Positions 1-39,470 of a stretch of DNA of 39,470 bases are shown here, one piece after another. The stretch's first letter is position 1. Each line of letters begins with the position of its first letter. Both the position numbers and the translations under genes were made by a program. The notes under the pieces were generated by a model. That model saw only the letters and a list, made by a program, of their open reading frames with translations, did no database searches and had not been told where the DNA came from. Source of the DNA: Myxococcales bacterium (GTDB taxonomy: Bacteria; Myxococcota_A; Polyangia; Polyangiales; JADJMO01); contig JAJXTK010000001.1 of assembly GCA_021783935.1 (NCBI GenBank), positions 1-39,470 on the forward strand, read 5' to 3'.

Positions 1-831
1 GTCCTTCTCGGCGGTGCCGAGCGCGTGGAAGTAGACCTGCTGATAGAAGTCGAGATCGGCCTCGGGGCGCTCGCCTGCGCGCGGGTAGCGCGTGTACCAG
101 AATCCCTTGCCGTCCTTGCGCCACACGAGGCTGCCGCCCGCGGTGCCGCCGTTGGCGTGCGTGATCACGTCGGCGCTCCGCTCGGCGCCCGTCGCGACCT
201 CGTAGACGTGGACGTCGCCGCTCTCGCTGCCACCGCGCGAGAGCGACACCGCGACGAGCTTGCCGTCGTCGCTCGGCGAAAACCAGTCGATCGCCGTCGC
301 GCCGCTCGCATCGAGCACGTTGGGATCGACGACGGCGCGCTCGCTGGTCGCGTCGTCGGCGCTCGCGAGGGTCACGAGGTACGGCTGCTGCTTCGGCGGC
401 TTGTCGCGCAGCGAGAAGAGCGCGCCGCGCCGCTCTTGCATCGAGAAGTGCACGCCGCTCGCCGAGGTGAGCAACGCCCGCACGCGCTCGCGGATCGCGG
501 GGCGATCGGGCAGCGCGTCGAGCACCTTGCGCGTGTAGGCGTTCTCGGCGTCGCTCCACGCCTTCACGCCGGGATCGGCGCCGTCTTCGAGCCAGCGGTA
601 GTCGTCGACCACCGTGACGCCGTGGTAGGTCGTCGCGATCGGCCGCTTCGGCGTCTGGGGAGGCCGCGGGGCCGTCTCGACCGACGAGGAGGCGATCGGC
701 GCGACGGAGGCCGACGCGGGCGCCTGCACGCCCGAGGGCGAGGGGGCGATCGTGGCGGGCGGCGCACCGCATGCGGCCAGGAGGAGCGTGATCGAGACGA
801 GCGGTCGAGGCGTTCGGTAGGGGGCGTGCAC
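1..831 (-). CDS. prolyl oligopeptidase (S9A) family lipoprotein, N-terminal part; gene runs off the window start
   Basis: My own minus-strand translation from GTG at 831 gives VHAPYRTPRPLVSITLLLAACG (signal peptide plus lipobox). It continues TTYHGVTVVDDYRWLEDGADPGVKAWSDAENAYTRKVLD ... FYQQVYFHALGTAEKD, the classic prolyl endopeptidase N-terminus and propeller start. The ORF is open to position 1 and is absent from the track because it is partial. Confidence 0.8.
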   Translation of the reverse strand, partial: MHAPYRTPRPLVSITLLLAACGAPPATIAPSPSGVQAPASASVAPIASSSVETAPRPPQTPKRPIATTYHGVTVVDDYRWLEDGADPGVKAWSDAENAYTRKVLDALPDRPAIRERVRALLTSASGVHFSMQERRGALFSLRDKPPKQQPYLVTLASADDATSERAVVDPNVLDASGATAIDWFSPSDDGKLVAVSLSRGGSESGDVHVYEVATGAERSADVITHANGGTAGGSLVWRKDGKGFWYTRYPRAGERPEADLDFYQQVYFHALGTAEKD

Positions 832-994
832 GGCGGGGATGGTAGTGCGCCGGCGCACGTAATCGAAGTCGGATGCCAGGCGACATCCACGCACGAAAGT
901 CGGTTCCGCCGAGGACGAAGGTCTTGTCTCGAACCCGAGATGGTTGTTCAGATCGGACAAGGGGAGGCAGCCAAGACCTCTTGGTGCTAGGCGC

Positions 995-1454
995 ATGAAC
1001 GACTCAGAAGTCCTTCGAACCATCGAGCGCATCGAGCGCGACCTCGCGCGCCTGCAGGCCGAGGCCGCGGCGCTGCGGGCGCACGTGACGAGCCGGCCGC
1101 CGCCGGCGATGAGCGTACGCAGCGGCGCGAGCAAGGTCACACGCCGCGAAACACTCGCCTTTGCCGGCCTCGAGCCCGACGTGGCACTCGCGGCGCCCGC
1201 GATCGTGCCCTCCTCGGTGCCAGCCATACCGAAGGCCCCGTCGACGCCGAGGGTCCAACGCGGCGAGCTGCCCACCGACACGGTCCCGCCGCTGGCGCGG
1301 GCCGCGGTCTCGCCGCGCAGCACGCGCTCGCGCGACACGATGCCGGCGCCGCCCGGAGGGGTCGGGGGTGCGGCGTCCGGCGCGCGACGACGACGAGGGG
1401 GGTCGCTACGGCTTCGTCGTCGAGGCACGCGCCAAAGGCGGCAAGCCGCGCTGA
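995..1454 (+). CDS. hypothetical protein with N-terminal coiled coil; apparent frameshift near 1355-1390
   Basis: ATG 995 gives MNDSEVLRTIERIERDLARLQAEAAALRAHV, which is plausible. Codons 944-994 have low GC3, so 944 is unlikely to be the start. After about 1385 this frame turns to Arg-rich junk, while the frame of ORF 1161..1454 reads ARDDDEGGRYGFVVEARAKGGKPR-stop with good GC3. Confidence 0.3.
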
Positions 1455-1596
1455 GCGCCGCTGCACGCCGGCGCCGACTCCGCCGCCTTGCGACGCCGCC
1501 CAGCCCGGACGCGAGCGCGGGCGTGACGGTCTGCGGCGGGCGCAGCCCGACATTTGCGTCCCGAACGGGGAGCCGTCGCGTTGGGTTGCGCAACTG

Positions 1597-1614
1597 ATTC
1601 TGCAAATGCAGAAT
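1597..1614. promoter_or_regulatory. AT-rich perfect inverted repeat ATTCTGCA-AA-TGCAGAAT, candidate operator/promoter element just upstream of the GMC oxidoreductase start
   Basis: Read directly: 8-bp arms with a 2-nt spacer, ending 7 nt before ATG 1622. It is AT-rich in a very GC-rich background. A TTGCGC (1586-1591) lies 18 nt upstream of an AGAATA -10-like hexamer (1610-1615). Confidence 0.35.
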
Positions 1615-1621
1615 ACTGCGC

Positions 1622-3664
1622 ATGGACCTCTCCGGCTCGTTCTCCCGCGCCTCCGACCTGAGCGGCGACGAGGGCGGTCTCCGCGGCACGGACGTGGAGC
1701 TCCCCGCGCCAGTGGCCCCGCGCGATCCCTTCGCCGGGCAGCGCGAGTGGTCGCTCGGCGAACGCGAGGAGCGCATCGTCGTCGCGCTGGCGGAGGCGGT
1801 GGCGCCGGCGGGGCACGGCCTGCCCGGCGGGGGCACGGCCACGCTCGAGCGGCTGCGGAAGTTCATGCGGGGCAACAGCGTCGACTTCCAGGTCGCCTAC
1901 CGCGCACTGCTCTGGATGGTCGAGCTCTCGACCGTGCCCACGAAGGGGCGCCCCTTCACGCGGCTGCCGCGCGAGGAGCGCGAGCGGTTTCTCGACGCGT
2001 GGACCGACGCCGAGTCACAGGCCTCGCGGCAGGCGCTGCGGGCGGCGCTCACGCCGCTCAAGTACGCGCACTTCGACGACGCGACGATGTTCGAGCAGGT
2101 CGGCTGCCGCTACCAGACCGAGAGGCTCGAGCACGAGGAGCGGCCGCGCTGGCTCTCGCAGGTCACCGACGGCCGGGAGCTCGGCGACGCGAGCGCTCCC
2201 GAGCACGAGCTCGAGGCCGAGGTCGTGGTGATCGGCACGGGCGCCGGCGGGGCCGCGGCGGCCTACGAGCTCGCGCGACGCGGGCACGCGGTGCTGATGC
2301 TCGAGGAGGGGGACTACCACCGTCGCGGCGCGTTCAACGGTCGCGCGCCCGACATGACCAAGCTGCTCTATCGAGAGCGCGGCGTGACGATCGCGTGGGG
2401 CAACGTCGGCATCCCCGTGTGGACCGGCCGCATGGTCGGCGGCACCACCGCGATCAACAGCGGCACCTGCTACCGCACGCCCGGGCACGTGCTCGCAGAC
2501 TGGCAGTCTAGCTTCGGACTCACCGATCTCGGGGAGTCGTCGCTCGCCCCCTACTACGAGCGCGTCGAGGCGATGCTCCAGGTGACGGCCGCCGAGCGCG
2601 AGCTCCTCGGCGGGGTCGGGCGCGTCGTCGAGCGCGGCGCGCGGCGGCTAGGCCTGCTCCACCACGGGCCGCTCCGTCGCAACGCGCCCGACTGCGACGG
2701 GCAGGGGATCTGCGCCTTCGGCTGCCCGACGGGCGCGAAGCGATCGACCGACGTGAGCTACGTCCCCGCGGCGCTCGAGCGGGGCGCGCAGCTGTTGACC
2801 GCCGCAAAGGTCGACAAGGTCGTGATCGAGGCGGGCGTCGCCCGCGGCGTCGTCGGCACGCTGCGCAACGGGCGGCGCTTCTCGGTGAAGGCGACCGCGG
2901 TCGTGGTCGCCGGCGGGACGTTCATGACGCCGCTGTTGCTGCGCGCCTCGGGGCTGCGCTCGAAGTGGCTCGGCAAGAACCTCTCGATCCACCCGGCGAC
3001 CAAGGTCATCGCGCTCTTCGACGAGCCCATCGACATGTCGCGCGGCATCCCCCAGGGCTACGCGATCGAGGACCTCGCCGCCGACGGGATCATGCTCGAA
3101 GGGGGCTCCACGCCGCTCGACGTGACGGCGGTCGCCGTGCCGTGGGTCGGCACGCGCTTCATGGAGGTGATGGCGAAGTACAAGCAGCTCGCGACGTTCG
3201 GGATGATGATCAAGGACACCGCGCGCGGCTCCGTTCGACGTGGCCCCGGCGGCAAGCCGCTCATCGCCTACGACACCAACCGTGAAGACGTCGCGCGCAT
3301 GCAGCGCGGCGTGGTGAAGCTCGTCGAGCTGTTCCAGGCCGCGGACGCACGACGCGTCTTCCCGTTCGTCGCGGGAGCGCACGAGATCACCTCGCGCGCA
3401 AAGCTCGAGGCCTTGCGGGCGCGCAGGCTCCGCCCCGGCGACGTCGAGACGACGGCGTTCCACCCGCTCGGCACCTGCCGCCTCGGCGCCGATCCGCGCG
3501 AGAGCGTGATCGGCCCGGACCACGAGGCGCACGAGGTGCAGAACCTCTACGTGATGGACGGCAGCGCGATCCCGTCGTCGCTCGGCGTCAACCCGCAGCT
3601 GACGATCATGGCGCTGGCGCTGCGCGCCTCCGAGCGGCTCTCCGAGCGGCTCGGCGGAGGGTGA
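1622..3664 (+). CDS. GMC family FAD-dependent oxidoreductase with about 200-aa N-terminal extension
   Basis: FAD Rossmann motif VVVIGTGAGGAAAAYELARRGHAVLMLEEG. C-terminal GMC signature HPLGTCRLG ... NLYVMDGSAIPSSLGVNPQLTIMALALR. The N-terminal extension (EREERIVVALAEAVAPAG...) resembles the small subunit-3 partner of gluconate 2-dehydrogenase-type enzymes (from memory, weaker). Confidence 0.9.
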   Translation: MDLSGSFSRASDLSGDEGGLRGTDVELPAPVAPRDPFAGQREWSLGEREERIVVALAEAVAPAGHGLPGGGTATLERLRKFMRGNSVDFQVAYRALLWMVELSTVPTKGRPFTRLPREERERFLDAWTDAESQASRQALRAALTPLKYAHFDDATMFEQVGCRYQTERLEHEERPRWLSQVTDGRELGDASAPEHELEAEVVVIGTGAGGAAAAYELARRGHAVLMLEEGDYHRRGAFNGRAPDMTKLLYRERGVTIAWGNVGIPVWTGRMVGGTTAINSGTCYRTPGHVLADWQSSFGLTDLGESSLAPYYERVEAMLQVTAAERELLGGVGRVVERGARRLGLLHHGPLRRNAPDCDGQGICAFGCPTGAKRSTDVSYVPAALERGAQLLTAAKVDKVVIEAGVARGVVGTLRNGRRFSVKATAVVVAGGTFMTPLLLRASGLRSKWLGKNLSIHPATKVIALFDEPIDMSRGIPQGYAIEDLAADGIMLEGGSTPLDVTAVAVPWVGTRFMEVMAKYKQLATFGMMIKDTARGSVRRGPGGKPLIAYDTNREDVARMQRGVVKLVELFQAADARRVFPFVAGAHEITSRAKLEALRARRLRPGDVETTAFHPLGTCRLGADPRESVIGPDHEAHEVQNLYVMDGSAIPSSLGVNPQLTIMALALRASERLSERLGGG

Positions 3665-4495
3665 TCACGCGCGCGCGTACAGCTCGCCGACGACCCTTCG
3701 CCAGGCGAGCGGCAACGTGTCTGGATCGCCCGAGCCGTTGCCGATGCGCTCGAGGAAGGCCTGGTGCGCGTTCGCTCGACCGGTGCGCGCCGCGCGCGCC
3801 GCGACCAGCACGATCGCCGCCTGCTCGATGATCTCACGCGGACAGTCGAGGTGCGCCGCGCACGCCGCCTCGCGGATCTCGTCGACGGTCACCTCGTGCG
3901 CCGCGCGCCACGCAGCCTGCCCTGCCGTCAGCGGCGGCTCCTCGCCGGGCGCGCCGACCCACACGGTCGCGCGCCCCTCCTCTCGGAGCACGCGACCCCG
4001 GAGGCGCAGCGCGCGCGAGCAGCGCACCGAGCAGACGCCGAGCGCCGGCGCGGCGGGGCGCACGGCGACGAGGGCTGGCTCGAGGCGCGAGCGCGCGCCG
4101 ACCACGCGTGGCAGGCGCGCGTGCTCGTCGGCCTCGAGCACCGCGGCGCCGCGGAGCAGCTCGACCCCGGCCTCTTCGGCGAGCAGGACCGGCAACAGCC
4201 ACGGCCGCGCGAGCTGCTCGGCCTTCAGCTCTCGCAGCTCGCGCCGCTCGCACGCCCGCGCCTGCTCGACGTCGGCGAACAGCCACGCGAGCAGCTGTGC
4301 ACGCGCGAGCTGCTCCTGCGCGGGGAGCGCGGCGGCGAGCAGGCTTCGATCGCCCCCGAGGGTGCGGCCCGCGGCGGGGCCGAGGTGCGCCTCGGCGAAC
4401 GCGACGTAGACGGGATCGTAGATGGACGCGGCGAGCCCCGCCGTCCCCTCGACGTGCGCGAGGACGTGGAAGACCAGGTCGAGCCACGAGGCCAT
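3665..4495 (-). CDS. hypothetical protein
   Basis: Track ORF 3665..4504 starts at a TTG; ATG at 4495 (MASWLDLVFHVLAHVEG...) is more likely. Non-repetitive sequence with consistent GC3 and no family recognised. Convergent and abutting the GMC stop. Confidence 0.6.
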   Translation of the reverse strand: MASWLDLVFHVLAHVEGTAGLAASIYDPVYVAFAEAHLGPAAGRTLGGDRSLLAAALPAQEQLARAQLLAWLFADVEQARACERRELRELKAEQLARPWLLPVLLAEEAGVELLRGAAVLEADEHARLPRVVGARSRLEPALVAVRPAAPALGVCSVRCSRALRLRGRVLREEGRATVWVGAPGEEPPLTAGQAAWRAAHEVTVDEIREAACAAHLDCPREIIEQAAIVLVAARAARTGRANAHQAFLERIGNGSGDPDTLPLAWRRVVGELYARA

Positions 4496-4573
4496 CGGCG
4501 GCAAGCGTAGCGCGCGCGCTATGATCGATTGGCGGAAAGCGCGGCAATTCGACGCGCGATAGGGTTGCAGGAT

Positions 4574-5275
4574 ATGCGCATCGTCGTCCTCTTCGATCTA
4601 GACGGCACGGTCCTCACATTCGACGGGGCGTCGCCAGGGCCGGGACGCGTGGCCATGCGACGCGCAGTGCGCGATTGGGTCGACCTCGAGGACGCGACGT
4701 CGGGCGTGCGCTTCGCGGGCCGCACCGATCGCGCCATCGTGCGCGCCATGCTGACCGGCGCGGGGTATCGAGGCGATCTCGACCTCGCCGTCGAAGAGGG
4801 CATCGCGCGCTACCTCGTCCTGCTGGCGGACGAAGTGCGTCGCCGCCCCTACCTCCCCGTCGGCGACGTCACCGGGGCCGTCACGCGCCTTCGCGCGCGC
4901 GGCGCGTGCGTCGGCCTCGGCACCGGCAACGTGCGCGAGGGGGCCGCCATCAAGCTCGCCTCCGCGGGGCTGCTCGCGAGCTTCGATCTCGAGCGCGGCG
5001 GCTACGGCAGCGACGCCGAGGATCGCAGCGAGCTGCTGCGCGTGGCGGCCGCGCGCTGCGCGCAGGCGAGCTTCGCGGGGGCCGAGGTCGTGGTGGTCGG
5101 CGACACGCGCCTCGACGTCGAGGCCGCGCGCGCCATCGGCGCGAAGGTGGTCGGCGTCGCGGCGACGGTCAGCGCGCGCGAAGAGCTCGAGGAGGCGCGG
5201 GCCGACGCGATCGTCGAGGCGTGCGGCGAGGCGCTCGTCGCTGCGATCGAGGCGGTCACATCCCGGCGATCATGA
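4574..5275 (+). CDS. HAD-superfamily hydrolase (phosphoglycolate phosphatase-like)
   Basis: MRIVVLFDLDGTV (DxDGT motif I), GLGTGN, and VVVGDTRLDVEAARAIGAKVVGVA (motif IV). ATG 4574 is preferred over the upstream start at 4529. Confidence 0.85.
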   Translation: MRIVVLFDLDGTVLTFDGASPGPGRVAMRRAVRDWVDLEDATSGVRFAGRTDRAIVRAMLTGAGYRGDLDLAVEEGIARYLVLLADEVRRRPYLPVGDVTGAVTRLRARGACVGLGTGNVREGAAIKLASAGLLASFDLERGGYGSDAEDRSELLRVAAARCAQASFAGAEVVVVGDTRLDVEAARAIGAKVVGVAATVSAREELEEARADAIVEACGEALVAAIEAVTSRRS

Positions 5276-6032
5276 GCCCGCCGTCGACGACGAGCGTGTG
5301 CCCTGTGACGAACGACGCGGCGTCGCTCGCGAGGAAGAGCGCGGCGCCGGCGATCTCGTGCGGCTGCGCGTACCGGCGCATCGGCGTGCGCTCGACGACG
5401 CGCTGGACGATGTCGGGGTTGTGCACGATGGCCGCCGCGAACTTCGTGTCGACGAGGCCCGGCGCGACGGCGTTCACGCGGACGCCCGAGGGGGCGAGCT
5501 CGACGGCGAGCGTCTGGGTCATCGAGACGACGGCGGCCTTGGTCATGCCGTAGACCCCCTGCAGCGGCGCGCCCGAGAGCGCGACGATGCTCGCGACGTT
5601 GACGATCGACCCCTTGGCGCCCCGATCGATCAGGTGATTGGCGACCGCGCGCGCGAGCTCGAAATACCCGCGCAGGTTGACGTCGAAGGTCTTGTCCCAC
5701 TGCGCGCGCTCGACGGTGAGCAGCGGCCCGAAGTGCGGGTTGGTGGCGGCGTTGTTCACCAGCACGTCGATGCGGCCGTACTTGGCGATGGTGGCCTCGA
5801 CGAGCTTCGGGATCTGCTCGAGCTCCCCCGCGTGGAACGCTACGCCGTGCGCGTCGCCGCCCGCCTCGCGGATCGCGGCCGCCGCGCGGTCGCACCCCTC
5901 CTGCTTGCGCGAGGCGACGACGACCTTCGCGCCGGCGGCCGCGTAGGCGCGCGCGATGGCCTCGCCGATCCCACGCGTGCCGCCGGTGACGAGCGCGACC
6001 TTGTTCTCGAGGTGGACGAGGGGCTTTTGCAT
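5256..6032 (-). CDS. SDR family oxidoreductase (short-chain dehydrogenase)
   Basis: MQKPLVHLENKVALVTGGTRGIGEAIA (TGxxxGIG), NNAA, and catalytic YGMTKAA (YxxxK). The upstream 295 aa of track ORF 5256..6917 is Arg-rich junk. ATG at 6032. Confidence 0.9.
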   Translation of the reverse strand: MQKPLVHLENKVALVTGGTRGIGEAIARAYAAAGAKVVVASRKQEGCDRAAAAIREAGGDAHGVAFHAGELEQIPKLVEATIAKYGRIDVLVNNAATNPHFGPLLTVERAQWDKTFDVNLRGYFELARAVANHLIDRGAKGSIVNVASIVALSGAPLQGVYGMTKAAVVSMTQTLAVELAPSGVRVNAVAPGLVDTKFAAAIVHNPDIVQRVVERTPMRRYAQPHEIAGAALFLASDAASFVTGHTLVVDGGLMIAGM

Positions 6033-6079
6033 CGGGGCGAAGGCTACCAGAAGCGCGGCGGCGCCCGCCGGCGCGACCG

Positions 6080-7405
6080 CTACTGCCCGCCCTCGTCCCT
6101 CGCCCGTCGGATGTCGATCCCGAGGCGCGCGGCCTCGCGATAGAGCGCCTGCCGCGACAGGTGCAGCGCCCGCGCCGCGGCGGCGACGGAGCCCTTGTGC
6201 TGCACGAGGGCCGCGCGGATCTTCTCGGCGTCGGACGCGACCCCCTCGGCCTTGGCCTCGGAGGCCTGACGCCCACCGCGCCGGCTCAGCGGCCGCACGA
6301 GGTGCTCCGGCCCGAGGCGCGGGACCTCGGCGTGCGCGTCCGCGATGCGATCGACGAGCTCGACCAGCTCCTCGAGCTCGCCCGGCCACGCGGCGCGCGC
6401 GAAGGCCTCGTAGAGCTCGATCGACAGGCGGTTGCCGCCGACGCCGCGCTTCTCGAAGCGCGTGCGCACGAGCGTGGGGATCTCCTCGCGGCGCGTCTCG
6501 ATCGAGGGGACATCGACCCGATGCCCCCCCTCGCGCACGAGCGCCCCGAGCGTGGCCGCGTCGTCGTGGGCGTCGTCGAGGACGAAGAAGATCGCGGCCT
6601 TGCCGCGCCGCGCGAGCGAGGCCCGCACGACGCCGTCGCGCCGCGCGGCGTCGAGCGCCCCGAGGCCCCGAAGGACAGCACCCCCCTTGGCGAAGGCCGC
6701 GCCGAGCGCGCGCTCGAGAGCGTCGTCGCCGCCCAGGGCTTCGACGTCGAGGTCGAAGCCACCTGCGTCGGACGGCTCGGCCATCGCCGTGAGCCCCCAC
6801 GCGGCGGCCATGCGTCGGATGGCGCTGCGGCGGCCGCACCCCGGCCTGCCGACGATGGCGACGACGCGCTTGCCTTCGCGCCCCGCGGCGGCCGCGGCGT
6901 CGAGCGTGCCGAGCCAACCGCGCTTGCTGCGCGGGCCACGGACGATTCCGCCGTCGTCGACGACGGCCCCTTCGTAGGTGCCGATGTCCTTGTCGACGAC
7001 GAGGGCGATGGCGCCGCCGATGCGAAGCAGATCGCCGTCGCTCAGGACGGTGCGCGAGGCGCGCATGCCGCTGACGTAGATTCCCGACGGGGTGCCATTA
7101 TCGGTGATGTAGATCTCGAGCGGCCCGCCCGGCAGGCGCGGGACGAGCTCCACGCGCGCGTGCAGCGGCGCCACGCCCGGCGCGTCGAGCAGCAGGTCGG
7201 CCTCTTCGCTACGGCCGAGGGTCCCCCCGTGACCGAGCGCCATCGCACGAATGCGCCCCGGGTGCGGGGCGAGCAGGAACGCGAAGCCCGGGCCGCGATC
7301 GTTGGCGAGGTTCCGATCGCGCGCGCCCGTCGCGCCGGCCGTCGGAGCCCGCAGGGCGCTCGGCACCGGTTTCCCTGTGGGTCGCTTGATGGCTGCGTTG
7401 GTCAT
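6080..7405 (-). CDS. FHA-domain transcriptional regulator with degenerate sigma54-type AAA+ core and Fis-type HTH
   Basis: ATG 7405 (MTNAAIKRPTGK); the longer track ORF would run through the tRNA. FHA-like segment GRSEEADLLLDAPGVAPLHARVE...ITDNGTPSGIYVSG...LSDGDLLRIGG. AAA+-like segment GRPGCGRRS ... PSIETRREEIPTLV ... WPGELEELV. C-terminal HTH SVAAAARALHLSRQALYREAARLGI. Confidence 0.8.
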   Translation of the reverse strand: MTNAAIKRPTGKPVPSALRAPTAGATGARDRNLANDRGPGFAFLLAPHPGRIRAMALGHGGTLGRSEEADLLLDAPGVAPLHARVELVPRLPGGPLEIYITDNGTPSGIYVSGMRASRTVLSDGDLLRIGGAIALVVDKDIGTYEGAVVDDGGIVRGPRSKRGWLGTLDAAAAAGREGKRVVAIVGRPGCGRRSAIRRMAAAWGLTAMAEPSDAGGFDLDVEALGGDDALERALGAAFAKGGAVLRGLGALDAARRDGVVRASLARRGKAAIFFVLDDAHDDAATLGALVREGGHRVDVPSIETRREEIPTLVRTRFEKRGVGGNRLSIELYEAFARAAWPGELEELVELVDRIADAHAEVPRLGPEHLVRPLSRRGGRQASEAKAEGVASDAEKIRAALVQHKGSVAAAARALHLSRQALYREAARLGIDIRRARDEGGQ

Positions 7406-7578
7406 CGGCTCCGTCCGCCCGCGAATATGTCGCGAACGTATCACGTCCAACTGGGGCGGTGCGCGACGCGAAAGTGCCGAGACGGGACCCCGAAAAATGA
7501 TCGTTGACGAGACGGGAGCGGCAAGGGTACAAAGTCGCTCCCTTCGCCGCGGAACCCTGGCCGTGGGGAGGGCAGTCT

Positions 7579-7650
7579 GCGGGAGTAACTCAGTGGTAGA
7601 GTGCCACCTTGCCAAGGTGGACGTCGCGGGTTCAAGTCCCGTCTCCCGCT
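7579..7650 (+). tRNA. tRNA-Gly (anticodon GCC), no encoded CCA
   Basis: Hand-folded cloverleaf. Acceptor GCGGGAG/CTCCCGC. D arm ACTC-AGTGGTA-GAGT. Anticodon arm CCACC-TTGCCAA-GGTGG. Variable loop ACGTC. T arm GCGGG-TTCAAGT-CCCGT. Discriminator T. Confidence 0.95.
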
Positions 7651-7670
7651 CAAAAGCAGACGCGAACAAG

Positions 7671-7703
7671 AAGCCGGTTGGAGCGACGCGCTCCGCCGGC
7701 CTT
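7671..7703 (+). terminator. imperfect GC-rich hairpin downstream of tRNA-Gly (possible terminator or processing hairpin)
   Basis: AAGCCGGTTGGAGCG-ACG-CGCTCCGCCGGCCTT: 15-nt arms with 2 mismatches and no T-tract. Confidence 0.25.
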
Positions 7704-7900
7704 CGCGCGTGACTCACGCTGCGCCGGGCCCAATGGCGCGCGCCAAGGGCGACCGTGGGGGGGGGGTGCCGGGCTCGCATTTCCGGCCAGCTCCGGTCGA
7801 AGTCTGCGACAGGCTCGAGCTGCCCGAGTCGGCTCCGCGTGGTGCGGCGCTCGAGGCTCTTGCGGGCTTCTTGGACCGCGCCGGTCGTTGGAAGGCTCGC

Positions 7901-8028
7901 GCTAGCAGGCCGTTGAGAAACGGCCTGCGGAAACTGTGACCGTCAGCAGGCTGTGGTCGATCGCGCGTGGAGATCGCGGCATGACCCGGGAGAGGATCGG
8001 CCGGTCTCGGAGAAACTCCACAGCCTGC
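7901..8028 (+). repeat. copy 1 of a 127/128-nt structured dispersed repeat (MITE-like or small-RNA-like)
   Basis: Matches 29581-29707 in the same orientation, with one 1-nt indel and one substitution (GCGCGTGGAGATCGCGG versus GCGCG-GGAGCTCGCGG). Contains a 10-bp hairpin with a GAGA tetraloop (GCAGGCCGTT-GAGA-AACGGCCTGC) and long-range complementarity GCAGGCTGTGG/CCACAGCCTGC. Confidence 0.85.
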
Positions 8029-8068
8029 CAGGCGGCCTGACCATCGCCGTCTACGAGGGCCAACGCAC

Positions 8069-8108
8069 AAAAGCGCGAACGCGCGCGCGCGGAGGCCATC
8101 ACGCCTCC
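8069..8108 (-). terminator. candidate intrinsic terminator of the RRM-protein gene
   Basis: On the minus strand, after the stop at 8139: hairpin GGAGGC-GTGATG-GCCTCC, then a GCGCG-CGTT-CGCGC hairpin followed by TTTT. Confidence 0.35.
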
Positions 8109-8138
8109 CCGCACGCGCGTGCGCGTGGAATCCGACGT

Positions 8139-8513
8139 TCAGTAGCGCTCGCGACGACCGCCACCCGAGCGGCCACCACCCGAGCGACCGCCGCCACCAC
8201 CACCGCCGCCGAAGCCGCCGCCACCACCACCGCCGCCGAAGCCGCCGCCGCCGCCGCGAGGCGCGCGCTCCTCGGCCTCGTTGACGCGAAGCGGGCGGCC
8301 GTCGAGCAGCGCGCCGTTCATCTCCGAGATGGCCGCGCGGGCCTGCTCGGCGGTCGCGAGCGTGACGAAGCCGAAGCCGCGCGACTGACCCGAATCGCGA
8401 TCGGTGACGACGTGGACGTCGGTCACCTCGCGCCCGTTGGTCGCGAAGGCGGCGAGGAGCGAGTCCTTGGTGGTGTTGAACGAGAGGTTACCGACGTAGA
8501 GGCGAGTGCTCAT
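8139..8513 (-). CDS. RRM-type RNA-binding protein with Gly/Arg-rich C-terminal tail
   Basis: MSTRLYVGNLSFNTT (RNP2) and SRGFGFVTL (RNP1), then GGGGGFGGGGGGGGFGGGGGGGGRSGGGRSGGGRRERY. ATG 8513. Confidence 0.9.
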   Translation of the reverse strand: MSTRLYVGNLSFNTTKDSLLAAFATNGREVTDVHVVTDRDSGQSRGFGFVTLATAEQARAAISEMNGALLDGRPLRVNEAEERAPRGGGGGFGGGGGGGGFGGGGGGGGRSGGGRSGGGRRERY

Positions 8514-8792
8514 GATGTTCTCTTCTTCGCGGCTCGAGGGCGGACGTAACTCGTTCGCGGGTGACCGGCCGTCCAAGTGAGCCGCTACTTGGACAGGGCG
8601 CCGAGGCGAGATCGCCGCGGCCCCACTCGCGTCGTCGAGAAACCGAACCCAGTCCGCGATCCCAGAGAAAAGAGAGCGCGCCAGATGCCGAGTACCAGAC
8701 TTCGTTCGTGAGCGATCGTACGCTAGCGCATCGAGCGCCAGGCGCCACCGAGATCGTCTCGGCGGCGTACGAATTCTCCGACGCGAGCGCGG

Positions 8793-8981
8793 CTACTGGT
8801 CGTCCGCGGGGGGCTGGGGCCCCGGGACGATGTCGGCGATGTCGGGGTCGACGCCCTCCTCGCCGCTGGGCCGGGTGGCCTTCTCCGTCTTGCGACGGAC
8901 GCGGTCGTCGGCCTTCTCCTTGGCGCGCTCCTGACGCGCCTTCTCTTTTTCGCGCTTTCGAAAGGTCGTGCTTCCGGCCAT
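8793..8981 (-). CDS. small (62 aa) highly charged hypothetical protein
   Basis: MAGSTTFRKREKEKARQERAKEKADDRVRRKTEKATRPSGEEGVDPDIADIVPGPQPPADDQ. A strong GAGGAG Shine-Dalgarno sits 3 nt before ATG 8981. It begins 17 nt after the helicase stop. Confidence 0.55.
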   Translation of the reverse strand: MAGSTTFRKREKEKARQERAKEKADDRVRRKTEKATRPSGEEGVDPDIADIVPGPQPPADDQ

Positions 8982-8998
8982 CGTCTCCTCGCTCGGGC

Positions 8999-10300
<1,302 letters not shown>

Positions 10301-10823
10301 AGAGACTCTCGCGCGGCGGGGGAGGCGCGTGCTGCGCATCGGCGGAGCGGTCGACGAAGGGCCGCACCCTCGCGGAACCGTGCAGCGAAGAGCCGCTGCG
10401 AGCTCGTCACCCGATGACCTTCCGCCGACGCGACGCGAGAACCTCGTCGAAGAGCGAGCAGTACAGCCGAACCGAGAAACGCGACCGGGGAGCCTGACGC
10501 CTCCCAAGCCGGGGCGGAGCCTCGCACGCGCCGCGTCGCAGTGCAAACCGGCCCCCGCGCGGAGTCGAGCAATCGAGCCCCGAACGCTCGTCGCGGGCGC
10601 AGCCATGGACGGCGCCGCGACGGCGGGCCGGGGACGACGGTCACACCGCCCCTCGGGCGCCCCACCCGCTGGTGCCCGGCGCCGACGGTCAACGCAGCGA
10701 CCGCGCAGTGCGAGCGCGGCGGTTTGAAGGCAGAGGCGAAGCCGCCGCCCCCGACGTGGGCGTGAGCGCGGAGCGCCGTCGCGATCGGCCGCCGACCAAG
10801 GCACGGACTTCCCTCGCGAAGGA

Positions 10824-11321
10824 CTAGAGAAGCCTGAAGGTGTCCCCTTTGGCGCCGCAGATGGGGCACTTCGCGGGCGGATCGCCGGCCTCGATGTAGC
10901 CGCAGTACGGGCAGAGGTGGAAGCGCGTCTCGGTGAGATCCTTGCCAGCCTGCGCCGCCTCGAGCGCCTTGGCGTACAGCTCGGCGTGCACCTTCTCGGC
11001 CTTGAGCGCCAAGCCGAACATCCGCTTGGCCTTGTGCCCCTCGGCCTCCGCCTGCGCGAGCATCGGCGGGTACATCTTCTCGTGCTCGTACGTCTCCCCC
11101 TCCACCGCGGCCTTGAGGTTGGCGACCGTCTTGCCGACCCCGTCCATCGCCTGCAGGTGCCCGAGGGCGTGGATCGTCTCGGCCTCCGCCGCCGTGCGGA
11201 AGAGCCTCGCGATGTTGTGCAGACCTTCCTTCTCGGCCTGCATCGCGAACGCGAGGTACTTGCGGTTCGCCTGGCTCTCGCCCGCGAAGGCCTCTTTGAG
11301 ATTGTCGTGTGTCGTCGCCAT
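10824..11321 (-). CDS. rbr: rubrerythrin
   Basis: MATTHDNLKEAFAGESQANRKYLAFAMQAEKEG... with diiron ExxH-type helices (EAETIHALGH, EGETYEHEKMY). C-terminal rubredoxin-like CPYCG...CPICG. GGAGAG RBS before ATG 11321. Confidence 0.9.
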   Translation of the reverse strand: MATTHDNLKEAFAGESQANRKYLAFAMQAEKEGLHNIARLFRTAAEAETIHALGHLQAMDGVGKTVANLKAAVEGETYEHEKMYPPMLAQAEAEGHKAKRMFGLALKAEKVHAELYAKALEAAQAGKDLTETRFHLCPYCGYIEAGDPPAKCPICGAKGDTFRLL

Positions 11322-11430
11322 CGTCGCTCTCCGTCGCTCGGGGTCCACTGCGTGGCGCTGGGATGCGCCCGCGCGCGCCGGGCATCAACGCGCACGCGCG
11401 CTCGGCCCCGCCGTCCAGCGGGCTGGCGGT

Positions 11431-13167
11431 TCACCGCCGCCCGAGCGAACCCTTGCCGAGCCTCGTTTGCAGCTTCGCGGTGAGCTCCTCGAAGGCCTTG
11501 GCGCGCATCTCCGAGTAGATCGCCCTTTCGGCCTCGCCGGGCGCCACCAGGCGCTTGCCGAGCTCGCCCAGGAGCGCCTGCGGAACCGCGTCGCCGACCG
11601 TCGCCTTCACCGTCAGCGGATCGCCGTCGCCCGGCACGACGAAGGTCGCCTCGAAGTGGAAGTCGACGCCGACGTAGACGCCGCGCGGACGCCGGCTCGC
11701 GTAGCCGGTGCCGTTCCACTCGGCTCGGTGGACGACGAAGAGCGTCGGGACGCTCGGCGTGGGCAGCGGGTCCCCTGCCGCGACGGGCGCGCCGGTCGAG
11801 GCCGAGAGGATCTCCTTCGGGAAGGAGGCGGCCAGCTCGTCGACGATCGACCTCGCGAGCGCCGCCTCGTCGGGCGCGGCCTTCGCCGGCTCGAGGTAGC
11901 GCGTCGGATACGACGTCTCGCCGTTGAAGAGCGGCAGCTTGCTCACGTACTTGTCGGCGCGCGCGAGCGACTTGGAGGGGTCATTGCGAAAGCGGATCTC
12001 GACGCGCGGATCGGCGTGCGCCTCGGCGTGGGCGAGCAGCCGCGCGAAGAACGGGATCACCGCCGCGTCCTTCGCGCTGGCGGCCCTCTCGAACGCGGCG
12101 AGCGCGGCCTGGTAGACGCGATGCCGCGCGGCGGCGAGCTCCCGGCTCAAGCCGTGCCCGGGACGGCGCTGATCGAAGGCGCGCAGCGCCGCGAGCGTGC
12201 CCGCCTTCTTCGCCTCCTCGAGCTCCGCGAGGAGCGCCCGGCGAAGCGCGGCGTCGACGTCGCTCTGGATGGCCGACGACGGGTGCGCCGCCTCGTACGC
12301 GAGCAGCGCGTCGACGGTCCCCGCCTCCTCGGCGACCCTCAGCTCCGCCCGCGGCAACAGCTCCCTCTGCACCTCGTCCCGGTGGCGCGCGCCGCGCGCG
12401 AGGTAGGCCCGATAGCCCGTGACGTCGTCGCGCCCCTTCGCGATCGTGAAGGCCCGTTCGTCGCTCGCGGCGTTGCGCGCGAAGAACGACGCCGGTCCGA
12501 GCGACAGCGCCGCCACGCCGGCGACCGCATACGCGATCCACGTCGCCCGAACCCTCCCGCGCGCGCGCGGCTCGGTGGACGCGAAGGGGCTCACGATGCG
12601 GGGCTCGGCGAGCGAATCGCGCGCGGGGTCGGCCTCGCGAGGCCAGCTGCGCCGCGCCTCCTCGATCGCGTCGCGCGCCGCCGACGCTGCGGGCTCTTCG
12701 CTCGGGAACGCGTACACCGCGTCCTCGTAGACCAGCCGCACCGCGCCGCCCGACGCCTCGACCCTCGCGAGCTCGGCGACCTCTCGGACACGCAGCACGT
12801 GGATGCGCGCGTCGACGAGCGCGTCGGGGAACGCGTAGATCCCGGCCCTCCACGGCAGCCGCGCGATCTCCCAGGCCCGCCCGAGCGCGTGCGCCGCGCC
12901 GCCGACGACCAGCGCGACGAGCACGATCCAGAGCGCGACCAGCCCCGCGCCGTAGACGACCGCGCCGCTCGACGCCTCGCCGAACCCATGGCGCCAGGCG
13001 ATCGCGAGGGCGAGGGCCGCGACCGCGGCGACGCCCCACCCGATGCGGTGCGAGGTCGGACCACCGCGCCGGACGAGCACCGGCGCCGGCGGCTGCGTGC
13101 CCGTGGTCGCGTCGACGAAGTGATCCTGGGCGGCGCGCGAGAGCTGGAAGAAGTCCGCCGTGCGCAT
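11431..13167 (-). CDS. hypothetical membrane protein (about 3 TM segments)
   Basis: 578-aa non-repetitive ORF with hydrophobic segments (IGWGVAAVAALALAIAW, VVYGAGLVALWIVLVALVVGGAA, WIAYAVAGVAALSLGPA). ATG start. No family recognised. Confidence 0.7.
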   Translation of the reverse strand: MRTADFFQLSRAAQDHFVDATTGTQPPAPVLVRRGGPTSHRIGWGVAAVAALALAIAWRHGFGEASSGAVVYGAGLVALWIVLVALVVGGAAHALGRAWEIARLPWRAGIYAFPDALVDARIHVLRVREVAELARVEASGGAVRLVYEDAVYAFPSEEPAASAARDAIEEARRSWPREADPARDSLAEPRIVSPFASTEPRARGRVRATWIAYAVAGVAALSLGPASFFARNAASDERAFTIAKGRDDVTGYRAYLARGARHRDEVQRELLPRAELRVAEEAGTVDALLAYEAAHPSSAIQSDVDAALRRALLAELEEAKKAGTLAALRAFDQRRPGHGLSRELAAARHRVYQAALAAFERAASAKDAAVIPFFARLLAHAEAHADPRVEIRFRNDPSKSLARADKYVSKLPLFNGETSYPTRYLEPAKAAPDEAALARSIVDELAASFPKEILSASTGAPVAAGDPLPTPSVPTLFVVHRAEWNGTGYASRRPRGVYVGVDFHFEATFVVPGDGDPLTVKATVGDAVPQALLGELGKRLVAPGEAERAIYSEMRAKAFEELTAKLQTRLGKGSLGRR

Positions 13168-13335
13168 GCGGCGCAGGGTACGTGCCGCGCGAGCTCGCGA
13201 CCAGACGTCGCAGGCGATTCGCGCCGCGGAGCCGCGTTGCGCCTCGGCAAGGTCGCGGCGCAGCGGCGCCGATCGGGCCGCGCCGCCTCGCCGCGCGGGC
13301 GCCTTCGGCCGAGCGCGGCCGGTGAACGACCTTGG

Positions 13336-13992
13336 TCACTGCACGCCGTGAACCATCGGCACGAAGACCACGTCCGCGAGGAAGTCCTCCTCGACGCCGA
13401 GCGGGGTGCGACGCAGGCGCACGAGCCGCTGGTAGTAGTACGCGCCGATCGGCGCGACCAAGATGCCGCCGGGCGCGAGCTGCTCGACGAGCGCCGCCGG
13501 CACCCGCTGCGGAGCGGCCGTGACGATCACCCGATCGAACGGCGCGCGTTGCGGCCACCCCTGGTAGCCGTCGCCGACGCGCACCTCCACGTTCGCGTAG
13601 CCGAGCCCCGCGAGCCGCCGCGCCGCGGCCGTCCCGAGCTCGGGCACGACCTCCACCGTGAAGACCTGCGAAACGAGGCGCGAGAGGATCGCCGCCTGGT
13701 AGCCCGACCCGGTGCCGATCTCGAGCACGCGATCGGTCGGCCGCAGCTCGAGGGCCTCGGTCATCAGCGCGATCACCGTCGGCTGCGAGATCGTCTGCCC
13801 CGCGCCGATCGGCAAGGGGTGGTCGTGGTAGGCGTCGTCGACCAGGGCGCGCGGGACGAAGAGGTGGCGCGGCACCTCGCGGAAGGCCGCGACGATCGCC
13901 GGCGTGCGCAGCTCGCCGCGCGCGACGAGGTCGTCGACCAGCGCCTCGTGTCTCTGCTCTTCACCGCCCCGATCCAAGCCCGGCGTCTCCAT
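13336..13992 (-). CDS. pcm: protein-L-isoaspartate O-methyltransferase
   Basis: VPRHLFVP, GQTISQPTVIALMTEAL, SAM motif VLEIGTGSGYQAAIL and DRVIVTAA, matching the Pcm family layout. Confidence 0.92.
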   Translation of the reverse strand: METPGLDRGGEEQRHEALVDDLVARGELRTPAIVAAFREVPRHLFVPRALVDDAYHDHPLPIGAGQTISQPTVIALMTEALELRPTDRVLEIGTGSGYQAAILSRLVSQVFTVEVVPELGTAAARRLAGLGYANVEVRVGDGYQGWPQRAPFDRVIVTAAPQRVPAALVEQLAPGGILVAPIGAYYYQRLVRLRRTPLGVEEDFLADVVFVPMVHGVQ

Positions 13993-14022
13993 GCGAGCCC
14001 CTGCGACGGCGCCGCGGCGCCC

Positions 14023-14613
14023 TCAGAAGTGGCCACCGAAGCCGAGGCTGCCGACCACGGCGTCGGTCTTGAACGCGAGCGTCTCGAAGCGGACGAGCGG
14101 CAGCACGCTCAGATCGCGATAGTGGATCAAGAGGCCGCCCGCGATGGAGGCCGACCCTTCGACGTTCGCGCTGGAGCCCGCGCACCCGGAGGTGTCGCCC
14201 AAGCCGCACGAGCCGCCGCCGGTCGGGCGCGTGACGTACGCCACGCCGAGGCCGCCCGACACGAAGGCGAACACCCGCCCCGCGACGCGGACGCGCCCCG
14301 CGAGGGTCGGCTCCGCGAGCACCGCTCCCCTCGCGCGGCTGGAGCTCATCGGATCGCTGCCGACCGACGCGTGCACGCCGATCCCGAGCGCGGGGAGCGC
14401 CCAGTACAGCGCGTCGACGTTCATGCGCGCCGAGGTCCCCTTGGCGTCGCTCGATCCCAGCGCGGCCCCGGCGACCACGTCGCCGCGCTCTAGATCGGGG
14501 GCGCCTCGCGCGCCCGCCTCGCCTCGGGGGCCGACGTCCTCGCCCCGCACGACGCGCGGCGCGGCCGCGAAGAGCACGGCGGTCGCAGCGATGAGTCCCC
14601 ATCGGATCTTCAC
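14023..14613 (-). CDS. secreted protein, probable small outer-membrane beta-barrel
   Basis: GTG 14613 is preceded by AGGAGGA and gives VKIRWGLIAATAVLFAAAPRVVRG (signal peptide). The sequence is Gly/Ala/Ser-rich with alternating pattern and ends in a C-terminal Phe (LGFGGHF). Confidence 0.55.
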   Translation of the reverse strand: MKIRWGLIAATAVLFAAAPRVVRGEDVGPRGEAGARGAPDLERGDVVAGAALGSSDAKGTSARMNVDALYWALPALGIGVHASVGSDPMSSSRARGAVLAEPTLAGRVRVAGRVFAFVSGGLGVAYVTRPTGGGSCGLGDTSGCAGSSANVEGSASIAGGLLIHYRDLSVLPLVRFETLAFKTDAVVGSLGFGGHF

Positions 14614-14882
14614 GCGTTCCTCCTGGGCAGCGCCGTCGGACGGCGGCGGGCTCATCCCTCGGCCGGTGCATCGGCTGTGCGCGCGAGGGGCCGTCCGCGC
14701 GTGCACGCTCGACGCGACGATCCGCGGCGGGAGCAGGTGAGGCTGCACTCGCGTTCGATCAGGCCGAGCGATCGCCGAGGCTGGCCTCCCGACCAGGCCG
14801 CGAACCCACCTCCTGCGCCGTGGCTCCCACCGGCTGAAGCCCGGCCCGTTCGCCCAGGTCGGCCCCCCGGCGGAGCCCTCGG

Positions 14883-15671
14883 ATGTGTCGCCTGCTCGGC
14901 ATCGTCACCGCGTCTCCCTACGAATTCGGCCTCGTGTTGCGCGAGGCGCCGCGCAGCATGGCGGTCCTGTCGCGCGAGCACCGCGACGGCTGGGGGATCG
15001 CGACCCACGCGGGCATGCGCGGCTACGGCTGGGAGCTGCATCGCAGCGTCCGAACCGCCGACGACGACCCCGCGTTCGCCAAGCAGGCCGAAGGGGCCCG
15101 CGGCCGCGTGATCATCGCGCATGTGCGCCAGCGCACGGTCGGGGCCCTGTCGCTAGCGAACACGCACCCGTTCCGGCAAGGGGACTGGGTCTTCGCGCAC
15201 AACGGCACGGTCAAGGACGTGGGCTACGTCGCCGCGCACGCCTCGCCCGAGCGGCTCTCCGAGCGGGCGGGGGACACCGACAGCGAGCTGTTCTTCGCCT
15301 TCCTGTTGACGCGCCTCGACGAGGCCGACGTCTCCCAAGAGCCGGCGTCGCGGCGCACCGACGACGTCATACGGCGCGCGGTCCTCGAGGTGACGGCGCG
15401 CCCCGACTTCGGTTCACTCAACTTCCTGCTGTCGAACGGCACCTCGCTCTACACGAGCCGCTTCGGCAGGCCGTTGCACCTGCTCGAGCGAAGCCCGGCC
15501 GTCGGCGGCGAGCTCGACGGCGCGCTCAGCGGGCCGGTGCCGATCGACCAGCGACGGTGCGTTGCGGTGGCCTCCGAGCCGTTGACCGACGAGCCCTGGA
15601 CGCCGATCGAGCAGGGGGCGCTCTTGCGACTCGAGGTCGGGCGGACCCCGCACTGGGTCACGATCGACTGA
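14883..15671 (+). CDS. class II (Ntn) glutamine amidotransferase family protein
   Basis: MCRLLG N-terminal nucleophile Cys, HRDGWGIA, HVRQRTVGALSLANTHPF and FAHNGTV. Confidence 0.85.
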   Translation: MCRLLGIVTASPYEFGLVLREAPRSMAVLSREHRDGWGIATHAGMRGYGWELHRSVRTADDDPAFAKQAEGARGRVIIAHVRQRTVGALSLANTHPFRQGDWVFAHNGTVKDVGYVAAHASPERLSERAGDTDSELFFAFLLTRLDEADVSQEPASRRTDDVIRRAVLEVTARPDFGSLNFLLSNGTSLYTSRFGRPLHLLERSPAVGGELDGALSGPVPIDQRRCVAVASEPLTDEPWTPIEQGALLRLEVGRTPHWVTID

Positions 15672-15677
15672 GCGCGT

Positions 15678-16088
15678 TCAGCCGTGCGACCTGCGCATCA
15701 TCGTCAGCATGCGGAGGTTGACGAGGACGAAGCGCAAGAGCTGATGGCGGTTGAACCTCCGCTGCAAGAGCACCCACGGCGTCGGCTTCATCGAGTGCTT
15801 GAGGGCCTCGGTCGGCCTCGTGGCGTGCGAGCCCTGCTCGATGAGATCGACGATCGGCAGCGCGACGGTGCGCCCCATCACGCCGGAAGGCATGCCCGTG
15901 CGCGGCGGCGCGGGCGCGACCAGCGTGCCGCTCTTGGTCGTGCGCGGTCGCGAGATCGCGTGCGTCGGCGCGAAGGCGATGCCGGCGGCGAACGTGTTCG
16001 GCTACCTCGGCGAGCGGTAGGTCTTCGGCCAGTCCTCGGCGCGCCGCAGCTCGTAGGGCCTCGGCGTGTAGTCGCCGTCGACCTTCAT
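15678..16088 (-). pseudogene. disrupted ORF (in-frame TAG at 16002-16004), unknown family
   Basis: GC3 is high in one minus frame from ATG 16088 (MKVDGDYTPRPYELRRAEDWPKTYRSPR) across a TAG. It continues into ...PIVDLIEQGSHATRPTEALKHSMKPTPWVLLQRRFNRHQLLRFVLVNLRMLTMMRRSHG. Only the last 71 aa form an intact ORF (15678..15893). Confidence 0.35.
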
Positions 16089-16185
16089 GAAGCCGCTGGC
16101 CGCGAAGAGCTCCGCGGTGACCTCGCTCCCCTCGGCGCGGAGGCCTCGTGGGCGGCGCCGCGGAACGGCGGCAGCAGCATCGCGC

Positions 16186-17181
16186 TCAGCGGATCACGCC
16201 GAGCTCGATCGCCGCGAGGCTCGCGCTCGCGAGCACGACCCAGAGCGTCAGCGCCTGCACGAAGGCGCGCACGCCGAGCTCACGCAGGCCGTCGCGCGAG
16301 AGGCCGAGCCCCACGAGGAACAGCGTGACGGCGAGCGCCCGCTGCGCGCCCGAGGCGACGAGGTGCCCCGCCGGCTGCAGCGCCGGGACGTAGGTCACGA
16401 TCGCCGCGGCGAGCACGAACGCAGCGATGAACCACGGCCGCTTGGTCTTCGCCTGCCCGACGGAGGGCTCGCGCCTGGTGCGCAGCGCCGAGACGGCGAG
16501 CGTGACCGGCACGATCCAGAGCGCGCGCGCGAGCTTCGCAGCCGTCGCGACATCGAGGGCCTCGCGGCCGTACGACGCGGCGGCGCCGACCACCGAGCTC
16601 GTGTCGTGGATGGCGAGCGCGGCCCAGAGCCCGAAGGGGTGCTGACCGAGGTGCAGCGCGTGCCCGATCGCCGGGAAGGCGAAGAGCGCGACGGCGTTGA
16701 GGAGGAAGACGACGACGATCGCCGCCGAGACGTCGCGGGCCTTGGCGCCGATGACCGGCGCGACGGCCGCGATGGCGCTGCCGCCGCAGATCGCGGTCCC
16801 GACCGACAACAGCAGCGAGGTGTCGCGCGCGACGCCGAGCCGACGGCCGAGCAGGTTGCCGAGCAGCAGCGCGATGGAGATGCCGGCCGCCGTGTAGCCG
16901 AGGCCGCTGAGGCCGACGCGCGCGACGACCCGCAGGTTCATGCCGGCGCCGAGCGCGACGACCGAGGCCGAGAGCAGCCTGTGCGCGAGGCCCGGCGTGC
17001 GCTTCGCCCACGGGTTGCCGAGCGACAGGCCGATCGCGGCGCCGAGCAGCAGGGCCGCGCCGGCGGAGATCGGCAGCGCGATCGGCGCGAGGGCGCCGAG
17101 CACGACGAGGGTCTTCGCGATGGTGACCTTGCCCCCCGCGTCCTGCGTGGCGCTCGCGGGCGCCGCCGTGGCGTTCGTCAT
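16186..17181 (-). CDS. YeiH/UPF0324 family putative sulfate exporter membrane protein
   Basis: Polytopic protein with typical YeiH segments (SVGTAICGGSAIAAVAP, AIHDTSSVVGAA) and the classic divergent LysR partner. ATG 17181 is preferred over 17259, which would leave no intergenic space. Confidence 0.85.
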   Translation of the reverse strand: MTNATAAPASATQDAGGKVTIAKTLVVLGALAPIALPISAGAALLLGAAIGLSLGNPWAKRTPGLAHRLLSASVVALGAGMNLRVVARVGLSGLGYTAAGISIALLLGNLLGRRLGVARDTSLLLSVGTAICGGSAIAAVAPVIGAKARDVSAAIVVVFLLNAVALFAFPAIGHALHLGQHPFGLWAALAIHDTSSVVGAAASYGREALDVATAAKLARALWIVPVTLAVSALRTRREPSVGQAKTKRPWFIAAFVLAAAIVTYVPALQPAGHLVASGAQRALAVTLFLVGLGLSRDGLRELGVRAFVQALTLWVVLASASLAAIELGVIR

Positions 17182-17205
17182 GGCGTGAGAAGCTGATGCC
17201 TGGCC

Positions 17206-17224
17206 ATCGGATTTGGAAGTCGAT
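17206..17224. promoter_or_regulatory. candidate LysR-type box ATCG-N11-CGAT in the YeiH/LysR divergent intergenic region
   Basis: Read directly: ATCGGATTTGGAAGTCGAT, a dyad with an 11-nt spacer (the T-N11-A class). It lies in the 80-nt, relatively AT-rich gap 17182-17261. Confidence 0.25.
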
Positions 17225-17261
17225 TCATTCGATGAGCCATCGGCTATGCTGATGGCCACCC

Positions 17262-18170
17262 ATGCTCCCCGAGCGCATCGATCCGCGCCTCTTGCCGACC
17301 TTCCTCGCCGTGCACGAGAGCGGGCGCGTGTCGGCCGCGGCGCGCGCGCTGCACCTCTCGCAGCCCGCCGTCACCGCGCAGATCCGCAGGCTCGAGGACG
17401 AGCTCGGCGTCGCGCTCTTCGTGCGCTCGCCCGCGGGGGTCACGCCGACGGCCGCCGGCGAGCGCCTCGCCGGTTACGCCCGGAAGGTGCAGGCGCTGCT
17501 CGCCGAGGCGGCGACCTCGGTCGCGGGGGCGAAGGAGCCGACGGGCGAGCTCGCGCTGGCTGCGAGCACGACGATCGCGGCCTACGTGCTGCCGCCGGTG
17601 CTCGCGCGCTTTCGCGCCGCGCACCCCGGGGTCCGGCTACGGCTCGACGTCGGCAACACCGAGGAGGTGCTCGCGCTCGTCAAGGCGGGACGCGTGCCGA
17701 TCGGCCTGGTCGAGGGGCACGCGCGCGCCTCGGGGGTGCACCTCGAGCCGTACGCCGACGACGAGATCGTCGCGGTGACGGCGGCGACCGGCGCGACGCC
17801 GCGGGTGCGACGAGCGAGCGATCTCGCGCGCGTGCCGATCCTCTGGCGCGAGCCGGGCTCCGGCACGCGCGCGGTGGTCGAGCGCGCGCTTCGGCGCGCC
17901 GGGATCCGCCGCGGGCCGCTGCCGATCGATCTCGAGATCGGCGGCACCGAGCCGATCCTCGGCGCGGCGGCGGCGGGGCTCGGCGTCGCCTTCGCCTCGC
18001 GCTGGGCGATCCAGTCGCACGTCGCGGCGGGGCGGCTCGCGCCGATCCCCGCGCTCGATCTCGTCATCCGCCGCACCTTCCGGTGGGCCACCGCGGCGGG
18101 CGCGCTGTCGGGCGCCGCGCGCGCCTTCCAGGACTTCGCGCGCCGACACCCGCCGCTGCTCACCGGGTGA
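17262..18170 (+). CDS. LysR family transcriptional regulator
   Basis: N-terminal HTH LPTFLAVHESGRVSAAARALHLSQPAVTAQIRRLEDELGVALFVR plus a C-terminal substrate-binding domain. Divergent from the YeiH-type transporter. Confidence 0.9.
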   Translation: MLPERIDPRLLPTFLAVHESGRVSAAARALHLSQPAVTAQIRRLEDELGVALFVRSPAGVTPTAAGERLAGYARKVQALLAEAATSVAGAKEPTGELALAASTTIAAYVLPPVLARFRAAHPGVRLRLDVGNTEEVLALVKAGRVPIGLVEGHARASGVHLEPYADDEIVAVTAATGATPRVRRASDLARVPILWREPGSGTRAVVERALRRAGIRRGPLPIDLEIGGTEPILGAAAAGLGVAFASRWAIQSHVAAGRLAPIPALDLVIRRTFRWATAAGALSGAARAFQDFARRHPPLLTG

Positions 18171-18185
18171 GCGCGCCACGCACGA

Positions 18186-18695
18186 TCAGCCGTCGAGCCG
18201 GCGCAGCTCGTCGTCGAGGCGGGCGTCGTAGTCGTCGCCCGCGGCCTCGGCCGGCTCGACCACGGAGGGGGCCCCCTCGTCGCCGCGACGGGCCCAGCGC
18301 CGCAGCACCCAGAAGAGGCCGACCGCGCTCAGGAGCATCGCGCCGCCTACGAGCGCCGGCACGCGACGGAGCGGATCGCGCCCCTTGGGCATCGCGCGGA
18401 TCTGCTCGCCGAAGCGGCTCGCGAAATCGTCCTCGATGGCCTCGGCGCTCTCGCCGCGCCCGAGCCGCGTGTGGATCTCGGCGCGCAGCTGCGTGGAGAT
18501 CTCCGACTCGTGAACGTCGAGCGTCTGCGTCCAGCAGCAAGGCGCCATCAAGCGCCCCTGCAGCGCGAGCTCCGCGCCGGTCGGCGGCGTGGCGGTGCCC
18601 ACGGCCTTGGGCGCGCTCTGCGCGCTCGCCGGCGCCGCCGCGACGAGGAGCGCGACGGCGATCGCGAGGCGGGTCAGCCAGTTTCGAAGGGACAT
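18186..18695 (-). CDS. CcmH/NrfF-like cytochrome c biogenesis family protein (orphan, non-canonical Cys pair)
   Basis: ATG 18695 gives MSLRNWLTRLAIAVALLVAAAPASA (signal peptide). Then LMAPCCWTQTLDVHESEISTQLRAEI (CcmH-like core), a C-terminal TM segment (VPALVGGAMLLSAVGLFWVL) and an acidic tail. Confidence 0.7.
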   Translation of the reverse strand: MSLRNWLTRLAIAVALLVAAAPASAQSAPKAVGTATPPTGAELALQGRLMAPCCWTQTLDVHESEISTQLRAEIHTRLGRGESAEAIEDDFASRFGEQIRAMPKGRDPLRRVPALVGGAMLLSAVGLFWVLRRWARRGDEGAPSVVEPAEAAGDDYDARLDDELRRLDG

Positions 18696-18784
18696 GACGC
18701 CGATGAGAGCCCAGATTCGACCCGAAGGGTCCAAGCGTTCCCCGCCGTGCGACATTTGCACCGTCGGGCTCGCGGCGAGCATCC

Positions 18785-19810
18785 ATGGCTGCGATGAACC
18801 TCGACGAGCTCCGCAAATCGGTGATGTCGGCCGCCCAAGGCGCCATGAGCCTGCAAATCGCCTTCATCGGCGTCGCCAATGGCCTCTTCGATGCTCTCGC
18901 CGCCGCCCCCGCTTCGACGGACGAGCTCGCAGCGCGGGCAGAGATGGACGAGGGCTACGTCCGCCGCTGGTGCGAGGCCGCCTTCGCGTTCGGGATGCTG
19001 CAAGCGCACGGGGCGCGTTTCGAGTTGGCCGATTTGGGGCATGCCTTCCGCCCGTCGACCCCCGGCACCTTGATGCCGTTCGCGGTGCAGGCGGTCCTCG
19101 GCGCGCACATGTCCGATCGGGCGGCCGAGCTCATGAGAACCGGCGAGCGCCCCGGCGAGAGGGTGCTGGCCGAGCGCCCCACGATCCTGCCGTGGTTCGG
19201 GCCGATGCTCGAAGCGACGTTCGGCGGCTTCTTCGAGCGCGAGATCCTGCCGAGCCTCGACGCCTACCGCGAGCTCGAGGCGCGCGGCGGGGTCGCGGTC
19301 GATCTCGGCTGCGGCAACGGCTGGTATCTGCGCAAGCTCGCCGCGCGCTACCCGCACGTGCGGGGCGTCGGGCTCGACGGCTTCGAGGAGAACGTCCGCC
19401 ACGCCCGCGAGCAGGCCGAGCGCGCAGGGCTCTCCGATCGGCTGACCTTCCAGGCCGGCGACATCCACCACTGGACGGTGCGCGAGCCGGCCTCGCTCGT
19501 CGCGATGAACCGCGCGCTGCACCACGTGTGGGAGGAGCGCGCGGACGTGTTCTCGACGCTGCGCGACGCGGTGGTGCCCGGGGGCGCGGTGGTGATCTGG
19601 GAGCCCCGCTGGCCCGACGAGCTCTCGTCGCTGCGCGAGCCGCGCGGGCGTGGGCTCGCGTTCCAGAACCTCAGCGAGCATGTCCAGGGGAACCACTTCC
19701 TGCGCCCGGCCGAGATCGAGGACGCGATGCGCGGCGCGGGGCTCGAGCCGCGCAGCTACCTGTTCGCCGAGGGGGCGGAGGCGGTGGTCGTCGGCACGCG
19801 CCCTCGTTGA
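18785..19810 (+). CDS. class I SAM-dependent methyltransferase with N-terminal winged-helix/dimerisation-like domain
   Basis: Motif I VAVDLGCGNGWYLRKLA, then GVGLDGFEENV, LTFQAGD and VVPGGAVVIWE. The overall layout is O-methyltransferase-like. Confidence 0.85.
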   Translation: MAAMNLDELRKSVMSAAQGAMSLQIAFIGVANGLFDALAAAPASTDELAARAEMDEGYVRRWCEAAFAFGMLQAHGARFELADLGHAFRPSTPGTLMPFAVQAVLGAHMSDRAAELMRTGERPGERVLAERPTILPWFGPMLEATFGGFFEREILPSLDAYRELEARGGVAVDLGCGNGWYLRKLAARYPHVRGVGLDGFEENVRHAREQAERAGLSDRLTFQAGDIHHWTVREPASLVAMNRALHHVWEERADVFSTLRDAVVPGGAVVIWEPRWPDELSSLREPRGRGLAFQNLSEHVQGNHFLRPAEIEDAMRGAGLEPRSYLFAEGAEAVVVGTRPR

Positions 19811-19902
19811 TCTCCTGCTTCACGAGATCGTCGCGCGTCGCGACGATTGCGTACGAAGCAGTCGAGCCGCTGCTCCCCAAGGCCGCGCCGGGACCGATCG
19901 CG

Positions 19903-20754
19903 TCAGTGACCGAGCACCACCGAGAGGGCGGCCTTCGTCGCGCGCGGGACGCGCTTCGGATCGGTCATGACGGCGAACTGGCTCGCGCGCCGGCAGGCGC
20001 ACTCGGGGCGATCTTCGAAGGCCGCGATCGTCTTGGAGAGCAGCGCCGTCACGCGGGCGACGTTCTGCTTCATGACCGCGATGGCCGCGTCGGCGGAGAC
20101 CTCCTCGCGATCGCTCCAGCTGTCGTAGTCGGTGACCATGGAGATCGACGCGTAGCAAAGCCCCGCCTCACGCGCGAGGTAGGCCTCCGGGACGTTGGTC
20201 ATGCCGATCACGGCGTGCCCGGCGGCGTGGTTCATGCGGCTCTCGGCGCGCGTCGAGAACTGGGGCCCCTCCATGCAGACGTAGGTGCCGCCGCGGTGGA
20301 GCCGCAGGCGCAGCGCCTTGGCGGCCTCGGCGACGTCGCCCGCGAGCGCGCCGCAGATCGGCTCGGCGAGCGCGACGTGGCCGACGCAGCCGTCGCCGAA
20401 GAAGGTGCTCGCGCGCACCCCCTTGGTGCGGTCGACGTACTGATCGACGAGCACGAAGTCCCCCGGCCGAAGGCGCGCCTGCAGGCTGCCGACCGCGCTC
20501 ACCGACAGGAGGCTCCGAGCGCCGAGCTTCTTCAGCGCCCACACGTTCGCGCGGTAGTTGATCTCGCTCGGCAAGAGCCGGTGTCCGACCCCGTGCCTCG
20601 GCAGGAAGTAGACCGTGCGCCCGTGCAGCTCCCCTTCGACGATCGCGTCGCTCGGGGGGCCGAACGGCGTCGCGATCCGGCGCGCGCGGCGCACGCGGAC
20701 CCCCTCGATCTGCGAGAGGCCGCTCCCACCGATGACGGCCAAGGCGTCGTGCAT
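19903..20754 (-). CDS. mtnP: S-methyl-5'-thioadenosine phosphorylase (MTAP)
   Basis: AVIGGSGL, FLPRHGVGHRLLPSEINYRANVWALKKLG, YVCMEGPQFSTRAES and VIGMTNVPEAYLAREAGLCYASISMVTDYDSW match the MTAP/PNP family. Confidence 0.9.
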   Translation of the reverse strand: MHDALAVIGGSGLSQIEGVRVRRARRIATPFGPPSDAIVEGELHGRTVYFLPRHGVGHRLLPSEINYRANVWALKKLGARSLLSVSAVGSLQARLRPGDFVLVDQYVDRTKGVRASTFFGDGCVGHVALAEPICGALAGDVAEAAKALRLRLHRGGTYVCMEGPQFSTRAESRMNHAAGHAVIGMTNVPEAYLAREAGLCYASISMVTDYDSWSDREEVSADAAIAVMKQNVARVTALLSKTIAAFEDRPECACRRASQFAVMTDPKRVPRATKAALSVVLGH

Positions 20755-20885
20755 GAAGCTGCCTCCGAAGGTCGAGCCGGCCGGGCCGGGCCCGGGTTGG
20801 AGCCGACAATGTGCGCAAAGGTGTCGCCCGCGCGTAGCGCGGCCGAGCGCCGCGAATCATTTCCCGACGCCGAGGCTCTCGCAAG

Positions 20886-22475
20886 GTGATGCCCTCCCCG
20901 TCAACCACGCCGCCGGCGCCCGCCAGGCGCTCCCGCCCGGGCGCGCTCGCGCGCACCAAGGAGCGCGTCGGCCAGTGGCTGATCGACCTCGAGTATCGCC
21001 TGCGCAACGCGCGACCGTTCGCCCACGGCCGCGGCAGCGCGCGCGTGTTCTACCCGGGCTGCTCGCTGCCCGCGGCCGACCCGGAGCTGGTCCTGCGGGC
21101 CTACGAGTGGCTCAAGGCGCGCGACCCGGAGATCGAGCTCTGGTCCGACTGCTGCGGCATGCCGCTCGAGAAGTTCTCGTCGAAGGAGGCGGCGGAGCGT
21201 GGGCGCGCGCAGACCCGCGAGAAGCTGCGCCGCGCGGGCACGACCGAGATCATCACCGCCTGCGGCAACTGCACGGTGCAGTTCCAGTCGCTGAAGGTCC
21301 CGGGGCTCCAGCTCACCTCGCTCTACGGGCTGCTCGCCGAAGAGGACTGGGGCGAGCGCCCGAACGCCGCGCCGAGCGTCGTCCATCACCCGTGCTCGGC
21401 GCGCATCGACAAGGGGCTCCAGGTCGACTTCAAGCGCTTCGCCGATCGGCTCCACCTGAACGTCGTCAACATCGACGATCCGAAGCACCCGCTCTCGTGC
21501 TGCCTCGTGAAGTCCCCGGCCGCGCTCGCCAAGCGCGAGGCGCTCGCCGACAGCCAGCTCGTCACCTACTGCGCGCACTGCACCATGTCCTTCCAGAAGG
21601 ACATCCCGACGCGCCACGTCCTGCAGGAGGTGTTCGGCAAACCCGAGGAGCGCTGGCAGCCCAAGGGGCCGCTCGCGCGCTTCGCCGCCTATCGACGATT
21701 CTCGCAGCTCGCGACCCGCGCCGGCGAGAAGGCCCGAGCGTCCGCGCCCCCGAGCGACGCGCCGTCGGACGGCCGGCTGTCGTGGGGCGCGCGCCTCGCG
21801 ATCGCGGCGCTCGTCGCGGCGGTGCTCGTGATGGTCGCGCGCCACGGCGCGCTCTCGCAGCGCGCGCTGCAGCTCATCGCCTACAGCCGCGACGCGGGGC
21901 CGCTCGGCATCGTCGCGTACGCGCTCGCGTACGTCGTCGCGACCGTGCTGCTCTTGCCCGGCTCGGCGCTCACGCTCGGCGCCGGCTTCGCGTGGGGCCC
22001 GTTCGTCGGGGTCGCGATCGTCTCGCCGGTGAGCGTCGTCGCCGCGACGGCCGCCTTCGCGCTCGGGCGCACGCTCTTGCGCGCGCGCGTCGAGCGCCAC
22101 CTCTCCAAGCACCCGAAGCTCGCCGCGCTCGATCGCGCCGTCGGCGATCACGGTCTGCGGCTCGTGCTGCTGCTGCGCCTGTCTCCCATCGTGCCGTTCA
22201 ACGCGCTCAACTACGCGCTCGCGGCCACGCGCGTGCGGCTCTTCGATTACGTCGTCGGCTCGGCGATCGGGATGCTCCCTGGCACCGTGCTCTACGTCTA
22301 TCTCGGCAGCCTGGTCACCAGCGGCACCGAGCTGCTCGCGGGTCGACCGATGCACTCCGCGGCCGCGACGGCGCTCTACTGGGGCGGCCTGGTCGCGACG
22401 CTGCTGGTCGTCGTGCTGACCACGCGCCTCGCGCGCGCCGAGCTCGACAAGCTCCTCGGACAGGAGGCCCCATGA
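20886..22475 (+). CDS. fusion protein: two HdrB/GlpC-type CCG cysteine-rich domains plus C-terminal TVP38/TMEM64 (DedA-like) membrane domain
   Basis: CCG domain 1: FYPGCSL...DCCGMPL...ACGNCTVQF. CCG-like domain 2: HHPCSAR...LSCCLVK...YCAHCTMSF. The C-terminal half is polytopic, with LLLPGSALTLGAGFAWG...LLLRLSPIVPFNALNYALA, typical of TVP38/SNARE-associated proteins. Starts at GTG 20886 or ATG 20889. Confidence 0.8.
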   Translation: MMPSPSTTPPAPARRSRPGALARTKERVGQWLIDLEYRLRNARPFAHGRGSARVFYPGCSLPAADPELVLRAYEWLKARDPEIELWSDCCGMPLEKFSSKEAAERGRAQTREKLRRAGTTEIITACGNCTVQFQSLKVPGLQLTSLYGLLAEEDWGERPNAAPSVVHHPCSARIDKGLQVDFKRFADRLHLNVVNIDDPKHPLSCCLVKSPAALAKREALADSQLVTYCAHCTMSFQKDIPTRHVLQEVFGKPEERWQPKGPLARFAAYRRFSQLATRAGEKARASAPPSDAPSDGRLSWGARLAIAALVAAVLVMVARHGALSQRALQLIAYSRDAGPLGIVAYALAYVVATVLLLPGSALTLGAGFAWGPFVGVAIVSPVSVVAATAAFALGRTLLRARVERHLSKHPKLAALDRAVGDHGLRLVLLLRLSPIVPFNALNYALAATRVRLFDYVVGSAIGMLPGTVLYVYLGSLVTSGTELLAGRPMHSAAATALYWGGLVATLLVVVLTTRLARAELDKLLGQEAP

Positions 22476-23122
22476 ACGCGCCGATCCCCGTCTGCGTCTT
22501 CGCGAAGCCACCGATCGCCGGCGCCAAGACGCGCTTGTCACGCAAGTACGGCGCGTCGGCCGCCGCGCGCCTCGCCCGCGCCTTCTTCGCAGACGTGTTC
22601 GCGACGGTGCGCGCCCTCCCCTGGGCGCGGCCGATCCTCGCGACCACCACGCGCGACGCGGGCGCCTTCGAGCTCGAAGAGCCGCCCGAGATCTGGCTGC
22701 AGGGCGAGGGCGACCTCGGCGACCGCATGGAGCGCGTGCTCGCCCGCGGCGTCGCCGACGCGGGGCGCGCGATCGTCATCGGAGCCGATCTGCCGGGTCT
22801 TCCGAGCGCGCACCTCGACTCCGCGCGCGAGGCGCTCGCGACGCGCGAGGCGGTGCTCGGGCCCACCGTCGACGGCGGCTTCTACCTGATCGGCCTCTCG
22901 CGCGTGCCGAGCGGCGCGCTCGCCCACCTGCCCTGGAGCCACTACGACACGCTCGCCAAGACGGCCGCGCGGCTCGCCGAGCTCGGCCTCGACGCGGCGC
23001 GCGCGCCGATCTGGTTCGACGTCGATGAGCCGGACGATCTGCCGCGCGTGCGGCGCGTGCTCGAGCGAAACCCCGAGCGGGCGCCGCACACGATGGAGGC
23101 GCTCCTCGCGATGGGCGCCTGA
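22472..23122 (+). CDS. DUF2064 / CofC-like nucleotidyltransferase-fold transferase (the 'rSAM/selenodomain-associated transferase 1', TIGR04282-like)
   Basis: VCVFAKPPIAGAKTRLSRKYG (family signature K-P-x-x-G-x-x-KTRL), IGADLPGLP and GPTVDGGFYLIGLS. Its ATG overlaps the upstream stop as ATGA (22472-22475). Confidence 0.8.
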   Translation: MNAPIPVCVFAKPPIAGAKTRLSRKYGASAAARLARAFFADVFATVRALPWARPILATTTRDAGAFELEEPPEIWLQGEGDLGDRMERVLARGVADAGRAIVIGADLPGLPSAHLDSAREALATREAVLGPTVDGGFYLIGLSRVPSGALAHLPWSHYDTLAKTAARLAELGLDAARAPIWFDVDEPDDLPRVRRVLERNPERAPHTMEALLAMGA

Positions 23123-23802
23123 TGCGCACGTCGATCGTGGTCCCGGTCCTCGACGAGGAGCGGGTGATCGACGCGCGGCTCGCCGAGCTCGAGGCCCTCG
23201 GCGCGCACGAGGTCCTGGTGGCCGACGGCGGGAGCCGCGACGGCACGCTCGCGATCGTGGCACGCCACCCCGGCGTGCGCCTGGTGCACGCGCCGCGCGG
23301 GCGCGCCCTGCAGATGAACGCGGCCGCGCGCGAGGCCACCGGCGAGGCGCTGCTGTTCGCCCACGCCGACGTCGCGCTGCCGGCCGACGCCCTCGAGCAC
23401 GTCGCGCGCGCGCTCGACGACCCGCGCGTCGCGCTGGGGGCCTTTCGCACTTGGACCGTCGCCGATCGACCGACGCGCCTCGGCCCGCTCTTGCACCTCG
23501 CCGATCTGCGATCGCGCCTGAGCTCGCTCCCGTACGGCGATCAGGCGATGTTCATGCGCACCGAGGTCTTCCGGGAGGTCGGCGGCTTCCCGCCCATCGA
23601 GCTCATGGAGGACCTCGCGCTCAGCCGTTCCCTGCGGGCGCGCGGGCGCGTGCGCGTGGTGCCCGCGCGCGTTCGGGTCTCCGGGCGCCGGTTCATCGAG
23701 CGGCCGTTGCTCTACACCGCGATCGTCAACATTTACCCGTTGCTCTACCGGCTCGGCGTGCCGCCGGCGCTGCTCGCCCGCTTCTACCGGGCGGTGCGCT
23801 GA
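23122..23802 (+). CDS. GT2-family transferase (MftF-like; the 'rSAM/selenodomain-associated transferase 2', TIGR04283-like)
   Basis: SIVVPVLDEE, VADGGSRDGT, GRALQMNAAAREATGEALLFAHADVALP, PYGDQAMFMRTEVFREVGGFPPIELMEDLALSRSLR and VSGRRF. Its start overlaps the upstream stop as TGATG. Confidence 0.8.
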   Translation: MRTSIVVPVLDEERVIDARLAELEALGAHEVLVADGGSRDGTLAIVARHPGVRLVHAPRGRALQMNAAAREATGEALLFAHADVALPADALEHVARALDDPRVALGAFRTWTVADRPTRLGPLLHLADLRSRLSSLPYGDQAMFMRTEVFREVGGFPPIELMEDLALSRSLRARGRVRVVPARVRVSGRRFIERPLLYTAIVNIYPLLYRLGVPPALLARFYRAVR

Positions 23803-23855
23803 ACTTTCGCCGGGCAGGGGCAAATCCTTTCGCCGCGCTGCGGCTCGAAGGGCCC

Positions 23856-24086
23856 ATGGCGATCTCGAACTGGCTCGCGACGGTCCCGTGGAACGTCGTC
23901 TTGATGGCGTGCCTGACGCTGGGCCTCGCACCGTTCACGCCCCCGCACATCGTCGAGAAGCTCGGCATGCTCTTCCAGGGCAAGCTGGTGAAGCCCATCG
24001 ATTGGTTCGATCTCTTCCTGCACGGCGCGCCCTGGGTGCTACTGATCGCCAAGGGCATCTTCACCATGGTGGCACGTCCCGCGTGA
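23856..24086 (+). CDS. small (76 aa) two-TM membrane protein
   Basis: MAISNWLATVPWNVVLMACLTLGLAPFTPPHIVEKLGMLFQGKLVKPIDWFDLFLHGAPWVLLIAKGIFTMVARPA. Its stop overlaps the next gene's GTG start (GTGA at 24083-24086). Confidence 0.6.
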   Translation: MAISNWLATVPWNVVLMACLTLGLAPFTPPHIVEKLGMLFQGKLVKPIDWFDLFLHGAPWVLLIAKGIFTMVARPA

Positions 24087-26566
24087 GCCAAGCGTCCCTC
24101 GGTTTCTCGGCCGAGACGGTGCTCCACACCCCGGCGCTGACGCGCTGGAGCACCGATGACGGGGTCTTCCTCGCGCTCGACGCCGAGGCGCCCAACTGGA
24201 TCGCCACCGACGAGCGGGGCGCACAGGTGCTCGCGCTCCTCGACGGTCGGCGCACGCTCGGCGAGGTCGCCACCCGCGCGCGGCTCTACCCCGACCTCGC
24301 CAAGGGCCTGCAGCACGTGATGTCGTTCGCGCAGGCGCTCCTGCGGGCCGGGATCGCCGCGCGCGCGCCGTTCGTCCGCCCGGCCTACGGCGGGCGCGCC
24401 GAGCGGCTCGGCGAGTGGTCGCTGCGGGAGATGTGGCTGCACACGAACGACGCGTGCAACCTCTCGTGCGAGCACTGCCTGGTCTCGTCGGGGCCCAAGG
24501 GCTCGCGCGGCCTGCCGAGCGAGACGCTCCTCGACGCCGTCGATCAGGCCGCCGCGCTCGGCGTCGAGACCTTCTTCTTCACCGGCGGCGAGCCGTTCTT
24601 GCGCCCCGACCTCGCCGCGCTCGTCGCGCGCGTCACCGCGCACCACGAGCGTCCGCTCGTCATCCTCACCAACGCGACGCTCTTCGACAAGCCGGCCTAC
24701 CGCGAGCTGCTCGCGCCCTTCGATCGCAAGAAGGTGCGCTTCCAGGTCTCGCTCGACGGCACCTGCCCCGAGGAGAACGACCCGATTCGCGGCGCCGGCA
24801 CCTTCGAGAAGGCCTCGGCGGGGCTCGCCCTGCTCGCCTCGCTCGGCTTCGAGACGTCGCTCACGCTCGTCCCCCACCGCAAGAACCTCGCGAGCCTCGC
24901 GGCGCTGCCGGCGATCGCCGAGCGGCTCGGCGCCGCGTCGGTCCACCTGATGTGGCCGCACCGGCGCGGGCGCGCGCTCTCGATGCTCGAGGAGCTGCCG
25001 TCGGTCGAGGAGCTCGTCACGGCGACGCGGGCGGTGCGCGACGCCGCGGAGGCGATCGGCGTTCGCCTCGACAACGTCGAGAGCCTCTTGCAGCGCGTGA
25101 ACGCGGTGCCCGACGTGAAGCATGATCTCGGCATGGCCGGCGTCGAGGCGCTCTGCCTGCACGCAGACGGCGTGCTCTACCCGTCGGCGGCGACGGCGGG
25201 GATCGAGGCGCTCGCGATCGGCAAGCTCGGCCAGCGCGGGCTGCTCGAGGTCTGGCGCGGCTCGGCGGTGGCCAACGAGCTGCGCGCGACGAGCCTCGCC
25301 AAGAGCCCCGCGCTGCTCGGCGATCCGCTGCGCTTCGTCACCGGCGGCGGCGACCTCGAGCACGCCTACTTCTGGAGCGGCTCGTTCCTCGGCGGCGATC
25401 CGTACGCGCCCCTCTACGCCGCGCTCGCGCGCGACCTGATGGCCGATCTCGGGCGCAAGGGGCGCGCGCGCGCCACGCGGCGCCCGGCAGGCGACGCGCC
25501 GATCATCTTCCACGCGATGGGCGAAGGGGCGCTCGCCTGCGGCGACGAGCTGCCCGGCGCGGTGCGCACGCTCCACTCCAACTGCGTGCTCGCCTTCGAC
25601 GTCGACCGCCCGCGCGCGCTGATGCGCGCCTTCTACGGCGCCGCGGCCGTCGCGCCGAAGCCGACCTTGTGCTGCCCGGTGCGCCCGCCCGAGGAGGACC
25701 TGCAGCACGTCCCGAAGGACGTCGTCGATCGCTTCTACGGCTGCGGATCGCCGGTGCAGGACGCCGCCCTCGCGCGCGGCGAGACGCACCTCGATCTCGG
25801 CTCCGGGGCGGGCATCGACGTCTTCGTCGCGGCCAAGCACGTCGGCCCCGAGGGGCGCGCCATCGGCGTCGACATGACCGACCCGATGCTCGCGGTCGCG
25901 CGCGAGAACCAGCCGATCGTCGCGCAGAACCTCGGCTACGACGTGGTCACCTTCCGCAAGGGGCTGCTCGAGGCGGTGCCGCTCGGCGACGGCGAGGTCG
26001 ACTGCGTGACCTCCAACTGCGTGGTCAACCTCTCGCCCGACAAGCGCGCGGTCTTCGCCGAGATCTGGCGGGTCTTGAAGGACCACGGGCGGCTCGTGCT
26101 CGCGGACATCGTCGCCGAGCGCGTCGTGCCGCCGCACCTGCGCGTGAACCCGGAGCTCTGGGGCGAGTGCCTCTCGGGCGCGCTCACCGAGGACGAGCTG
26201 CTCGCCGAGCTCGAACGCGCGGGGTTCTGCGGCGTCGAGATCCTCAAGCGCACCTACTGGCGCGAGGTGCAGGGGCACACCTTCTTCTCCGTCACCGTGC
26301 GCGCCTTCAAGCACGAGGAGCGCCGCCGCACCTTCACCGGCCAGCTCGCCGTCTACCTCGGGCCGCACAAGAGCGTGACCGACGAGGAGGGGACGCTGTA
26401 TCGGCGCAACGAGCCGGTCGAGGTCTCGACCGACGTCGCGGCGCGCCTGCTCCGCGCGCCGTACGCGGGCTCGTTCCGCGTCCAAGAGCCCTCCGGCGAG
26501 TCGACGCTCGCGCCCGCCTCGAGCGCGCCGAAGCCCCTCGACGCCGGCGGCCGCTGCTGCTCCTGA
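24083..26566 (+). CDS. four-domain fusion: PqqD/RRE-like + radical SAM + Cys-depleted SPASM-like + ArsM-type As(III) SAM methyltransferase
   Basis: N-terminus: WIATDERGAQVLALLDGRRTLGEVATRA...VMSFAQALLRAGI (PqqD-like). Radical SAM: NDACNLSCEHC (CxxxCxxC), FFFTGGEPFLRPD, FQVSLDG, IRGAGTF. SPASM scaffold with ligands lost: LCLHADGVLYPS...IGKLGQ...FVTGGGDLEHAYF. ArsM domain: LCCPV, FYGCGSPV, HLDLGSGAGIDVF, AIGVDMTDPML, TSNCVVNLSPDK, LWGECLSGA. C-terminal GGRCCS. Confidence 0.85.
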   Translation: MSQASLGFSAETVLHTPALTRWSTDDGVFLALDAEAPNWIATDERGAQVLALLDGRRTLGEVATRARLYPDLAKGLQHVMSFAQALLRAGIAARAPFVRPAYGGRAERLGEWSLREMWLHTNDACNLSCEHCLVSSGPKGSRGLPSETLLDAVDQAAALGVETFFFTGGEPFLRPDLAALVARVTAHHERPLVILTNATLFDKPAYRELLAPFDRKKVRFQVSLDGTCPEENDPIRGAGTFEKASAGLALLASLGFETSLTLVPHRKNLASLAALPAIAERLGAASVHLMWPHRRGRALSMLEELPSVEELVTATRAVRDAAEAIGVRLDNVESLLQRVNAVPDVKHDLGMAGVEALCLHADGVLYPSAATAGIEALAIGKLGQRGLLEVWRGSAVANELRATSLAKSPALLGDPLRFVTGGGDLEHAYFWSGSFLGGDPYAPLYAALARDLMADLGRKGRARATRRPAGDAPIIFHAMGEGALACGDELPGAVRTLHSNCVLAFDVDRPRALMRAFYGAAAVAPKPTLCCPVRPPEEDLQHVPKDVVDRFYGCGSPVQDAALARGETHLDLGSGAGIDVFVAAKHVGPEGRAIGVDMTDPMLAVARENQPIVAQNLGYDVVTFRKGLLEAVPLGDGEVDCVTSNCVVNLSPDKRAVFAEIWRVLKDHGRLVLADIVAERVVPPHLRVNPELWGECLSGALTEDELLAELERAGFCGVEILKRTYWREVQGHTFFSVTVRAFKHEERRRTFTGQLAVYLGPHKSVTDEEGTLYRRNEPVEVSTDVAARLLRAPYAGSFRVQEPSGESTLAPASSAPKPLDAGGRCCS

Positions 26567-26640
26567 GCGAGACCACGATCGGTCGCGACCGCCGCGAAGC
26601 TCCGTCGCGATGGTCGGCGTCCAGCGCACATCTGCAGTGC

Positions 26641-27015
26641 ATGGACACACTCGACCGCCTGCCCGTCCCGGTGGTCGCGCCCGTCCTCGTGCGCGCGGTC
26701 GACGGACTGCCGCTCGGGGATCCGGAGCGATCCCTGCTCGCCTACTTCGACGGCCTGCACACGATCGACGAGATCGCCAGCGAGAGCGGGAGCTCCGCGC
26801 TGCAGGTGCGCGCGCTCGTCTCGGATCTCGTCTGGTTCGGCGCCGTCGCGCTCGAGGAGGTGATGCAGGTCGCCGAAGGCGAGCTCTTCGCGAACGAGCC
26901 GGAACAGCTCACGCCAGGCTGCGAGATCGCGGCGCGGGCGCCGGCGCGCCCCTCGGCGACCGACGCGTCGATCGAGGCGGCGCTGCGCACGCTCCTCGAC
27001 AAGTACGACGCGTGA
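26641..27015 (+). CDS. hypothetical protein (124 aa)
   Basis: ATG 26641: MDTLDRLPVPVVAPVLVRAVDGLPLGDPERSLLAYFDGLHTIDEIASESGSSALQVRALVSDLVWFGAVALEE.... Plausible composition and GC3. It lies 74 nt downstream of the fusion gene. The family is not recognised. Confidence 0.5.
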   Translation: MDTLDRLPVPVVAPVLVRAVDGLPLGDPERSLLAYFDGLHTIDEIASESGSSALQVRALVSDLVWFGAVALEEVMQVAEGELFANEPEQLTPGCEIAARAPARPSATDASIEAALRTLLDKYDA

Positions 27016-27057
27016 GCAGGCCAGGCGCGCGAGCGCCTCGACGCCACGCCGAGCGTC

Positions 27058-28149
27058 TCAGCTGCCGCAGCGCGCCCCGCGCACCTCGCCGAGCGCGCGG
27101 GCGATCGCGACCGAGTCCTGCTCGCCGACCAGGCGATCGACCTCGCCGCCCGCCGCGTCGACCGACACGAAGGTCGGCACCACGCGCACGCCGTAGCGCG
27201 AGGCGAGGCCGGCGCCGTTCGGATCGTCGACGCGCACGCGCAGGACGCTCTCGGCAGCGTCGCACGAGCGGGCGACCCGCTCGAGCACCGGGGCCATGCG
27301 GGCGCAGACGACGCAGTGGTCGCTCACGAACTCGACCAGGCGCGGCTTGCCCGTGATCGCCTCCGCGCTCGGCGCGCCGAGCGTGGGGATCGCCGCGGCG
27401 CACGCCGACGCGGAGGCCGAGGTCGCGCAGTCGCTGGTCGCGACGGCCGCGGGCGCCGCTGCCTTGGGGGTGAGCGCGGCGAGGCGATCGGTGGCGAGCA
27501 GCACGCCGACCGCCACGAGCACGCCGCCGGTCACTCGCTGCAAGCGCGCGCCGGCGCTGGCGAAGCGCCGGACGATCGGCACGATCCTCGAGGCGGCGAA
27601 GGCAGCCGCGACGAGCGGCGTCGCGAGCCCCGCGGCGTAGGCGGCGAGCTGCGCGCCCGCGATCCACGGGCTCGCGCTGGTGCTCGCGGCGTACGTCAGC
27701 GCCGCGCCGAGCACCGGCCCCACGCACGGCGTCCAGCCGACCGCGAAGGCCGCGCCGAACAATAGGCCGCCGAAGAAGCCGCCCGGCGTGGGGATGCGCT
27801 CGAGCAGCGGGCGTCGCTCCGCATGCAGACCGGGGAGCTTGATGACGTCGAGCAGCTGGACGCCGAAGAGGATCATCACGCCGCCGGCGACCCACCCGAA
27901 CGCCCGCCGGTGCGCGAGCAGCGGCGCGGCCAAGAGCGACGCGAAGACGCCGAGCACGATGAAGACCGCCGCGAGCCCTATCGCGAAGCCGAGCCCCGCT
28001 CGACGTAGGCGACCTGGCCGCGCGACGCCGTCGGTCGCCGCCGCGCCGCCGAGCAGCGCGACGTAGACGGGCAGCAACGGCAACACGCACGGCGAAGCGA
28101 AGGTGAGAAGCCCCGCGCCGTACAGAGCGAGGGCGCCACCGATGGACAT
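27058..28149 (-). CDS. CcdA/DsbD-type thiol:disulfide transfer membrane protein fused to a C-terminal thioredoxin-like domain
   Basis: LTFASPCVLPLLPVYVALLGG and WTPCVGPVLGAAL (the two CcdA cysteines). C-terminal EFVSDHCVVCARMAPVLE (CxxC). GAGGAGGAG RBS before ATG 28149. Confidence 0.85.
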   Translation of the reverse strand: MSIGGALALYGAGLLTFASPCVLPLLPVYVALLGGAAATDGVARPGRLRRAGLGFAIGLAAVFIVLGVFASLLAAPLLAHRRAFGWVAGGVMILFGVQLLDVIKLPGLHAERRPLLERIPTPGGFFGGLLFGAAFAVGWTPCVGPVLGAALTYAASTSASPWIAGAQLAAYAAGLATPLVAAAFAASRIVPIVRRFASAGARLQRVTGGVLVAVGVLLATDRLAALTPKAAAPAAVATSDCATSASASACAAAIPTLGAPSAEAITGKPRLVEFVSDHCVVCARMAPVLERVARSCDAAESVLRVRVDDPNGAGLASRYGVRVVPTFVSVDAAGGEVDRLVGEQDSVAIARALGEVRGARCGS

Positions 28150-28167
28150 CGACTCCTCCTCGCCCGC

Positions 28168-28599
28168 TCAGTCGAGCGCGACGTCGACGTCGACCGAGAT
28201 GCCGGCCCGGACCGACTGCGTCACGATGCAGAACTCCTCGAAGCTCGGGATGCAGGCCTGCACGGCCGCGCCGTCGGCGCCCGGCGCGTGGACCGTGACG
28301 TGGATCTTTCCGATTCGCAGGCGCTTGTGCTCGTTGCGCACGATCTCGACCTCGACGTCCGATCGCACGCCGGTGAGCGCGGCCCCCTTCTTCTTCGCGC
28401 AGAACACGAGGCTCGCAGCGAGGCAGTTGCCGACCGCCGCCGCGAGCACGCGCGCCGCGTTCGGGGCGGCGTCGCGGCCGAGGGGCGCCGGCTCGTCGAG
28501 CGTGATCGCCGCGTGCTGCGGCTTGTCGAAGCGCACGCGGAACTCGTACTGGTCGAGCTGCTCGACGGCGATTGCGAACTTCTGCACGACCTCGCTCAT
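28168..28599 (-). CDS. OsmC/Ohr family peroxiredoxin-like protein
   Basis: ATG 28599 (MSEVVQKF...) with a GGGAGAA RBS. AAAVGNCLAASLVFC and FEEFCIVTQSV are the two OsmC-family cysteines. Confidence 0.85.
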   Translation of the reverse strand: MSEVVQKFAIAVEQLDQYEFRVRFDKPQHAAITLDEPAPLGRDAAPNAARVLAAAVGNCLAASLVFCAKKKGAALTGVRSDVEVEIVRNEHKRLRIGKIHVTVHAPGADGAAVQACIPSFEEFCIVTQSVRAGISVDVDVALD

Positions 28600-28802
28600 G
28601 GGTGGGTTCTCCCTTCGTACTCTGTGTCCGAGCCACGCACGGCCTTGCGGGGTTCGCCCGGCGCGTCGAACGAGAGTACGCGGCGTGGCCGCCATGGGCT
28701 TCGCGGCGCGGCTCGGGGCCCCGACCCGAACCCTTCGGCGATCTCGCAGGCTCCCAGCGCGCGAGGTCTCCGCCGCGAGGGAAGAGCTGCGATGTCACAC
28801 AC

Positions 28803-29585
28803 GTGGACGAGTCGAGCCGTGCCAAGGGGAAGCTGCTGCGCTCGGGTCCGTTCCGGTGGACCGGCATGCCGGAGGAGCCGTGGCTGACGACGTGGCTGCC
28901 GCCCGACTACGACGCGTCGGACCGGCGCTACCCGCTCGCGATCTTCTTCGACGGGCAGAATATGTGGGACGACGAGGGGTCGTACCGCGGCGGCTGGCAG
29001 CTGCACCGGCTGCTCGACTGGCGCGCCTGCGCCGGCAAGCGCGTGCCGATCGCCGTCGCGATCGACACAGCCGGCTGGTCGCGCAATGAGATCCTCTCGC
29101 CGTGGTCGCGCGACGGCGCCATGGCGCGCGGCGATCGCATGCTCGACTGGCTCGCCTTCTGGCTCGTCCCCTCGCTGCGCGCGCAGCTGCGCGTCGAGCC
29201 CGGCCCCGAGGCCGTGTGGATCGGCGGCTCCTCGCTCGGCGGGCTGCTCTCGCTCTATGCCTTCGCGCGCAGCCCCGACGCGTTCGGGGGCGCGATCGCC
29301 ATGTCGCCGTCGATCGGCCTGCCGGGCGGGCGGCACGGCCCCATCCACGAGCTCATGGCCAGCGCGCCGCGGCTAGGGCGTCGCATCTACATGGACGCCG
29401 GTGCGCGCGAGTGCGAGTGCACGAGCATCATGCAGCACACCGGCGAGCTCGCCGCGCTCCTCGAGCGCCGCGGCTACCGCGCGGGCGACGACCTGCTCTT
29501 CTACGCCGACCCCGACGGCGCGCACGACGAGCAGAGCTGGAAGCGCCGCTTGCCGATCGCGCTCGACTTCATGCTCGGCGGCTAG
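28803..29585 (+). CDS. alpha/beta-hydrolase 'putative esterase' family protein
   Basis: WLPPDYDASDRRYPLAIFFDGQN and the nucleophile elbow IGGSSLGGLLSLYA, with GAHDEQSW near the C-terminus. The start is uncertain (GTG 28803 or ATG 28866). The TAG stop lies inside the repeat element. Confidence 0.8.
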   Translation: MDESSRAKGKLLRSGPFRWTGMPEEPWLTTWLPPDYDASDRRYPLAIFFDGQNMWDDEGSYRGGWQLHRLLDWRACAGKRVPIAVAIDTAGWSRNEILSPWSRDGAMARGDRMLDWLAFWLVPSLRAQLRVEPGPEAVWIGGSSLGGLLSLYAFARSPDAFGGAIAMSPSIGLPGGRHGPIHELMASAPRLGRRIYMDAGARECECTSIMQHTGELAALLERRGYRAGDDLLFYADPDGAHDEQSWKRRLPIALDFMLGG

Positions 29586-29707
29586 CAGGCCGTTGAGAAA
29601 CGGCCTGCGGAAACTGTGACCGTCAGCAGGCTGTGGTCGATCGCGCGGGAGCTCGCGGCATGACCCGGGAGAGGATCGGCCGGTCTCGGAGAAACTCCAC
29701 AGCCTGC
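29581..29707 (+). repeat. copy 2 of the 127/128-nt structured repeat, with 12-nt terminal inverted repeats (11/12 match)
   Basis: Near-identical to 7901-8028. The ends are GCTAGCAGGCCG ... CAGCCTGCTAGC. The element begins 2 nt before the esterase stop codon and supplies that TAG. Confidence 0.85.
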
Positions 29708-29957
29708 TAGCGCTGCTGCCCCAGATTCGAGTCTGGTTGCCGTCCCTCGAATGCCCCCGCCCCGCCCCTGCCATCGCTGTGCGGTGGAGGGTGATGGGTC
29801 CAATCTCCGCGGCCTCGACTCCCTTGTCCCGCACCGCGGGGGAAGGGCTGAGGATGAGGGCTGCGGCAATCCATCGAGGAGCGCGCGCAGGGGCGGATCC
29901 CGCCCCCCCCGAACCCTCCCGCGGCTCGCGGGCTCTCATCGTGCCAGGAGCCCATCG

Positions 29958-30344
29958 ATGCCGACCCTGCCGATCACCGAAGCCTCCTTCGCCGAAGCCG
30001 TGAAGGCGCCCGGCGTCCTGCTGATCGACTGGTGGGCCCCGTGGTGCGCGCCTTGCCGTATGTTCGCGCCGATCTACGAAAAGGTTTCGGCGCGCCACCC
30101 CGACGTGCGCTTCGCGAAGGTCGACACCGAGTCGCAGCCGCGCCTCGCGTCGATCTTCCAGATCCGATCGATCCCGACGCTCATGGTGGTCAAAGACGGC
30201 CGCGTCGTCTTCTCCGAGGCGGGCATGATGCAGGAGCGCCCGCTCGAGGGGCTCGTGAAGTGGGCAAAGGAGCTCGACCTCTCCAAGCTCACCGCCGGCC
30301 AGCTCCCCCAACGGCCGCGCCCGCCGACGCCCCTCGATCGATAG
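29958..30344 (+). CDS. thioredoxin
   Basis: LIDWWAPWCAPCRMFAPIYEKV (WCxPC) and IRSIPTLMVVKDG. AGGAG RBS 8 nt before ATG 29958. The upstream part of track ORF 29751..30344 is not coding-like. Confidence 0.9.
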   Translation: MPTLPITEASFAEAVKAPGVLLIDWWAPWCAPCRMFAPIYEKVSARHPDVRFAKVDTESQPRLASIFQIRSIPTLMVVKDGRVVFSEAGMMQERPLEGLVKWAKELDLSKLTAGQLPQRPRPPTPLDR

Positions 30345-30418
30345 CGTGATCGATGGCGTGATCGATGGCGTGATCGATGGCGTGATCGATGGCGTGATCG
30401 ATGGCGTGATCGATGGCG
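30335..30418. repeat. 12-nt tandem repeat, six perfect TGATCGATGGCG units plus one degenerate unit
   Basis: Perfect units at 30347, 30359, 30371, 30383, 30395 and 30407. The degenerate unit CGATCGATAGCG (30335-30346) contains the thioredoxin TAG stop. Each unit carries the ATCGAT palindrome and a GATC. Confidence 0.95.
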
Positions 30419-30666
30419 TCGCGGCCTCGTCCTCCCCAGCGCTCCGCGACGCGGCGCGCTCGAACCCTTCCTCGCGCGAGCGGCTCCCACTCCACGAGCG
30501 GGCGCGCTCCACGCCGTACGTCGTCGCTGGTCCCCCGGTCTTCGGCGTTTCGTGATCCTCCCCTCCGGGCGCGCCCGCTCACCTAGCTTCGTCACCGGCG
30601 ACGCTCACCGCCGCCGAGCGCCCCGACGCGCGCCGCACGCGCGCTCTCACCCTCTTCGGAGGTCTC

Positions 30667-31686
30667 ATGCTCGCCCGCATCGAGAAGGCGACCGCCTTCG
30701 TCAGCACCCACCTGACCAAGTTCATCCTCGCGGTCATGGTCCTCGGGCTCCTCAACGCCTACTTCCTGGGCGGGATCCCGTTCAACCTCGCAATCTGCGC
30801 GACCGCGTCGTTCCTGATGATTTACCCGATGTTCATCAACCTGAAGATCGGGGACATCGTCGAGGGGAAGAACCACAAGGCGGCGCTGCTGCTGAGCCTC
30901 GTGCTCAACTTCGCGCTCTCGCCGGCGCTCGCGTGGGGGCTCGGCAAGCTGTTCCTCGCGGACCAGCCCTACATGGCCTTGGGCCTCGTGCTGATCTCAC
31001 TGATCCCGACGAGCGGCATGACGGCGACCTGGACCGAGCGCTCCAAGGGCAACCTCAAGGTCGCGCTCTCGATCATCGCCGTGAGCCTGCTGGTGGTGAT
31101 CCTCGCGCTGCCGCTCGTGCTCCCGCGCATGGCGGGCAACCTGATGAGCGCGGGGCCGTTCTTCATCTTCCAGCGGATCCTGATGGTCATCGTGATCCCG
31201 CTGGTGCTCGGCGACGTCACGCGCCGGATCATCGTCGCGAAGAAGGGGCAGCCCTACTACAAGTCGAAGAAGCCGCTGTTCTCGGGCCTCAGCAGCACCG
31301 GCCTGTTGTTCGTGCTCTTCCTGATCATGTCGCTGAGCGCCAACAAGCTGCTGGTCACCAACGCCGCGCTCGTCGTCAAGGGGGTCGTCCCGCTGCTCAT
31401 CTACTACGTGGTCATGTTCGGCACGAGCACGCTGCTCTCGCGGGGCTTCGGCCACGGCGTCTCGACGGCGATCGTCTACGGCACCTCGGTGCGCTACCTC
31501 GCCCTCGCGCTCGGAATCGCGGTCCCGCTGCTCGGCAGCGGCAAAGAGAGCAGCCTCGTGGTCTTCGTCGTCGCGCTCGCGTTCTTCATCCAGGTGCCGG
31601 CGGCGTCGCTCTACGCGAAGTGGGTCACGCGGCGCGCGCCTGCCCCCACGACGCCTCCCGCCCAAGCGGCGACGGGCACCGCGTAG
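30667..31686 (+). CDS. ACR3/BASS-superfamily permease (ACR3-like, lacking the ACR3 cysteine)
   Basis: Ten-TM-like hydrophobic profile. MIYPMFINLKIGD and LISLIPTSGMTATWTERSKGN resemble the ACR3 segments (mYPmm.kv; PC[TI]AMV.vW..la.Gd), but with T-S-G in place of C-T-A. GGAGG RBS 5 nt before the ATG. Confidence 0.75.
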   Translation: MLARIEKATAFVSTHLTKFILAVMVLGLLNAYFLGGIPFNLAICATASFLMIYPMFINLKIGDIVEGKNHKAALLLSLVLNFALSPALAWGLGKLFLADQPYMALGLVLISLIPTSGMTATWTERSKGNLKVALSIIAVSLLVVILALPLVLPRMAGNLMSAGPFFIFQRILMVIVIPLVLGDVTRRIIVAKKGQPYYKSKKPLFSGLSSTGLLFVLFLIMSLSANKLLVTNAALVVKGVVPLLIYYVVMFGTSTLLSRGFGHGVSTAIVYGTSVRYLALALGIAVPLLGSGKESSLVVFVVALAFFIQVPAASLYAKWVTRRAPAPTTPPAQAATGTA

Positions 31687-31893
31687 TCCTCGACGGATCC
31701 CGCGTCGGCGAGAGCGCGCCGGCGCCAAAAACACGAAGGCGCGAAGGGACAAAGAGCCCCTCGCGCCTTCGCTCGTTGGCGTCGACTCAAGCCGCGCGCT
31801 CCCTCGAGCCCGCCGCGCGGGCGCGAGACGCGCTCGACATCGCGCCACGTGAGCGTCCGCGGCGCCCCTCGGCCCGCTGGCGCTCGCGCGGCG

Positions 31894-32034
31894 TCACTGC
31901 ATCGAGCGGCGTGAGTCGGGGTCGTTGACGTTGCTCGGCGTGTTCGGGTCCTGCTTCTGCCCCTGCTTGTCGCCGCAAGCGGCGAGGGCCGAGGAGACGA
32001 GCACGAGAGCCAGCATCCAGCGGAAGGTTCGCAT
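31894..32034 (-). CDS. small (46 aa) putative lipoprotein
   Basis: Not in the track because it is too short. My translation: MRTFRWMLALVLVSSALAACGDKQGQKQDPNTPSNVNDPDSRRSMQ, a signal peptide with lipobox LAAC. AAGGAG lies 12 nt upstream. Confidence 0.45.
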   Translation of the reverse strand: MRTFRWMLALVLVSSALAACGDKQGQKQDPNTPSNVNDPDSRRSMQ

Positions 32035-32238
32035 GCGTCATTGATGCTCCTTGAAGGCCGCACGCGCAAGCCTCTATTGCCGCGGCAGCTTGCCGATCGG
32101 CGCCCCGTCGGTCGGCCCGCCGGAGGGGGCGTCGCCACCGGCGTGGGGCCCCGCCGGGGCGACGCGCCGGAGGCGAGCCGAATTGATGGGCCTCGGCCTT
32201 GAGGCGCGCCCCCCACGCGCCAAACTCGACGCCGACGC

Positions 32239-33420
32239 GTGCAGAACGAGCCCGACCGACGCCCGAGCATCACGAGCGGCGCCATCTTCCGCCTCGCCCT
32301 GTACTACGGCATCGCGGGGTTCGGCGGCGGCTACTCGGTGCTGGCGCAGCTGCGCCACGAGCTCGTCGAGCAGCGGCGATGGATCGAGGCCGAGGAGTTC
32401 CTCGTCCTGGCCGAGCTCTCGAAGAGCCTCCCCGGCACCCCCGCGACGAGCCTGCTCGCGCTCTTGGGGCAGCGCGTCGGCGGCGTACGCGGCGGAGTCG
32501 TCGCCGCGACCGCGTTCCTGCTGCCGAGCATGGCGCTGATGACCGCCGCGGGGGCGGCCTACTCGCTCATGCGCGGCGCGAACGCCCTCGCGTCGTTCTT
32601 CGACGGCATGAACGCGGCCATGGTGGGCGTGGTCGCCGCGACGACGGTGGACCTCGGGCGCACCGCCCTGCGCGGCCGCTGGGACGTGGTCGCCGCGATC
32701 GGCGCGGCCCTCGCGCTCGCCACGCGGGTCACGAGCGAGCCGCTGCTCGCCGCCGGCGCGATCGGCGTGGGGGTGGCCATGGGCGCGCGCCGCGCTCCCC
32801 CGCGCTCGCAGGTGCCCGACCAGGAGGGGGCGGGCAACGGACTGCACGCGATCGCCTTGCTGCCGCTGCTTGTGGGCGCCGGCGCCGGGGCGCTCGCGGG
32901 GCTGGTGCGCGTCTTCGTGCCGATCGGCATCGCGACGTTCGGCGGCGGGCTCGCCATGGTCCCGGCGATCGAGCACACCGTCGTCGTCGAGGAGCACTGG
33001 CTCGGACCCAAGACCTTCGCCGACGCCGTCGCGCTCGGGCAGATCACCCCCGGGCCCATCGCGATCTGCGCCACGTTCATCGGCTACCGCGTCGGCGGGC
33101 TGCTCGGGGCGCTCATCGCCACGATCGCGATGTTCGGCCCCGCGATCGCGCTGGCCCTCGTCGTCGGCCACTCGATCGAGCGCTTCCGCAGCAGCCCACT
33201 CGTGCAGGGGGCGCTGCGCGCGCTCGCCCCGGCGGTGATCGGCATGCTCGCGGCCGCCACCTGGAGCCTCGGCCGCGCGGGGATCGCGGGGTGGTTCGAC
33301 GCGGGCGTCGGGCTCGTGGCCTTCGGCGTCCTCGCCCGATCGAAGGTCAGCCCGCTCTGGCTGCTGGTCGGCGGCGGGCTCGCGCGCGTGGCGCTCTCGC
33401 TGATCGGGCACCACGGCTGA
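32239..33420 (+). CDS. chrA: chromate ion transporter (CHR family, two-domain ChrA)
   Basis: Two CHR repeats: GIAGFGGGYSVLAQLRHELVEQRRWI...LPGTPAT and IATFGGGLAMVPAIEHTVVVEEHWL...LGQITPGPI. GTG start at 32239. Confidence 0.9.
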   Translation: MQNEPDRRPSITSGAIFRLALYYGIAGFGGGYSVLAQLRHELVEQRRWIEAEEFLVLAELSKSLPGTPATSLLALLGQRVGGVRGGVVAATAFLLPSMALMTAAGAAYSLMRGANALASFFDGMNAAMVGVVAATTVDLGRTALRGRWDVVAAIGAALALATRVTSEPLLAAGAIGVGVAMGARRAPPRSQVPDQEGAGNGLHAIALLPLLVGAGAGALAGLVRVFVPIGIATFGGGLAMVPAIEHTVVVEEHWLGPKTFADAVALGQITPGPIAICATFIGYRVGGLLGALIATIAMFGPAIALALVVGHSIERFRSSPLVQGALRALAPAVIGMLAAATWSLGRAGIAGWFDAGVGLVAFGVLARSKVSPLWLLVGGGLARVALSLIGHHG

Positions 33421-33609
33421 TGTCCCGCGGCAGCGCTCCGCCCGGTTCGGCCCCCGCGCGCCAGGGAAATGTGCCGGGGCTCGGGCGATATTCCTCCGGC
33501 GGCCTGACGGCCCCGCGTGGATCTCTGGTATTGGAAGACTGGACCGTCGCTTGCTCGACGGGAAGTCACGCGGCGCGCGGAAGCCGCGGCTCACCGAGGG
33601 GGTCATCCC

Positions 33610-34680
33610 ATGTCGGGCTGGATGCGAGCGGCGCTGATCGCCGCGTGGACGGGGTGCGTGTCGCTGTCGACCGAGGGGGCGCGAGCCGACGCGCCGGCGC
33701 GCGAGCGGGTGGTCCTCGAGAGCGGCGAGACGACCTCGGGCGCCCTCATCGAGCTGGTCCCAGGCGACCACATCACGATCATGCTGGCGAGCGGCGACAT
33801 CCAGCGCATCTCCTGGGGCCGCGTCGTCACGGCGACGACGATCACCGCGCGCGGCTCGACGACGATCACCGCGACCGGCGCCACGATCCCCTCCGACGGA
33901 CACGGCGACGACTCGACGCCGACGCCGCAGCCGGCGCCGCCACCATCGACCGAGCCGGCGCCGCCCCCGGATTCGCGCGCGCCGACCGTCTCGGTGGCGG
34001 TCTCGCGGTCGGGCGATGAGACGTCGGTCTGCACGACGGGAGTGGTCCCGGCCGAGGCCGACGGCGTTCCGCCATGCGCCGACGACGCCGCCGCGACGGC
34101 GATCGACGGTCGGATCGAGCCGCGACACCACCTGCCCGCCGACACCTCGACGCTCTTCGATGGCGGGCATTTCGGCCTCGGCTTGGGCTCCGGCATCGGC
34201 ACGCCGACCGGCTACCTCGGCGCGCTCGCCGTCATCGACCTCACCTCGTGGCTCGAGTTCGAAGGGGGCGCGGGCTTGGGCGGGAGCTTCGGTCACGCGC
34301 TCGCGGGCATGGCGCGGCTGCAGCTGCCGCTCGCCCACGTCATGCGCTTCGGGCTCGGGATCGGCATCTCGGAGAACTTCCTCTCCGACACGGACCGCGC
34401 CGCGGGGGCGCCCGCGAAGGCGCAGTTCTGGAACTTCGAGATCTCGCAAGATTACGCGATGAGCTCGAGCTCCTTCCTGCGCCTCACCGCCGGCTACGCG
34501 TGGCTCCACAACAGCGCAGACTTCGCGGCGATGTGCCCGAGCGGCGACATCGGCGGCAACTGCAACCCGATGCCGAGCGGCGTGACGATGGTCTCCCCCG
34601 CGAAGGCGGGGTGGGACGCGAGCAACCACAACGCGGTGTTCTTTCCCTATTTGGGGATGGAGGCGCTTTGGATGTTCTGA
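33610..34680 (+). CDS. secreted protein with Pro/Thr-rich linker and C-terminal beta-barrel-like domain
   Basis: ATG 33610 follows GAGGGGG and gives MSGWMRAALIAAWTGCVSLSTEGARA (signal peptide). The C-terminal half is Gly-rich with alternating pattern and ends ...ALWMF (terminal Phe). Confidence 0.6.
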   Translation: MSGWMRAALIAAWTGCVSLSTEGARADAPARERVVLESGETTSGALIELVPGDHITIMLASGDIQRISWGRVVTATTITARGSTTITATGATIPSDGHGDDSTPTPQPAPPPSTEPAPPPDSRAPTVSVAVSRSGDETSVCTTGVVPAEADGVPPCADDAAATAIDGRIEPRHHLPADTSTLFDGGHFGLGLGSGIGTPTGYLGALAVIDLTSWLEFEGGAGLGGSFGHALAGMARLQLPLAHVMRFGLGIGISENFLSDTDRAAGAPAKAQFWNFEISQDYAMSSSSFLRLTAGYAWLHNSADFAAMCPSGDIGGNCNPMPSGVTMVSPAKAGWDASNHNAVFFPYLGMEALWMF

Positions 34681-34687
34681 GCGCCGC

Positions 34688-35740
34688 TCACGGCGCGAGC
34701 CCCGCCGCGGTCGCGCTTGCTTCGATGTAGTCGTGCGCGACGGGCCGCCCTACGAAATCGGAGTAGTCGAGCGCGACGTCCGCCGCGGCCGGATCGTGCG
34801 GGAGCGTGGTCACCACGGTCATGTGGAGGCACCAGATCGCGCCGGCGAGGCAGCCGGAGCCGTTGGCCGAGACTTGGTAGTAGGCGCTCGTCGGCGCCCA
34901 GGTGGTGCCGCCGCTGCGCATGCTCGCGTCGTTCGGCGAGGCGGTGGAGACATCGGCGTCCCACGCGCCGACGAAGTAGGCCTTGCGCAGCCACGCGACG
35001 CTCGTCGAGGTCAGCCCGCCGAGCGCGCCGTCGAGGTCGAAGTAGACGGTCTTTGCTCGGGTGAGCCCCGAGGGGTCGAGCCCGCCCGAGAGCTCGCCGA
35101 GCAGCTCGTGCGCGACGTAGCTGCCGCTCGAATGGCCGACGACCAGCACGAAGTGGGTACTCGCCGACACGCTCGCGAGCAACGCGGCAGCGATCTTGGA
35201 ATTGCCAATCTCCTTGCCGGAGTACTGGATGTCTGCCGGCCCTTGCACGGCCCAGAGCCAGCGGACCCCCTTGTCGTGGAGCGTGGCGCGAAAGAGCGCC
35301 GTGGCCCACGCCTCTGCGCCGGAGAGCGTCGCGCCGTAGCCGGCGTAGATGATCGCCGCGTTCGAGCCGATCGGGTTCTGCGTGTCCTTGGCGGCGACGC
35401 CGTAGCCGACGCTCACGCCCGTCGACCACGGGATCGTGTCGACGTCGGGCTCGCTCGAATCGCTCCCGCTCGCGTCGGCCGCGTCGGCCGCGTCGGTCGC
35501 GTCGCCCACGGCGGTCGCGTCGCTCGTGTTGCTCGCGTCGGCGGCGTCGCTCGCGGCGGCCTCTTCGCCTGTGTCGCCTGCCTCGCCCACGCCCACCTCC
35601 GCGACGCCGAGCGGCGCGTCGGTCGCGGCGTTCGCGCCGTCGGCGGCTGCGTCGGCGGGCTCGCTCGAGCTTCCGCCTCCGCACGAGGCGACGCCGACCG
35701 AGGCTGCGGCGAGGAGCGCGGCGAGGGGGGAGAATCGCAC
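34688..35740 (-). CDS. lipoprotein, probable serine hydrolase (lipase/esterase-like)
   Basis: GTG 35740 gives RFSPLAALLAAASVGVASCGG (lipobox); the track start at 35776 is a TTG. An acidic Ala/Asp linker precedes the catalytic-looking VVGHSSGSYVAHEL (GHSxG). Confidence 0.65.
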   Translation of the reverse strand: MRFSPLAALLAAASVGVASCGGGSSSEPADAAADGANAATDAPLGVAEVGVGEAGDTGEEAAASDAADASNTSDATAVGDATDAADAADASGSDSSEPDVDTIPWSTGVSVGYGVAAKDTQNPIGSNAAIIYAGYGATLSGAEAWATALFRATLHDKGVRWLWAVQGPADIQYSGKEIGNSKIAAALLASVSASTHFVLVVGHSSGSYVAHELLGELSGGLDPSGLTRAKTVYFDLDGALGGLTSTSVAWLRKAYFVGAWDADVSTASPNDASMRSGGTTWAPTSAYYQVSANGSGCLAGAIWCLHMTVVTTLPHDPAAADVALDYSDFVGRPVAHDYIEASATAAGLAP

Positions 35741-35829
35741 CTCGAATTCGTGCACCGGCGCCGCGCGGGCGTCCAACGCGAGCGCTTTGGTCGGCGAATC
35801 CTCGCGCGCTCGACCGCATCGAAGGGGCC

Positions 35830-36234
35830 ATGCGCCGCCTGCTCGCCGCCGCCTCGCTCGCCGCCTCGCTCGCCGCCTGCGCGCCGCCCAAGAATTACAC
35901 CCCCGTCGACCAGATCCCCCAGATCACGGACCTCGAGGCGGTGATGGACGTGCAGGCGACGACGGCCGACCCGCAGTTCCGGAAGATGGATCAAGCGAGC
36001 TACTCGCCCGCGGAGCTCGCCTCGCTCGACGAGACGGCGCGGCGGATCGACGCCGCGAGCCGCCGCACCAAGGCCTTTTCGAAGGGGCCGGCGTTCGACG
36101 CGCTCGCCGATCGCCTCGGGGCGCACGCCGTCGAGCTCGGAAGGGCCGCGAACGCCGGGGACGTCGCCGGGGTGCACGCCGCGCTCGCGGCGATGAAGGC
36201 GACCTGCAAGCAGTGCCACCACGAGTTCCGGTGA
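35830..36234 (+). CDS. lipoprotein, class II (cytochrome c'-like) c-type cytochrome
   Basis: MRRLLAAASLAASLAACAPP (lipobox). A single CKQCH haem-binding motif lies 4 residues from the C-terminus, and the size is about 130 aa, as in four-helix-bundle cytochromes c'. Confidence 0.75.
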   Translation: MRRLLAAASLAASLAACAPPKNYTPVDQIPQITDLEAVMDVQATTADPQFRKMDQASYSPAELASLDETARRIDAASRRTKAFSKGPAFDALADRLGAHAVELGRAANAGDVAGVHAALAAMKATCKQCHHEFR

Positions 36235-36249
36235 GGGGCGCGCCTCGGC

Positions 36250-37461
36250 TCAGTACAGGGCGATCTCCCCCGCGAGGATCGCCCGCCGCGTCTGCTCGAT
36301 CTGCGCGAGGCCACGCTCGACGACGCGGTGCACGGCGCCCCGCTCCGCGGCGCTCGGCGCCGCGCCGGCACGAGGGGTGAGTCGCACGTGGGCGAGCGCC
36401 GGCTGATCGATGGGCGCGCCGATGCGGCTCACGAGCAGCACGTCGGCGGCCGCGATGGCGCCGCCCACCTCGACGACCTGCGCGGCGAGCGAGTGCGCGA
36501 GCACGCCGTACAGCTTGCCCACGTGCGAGACGGCGTTCTTGCCGGCCGCGGCCTCCATCGTCATCGGACGCCCCGGCGTGATGAGGCCGCCGACCCGGTT
36601 GCCGCGGCCGACCTCGCCGTCGTCGCCCGCCTCGGCCGAGGTGCCGGTGACGGTCAGATACACCTCGCCGCGGGGGAGATCGTCGGCGGCGTTCACCGAC
36701 AGCTCGACCTCGTCCAACGCGCCGTCGGCGGCCTCTCGCGCGGCGGCGCGCGCGAGCGACGAGATGAGCTCCTTCGCCTCGGCGTAGTGCGCGAGCGAGC
36801 GCAGCGAGCGACCGACCATGGCGCACGCGATCGTGAGCGAGAGCCGGCGACCCTGGCGCACGGCGAGCACCTTGAGATCTTCCCCCACGAACGCGGACTC
36901 GGGGACGCGCGCGGCGGCTCGGAGCACGCGGTCGATCGCGAGCACCACGCGCTCGGTCGGCGTGCGCGGCGCCGACCCGACGCCGATCGAGGTGTCGTTC
37001 GCGCGCGGCACCGCGGCGTGCCCTCGCCCGAAGAGCGCGCGCAGCTCGCTCGATCCAGGCCGCAGGCGCGGCCGGATGCGCACCTCGCGCGCGACGTCGA
37101 GCGCGTGCACGGAGGCGCGTAGAACGTCGGCCGCGGCCTGACGGACCAGCTCCTCGAGGGCCTCGCTCGTGTCCCCCTCCGCGAGCGACGCGCGCCCGGC
37201 GAGGTCGATCTCGATCGGCGCGAGGACCTCGCCGCCGCCGAAGGCCGCGCGCGCGCGGCCGCCCACGAGCAGCGCTTTGTCGACGTTGAAGTGGAGGATC
37301 TCGCCGTGGCGCTCGAGGTAGTGACGGGAGAGCGCGCGCGCAGCGCGCTCGGCCACCGCGTCGCAGAGCGTGTCGGGGTGACCGATCCCCTTTCGCTCGA
37401 CGACCTCGACCGCCTGCCGATCCGGCGTCGGCCCCGACCCGAGCTCGATCGTGATCTCCAT
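36250..37461 (-). CDS. archaeal-type S-adenosylmethionine synthetase (methionine adenosyltransferase, PF01941-like)
   Basis: [47 protein letters not shown] and [56 protein letters not shown]. These match, block for block, my recollection of Methanocaldococcus MAT (ERKGLGHPDSICD ... [51 protein letters not shown]). Confidence 0.9.
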   Translation of the reverse strand: [403 protein letters not shown]

Positions 37462-37500
37462 GCAGAGCCTCGCAGCAAGCGGCGCGCCTGGCCCGCCTCG

Positions 37501-38250
37501 TCAGCAGCCGGTCCCGGCCACGCACAGCGGCTCGGCTTGCCCCGCCATCGCGGCGCAGCACGTGGCCGGCTGACCGAGGATGGTCGGGCACCCGTCGCAC
37601 GGGCAGCTGGTGCAGCCGACGGCGGGGGCGACGTCTTGGCAGACGCCGGCGACGCAGACCTGCGCCCCGCCGCAGCGCGCGCCGCAGGCGCCGCAGTTGA
37701 GCGGATCGCTGCCGACGATCGTCACGCAGGCGCTCGCGTCGCCCAGCGGGCACGCGGTGCGACCGGCCACGCACTTCTTCCGGCAGGCGCTGCCGTCGCA
37801 CGCCTCCCCTGCCAGGCACGCGATGCCGCAGCCGCCGCAGTTTCGCGGGTCGGTCGCGAGGTCGACGCAGCCCTGGCCCCCGCAGCTCGTGAGGCCCGGT
37901 CGGCAGACGCACTTGGAGGCGCCGTCGCAGTACTCGTCCGCGGCGCACGACAGGCCGCACCCTCCACAGTTGCGCGCATCCGACCTCGTGTCGACGCACG
38001 CTCCCGAGCAGACGGTGGCGCCGCCCGAGCAGACGAGCGCGTCGGGCAGATCGAGCACGTCGTCGGCGTCCGAGGCCGGAGGCGCGTCGGTCGCGGCGTC
38101 GTCATAGGGGCTGACGATCGGTTGGGCGTCCGCGTCGAGGGGCCACGGCTCGCGGCTCGAGTAGCCCGCGATCGCCTCGCAGCCCGCGGCGAGGCCGCAC
38201 ACGACGAGCGAGGCGAGCCGCGTCGCTGACGTTCCCGCGCTGGCCTTCAT
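37501..38250 (-). CDS. Cys-rich repeat lipoprotein
   Basis: ATG 38250 gives MKASAGTSATRLASLVVCGLAAGC (lipobox). Three repeats of the type C-V-D-x3-D-x2-NCGGCG-x2-C follow. The upstream 375 aa of track ORF 37501..39375 is junk. Confidence 0.7.
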   Translation of the reverse strand: MKASAGTSATRLASLVVCGLAAGCEAIAGYSSREPWPLDADAQPIVSPYDDAATDAPPASDADDVLDLPDALVCSGGATVCSGACVDTRSDARNCGGCGLSCAADEYCDGASKCVCRPGLTSCGGQGCVDLATDPRNCGGCGIACLAGEACDGSACRKKCVAGRTACPLGDASACVTIVGSDPLNCGACGARCGGAQVCVAGVCQDVAPAVGCTSCPCDGCPTILGQPATCCAAMAGQAEPLCVAGTGC

Positions 38251-38252
38251 GC

Positions 38253-39266
38253 TCAGAATCTCCTCACGACGACCACGCCCGCGCCGCCGACGCCGGCGTA
38301 GGGCGTCACGATCGTCGTGCGCGCCTCGCGCGACGGCGCGAGCAGATACCAGACCACCCCGCCCCCCGCGACGGCGAGACCGATGCCGGTGAGGATCGTC
38401 GAGTTGCGCGCGAGCGACCGCCCCTCGTCGTAGCCGGCGCGATCGCAGTACTGCGCCCCGCAGACCTCCTGCCGCTTCTCGATCGCGGCCACGCCGTAGC
38501 CGAGCCCGACCCCCGTGGTGACGATCCCGACGCCCATGGTCACCAGCGCGAGCGTGCGCGGCGATGGGGTGGACGAAGCCTCGCGCGTGCGCGGCGGCGG
38601 CGGCGGCGACGCTGGGGCGACCTCCGGCGCGAGCGTGACCGTGACGGTCTCGGTCGTGCGCTCCGGCAGCGTGAAGCGCGCCACGAAGGGCTTTTGCCCC
38701 AGCGCTTGCACTTGCACGAGGTGCTCGCCGGGATCGAGATCGATCGCCGCGCCCCAGGCCTCTCGCGGCAATGGTGCGCCGTCGAGCGTGACCGCCGTGC
38801 CCGCGGGCGCGGTCACGGGCATCGTCAGCTGGAGGTGCGGCACGCGCGCCTCGAGATCGACGAGCTCGGTGCGCGCGAATTCGGCCCAGAGCTGCCGCTC
38901 GGGGCGCGGATCGAGCGGCGCACGGCGGGCGAGCTCGCGGAAGTGTCGCGCGGCGCTCGCCACGCGGCCGAGCGCCTTCTCGACGTAGGCGAGGTTGCGG
39001 AGCGCGCCGAGCGCCGCGGGGTAGAGGTCGAACGCGCGTCGAAAGGCGTCCGCTGCCTCGGCGCACACAGCCGCCTCGACCACCGGCACGACCTCGCACT
39101 TGCCGAGCTCCATCTTGCGCACGCCTTGGTCGAAGAGGTCGGTCGCCAGCGTGCGCATCCGCTCGTCGGGCTCGGCGTCCTCGGCGCGCGAGGCCGAGGG
39201 GGCGAGCGCGGGGCCGAGCAGCAGGAGCAGCCAAGCGAGGCGACGTCGGAGTGGGGCGGCTCGCAT
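38253..39266 (-). CDS. secreted/membrane-anchored hypothetical protein (TPR-like N-terminus, PEGA-like middle, C-terminal TM segments)
   Basis: Signal peptide MRAAPLRRRLAWLLLLLGPALAPSASRA. DLDPGEHLVQVQALGQKPFVARFTL is PEGA-like. A Pro-rich linker and two hydrophobic segments follow. The stop lies 2 nt before the downstream start. Confidence 0.65.
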   Translation of the reverse strand: MRAAPLRRRLAWLLLLLGPALAPSASRAEDAEPDERMRTLATDLFDQGVRKMELGKCEVVPVVEAAVCAEAADAFRRAFDLYPAALGALRNLAYVEKALGRVASAARHFRELARRAPLDPRPERQLWAEFARTELVDLEARVPHLQLTMPVTAPAGTAVTLDGAPLPREAWGAAIDLDPGEHLVQVQALGQKPFVARFTLPERTTETVTVTLAPEVAPASPPPPPRTREASSTPSPRTLALVTMGVGIVTTGVGLGYGVAAIEKRQEVCGAQYCDRAGYDEGRSLARNSTILTGIGLAVAGGGVVWYLLAPSREARTTIVTPYAGVGGAGVVVVRRF

Positions 39267-39470
39267 CAGAGCTCGTCCTTCTTCTTCCAGAGCAGGTTGG
39301 CCTGGTCGCGCACCGAGGAGGGGTGCGCGGTCGGACGCGACCTCGAAAGGGTCGCTCGAGCCACGGGCAGAGCACCGGCAGCGCCGAGCGCGCTCGCAGA
39401 CGGCGACGCGCTCGGGGCGGCCGTCGCGGTCGCGAGCGCGCGCGGCTCGGGCGGCGTCGGCGGGCTCGCC
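39266..39470 (-). CDS. 3' end of an upstream ORF (partial, function unknown)
   Basis: The minus frame ends ...HPSSVRDQANLLWKKKDEL-stop. Its TGA overlaps the next ATG as TGATG at 39264-39268. An alternative frame also has high GC3, so the frame assignment is tentative. Confidence 0.35.
   Translation of the reverse strand, partial: ASPPTPPEPRALATATAAPSASPSASALGAAGALPVARATLSRSRPTAHPSSVRDQANLLWKKKDEL

What the first reader, a model, noticed from the sequence alone, without database searches (positions are those of the whole stretch)
7901..8028. 127/128-nt highly structured repeat present twice in direct orientation 21.7 kb apart
Seen in sequence:
- 7901-8028 and 29581-29707 are identical except for one inserted T and one A/C change, both within the central segment GCGCG(T)GGAG(A/C)TCGCGG.
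- The element folds on paper into a 10-bp hairpin capped by a GNRA tetraloop (GCAGGCCGUU-GAGA-AACGGCCUGC).
- It also forms an 11-bp long-range helix (GCAGGCUGUGG with CCACAGCCUGC).
- An internal 8-bp helix is GGUCGAUC/GAUCGGCC, and a small GGAG-AAA-CUCC hairpin is present.
- Flanks are unrelated, so this is a discrete mobile or duplicated unit, not a segmental duplication.

Inference:
- It is either a MITE-like element or a multi-copy small RNA gene. I cannot match it to any RNA family I know.
Basis: seen in the sequence. Interest (0 to 1): 0.6.

Follow-up and report, generated by a model that had tools for sequence, protein, structure and literature searches.

The report
IS5-type miniature transposon targeting CTAG
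The 128-nt repeat is one of about 250 copies of a small gene-less transposon (MITE) that carries the end sequences of ISPst12-like IS5-family insertion sequences and inserts at the rare word CTAG, often on a gene's TAG stop codon; it is an unnamed family of an ordinary, known kind of element.

Summary
Window 7902-8031 and 29582-29710 differ by one indel and two substitutions.

It is not a two-copy duplication. The window's 6.1-Mb draft genome (a Myxococcota MAG, 72% GC) holds about 250 copies, tightly 128/129 nt long, in at least two subfamilies.

Each copy is bounded by CTAG-like tetramers and has 16-nt terminal inverted repeats (CAGGCCGTTGAGAAAC). These match 15/16 the ends of ISPst12, an IS5-family insertion sequence, which is itself flanked by CTAG. 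Six full-length ISPst12-like elements in the same order, one in the window's own family, show the same ends and CTAG/CTAA direct repeats.

A third of copies abut a gene so that the flanking TAG is its stop codon, as for the esterase gene at copy 2.

Several things argue against other readings:
- Rfam has no match.
- There is no strand bias relative to neighbouring genes.
- No RAYT gene is present.
- Covariation amounts to one compensatory pair that tracks the subfamily split.

No partner transposase is in the 87%-complete draft.

Verdict: a new member of a known kind (closest published analogue: MITEPsy1). This scan has already found IS5-type CTAG-bounded MITEs on several other genomes. Low interest.

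The parts
7902..8031 (+). MITE copy 1 (subfamily A) including flanking tetramers. It is intergenic, between a tRNA gene (7579-7650) and the 3' end of a minus-strand RRM protein gene (8139-8576).
   Evidence: neighbours
7902..7905 (.). Left flanking tetramer CTAG of copy 1 (target-derived repeat)
7906..7921 (+). Left terminal inverted repeat CAGGCCGTTGAGAAAC; 15/16 identical to the ISPst12 terminus CAGGCCGTTGAAAAAC
7905..7928 (+). Left hairpin GCAGGCCGTT-GAGA-AACGGCCTGC. It is formed by the terminus (motif m1) and an inverted subterminal copy of it (m2).
7946..7956 (+). Internal copy of the terminus core (m3, GCAGGCTGTGG); 5' arm of the long-range helix
8012..8027 (-). Right terminal inverted repeat (reads CAGGCTGTGGAGTTTC on the minus strand). 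It contains m4, the 3' arm of the long-range helix (8018-8028).
8028..8031 (.). Right flanking tetramer of copy 1, decayed to CCAG
29582..29710 (+). MITE copy 2 (subfamily A) including both CTAG tetramers. It lies between an esterase gene and a thioredoxin gene (29751-30344).
29583..29585 (+). TAG inside the left CTAG of copy 2. It is the stop codon of the esterase ORF 28572-29585 (GC3 = 0.97 over the last 120 codons).
29707..29710 (.). Right flanking tetramer CTAG of copy 2

Best explanation
The repeat is a non-autonomous miniature inverted-repeat transposable element (MITE). It belongs to the lineage of ISPst12-like insertion sequences of the IS5 family (DUF772 + DDE_Tnp_1 transposase, NCBIfam NF033581).

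Shown:
- The element is 128/129 nt long and non-coding, with about 250 copies in the genome.
- Its 16-nt ends are those of the IS.
- It is bounded by CTAG-like tetramers that behave as a target duplication.

Inferred:
- A DDE transposase supplied in trans binds the two ends, excises the element, and inserts it into the rare tetranucleotide CTAG, duplicating CTA(G).
- In this 72% GC genome many tolerated CTAG sites are 'C-TAG' gene ends, and insertions inside genes are removed by selection. Copies therefore pile up exactly on stop codons, which the duplication regenerates, so the protein is unchanged.
- The 'rich structure' arises because the terminus core occurs four times in alternating orientation (m1-m4). 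This gives two side-by-side hairpins in subfamily A, or an end-to-end stem in subfamily B.
- Recombination between the direct copies m2 and m4 explains the fused dimers and probably the solo CTAG-hairpin-CTAG units.
For: Copy number and uniform length:
- 251 matches, 198 near full length, and a terminus-to-terminus spacing of 128 or 129 nt in 108 cases.
- The family makes up 0.48% of the assembly. 27 matches touch contig ends, so the true number is higher.
- The age spread is wide: 20 copies have a twin of at least 99% identity, while 65 have none above 90%.

Ends:
- Subfamily B has perfect 16-nt inverted termini.
- ISPst12 in plasmid pTmex-577K is 1331 bp and reads CTAG|CAGGCCGTTGAAAAAC...CAACGGCCTG|CTAG. 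RefSeq names its gene 'IS5-like element ISPst12 family transposase'.
- The pW2 copy has the same ends. Its transposase scores 259.7 bits on NF033581, where the cut-off is 140.
- Six full-length relatives in the window's order, one from its own family (G003), have ends CAGGNNGYTGARAAAC and direct repeats CTAG (5) or CTAA (1).

Target:
- Exact CTAG occurs on the left in 109/179 copies and on the right in 96/179.
- Tandem copies share one CTAG.
- Position 1 of the tetramer is concordant between the two sides (10 shared variants vs 1 discordant, Fisher p = 1e-8).
- A paralogous uninterrupted site at C236 carries a single tetramer where the occupied site has GTAG...GTAG.

Literature:
- ISPst12 makes TTAG duplications, and insertion at CTAG is known (PMC3735179).
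- MITEPsy1, an IS5-type MITE, duplicates CTAG or YTAA and was trapped transposing (PMC3189936).

Context:
- 34% of copies use a flank TAG as a gene's stop codon, against 13% of free CTAG sites.
Against: - No ISPst12-like transposase, and no other IS5-, IS630- or Harbinger-type transposase, is present in the assembled 87% of the genome or in its congener G001. Mobilisation in this organism is therefore inferred, not shown.
- Similarity to the IS is confined to the 16-nt terminus, so the element is not demonstrably a deletion derivative of a known IS.
- No orthologous empty site and no read-level insertion polymorphism could be obtained.
- Position 4 of the flanking tetramer is never concordant (left varies in 4 of 179 copies, right in 32 of 179). 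The duplication may therefore be 3 nt (CTA) next to an element-borne G, not the 4 bp reported for the IS.
- The right end co-varies with the internal motif m3 and not with the left terminus. Simple recognition of two identical ends by a transposase does not predict this.
Confidence: 0.88

Rival explanations
1. A MITE of the IS630/Tc1-mariner type. That transposase inserts into the TA of CTAG and duplicates only TA, so the outer C and G would simply reflect target preference.
For: CTAG...CTAG flanks are formally compatible with a TA duplication inside a CTAG target. The outermost tetramer positions vary more than the innermost, as this model predicts.
Against: Position 1 on the right, which would be an element base under this model, copies position 1 on the left, which would be host DNA (10 vs 1, p = 1e-8). 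The terminus matches IS5-family elements, not IS630. No DDE_3 transposase is in the genome.
Confidence: 0.04
2. A REP/REPIN-like element: a conserved tetranucleotide plus a palindrome, spread as single-stranded DNA hairpins by a RAYT (Y1/HUH) transposase.
For: The architecture is CTAG + 22-nt perfect hairpin. Solo and tandem CTAG-hairpin units occur in G040 and in several phyla. One compensatory change keeps the m3:m4 hairpin intact.
Against: The three Y1 proteins of the genome are IS200-type, scoring 16-23 bits on the RAYT model where the cut-off is 80. None has the motif within 3 kb. G040 is 99% complete and full of these units, yet it has no Y1 gene at all. The hairpin arm is exactly the terminus of DDE-type IS5 elements. 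Solo hairpins are explained by m2/m4 recombination, for which two fused dimers give direct evidence.
Confidence: 0.04
3. A family of structured small-RNA genes, or a selected cis-acting RNA element in 3' untranslated regions (for example an mRNA stabiliser), with mobility secondary.
For: The fold is very stable (about -60 kcal/mol, z -3.2 to -4.4). A third of copies sit directly behind stop codons and so are probably transcribed as part of 3' ends. The helices are well conserved.
Against: Rfam gives no match. Copy 1 has no promoter-like site and no terminator-like site within the element. Orientation relative to the abutting gene is random (28 vs 33). Stem mismatches would be G-U wobbles on the plus strand as often as on the minus strand (pairs 17:24, 18:23, 56:125). 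RNAalifold finds no consensus structure over all copies. The only clear covariation tracks the subfamily split.
Confidence: 0.04

Closest known systems
ISPst12 (IS5 family; NCBIfam NF033581 transpos_IS5_4) and ISPst12-like elements of Myxococcota MAGs
   Same: The terminus is CAGGCCGTTGA(A/G)AAAC (15/16 identical). Insertion is into CTAG/YTAR with flanking direct repeats.
   Different: The IS is 1.25-1.35 kb and encodes a transposase of about 365 aa. The window element is 128 nt and non-coding, shares nothing with the IS beyond the 16-nt ends, and has no partner IS in its own draft genome.
MITEPsy1 of Pseudomonas syringae pv. phaseolicola (PMC3189936)
   Same: It is about 100 nt and non-coding, is attributed to an IS5-family element, has 18-nt inverted termini, and inserts at CTAG or YTAA with duplication.
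   Different: The terminus sequence is unrelated (GGAAGGTCTGAAAAAGCC). It has only a handful of copies, not about 250. Its mobility was shown experimentally, whereas here it is inferred.
170-nt element on P. aeruginosa RW109 plasmid 1 (LT969519.1, locus L116 2506-2675)
   Same: The termini are the same (CAGGCCGTTGAAAAAC / CAGGCTGTTGAAAAAC). It is flanked by CTAG and CTAA and is non-coding.
   Different: The interior is unrelated and lacks the subterminal return arm. It is not annotated or named.
REP/BIME/REPIN elements with RAYT transposases
   Same: A short conserved tetranucleotide sits next to a GC-rich palindrome. The elements are high-copy and intergenic, with tandem and inverted arrangements.
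   Different: REPs carry GTAG, not CTAG, and depend on a Y1 RAYT gene. None is present here or in G040. The ends here are those of a DDE-type IS.
Correia elements (Neisseria) and RUP (S. pneumoniae)
   Same: These are 100-155-nt MITEs present in hundreds of copies. They fold into stable hairpins and often sit at gene ends.
   Different: They duplicate TA. RUP is attributed to an IS630-type element and the Correia transposase is unknown (from my own knowledge, not tested here). Their termini are unrelated.

Membership tests
MITE (non-autonomous DNA transposon) | Small (under about 300 bp), no coding capacity, uniform length | tested here: met
   Terminus-to-terminus spacing is 128 or 129 nt in 108 cases. 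The unit is too short to encode a transposase.
MITE (non-autonomous DNA transposon) | Terminal inverted repeats | tested here: met
   16/16 in the subfamily B consensus and 13/16 in subfamily A.
MITE (non-autonomous DNA transposon) | Multiple dispersed copies with unrelated flanks | tested here: met
   251 matches on 189 contigs.
MITE (non-autonomous DNA transposon) | Target-site duplication, shown by comparing empty and filled sites | tested here: inconclusive
   CTAG-like tetramers lie on both sides. Position 1 is concordant (p = 1e-8), and two paralogous uninterrupted sites carry one tetramer. No orthologous empty site was obtained, and position 4 is not concordant, so the duplication length (3 or 4) is unresolved.
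MITE (non-autonomous DNA transposon) | Observed mobility (insertion polymorphism or a trapped transposition event) | not testable with these tools
IS5 family, ISPst12-like lineage (as the MITE's source or mobiliser) | Termini match those of an autonomous element of the lineage | tested here: met
   15/16 identity to ISPst12. The consensus CAGGNNGYTGARAAAC holds in 8 full-length elements.
IS5 family, ISPst12-like lineage (as the MITE's source or mobiliser) | Same target word (CTAG/YTAR) as the autonomous element | tested here: met
   The ISs are flanked by CTAG (7) or CTAA (1); see also PMC3735179.
IS5 family, ISPst12-like lineage (as the MITE's source or mobiliser) | Partner transposase gene present in the same genome | tested here: not met
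   There is no homologue in G000 or G001, and Pfam searches for IS5-type domains were negative. The draft is 87% complete in 811 contigs, so absence is not proven. The transposase is present in 7 of the 151 genomes searched in the order, including one of the same family.
REP/REPIN with RAYT | RAYT (REP-associated Y1 transposase) gene, typically flanked by the REPs | tested here: not met
   The Y1 hits are IS200-type (NF047646 16-23 bits vs cut-off 80). No motif lies near them. G040 has none.
Described RNA family (Rfam 15) | Match to a covariance model | tested here: not met
   No match at gathering score or at E<=10 on the element.

The most novel reading that the evidence does not exclude
The fourfold, alternately oriented terminus core (m1-m4) may not be an accident of decay. 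It may be selected because the element must fold, either as single-stranded DNA during transposition or as RNA in the 3' ends of the genes it lands behind. The evidence is that the right end co-varies with the internal motif m3 (C-G in 74 copies, T-A in 64) while the left terminus stays unchanged. If so, this family would be a MITE whose amplification or retention depends on a double-hairpin structure, and it could act as a portable mRNA 3'-end stabiliser or terminator module.
Probability: 0.1. Interest if true: 0.5.

Novelty: new member of a known kind. Interest (0 to 1): 0.2.

Why it matters
The main value is for annotation and assembly.
- The family explains many contig breaks in this MAG (27 matches touch contig ends).
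- It accounts for about 0.5% of the assembly and touches 16% of all CTAG words.
- It occupies roughly a quarter of the gene ends that read C-TAG.
- It shows that an IS5 lineage known from Pseudomonas plasmids (ISPst12) has seeded high-copy MITEs in uncultured Myxococcota, and that its terminus is conserved across several phyla.

It does not open a new mechanism. This scan has already met the same kind of element on several other genomes.

Tried and rejected
- **RAYT/REP hypothesis.** I searched Y1_Tnp in G000, G001 and G040, classified the hits and scanned their flanks. Rejected.
- **IS630, Harbinger and IS427-type partners.** PF13358, PF13359, PF13340 and PF13586 all gave no hit in G000.
- **The two DDE_Tnp_1 genes of G000 (C333, C514).** They are IS4/IS701-like and have no link to the repeat.
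- **A long element with the same ends on C668.** The 'left end' is a chance match inside a gene.
- **RNAalifold over 186 copies.** It gave no consensus structure. The mutual-information scan is dominated by subfamily-diagnostic columns.
- **Exact-sequence literature search.** It found only unrelated primer coincidences.
- **Orthologous empty site in the congener G001.** It is too diverged.
- **Exact L=R test on non-CTAG tetramers.** Not significant: 3 of 40, P = 0.29.
- **The look-up of sequencing runs.** It was closed, so neither transcription nor insertion polymorphism could be examined.

Full report
**1. Observation**

The two stretches are as described. 7901-7967 is identical to 29581-29647, and 7969-8031 matches 29648-29710 at 97%.

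The natural unit is slightly longer, at 7902-8031 and 29582-29710. Both copies start with CTAG. Copy 2 ends with CTAG and copy 1 with CCAG.

The GAGA-capped 10-bp hairpin and the 11-bp long-range helix are both in the predicted minimum-free-energy fold (-60.4 kcal/mol, z = -3.2). The complementary strand folds at least as well (-62.1 kcal/mol, z = -4.4), as expected for nested inverted repeats.

**2. Copy number**

The window is contig C783 of an 811-contig, 6.1-Mb draft that is 87% complete and 71.8% GC. Records from the same order are titled Myxococcales MAGs.

- BLAST finds 251 matches on 189 contigs, 198 of them near full length.
- The spacing between termini is 128 or 129 nt in 108 cases.
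- 27 matches touch a contig end, so the repeat breaks the assembly and the true number is higher.
- There are two main subfamilies, A (the window's type) and B.
- Ages are mixed. Over the core, 20 copies have a twin of at least 99% identity, while 65 have no relative above 90%.
- The same-genus genome G001 carries diverged homologues. The other seven genomes of the window's family that were searched gave no match.

**3. Anatomy**

Every copy reads tetramer | CAGGCCGTTGAGAAAC ... | tetramer.

- The tetramer is exactly CTAG in 109/179 copies on the left and 96/179 on the right. The commonest variants are the transitions CCAG and CTGG.
- Tandem copies share a single CTAG.
- Subfamily B has perfect 16-nt inverted termini. 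In subfamily A the right terminus reads CAGGCTGTGGAGTTTC.
- The terminus core occurs four times in alternating orientation: m1 at the left end, m2 just inside it, m3 at about position 47, and m4 at the right end.
In subfamily B the alternative pairing, m1:m4 plus m2:m3, is preferred.

**4. What it belongs to**

Rfam gives nothing at gathering score or at E<=10.

A search of annotated plasmids with the CTAG-hairpin module found exact 19-22-nt matches to CTAGCAGGCCGTTGAAAAAC.

- On P. putida plasmid pW2 two such ends lie 1.34 kb apart in inverted orientation, each flanked by CTAG. They enclose a transposase of at least 321 aa. It scores 259.7 bits on NCBIfam NF033581 (IS5 family; cut-off 140) and has DUF772 and DDE_Tnp_1 domains.
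- On plasmid pTmex-577K the same 1331-bp element is annotated 'IS5-like element ISPst12 family transposase'.
- A paper reports that ISPst12 and ISPa16 make TTAG duplications and that CTAG insertion had been seen before (PMC3735179).
- In the window's own order, the transposase occurs in 7 of the 151 genomes searched, including one of the window's family.
- All six full-length copies there are 1.25-1.35 kb, end in CAGGNNGYTGARAAAC, and carry CTAG (5) or CTAA (1) direct repeats.
- A 170-nt non-coding element with the same ends sits on a P. aeruginosa plasmid.

The window's repeat is therefore a MITE carrying the ends and the target word of this IS5 lineage. The closest published analogue is MITEPsy1, a 100-nt IS5-type MITE that duplicates CTAG or YTAA and was caught transposing (PMC3189936).

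**5. Target duplication**

No orthologous empty site was available. Internal evidence has to stand in.

- Position 1 of the tetramer agrees between left and right whenever it departs from C (10 shared variants vs 1 discordant, Fisher p = 1e-8). A TA-only duplication does not predict this.
- A paralogous uninterrupted sequence on C236 has one tetramer (GAAG) where the occupied site has GTAG-element-GTAG. A second, weaker case is C684 vs C94.
- Position 4 is never concordant. The left G is almost invariant (it varies in 4 of 179 copies), while the right base varies in 32 of 179.

The duplication may therefore be CTA next to an element-borne G, not the 4 bp reported for the IS. I leave its length open.

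**6. Where it lands**

CTAG is about ten-fold under-represented in this genome: 1517 observed vs about 15,700 expected from base composition. 249 of these sites touch an element.

- In 60 of 179 copies (34%) a flanking TAG is the stop codon of a coding-like ORF, 28 on the left side and 33 on the right. The figure for free CTAG sites is 13%.
- About 228 coding-like ORFs end in C-TAG, so roughly a quarter of such gene ends are occupied.
- Copy 2 is an example. The esterase ORF 28572-29585 ends in the TAG of the left CTAG. Because the target word is repeated on both sides, the stop codon is kept and the protein should be unchanged.
- Copy 1 is intergenic, between a tRNA gene and the 3' end of an RRM protein gene.

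The enrichment at stops is what CTAG targeting plus selection against intragenic insertions would produce. This is inference.

**7. Structure: selected or incidental?**

Across 186 copies the stems are mostly invariant, with scattered mismatches.

- The one clear compensatory change is pair 56:125 in the m3:m4 helix (C-G in 74 copies, T-A in 64, with 15 of each intermediate). It tracks the A/B split, so it represents few events.
- The left terminus does not follow it (pair 15:125: CG in 91 copies, CA in 76).
- Mismatches that would be G-U wobbles occur equally on either strand (pairs 17:24, 18:23, 56:125).
- RNAalifold returns no consensus structure.
- Orientation relative to the abutting gene is random.

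These results argue against a strand-specific RNA role. They leave open a modest constraint on hairpin formation.

**8. Rivals**

- **REP/RAYT.** The CTAG + palindrome module looks REP-like. It also occurs as solo or tandem 26-nt units in G040 and in Lysobacteraceae, Pseudomonadales, Thermodesulfobacteriota, Deferrisomatales and Planctomycetota MAGs. Against this, the genome's three Y1 proteins are IS200-type with no motif nearby, and G040 has no Y1 gene at all. Solo hairpins are what recombination between the direct repeats m2 and m4 would leave. Two fused dimers on C30 and C726, in which m4 of one copy doubles as m2 of the next, show that such exchanges happen. G000 has about eight solo units.
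- **IS630-type.** Excluded by the terminus match, by the concordance at position 1, and by the lack of a DDE_3 gene.

**9. Weak points**

- No partner transposase is in the draft or in its congener. With 87% completeness and 811 contigs this does not show absence, but mobilisation in this organism remains inferred.
- Similarity to the IS is limited to 16 nt.

**10. Verdict**

This is an unnamed, high-copy MITE family of the ISPst12-like IS5 lineage, a new member of a known kind.

Earlier notes of this scan describe IS5-type CTAG-bounded MITEs on stop codons in several other genomes. I saw them after reaching the same reading, and they are not independent evidence. A first-stage note on this window had already pointed out the inverted termini of copy 2 and the esterase stop codon, and I confirmed both.

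Noticed in passing
L048, L103 (Thermodesulfobacteriota MAG) and L071 (Deferrisomatales MAG), around the pattern matches: Elements of about 190 nt start with the same CTAG + CAGGCCGTTGAA(A/G)AACGGCCTG hairpin. Their interiors look closely similar to one another by eye (gcgccccacgga.ggggcgccgaatcgcggagcttgaaaag...) although the records carry different order- and phylum-level names. This suggests horizontal spread of one MITE, or a conserved core.
   Followed up: no
G040 loci L032, L034, L036: There are tandem runs of 26-nt units (CTAG + 22-nt perfect hairpin). A second CTAG-bounded element of about 150 nt ends in CAGGGTGTT-TTTC-AACACCCTG, a doubly compensated variant of the hairpin. Many G040 contigs end about 120 nt from such a unit.
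   Followed up: partly
whole genome G000: CTAG is about ten-fold under-represented. The commonest decayed forms of the flanking tetramers are CCAG and CTGG, that is T>C and A>G transitions. This fits GC-biased mutation or a very-short-patch-like repair.
   Followed up: no
G000 C30:7930-8156 and C726:555-781: These are 226-227-nt fused dimers in which the right terminus of one copy doubles as the subterminal motif (m2) of the next, indicating recombination between the internal direct repeats. C711:4231-4457 is a head-to-head pair.
   Followed up: partly
window 30324-30431: A 12-nt tandem repeat GATCGATGGCGT, six near-perfect units plus degenerate ones, lies just downstream of the thioredoxin gene (family D2). 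A first-stage note also lists it.
   Followed up: no
window 35468-35604: A stretch with 9-nt periodicity (GTCGGCCGC-like units, 9 overlapping copies, family D1). It is probably a repetitive coding segment.
   Followed up: no
window 8139-8576 (-) and 7579-7650 (+): An RRM-domain protein with a long Gly-rich tail (Pfam RRM_1) and a tRNA gene (Rfam, 69 bits) flank copy 1.
   Followed up: partly
G000 C798 (locus L039 1054-1875): One open frame joins an IS701-like N-terminal fragment to an IS200-type Y1 domain. It is probably one insertion sequence inserted into another.
   Followed up: no

Follow-up and report, generated by a model that had tools for sequence, protein, structure and literature searches.

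We identified a five-gene operon that probably encodes a lineage-specific variant of the widespread arsenosugar-type organoarsenical pathways, in which one 827-aa protein does the work of both ArsM and ArsS. The operon lies in a 39,470-nucleotide stretch of a Myxococcales genome, hereafter the window. We found neither a curated model for this fusion among the family models nor a paper on it in the literature, in agreement with a preceding sequence-only reading that had called the combination an undescribed pathway.

Organization of the operon

The five genes, g1 to g5, all lie on the same strand (+) and span positions 20886–26566 of the window. Three junctions are start/stop overlaps, ATGA (22472–22475), TGATG (23120–23124), and GTGA (24083–24086), and the sole gap among the genes is the 53 nt between g3 and g4 (23803–23855). 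These coordinates were confirmed as first read, and the motifs quoted for g2 (KTRL and DGGFYLIG) and g3 (GRALQMN, YGDQAMF, and MEDL) are present in the translations. Third-position GC is 0.90–0.94 in the five frames, the level expected of real genes at a genomic GC of 73%. The same gene order repeats in three relatives (L090, L091, and L003) at 67–77% protein identity; because of this recurrence, and because the association of g2, g3, the VTT domain, and g5 recurs across phyla, the arrangement is not due to chance. A set consisting of the fusion with TIGR04282, TIGR04283, VTT, reductase, and PHO4 genes is kept across phyla, but the exact five-gene unit is restricted to Myxococcota.

Both transferase assignments of the earlier reading, DUF2064 and GT2, exceeded curated cutoffs in HMM searches. 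g2 (22472–23122; 216 aa), a protein of the CofC-like nucleotidyl-transferase fold, scored 150.3 bits against TIGR04282 (cutoff 134) and 92 bits against PF09837 and has a PDB relative in 3cgx. g3 (23122–23802; 226 aa), a family-2 glycosyltransferase, scored 200.1 bits against TIGR04283 (cutoff 182) and 67.8 bits against PF00535; the source annotations of its homologues read “rSAM/selenodomain-associated transferase 2” or “arsenosugar biosynthesis glycosyltransferase.” The two families are joined in one protein in locus L029. g4 (23856–24086; 76 aa) had no match in Pfam or NCBIfam and belongs to no family; it is a conserved two-helix membrane protein with two hydrophobic segments, 71–77% identical in L090, L091, L003, and L088 and with a 54% match in an ArsS-type locus (L154).

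g1 (20886–22475; 529 aa), starting at GTG 20886 or ATG 20889, combines an HdrB-like double CCG domain (residues ∼35–260) with a VTT/TVP38/DedA membrane domain (residues ∼300–529). In profile searches, it scored 26.0 bits against PF02754 (cutoff 20.6) and 86.6 bits against PF09335 (cutoff 33.9), and NF045663 matched part of it at 105 bits. Ten invariant cysteines form two C-X29/34-CC-X35/22-CxxC repeats, and the hydrophobic segments fall within residues 297–515. The protein thus has the two CCG repeats and full cysteine pattern of HdrB/GlpC/LldE-type proteins together with the VTT domain of DedA/TVP38 proteins, although such a fusion within an arsenic cluster is an arrangement not described before. 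In Archangium (L003), the two halves are separate genes with a YgfK-like Fe-S flavoprotein upstream; no HdrA/HdrC-like partner for g1 was found within the window. In Myxococcota, the HdrB-like CCG domain fused to VTT occupies the place that an FAD reductase holds in other phyla. The idea that the operon adds an Fe-S/disulfide-reductase-like membrane protein had to be abandoned, as VTT and disulfide reductase are standard in ArsS clusters.

Architecture of the fusion protein

The reading of g5 (24083–26566; 827 aa) as a PqqD-like/radical SAM/degenerate SPASM/ArsM fusion was supported by profiles, alignment, and an AlphaFold model searched with Foldseek. We found more than 100 full-length homologues and aligned 18 of them (mean column identity 64%). 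Residues 1–100 (24083–24382) form a PqqD-like winged helix (RRE), modeled as three strands followed by three helices with pLDDT ∼90, and the RRE-bearing maturases CteB, TigE, and SuiB align to the model over ∼470 N-terminal columns. PF05402 had no match in g5 itself at E < 0.01; it matched the homologues P0090, P0111, P0274, and P0260. The radical SAM core (residues 113–300; 24419–24982) scored 78.7 bits against PF04055 over residues 123–265, and its C125-x3-C129-x2-C132 and G168-G169-E170-P171 motifs are invariant in the 18 homologues. The following region (residues 301–513; 24983–25621), containing C358-x4-G-x4-S, was recognized as SPASM-like by alignment and fold match: it had no profile match to PF13186, and C358, C486, and C501 are its only conserved cysteines in the alignment, yet the fold still matches SPASM enzymes. 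More distant relatives (P0274, P0267, and P0303) retain an intact SPASM domain.

The C-terminal part is an ArsM-type As(III) SAM methyltransferase domain (residues 514–800; 25622–26482; residues 537–727 in the profile search). Its score against NF008823, 223.9 bits, is below the cutoff of 263, but arsenite methyltransferases account for all of the closest curated models; phmmer matched it to 5evj, 4fr0, and 8xt7 at E values of 1e-35 to 1e-38, and the best PDB matches of the C-terminus of the model are ArsM structures at 34% identity. Alignment to solved ArsM/AS3MT structures showed the YGCG, SNCV, and GEC motifs to be conserved. C530/C531, C554 (YGCG), C646 (SNCV), and C696 (GEC) are invariant in the 18 homologues; the four cysteines by which ArsM binds As(III) are retained without exception. 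The protein ends in a disordered tail (residues 811–827; 26513–26563; pLDDT < 50) whose C825 and C826 are likewise invariant; a terminal Cys-Cys was also seen in P0274 and P0267.

The radical SAM part scored 73 bits against the ArsS model TIGR04167 (cutoff 300), lacks the DUF3641 domain, and is 27–30% identical to ArsS over a core limited to ∼140–160 residues. Judged by these comparisons, it is not an ArsS orthologue, and we therefore infer ArsS-equivalent chemistry from the genomic position only. Its relatives in fold are the RRE radical SAM/SPASM maturases of RiPPs (CteB, SuiB, TigE, MftC, and PqqE), which match residues 1 to ∼470 with target-normalized TM-scores of 0.6–0.72. The best NCBIfam maturase models, StsB (98 bits) and MftC (96 bits), were outscored by the Rv1681 radical SAM family (120 bits), all far under their cutoffs. 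Unlike those maturases, g5 has the seven-cysteine SPASM motif reduced to one cysteine, is fused to a metalloid methyltransferase, and has no evident precursor peptide. The same radical SAM clade has been fused to ArsM independently and in both domain orders (P0274 and P0303), so the fusion arose more than once; triple fusions with DUF5714 also exist in the clade.

The fusion takes the place of ArsM and ArsS

The fusion family occurs in at least 10 phyla, all genomes being metagenome assembled. Among 81 loci with a match to the fusion, counting the window itself and some duplicate contigs, tblastn found neighboring PHO4 in 35, VTT in 30, and PyrRedox, DUF2064, and GT2 in 25 each. Profile searches placed PHO4 in 29 fusion loci, on the same strand in 28 and at a median gap of 7 bp. 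Where at least 5 kb was available on both sides, one or more of the five accessory genes were present in 29 of 36 loci, and none lay near the fusion in the other 7. Some Thermoanaerobaculia fusion loci sit among mercury-resistance genes.

True ArsS clusters, in which ArsS scores 440 bits against TIGR04167, share these accessory genes and their order, as in L086 (ArsM-ArsS-PHO4-VTT-PyrRedox-TIGR04282-TIGR04283) and the ArsS-type locus L087 (PHO4, ArsM, ArsS, MTAP, VTT, PyrRedox, TIGR04282, and TIGR04283), with MTAP an occasional member. In both cluster types, the reductase falls into NCBIfam subfamily NF004991, with scores of 786 and 781 bits against a cutoff of 620. No ArsS was found in the flanks of about 80 fusion loci, and when the glycosyltransferase served as the anchor for 80 loci, 12 had ArsS, 1 had the fusion, and none had both. 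Because the same accessory genes flank the fusion and no ArsS adjoins it, the fusion takes the place of ArsM plus ArsS. The sequence-only claim that the operon keeps the accessory transferases and ArsM, with a PqqE/maturase-type radical SAM, joined to ArsM, in place of ArsS, held in all tests run. Both systems pair an ArsM-type methyltransferase carrying all As-binding cysteines with a CX3CX2C radical SAM, but that of the fusion is without DUF3641 or a selenocysteine domain, is of the RRE-rSAM-SPASM-like type, lies covalently upstream of ArsM, and belongs to a protein ending in the invariant Cys-Cys. The window’s operon differs further in having the CCG-VTT fusion for the FAD reductase, in lacking PHO4, and in containing the 76-aa membrane protein.

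The ArsL plus ArsM arsinothricin pathway likewise pairs a C–As-forming radical SAM with an ArsM methyltransferase, and the C-terminal part of g5 scored 184 bits against NF040538, “arsinothricin biosynthesis methyltransferase ArsM” (cutoff 500). In contrast to that pathway, there is no ArsQ permease here, and the operon has the accessory genes of the ArsS system; ArsL itself, a noncanonical enzyme that transfers ACP, is of a lineage different from the g5 radical SAM (10.1101/2024.02.01.577332).

Divergently adjacent to the operon is an MTA phosphorylase gene (MTAP; 19903–20754, − strand; TIGR01694 296.3 bits, cutoff 274.85), which has the same divergent position in L090 and L091, lies within or next to the operon in the ArsS-type loci L087 and L147, and stands beside the glycosyltransferase in L110. 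It probably belongs to the pathway; however, MTAP has housekeeping duties as well, so the adjacency may reflect salvage of SAM by-products. A 341-aa O-methyltransferase-type enzyme (18785–19810, + strand; PF00891, PF08100, and class I methyltransferase domains) is possibly associated with the pathway: its counterpart in L090, 74% identical, also adjoins MTAP, and it was seen in no other locus. The window contains no arsenate reductase or ArsR, and its SBF transporter (30556–31686) is weakly ACR3-like (88.8 bits vs. 282.8).

Alternative explanations

Descent of the radical SAM from the RRE-SPASM maturase lineage rather than from that of ArsS raises the question of whether it forms another bond, giving a new class of organoarsenicals in place of 5-dimethylarsinoyl-riboside. 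Arsenic might be joined to a lipid, isoprenoid, or amino-acid-derived carbon, or a 3-amino-3-carboxypropyl group might be transferred as by ArsL. Lipid-type FA_hydroxylase/OlsE-like genes in L003 and L005, the weak similarity of the GT2 to polyprenyl-phosphate glycosyltransferases, and the membrane nature of DedA/VTT proteins are consistent with this. We nevertheless consider it unlikely, given that GGEP and CX3CX2C are canonical motifs that agree with ordinary 5′-dA radical formation and that an accessory set equal to that of ArsS clusters, nucleoside-cleaving MTAP included, is simplest to explain if the product is an adenosyl or ribosyl arsenical. More doubtful still is detoxification only, with ArsM volatilizing or methylating arsenic and the radical SAM and neighbors serving redox maintenance or unrelated envelope glycosylation. 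ArsM alone gives resistance in many organisms, thiol-redox genes (DsbD-Trx, OsmC, and thioredoxin) surround the operon, and the mercury-resistance surroundings of some Thermoanaerobaculia loci would fit; repeated fusion of radical SAM to ArsM, the persistent TIGR04282/TIGR04283 linkage across phyla, and tight coupling to a PHO4-type oxyanion transporter, suggesting uptake and not extrusion, speak against it.

The sequence-only reading had also allowed an organo-selenium product or a metalloid-modified peptide; its organo-arsenic option is favored here and the other two are disfavored, by the invariant ArsM cysteines, the lost SPASM cysteines, and the lack of a conserved precursor gene. A RiPP-like system, in which the RRE recruits a peptide such as g4 for modification by the radical SAM and methylation or metalloid attachment by the ArsM-like domain, seems very improbable. 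It would account for the N-terminal RRE fold, for CteB, TigE, and SuiB as closest structures, and for a small conserved ORF directly upstream of g5 with a GTGA overlap; g4, however, is a two-helix membrane protein of a few lineages, in other phyla the fusion loci leave no space for a small ORF or do not conserve one (the neighbors in L001 are DUF3179 and PHO4), the missing cysteines are the auxiliary-cluster ligands typical of peptide maturases, protease, transporter, and leader-processing genes are absent, and the neighbors are those of the small-molecule ArsS pathway. The RRE is left unexplained by a small-molecule pathway. We give equally little credence to a different substrate, Se, Te, Sb, or a sulfur or phosphorus oxyanion imported through the PiT-family transporter. 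Methylation by ArsM enzymes can extend to Sb, Se, and Te, the PHO4 neighbors match the PitA and CysP sulfate permease models equally weakly, the CCG region of g1 resembles a family named for its nearness to selenocysteine genes, and neighbors in L003 resemble YgfK and MbdU, both selenium-associated names. Yet the As(III)-binding cysteines are all present and invariant, the nearest curated models are all for arsenite methylation, and the sister clusters carry ArsS, an enzyme with an experimentally demonstrated arsenic substrate (PMC13598754).

Proposed pathway

In the arsenosugar-type pathway that we favor, the ArsM domain, as its conserved features suggest, would bind As(III) on the four conserved cysteines and use SAM to convert it into methylated As(III) species. 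The radical SAM domain would then cleave a second SAM on its CX3CX2C [4Fe-4S] cluster and make a further C–As bond. ArsS adenosylates DMAs(III) to DDMAA (PMC13598754; 10.1101/2024.02.01.577332), and the simplest expectation is the same reaction, transfer of 5′-deoxyadenosyl to DMAs(III) giving 5′-deoxy-5′-dimethylarsinoyl-adenosine. The C-terminal Cys-Cys tail, C358/C486/C501 of the SPASM remnant, or both may shuttle the trivalent arsenical between the active sites. The adjacent MTA phosphorylase could remove adenine to leave arsenoribose-1-phosphate, which the TIGR04282 and TIGR04283 proteins would convert to a glycoside, the acceptor perhaps being a polyol or a lipid. The HdrB-like CCG domain is a candidate source of thiol/disulfide reducing power, a task that falls to the FAD disulfide reductase in other phyla, and the VTT/DedA domain and the 76-aa protein may act at the membrane, translocating the product or a lipid-linked intermediate. 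Because the fusion sits where ArsM and ArsS sit in related clusters, its bearers probably make complex organic arsenicals, and if this reading is true, the fusion would represent an alternative route to such compounds.

Results

The sequence-only reading had described a translationally coupled five-gene operon, and its coupled junctions were all found again (ATGA at 22472, TGATG at 23120 and GTGA at 24083), with a sole gap of 53 nt between the third and fourth genes. The five plus-strand ORFs, g1 (20886–22475, 529 aa), g2 (22472–23122, 216 aa), g3 (23122–23802, 226 aa), g4 (23856–24086, 76 aa) and g5 (24083–26566, 827 aa), all show a third-position GC of 0.90–0.94, and every peptide motif cited in that reading was recovered in their translations. 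A scan of 19800–27200 for promoter and terminator consensus sequences gave no match, which is uninformative at the 73% GC of the window, and an Rfam search of the window for riboswitches found none, the single match being a tRNA. A plus-strand ORF directly downstream of g5 (26701–27015, 104–124 aa) has no family; it is a called gene on the identical Logan contig L089 and is absent from the Myxococcota relative L090.

The g1 protein joins a CCG domain (PF02754, 26.0 bits; cutoff 20.6) to a VTT/TVP38/DedA domain (PF09335, 86.6 bits; cutoff 33.9), its hydrophobic segments occupying residues 297–515 in the C-terminal half, as for a multi-pass membrane topology. Ten of its cysteines (C59/C89/C90/C126/C129 and C170/C205/C206/C229/C232) are unchanged across four homologues and form two full HdrB-type CCG repeats (C...CC...CxxC); a sequence search of the PDB with g1 gave no match. 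The two transferase assignments made earlier hold at the level of curated families: g2 is a TIGR04282 protein (DUF2064, CofC-like; 150.3 bits against a cutoff of 134, full-length at 1–189 of 189) and g3 a TIGR04283 protein (GT2, MftF-like; 200.1 bits against 182, model positions 2–221 of 221). Homologues of g3 are named 'rSAM/selenodomain-associated transferase 2' or 'arsenosugar biosynthesis glycosyltransferase' in public sources. The small g4 protein has two hydrophobic segments and no assigned family, and it is a real gene because 71–77% identity is kept with its counterparts in related loci.

From its N-terminus, the AlphaFold model of g5 (mean pLDDT 82.7) runs from a beta3-alpha3 domain into a TIM-type core and a SPASM-like region, then into a Rossmann methyltransferase, and finishes in a disordered tail. 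Its 13 best Foldseek matches are all ArsM/AS3MT structures (31–35% identity), followed by the RRE-bearing RiPP maturases CteB, TigE and SuiB, with which it aligns over ~470 columns. The earlier description of g5 as a PqqD-like, radical SAM, degenerate SPASM and ArsM fusion is thus correct. The N-terminal RRE (PqqD-like) is predicted with high confidence as a beta3-alpha3 fold, and PF05402 is matched by homologues of g5 but not by g5 itself. The radical SAM core spans residues 123–265 (PF04055, 78.7 bits). We aligned g5 with 18 full-length homologues, 51–78% identical to it (mean column identity 64%), and both the radical SAM signature (C125-x3-C129-x2-C132 and GGEP) and the C-terminal Cys-Cys were invariant among them. 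The seven-cysteine SPASM motif is absent from g5, with no match to PF13186: its hairpin, C-x4-G-x4-S, has lost the auxiliary-cluster ligands, and the only conserved cysteines within residues 270–520 are C358, C486 and C501.

The C-terminal part of g5 has a class I SAM methyltransferase fold with a DLGSGxG motif, and the ArsM part matches the structures 5evj and 4fr0 by phmmer (E values of 8e-38 and 1e-35). In CmArsM the As(III)-binding cysteines are C44, C72, C174 and C224. Alignment to solved ArsM structures pairs C554 (YGCG), C646 (SNCV) and C696 (GEC) of g5 with their As(III)-binding cysteines, and C530/C531 occupy the position of the N-terminal one; all of these are invariant among the 18 homologues. 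None of the NCBIfam models scored g5 above its own cutoff, including the curated ArsM models NF008823 (223.9 against 263) and NF040538 (184 against 500) and the arsenosugar ArsM model NF038099 (145.6 against 400). In true ArsS clusters the ArsM proteins likewise fall under these three cutoffs, with scores of 199, 345 and 128 in locus L086 and of 200, 172 and 113 in L087.

Clusters with a genuine ArsS, the arsenosugar radical SAM enzyme (TIGR04167, 440 bits; cutoff 300), were reached via homologues of g3. Their gene order is ArsM, ArsS, PHO4, VTT, FAD disulfide reductase, TIGR04282 and TIGR04283 in L086, and LMW phosphatase, PHO4, ArsM, DUF547, ArsS, MTA phosphorylase (MTAP), VTT, reductase, TIGR04282 and TIGR04283 in L087. 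The same companions recur around the fusion: among 81 loci with a tblastn match to it, a set in which the window itself is counted and a few contigs are duplicates, PHO4 was present in 35, VTT in 30, and the reductase, TIGR04282-like and TIGR04283-like genes in 25 each. One or more of these five companions was found in 29 of the 36 fusion loci with at least 5 kb of flank on each side. By profiles, 28 of the 29 loci with PHO4 have it on the same strand as the fusion, the median gap being 7 bp, and the reductases of both cluster types belong to the NF004991 subfamily (786 and 781 bits; cutoff 620). A single 428-aa protein in L029 (10813–12096) combines TIGR04283 (217 bits) with TIGR04282 (194 bits), which links g3 and g2 functionally. 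Such fused genes caused the iterated local profiles to merge GT2 with DUF2064, and the profiles also drifted (PyrRedox, PHO4); profile counts were filtered by score and non-overlap, and we rely on the tblastn counts. Single-linkage clustering of six-frame ORFs, muddied by antisense ORFs at high GC, served as a pointer only.

We searched the flanks of the fusion loci for ArsS and found none there, and of 80 metagenome loci with the glycosyltransferase as their anchor, 12 held ArsS, one the fusion and none both. The g5 locus resembles the ArsS cluster in its association with ArsM, TIGR04282 and TIGR04283, but its radical SAM part scores 73.1 bits on TIGR04167 against a cutoff of 300, over model positions 6–151 only, and has no match to the C-terminal DUF3641 (PF12345, Cys/Sec). 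Its 27–30% identity to ArsS is limited to the core, BLAST similarity ending at ArsS residue ~181–193. With shared companions, no flanking ArsS and a radical SAM that is not ArsS, the fusion fills the functional slot of ArsM plus ArsS, yet it is not an ArsS orthologue; the earlier proposal that ArsS had been replaced within an otherwise retained accessory and ArsM set thus stands. Locus L085, which had come up as a fusion relative, was rejected because it is an ArsM plus ArsS locus. A DUF547 gene occurs in 17 loci of both types (e.g., L087 2866–3624, L063, L040 and L034).

More than 100 full-length homologues of the fusion (~810–850 aa) were present among the matches listed, carrying source names no more specific than 'methyltransferase domain-containing protein'; the fusion is a large family without a name. 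Its taxonomic spread was taken from GTDB species representatives, the carriers being metagenome-assembled genomes (MAGs) of Acidobacteriota (Thermoanaerobaculia, Vicinamibacterales), Gemmatimonadota, Elusimicrobiota, Nitrospirota, Nitrospinota, Planctomycetota (including anammox bacteria), Omnitrophota, Chloroflexota, Spirochaetia and Thermodesulfobacteriota, along with one archaeal bin. Among the matches listed, a 'Deltaproteobacteria bacterium' and an Archangium MAG are the nearest named relatives of the window. Searched without a profile, the N-terminal 520 residues of g5 retrieved relatives of other architectures: PqqD-rSAM-intact SPASM-ArsM (P0274), ArsM-rSAM-SPASM with the order reversed (P0303), triple fusions of rSAM, ArsM and DUF5714 measuring ~1000–1080 aa (P0253, P0262, P0264 and P0278), and a stand-alone RRE-rSAM-SPASM type that also ends in Cys-Cys (P0267). 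This radical SAM clade has therefore been joined to ArsM in more than one arrangement, and the repeated fusion argues for one shared pathway.

DUF5714 is a gene of its own downstream of the fusion in Archangium (L003, 13365–14108) and shows a partial match (141 bits; cutoff 600) to the model for 'metal-binding double selenoprotein MbdU'. In the Thermoanaerobaculia loci L001/L002 (1–9000), a fusion-PHO4 pair adjoins genes of mercury-resistance type, namely MerT, MerC, HMA, a CsoR-like repressor and a MerA-like reductase.

The window was compared with the Myxococcota relatives L090, L091, L003 and L088. The FAD reductase is absent from all of these, and an HdrB-like CCG domain precedes VTT there, in one protein in the window, L090 and L088 and as two genes in L003; PHO4 is not part of the operon in this group. 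A 1-Mb contig, L088, carries CCG-VTT, a TIGR04283-like GT2 and a g4 homologue (7343–10022) with TIGR04282 and the fusion not adjacent, and the module can thus be split. Possession of g4 also marks the window and this group, and in the ArsS-type locus L154 a weaker g4 homologue comes after the glycosyltransferase. MTAP (19903–20754, minus strand; TIGR01694, 296 against a cutoff of 275) is divergent from the operon in the window, is divergently adjacent also in L090 (5746–6600) and L091 (6818–7666), and occurs in the ArsS-type loci L087 (5058–5951) and L147 (5542–6393) and beside the glycosyltransferase in L110 (3280–4110). Its recurrence by the TIGR04282/TIGR04283 set in both cluster types suggests that it would cleave an adenosyl-arsenical intermediate. 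Next to it lies an O-methyltransferase-type gene (18785–19810, plus strand, 341 aa; PF00891 and a dimerisation domain), also found beside MTAP in L090 (4668–5690, 74% identity). Algae are known to contain 2-O-methylated arsenoribosides (PMC10456119), and by that precedent a tie of this gene to such compounds is conceivable.

Downstream of the operon are a DsbD/CcdA-thioredoxin fusion (27058–28149, minus strand), OsmC (28168–28695, minus strand) and a thioredoxin (29958–30344, plus strand); near the fusion in other phyla, thioredoxin-like genes were found in 20 loci and DsbD-like genes in 9. The plus-strand ORF at 30556–31686 was weighed as a possible ACR3 arsenite pump, but its 88.8 bits against 282.8 led us to discard it; it is an SBF-family transporter with only a weak likeness to ACR3. 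The window further contains a chromate transporter (PF02417; 32203–33420, plus strand) and, on a contig that is bacterial and Myxococcota-like, an archaeal-type S-adenosylmethionine synthetase (36250–37500, minus strand; PF01941; NF003366, 456 bits against 435). A tRNA-Gly (GCC) at 7579–7651 (plus strand) overlaps the long minus-strand ORF 6080–7942, which must be shorter than listed.

Discussion

The components of the system and its parent system are already known from annotation. Neither the curated families nor the searchable literature describe the fusion, the way it replaces ArsS or the CCG-VTT variant, and literature searches on the fusion, the TIGR accessions and the downstream arsenosugar steps yielded no account of the system.

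ArsS adenosylates DMAs(III) to 5'-deoxy-5'-dimethylarsinoyl-adenosine (PMC13598754), and between them ArsM, ArsS and ArsL exploit all three of SAM's C-S bonds in arsenic chemistry (10.1101/2024.02.01.577332). For the fusion we infer a mechanism whose support consists of sequence features, fold predictions and gene context. The ArsM domain of g5 would produce methylated As(III), to which the radical SAM domain would add a carbon radical, most simply 5'-deoxyadenosyl, while either the Cys-Cys tail or the trio of cysteines left in the SPASM remnant may ferry the thiophilic intermediate between the sites. MTAP would then cleave off adenine to leave a ribose-1-phosphate analogue, which the CofC-like TIGR04282 protein and the GT2 of TIGR04283 could convert to a glycoside. 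The CCG protein or the FAD reductase might hold arsenic or enzyme thiols reduced, and VTT/DedA and g4 would have a membrane role.

The set of accessory genes shared with ArsS clusters and the invariant As-binding cysteines bear on several other explanations. Both weigh against plain detoxification, which we consider unlikely, and against another element as the substrate, which is very improbable. They also count against a peptide-modifying pathway, a highly unlikely reading. As a candidate precursor peptide gene, g4 adjoins g5 but is membrane-like and lineage-restricted, and a conserved small ORF was not seen in other phyla. That g5 forms a different C-As bond, leading to a new product class, is a rather unlikely alternative. 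A bolder version, likewise rather unlikely, has g5 as a self-contained 'arsenic assembly line' that methylates As(III), passes the thiol-bound intermediate by its own Cys-Cys tail, perhaps with RRE docking, and makes a non-ArsS C-As bond; at least 10 phyla of uncultured bacteria from soils and sediments would then produce a new class of membrane-associated organoarsenicals.

In the papers found, ArsS and ArsL are the only reported makers of nonmethyl C-As bonds. The fusion would add a third solution that evolved independently of these two, or would have been recruited separately to the reaction of ArsS, and with the methyltransferase already coupled to the radical SAM it offers a compact and directly testable target, mainly for arsenic biochemists and radical-SAM enzymologists. 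The literature searched holds no experimental work on the arsenosugar steps after C-As bond formation, for which MTAP, TIGR04282, TIGR04283, VTT and the reductase make up a testable accessory pathway. The family is common in soil and groundwater MAGs of Thermoanaerobaculia, Vicinamibacterales, Gemmatimonadota, Nitrospirota, Elusimicrobiota, Planctomycetota and Myxococcota, and the unexplained complex organoarsenicals of soils and sediments could therefore stem from it.

Follow-up and report, generated by a model that had tools for sequence, protein, structure and literature searches.

Gene content of the locus

The window analysed here, a stretch of 39,470 nucleotides from a Myxococcales bacterium, contains a translationally coupled run of genes that ends in a gene fusion. 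The first gene of the run encodes a CCG (HdrB-like, Cys-rich) domain fused to a VTT/DedA membrane domain (20889–22475, + strand) and is followed by genes for a DUF2064 CofC-like transferase (22472–23122, +; TIGR04282, 150 bits against a cutoff of 134) and a GT2 glycosyltransferase (23122–23802, +; TIGR04283, 200 bits against a cutoff of 182). Both families are called 'arsenosugar biosynthesis glycosyltransferase', and the roles quoted for TIGR04282 and TIGR04283 are these NCBI family names. The next gene encodes a 76-aa predicted membrane protein (23856–24086, +) and is translationally coupled to the fusion gene, the GTG start of which overlaps the TGA stop of the 76-aa ORF (gcGTGAgc). The fusion gene itself (24083–26566, +) codes for an 827-aa protein (P0001) composed of an RRE, a radical SAM core, a degenerate SPASM domain and an arsenic methyltransferase (ArsM). 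A divergent gene adjoining the operon (19903–20754, −) encodes S-methyl-5'-thioadenosine (MTA) phosphorylase (TIGR01694, 296 bits, cutoff 275). A LysR regulator gene was also noted at 17253–18170, with a below-cutoff match to the 'selenium metabolism-associated' LysR family (189 bits vs 250). The NCBIfam scan of 35 ORF translations, taken from the window outside the stretches 7943–10822 and 1–1896, revealed no ArsS. A promoter and terminator scan of the region 20600–27200 found nothing and was uninformative at 73% GC.

NCBI and Logan both have a record of the identical 827-aa protein, an ENA contig encodes another 827-aa member of its 90% cluster, and the architecture is common to more than 100 homologues, each of about 810–840 aa. 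These independent records and homologues exclude a frameshift artefact. The fusion is thus genuine and not a product of assembly, and the four-domain reading of the ORF in the earlier note was borne out when each domain was tested separately using Pfam, HMMER and Foldseek. The AF2 model of the full-length protein had a pLDDT of 86.5 and a pTM of 0.84. No curated family was found for the fusion protein, and literature searches for a radical SAM–ArsM fusion, as well as for DUF2064 and the arsenosugar cluster genes, returned nothing relevant.

Domains of the fusion protein

The N-terminal region, previously read as PqqD/RRE-like, indeed adopts a PqqD/RRE-fold winged helix in the model (residues about 12–95; 24116–24367, +), built of three strands (19–23, 29–33 and 38–42) and three helices (44–52, 59–66 and 72–89). 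Residues 1–112 were modelled by AF2 with a pLDDT of 89.8 and a beta3-alpha3 topology, and the best Foldseek matches were leader-peptide-binding RREs, namely TbiB1, lasso B1, PqqD 5sxy, TigE, CteB and TruD/LynD. TMt reached 0.68–0.71 for the top matches (TbiB1, lasso B1 and PqqD), and the comparison with PqqD 5sxy gave a TMq of 0.61 and an rmsd of 2.7 Å over 91 columns. The Pfam PqqD model (PF05402) remained below threshold in the query (10.6 bits vs 23.4, E = 0.78) and matched 22 of 60 homologues at E ≤ 0.05 (best E = 1.5e-5); a 21-sequence profile of residues 1–112 had no match among the PDB sequences. As detection at the sequence level failed for the query, the RRE question was settled by fold comparison alone.

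The radical SAM core (residues about 113–335; 24419–25087, +) was recognized by Pfam PF04055 with 78.7 bits (cutoff 29.5, E = 7.6e-22). It contains the C125-x3-C129-x2-C132 motif, with the three cysteines conserved at 99% among homologues, GGEP at 168–171 within a T167-G-G-E-P171 stretch invariant in the family, and VSLDG at 222–226. Every NCBIfam match of the radical SAM module was far below its cutoff, which places it in no characterised family.

The following domain (residues about 340–465; 25100–25477, +) has the SPASM fold. Second to ArsM, the Foldseek matches of the full-length model were the RRE–radical SAM–SPASM maturases CteB (479 columns, TMt 0.69), TigE (481 columns, TMt 0.71), SuiB and SkfB, along with PqqE and anSME, the last with a TMt of 0.74–0.76 that confirmed a SPASM fold C-terminal to the barrel. 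Pfam SPASM matched 28 of 60 homologues. In the HMMER alignment to PqqE, the SPASM cysteine positions were occupied by D348, S368, A/G, D424 and E426; no family column held a cysteine at the PqqE-aligned ligand positions and the seven-cysteine motif was absent, with D348, D424, E426 and H427 being invariant in the family. The claim that the SPASM scaffold had been stripped of its cluster ligands was therefore upheld as far as the canonical cysteines are concerned, but the domain is not cysteine-free, since C358, C486 and C501 are invariant across 117 homologues. C358 ('CLHADG') lies in the SPASM hairpin at a non-canonical position, and its candidacy as the first SPASM ligand was ruled out by the PqqE alignment. 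With the SPASM ligands replaced, the suggestion of a mechanism unlike that of thioether or C-C crosslinking maturases is reasonable. In the order and fold of the three domains, the RRE included, the protein resembles the maturases CteB (5why/5wgg), SuiB (5v1q-t), TigE (8vpo) and SkfB (6efn), with about 480 columns aligned and TM up to 0.71. Unlike them, it has replaced SPASM cysteines, carries an arsenic methyltransferase and is encoded in a small-molecule cluster with no conserved precursor gene nearby.

The SPASM-fold domain is connected to ArsM by a conserved junction (residues about 466–512; 25478–25618, +) reading 'HAMGEGALAC(486)G...TLHSNC(501)VLAFDVDRPRA', in which C501 is located within a duplicate of the ArsM arsenic-binding motif SNCV...DKPR. 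The three extra invariant cysteines, this duplicate and the genomic context had been overlooked in the earlier note.

The ArsM domain (residues about 513–812; 25619–26518, +) has C530/C531 and C554 in its N-terminal Cys loops and C646 and C696 in a class I SAM methyltransferase fold, which is followed by the ArsM C-terminal domain. Its Pfam Methyltransf_31 match had E = 2e-27, the HMMER comparison with 5evj and 4fr0 gave E values of 1e-35 to 1e-38, with the alignment running through CmArsM residue 326, and Foldseek matched CmArsM 4fsd at E = 1.6e-21. The four As(III)-binding cysteines expected from the earlier reading, which in CmArsM are C44, C72, C174 and C224, were located by HMMER alignment to solved structures (C530 = CrArsM C46, C554 = CmArsM C72, C646 = C174 and C696 = C224), and all of them, as well as C531, were invariant in 117 homologues. 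The ArsM part stayed under every curated NCBIfam ArsM cutoff (PRK11873, 223.9 vs 263; NF040538, 184 vs 500; NF038099, 146 vs 400). It shares its fold, SAM motifs, four cysteines and C-terminal domain with CmArsM, CrArsM and human AS3MT, differing from these enzymes in the 510-residue N-terminal radical SAM extension. The domain is complete, and methylation of As(III) is predicted for it from its sequence. The protein ends with a disordered tail (residues 813–827 and the stop codon; 26519–26566, +), whose terminal Cys-Cys pair, already pointed out in the earlier note, corresponds to C825/C826 and is conserved at 97–98%. The tail reads 'RCCS' in the window protein and 'GCC' in most members.

Distribution of the family and comparison with ArsM–ArsS clusters

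The genome search yielded 583 matches, of which the best 80 were verified as full-length; the 583 may include stand-alone ArsMs because one of the search patterns falls in the ArsM part. The best 80 loci cover nearly the full length of the fusion, all come from MAGs and span about ten bacterial phyla or candidate phyla of uncultured bacteria. The uncultured groups of soil and groundwater in which the family is widespread are Thermoanaerobaculia, Gemmatimonadota, Elusimicrobiota, Nitrospirota, Omnitrophota and Myxococcota. The radical SAM module was essentially always fused, with unfused copies almost never found. The family is large and, within the curated families and literature searched, unstudied.

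Within 6 kb of the fusion gene in the 80 loci, the most frequent neighbours encoded DUF2064 (42 loci), a PHO4/PiT transporter (40), VTT (29), GT2 (17) and a MerA-like flavoprotein (15), so about half of the loci had no DUF2064 gene and most no GT2 gene in this range. MTA phosphorylase was found near the fusion gene only in the window, in locus L006 and in one further locus, and a second radical SAM gene in only two of the 80. An ORF assigned as thioredoxin-type ArsC-like from its sequence was present in six related loci. The 76-aa protein of the window was 67–72% identical (80% mean column identity) to the fusion-adjacent copies in L002 and L006.

ArsS is the TIGR04167 radical SAM enzyme with a DUF3641 domain, and the Synechocystis-type pathway leads to 5'-deoxy-5'-dimethylarsinoyl-adenosine. 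The compared ArsS-type clusters had the gene order ArsM, ArsS (TIGR04167, 440 bits, cutoff 300), PHO4, VTT, Pyr_redox, DUF2064 and GT2; their GT2 homologues were 61–63% identical to that of the window, and one of the clusters also contained MTA phosphorylase. The accessory set (PHO4/PiT, VTT/DedA, disulfide reductase, DUF2064/TIGR04282, GT2/TIGR04283 and MTA phosphorylase) is common to both kinds of cluster, with the fusion occupying the place of two genes, a four-Cys ArsM with terminal CC and a CxxxCxxC radical SAM protein. The family was likewise associated in genomes with ArsM, TIGR04282 and TIGR04283, as is ArsS. The radical SAM cores of ArsS and the fusion were 30% identical over 163 aa (BLASTP), including CN(L/M)xCxHCxVxxGPK, and only the cores aligned. 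In contrast to the ArsM and ArsS pair, the fusion is a single polypeptide; where ArsS has its Cys-rich DUF3641, the fusion carries an N-terminal RRE and a cysteine-depleted SPASM fold, to which the junction adds the duplicated ArsM loop and the fusion three new invariant cysteines. The module is not a member of the ArsS family, as the TIGR04167 score was 74 bits where the cutoff is 300, with the match confined to model positions 6–151 of 303. The terminal CC was also considered as a fusion-specific, ArsL-like tail, which was rejected because ArsS clusters encode stand-alone ArsMs that also terminate in CC; the CC tail is for this reason a feature of that ArsM clade.

Proposed function of the fusion enzyme

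Since these accessory genes are found elsewhere alongside an ArsM and an ArsS encoded separately, a one-polypeptide replacement of both is proposed, and the fusion is probably a bifunctional enzyme of organoarsenical biosynthesis that performs the work of ArsM and ArsS. In this scheme, the ArsM domain would bind As(III) on its four cysteines and, using SAM, turn it into methyl- and dimethylarsenite. The trivalent methylated arsenical would then be handed, without release, to thiols at the radical SAM domain; C358, C486 and C501, the last in the duplicated ArsM loop, are the candidates for this site, and the mobile C-terminal Cys-Cys tail may take part in the transfer. In ArsL, the radical SAM enzyme of arsinothricin biosynthesis, As(III) is held by tail cysteines rather than by an auxiliary cluster (bioRxiv 10.1101/2024.02.01.577332). 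The single [4Fe-4S] cluster on C125/C129/C132 would reductively cleave another SAM, yielding a carbon radical that would add to arsenic and is most likely 5'-deoxyadenosyl (alternatively 3-amino-3-carboxypropyl). The As-centred radical would then give the electron back to this cluster. Such a return has been reported for ArsS, whose adenosylation of DMAs(III) is redox-neutral, with the As-centred radical reducing the [4Fe-4S]2+ cluster (PMC13598754). The SPASM auxiliary-cluster ligands would be dispensable under this proposal because the electron would go back to the same cluster. The product, 5'-deoxy-5'-dimethylarsinoyl-adenosine, might be phosphorolysed by the neighbouring MTA phosphorylase, with the DUF2064 nucleotidyltransferase-like protein activating a sugar phosphate, the GT2 enzyme transferring the sugar, and the VTT/DedA and CCG proteins possibly serving in membrane handling and thiol reduction.

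The replacement of ArsM and ArsS leaves the invariance of P37, W39 and G46 in the RRE unexplained. The RRE-fold domain is proposed to be a holdover from a peptide-maturase ancestor, and it is probably a structural or intramolecular docking module and no leader-peptide receptor. A further-reaching version, which we put forward as speculative, is that the radical SAM module represents a third, independently evolved C-As bond-forming lineage recruited from a RiPP maturase. A thiol arsenic site (C501, C358 and C486), made partly of the duplicated ArsM loop, would have replaced the auxiliary clusters, the RRE would dock a part of the enzyme itself, e.g., the arsenical-carrying Cys-Cys tail, and the toxic trivalent intermediate would be channelled between two SAM-dependent sites. 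If so, the enzyme would present its own substrate much as maturases do with peptides.

The radical SAM half could instead catalyse another reaction or act on another element, reducing or activating pentavalent arsenicals or using selenium, antimony or tellurium species, for which methylation by ArsM-type enzymes is also known. This is unlikely, with the four-cysteine As(III) site fully conserved, the gene standing in for ArsM and ArsS in otherwise matching clusters and the ArsC-like ORF read from sequence in the six related loci, even though the module belongs to no characterised family (its NCBIfam matches being far below cutoffs) and D348, D424, E426 and H427, invariant where the clusters used to sit, could make up a new site for a metal or a substrate. 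The original definition of the TIGR04282/04283 set was 'rSAM/selenodomain-associated' (JGI names), and the below-cutoff LysR match points in the same direction.

Even less likely is ArsL-like chemistry, in which C-gamma-S cleavage of SAM would transfer a 3-amino-3-carboxypropyl radical to arsenic, giving an arsinothricin-like amino acid subsequently methylated by the ArsM domain. As in the ArsL system, a radical SAM module works alongside an ArsM; the fusion also has non-cluster cysteines implicated in holding arsenic and ends in a Cys-bearing tail with conserved terminal cysteines ('RCCS' here, RCCLKC in As(III)-binding ArsL); the arsinothricin ArsM model NF040538 matched to the C-terminus, albeit with 184 bits against 500, and the by-product MTA could be cleared by the adjoining phosphorylase. 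However, the 25 top-scoring NCBIfam families for the radical SAM half did not include the ArsL model NF040542, and the tails end in GCC in most members or RCCS instead of RCCLKC, so that ArsL membership was rejected. The tail motif belongs to the ArsM part and recurs as CC on the stand-alone ArsMs, and the gene context differs, the accessory genes being the ArsS-cluster set, in which the nucleotidyltransferase-like protein and the glycosyltransferase have no role in arsinothricin synthesis.

The peptide substrate suggested in the earlier note, i.e., a RiPP-type maturase whose RRE docks a leader so that a ribosomal peptide undergoes, e.g., arsenic- or methyl-dependent cysteine chemistry, is very improbable. 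In its favour, the RRE fold is genuine with leader-binding RREs as nearest matches, the N-terminal 500 residues superpose on CteB, SuiB, TigE and SkfB, P37 and W39 on the leader-binding edge strand are invariant, and translational coupling links a small ORF to the gene in the window and its closest relatives. Against it, a search up to 2.5 kb away from the gene in 80 loci found no conserved ORF of 25–90 aa, the only ORFs to cluster being of low complexity and in alternative frames. The 76-aa protein, present in just three of the 80, resembles a membrane protein with two helices and not a precursor, and it is more conserved (80% mean column identity) than the enzyme in the same loci (62–67% identity). 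The auxiliary-cluster ligands used by peptide maturases are missing, and the genes conserved nearby serve small-molecule, transport and redox functions (arsenosugar-type transferases, a transporter and reductases). Given the absent precursor and the arsenosugar-type neighbours, the co-opted RRE, offered in the earlier note as an alternative, fits better.

To our knowledge, ArsS and ArsL are the only radical SAM enzymes known to make C-As bonds. Judged by its sequence and gene context, the fusion family is a strong candidate for a third such enzyme, on a different scaffold. It would physically link arsenic methylation with radical alkylation in a natural fusion, which makes the channelling of toxic trivalent arsenicals directly testable. 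The persistence of the RRE and the SPASM domain outside peptide maturation, with the cluster ligands lost, bears on functional change among radical SAM enzymes, and the common accessory set (MTA phosphorylase, DUF2064, GT2, DedA and PiT) provides candidates for the arsenosugar steps that follow the adenosyl-arsenical. The distribution of the family suggests that bacterial organoarsenical production is far wider than the cyanobacterial work implies.

Architecture and integrity of the fusion protein

The fusion gene (24083-26566, + strand) is an open reading frame of 827 residues in a window with a G+C content of 70-76% throughout, and its frame was identified as coding by codon-position GC. Its GTG start codon and the TGA stop codon of a 76-codon ORF upstream overlap (GTGA). 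The identical protein appears in both NCBI and Logan, its 90% cluster includes an 827-aa member from an ENA contig, and more than 100 homologues, each 810-840 residues long, align to 96-100% of its length. The fusion proposed in the earlier note is therefore real, and a frameshift or assembly artefact is excluded.

The C-terminal part (residues about 513-812) was assigned to ArsM by alignment to solved ArsMs and by Foldseek, with a match to CmArsM at E = 1.6e-21. In the alignment, C530 corresponds to C46 of CrArsM, and C554, C646 and C696 to C72, C174 and C224 of CmArsM. All four are invariant, and the claim of an ArsM retaining the four As(III)-binding cysteines was thus borne out. A feature absent from the earlier note is an internal repeat, in which the junction TLHSNC(501)VLAFDVDRPRA (residues 495-512, window 25565-25618) resembles the ArsM arsenic-binding loop VTSNC(646)VVNLSPDKRA (residues 641-656, window 26003-26050), TLHSNCVLAFDVDRPRA copying VTSNCVVNLSPDKRA. 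Local alignment of the repeat was marginal for the query (score 45 vs 30.1 +/- 6.0 for shuffles, 18 of 1000 reaching it) and significant for a Thermoanaerobaculia homologue (54.5 vs 27.9 +/- 5.3, 0 of 1000). The invariant C501 falls in the second 'SNC' motif.

The radical SAM core (residues about 113-335; PF04055, E = 7.6e-22) was likewise substantiated, C125-x3-C129-x2-C132 and GGEP being invariant or 99% conserved. For the N-terminal domain (residues about 12-95), Pfam PqqD was insignificant in the query (E = 0.78) and matched 22 of 60 homologues (best E 1.5e-5), and no PDB sequence was retrieved with a profile. For residues 1-112, AF2 predicted three strands followed by three helices (pLDDT 89.8), and the best Foldseek matches of this model were RiPP recognition elements (RREs): leader-bound TbiB1, lasso B1, PqqD (TMq 0.61, rmsd 2.7 A over 91 columns), TigE, CteB and TruD/LynD. 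At the level of the predicted structure, the RRE fold was confirmed.

The SPASM fold (residues about 340-465) was identified from matches of the full-length AF2 model (pLDDT 86.5, pTM 0.84) and an alignment to PqqE. RRE-rSAM-SPASM maturases ranked next after ArsM among the model matches, with ~480 columns aligned (CteB, TMt 0.69; TigE, TMt 0.71; then SuiB, SkfB, anSME and PqqE). The HMMER alignment to PqqE placed D348, S368, A/G, D424 and E426 at the SPASM cysteine positions, and D348, D424, E426 and H427 are invariant across the family; the canonical auxiliary-cluster ligands are therefore, judging from the aligned sequences, lost family-wide. The description of this domain as stripped of cysteines held for the canonical ligands but not beyond them, as C358, C486 and C501 are invariant among 117 homologues. 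The PqqE alignment ruled out C358 as a canonical ligand position. In the family alignment, two further cysteine pairs (numbered as in the query) occur in most of the homologues that lie outside the query's subgroup: C749/C782, with perfect co-occurrence (82 both, 35 neither), and C379/C430, which mostly co-occur (60 both, 41 neither). Within the query's own subgroup, only the minimal cysteine set is found.

Gene context in the window and in related loci

The fusion gene is the last of a tightly packed + strand run. It is preceded by genes for a CCG (HdrB-like, cysteine-rich)-VTT/DedA membrane fusion protein (20889-22475), a DUF2064 protein (22472-23122, above the TIGR04282 cutoff), a GT2 protein (23122-23802, above the TIGR04283 cutoff) and a predicted two-helix membrane protein of 76 aa (23856-24086), translationally coupled to the fusion gene. 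NCBI names both the DUF2064 and GT2 products 'arsenosugar biosynthesis glycosyltransferase'. An MTA phosphorylase gene (19903-20754, passing TIGR01694) is oriented divergently to the run. No ArsS was found among 35 ORF translations from across the window that were compared with NCBIfam, and a PHO4/PiT transporter and DUF5714 are likewise absent from the window. In other loci, CCG and VTT/DedA are encoded separately, or VTT is accompanied by a MerA-like flavoprotein instead, which suggests that the disulfide-reductase partner of VTT is interchangeable.

A methionine adenosyltransferase gene of the PRK04439 family (36253-37500, - strand; 456 bits, cutoff 435) is located ~10 kb from the fusion, which would use three SAM per product. 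Redox/oxyanion genes surround the cluster (27058-28149 and 28168-28620 on the - strand; 30556-31686, 32203-33420 and 17253-18170 on the + strand), among them those for a DsbD-TM/thioredoxin fusion, an OsmC-like protein and a chromate transporter. The group also contains a transporter with weak similarity to ACR3 (89 bits vs 283) and a LysR regulator, best matching a 'selenium metabolism-associated' family below cutoff.

Archangium shows the gene order of the window, and an Elusimicrobia MAG and a further metagenome contig carry the same genes. A survey of 80 genome loci to a distance of 6 kb from the fusion gene found DUF2064 in 42, a PHO4/PiT transporter in 40 (as a rule directly downstream, in some cases overlapping the fusion gene), VTT in 29, GT2 in 17 and a MerA-like flavoprotein in 15. 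Of the 80 loci, four have a second ArsM and only two another radical SAM gene. One such transporter (L003 12460-13542) had CysP sulfate permease and PitA as best NCBIfam matches, far below cutoff.

The decisive comparison was that with the canonical ArsM + ArsS clusters (L087 1577-8705; L088 758-8726), which carry PHO4, VTT, a MerA-like flavoprotein, DUF2064 and GT2, with MTA phosphorylase and DUF547 added in L088. Homologues of the window GT2 (61-63% identical) occur in clusters ordered ArsM, ArsS, PHO4, VTT, Pyr_redox, DUF2064, GT2 or ArsM, DUF547, ArsS, MTA phosphorylase, VTT, Pyr_redox, DUF2064, GT2, their ArsS scoring 440 bits (cutoff 300). The accessory set is shared, and the fusion occupies the place of ArsM + ArsS. 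The C-terminus of ArsS, as read from sequence, has a SPASM/twitch-like pattern (C-x8-DG-x-LYDC ... HCFGCTAGxGSSC). The stand-alone ArsMs of both clusters end in Cys-Cys, as does the fusion protein, whose disordered tail carries a conserved Cys-Cys pair.

Distribution of the family

Searching with the N-terminal 502 residues alone brought up fusions of this architecture almost exclusively. Against 1.84 billion representatives, a profile built on the SPASM-like domain and junction gave 125 proteins at E<=1e-10, most of them full-length fusions or fragments and a few stand-alone (about 475-480 aa). Others, of about 950-1080 aa, form a sister architecture (P0289, P0290, P0295, P0311) in which DUF5714 follows the radical SAM-ArsM fusion at the C-terminus; in Archangium, DUF5714 is encoded by a gene of its own immediately downstream of the fusion gene (L002 13365-14108). 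One homologue, P0044 (849 aa), is predicted to contain a GT2 domain (PF00535) alongside its radical SAM and methyltransferase parts; either the neighbouring glycosyltransferase has been fused as well, or two genes were merged in the gene call.

When genomes were scanned with one representative per species, hundreds of matches were obtained, and the best 80, with nearly full-length coverage throughout, were all MAGs from soil, groundwater and sediment, with no cultured isolate among them. They belong to Thermoanaerobaculia, Holophagales, Gemmatimonadota, Elusimicrobiota, Nitrospirota, Nitrospinota, Omnitrophota, Planctomycetes and Myxococcota/'Deltaproteobacteria'. No NCBIfam model matched above its own cutoff, the homologues are listed by NCBI simply as 'methyltransferase domain-containing protein', and a literature search found no paper describing the fusion family.

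Proposed reaction and alternatives

ArsS catalyses a redox-neutral reaction, in which a 5'-deoxyadenosyl radical is added to DMAs(III) and the As-centred radical then gives an electron back to the cluster (PMC13598754). ArsL binds As(III) through tail cysteines rather than an auxiliary cluster (bioRxiv 10.1101/2024.02.01.577332). By analogy, DMAs(III) would be made by the ArsM domain of the fusion and handed on to a candidate thiol site at the radical SAM domain, where a SAM-derived radical would add to arsenic. The auxiliary-cluster loss agrees with such a redox-neutral addition, which needs no auxiliary clusters. MTA is produced neither by ArsM, which yields SAH, nor by an ArsS-type reaction; MTA phosphorylase in both cluster types agrees with phosphorolysis of the adenosyl-arsenical, an MTA analogue. 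The arsenoribose might then, as a conjecture, be activated and transferred by DUF2064, a CofC-like protein, and GT2. The presence of the PiT transporter points to a link with the uptake of arsenate or phosphate.

The radical SAM domain could instead catalyse an ArsL-like aminocarboxypropyl transfer; this is improbable, as it leaves the transferases unexplained. The peptide (RiPP-type) substrate preferred in the earlier note draws on the RRE and is more doubtful still, because no precursor ORF is conserved in the 80 loci and the 76-aa protein occurs only in the closest relatives (3/80 loci). Copies of that protein at these three loci share 67-72% identity (80% mean column identity), a higher conservation than that of the enzyme, and the protein has no match in Pfam or NCBIfam. 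The strong conservation of the RRE does not follow from the proposed reaction; at a guess, the RRE may be an intramolecular docking module. The C-terminal tail is disordered in the AF2 model. Overall, the observation made in the earlier note was confirmed and its interpretation partly supported: the fusion, which probably does in one polypeptide what separate ArsM and ArsS do, represents a novel form of the ArsM/radical SAM organoarsenical system on the scaffold of a RiPP maturase.
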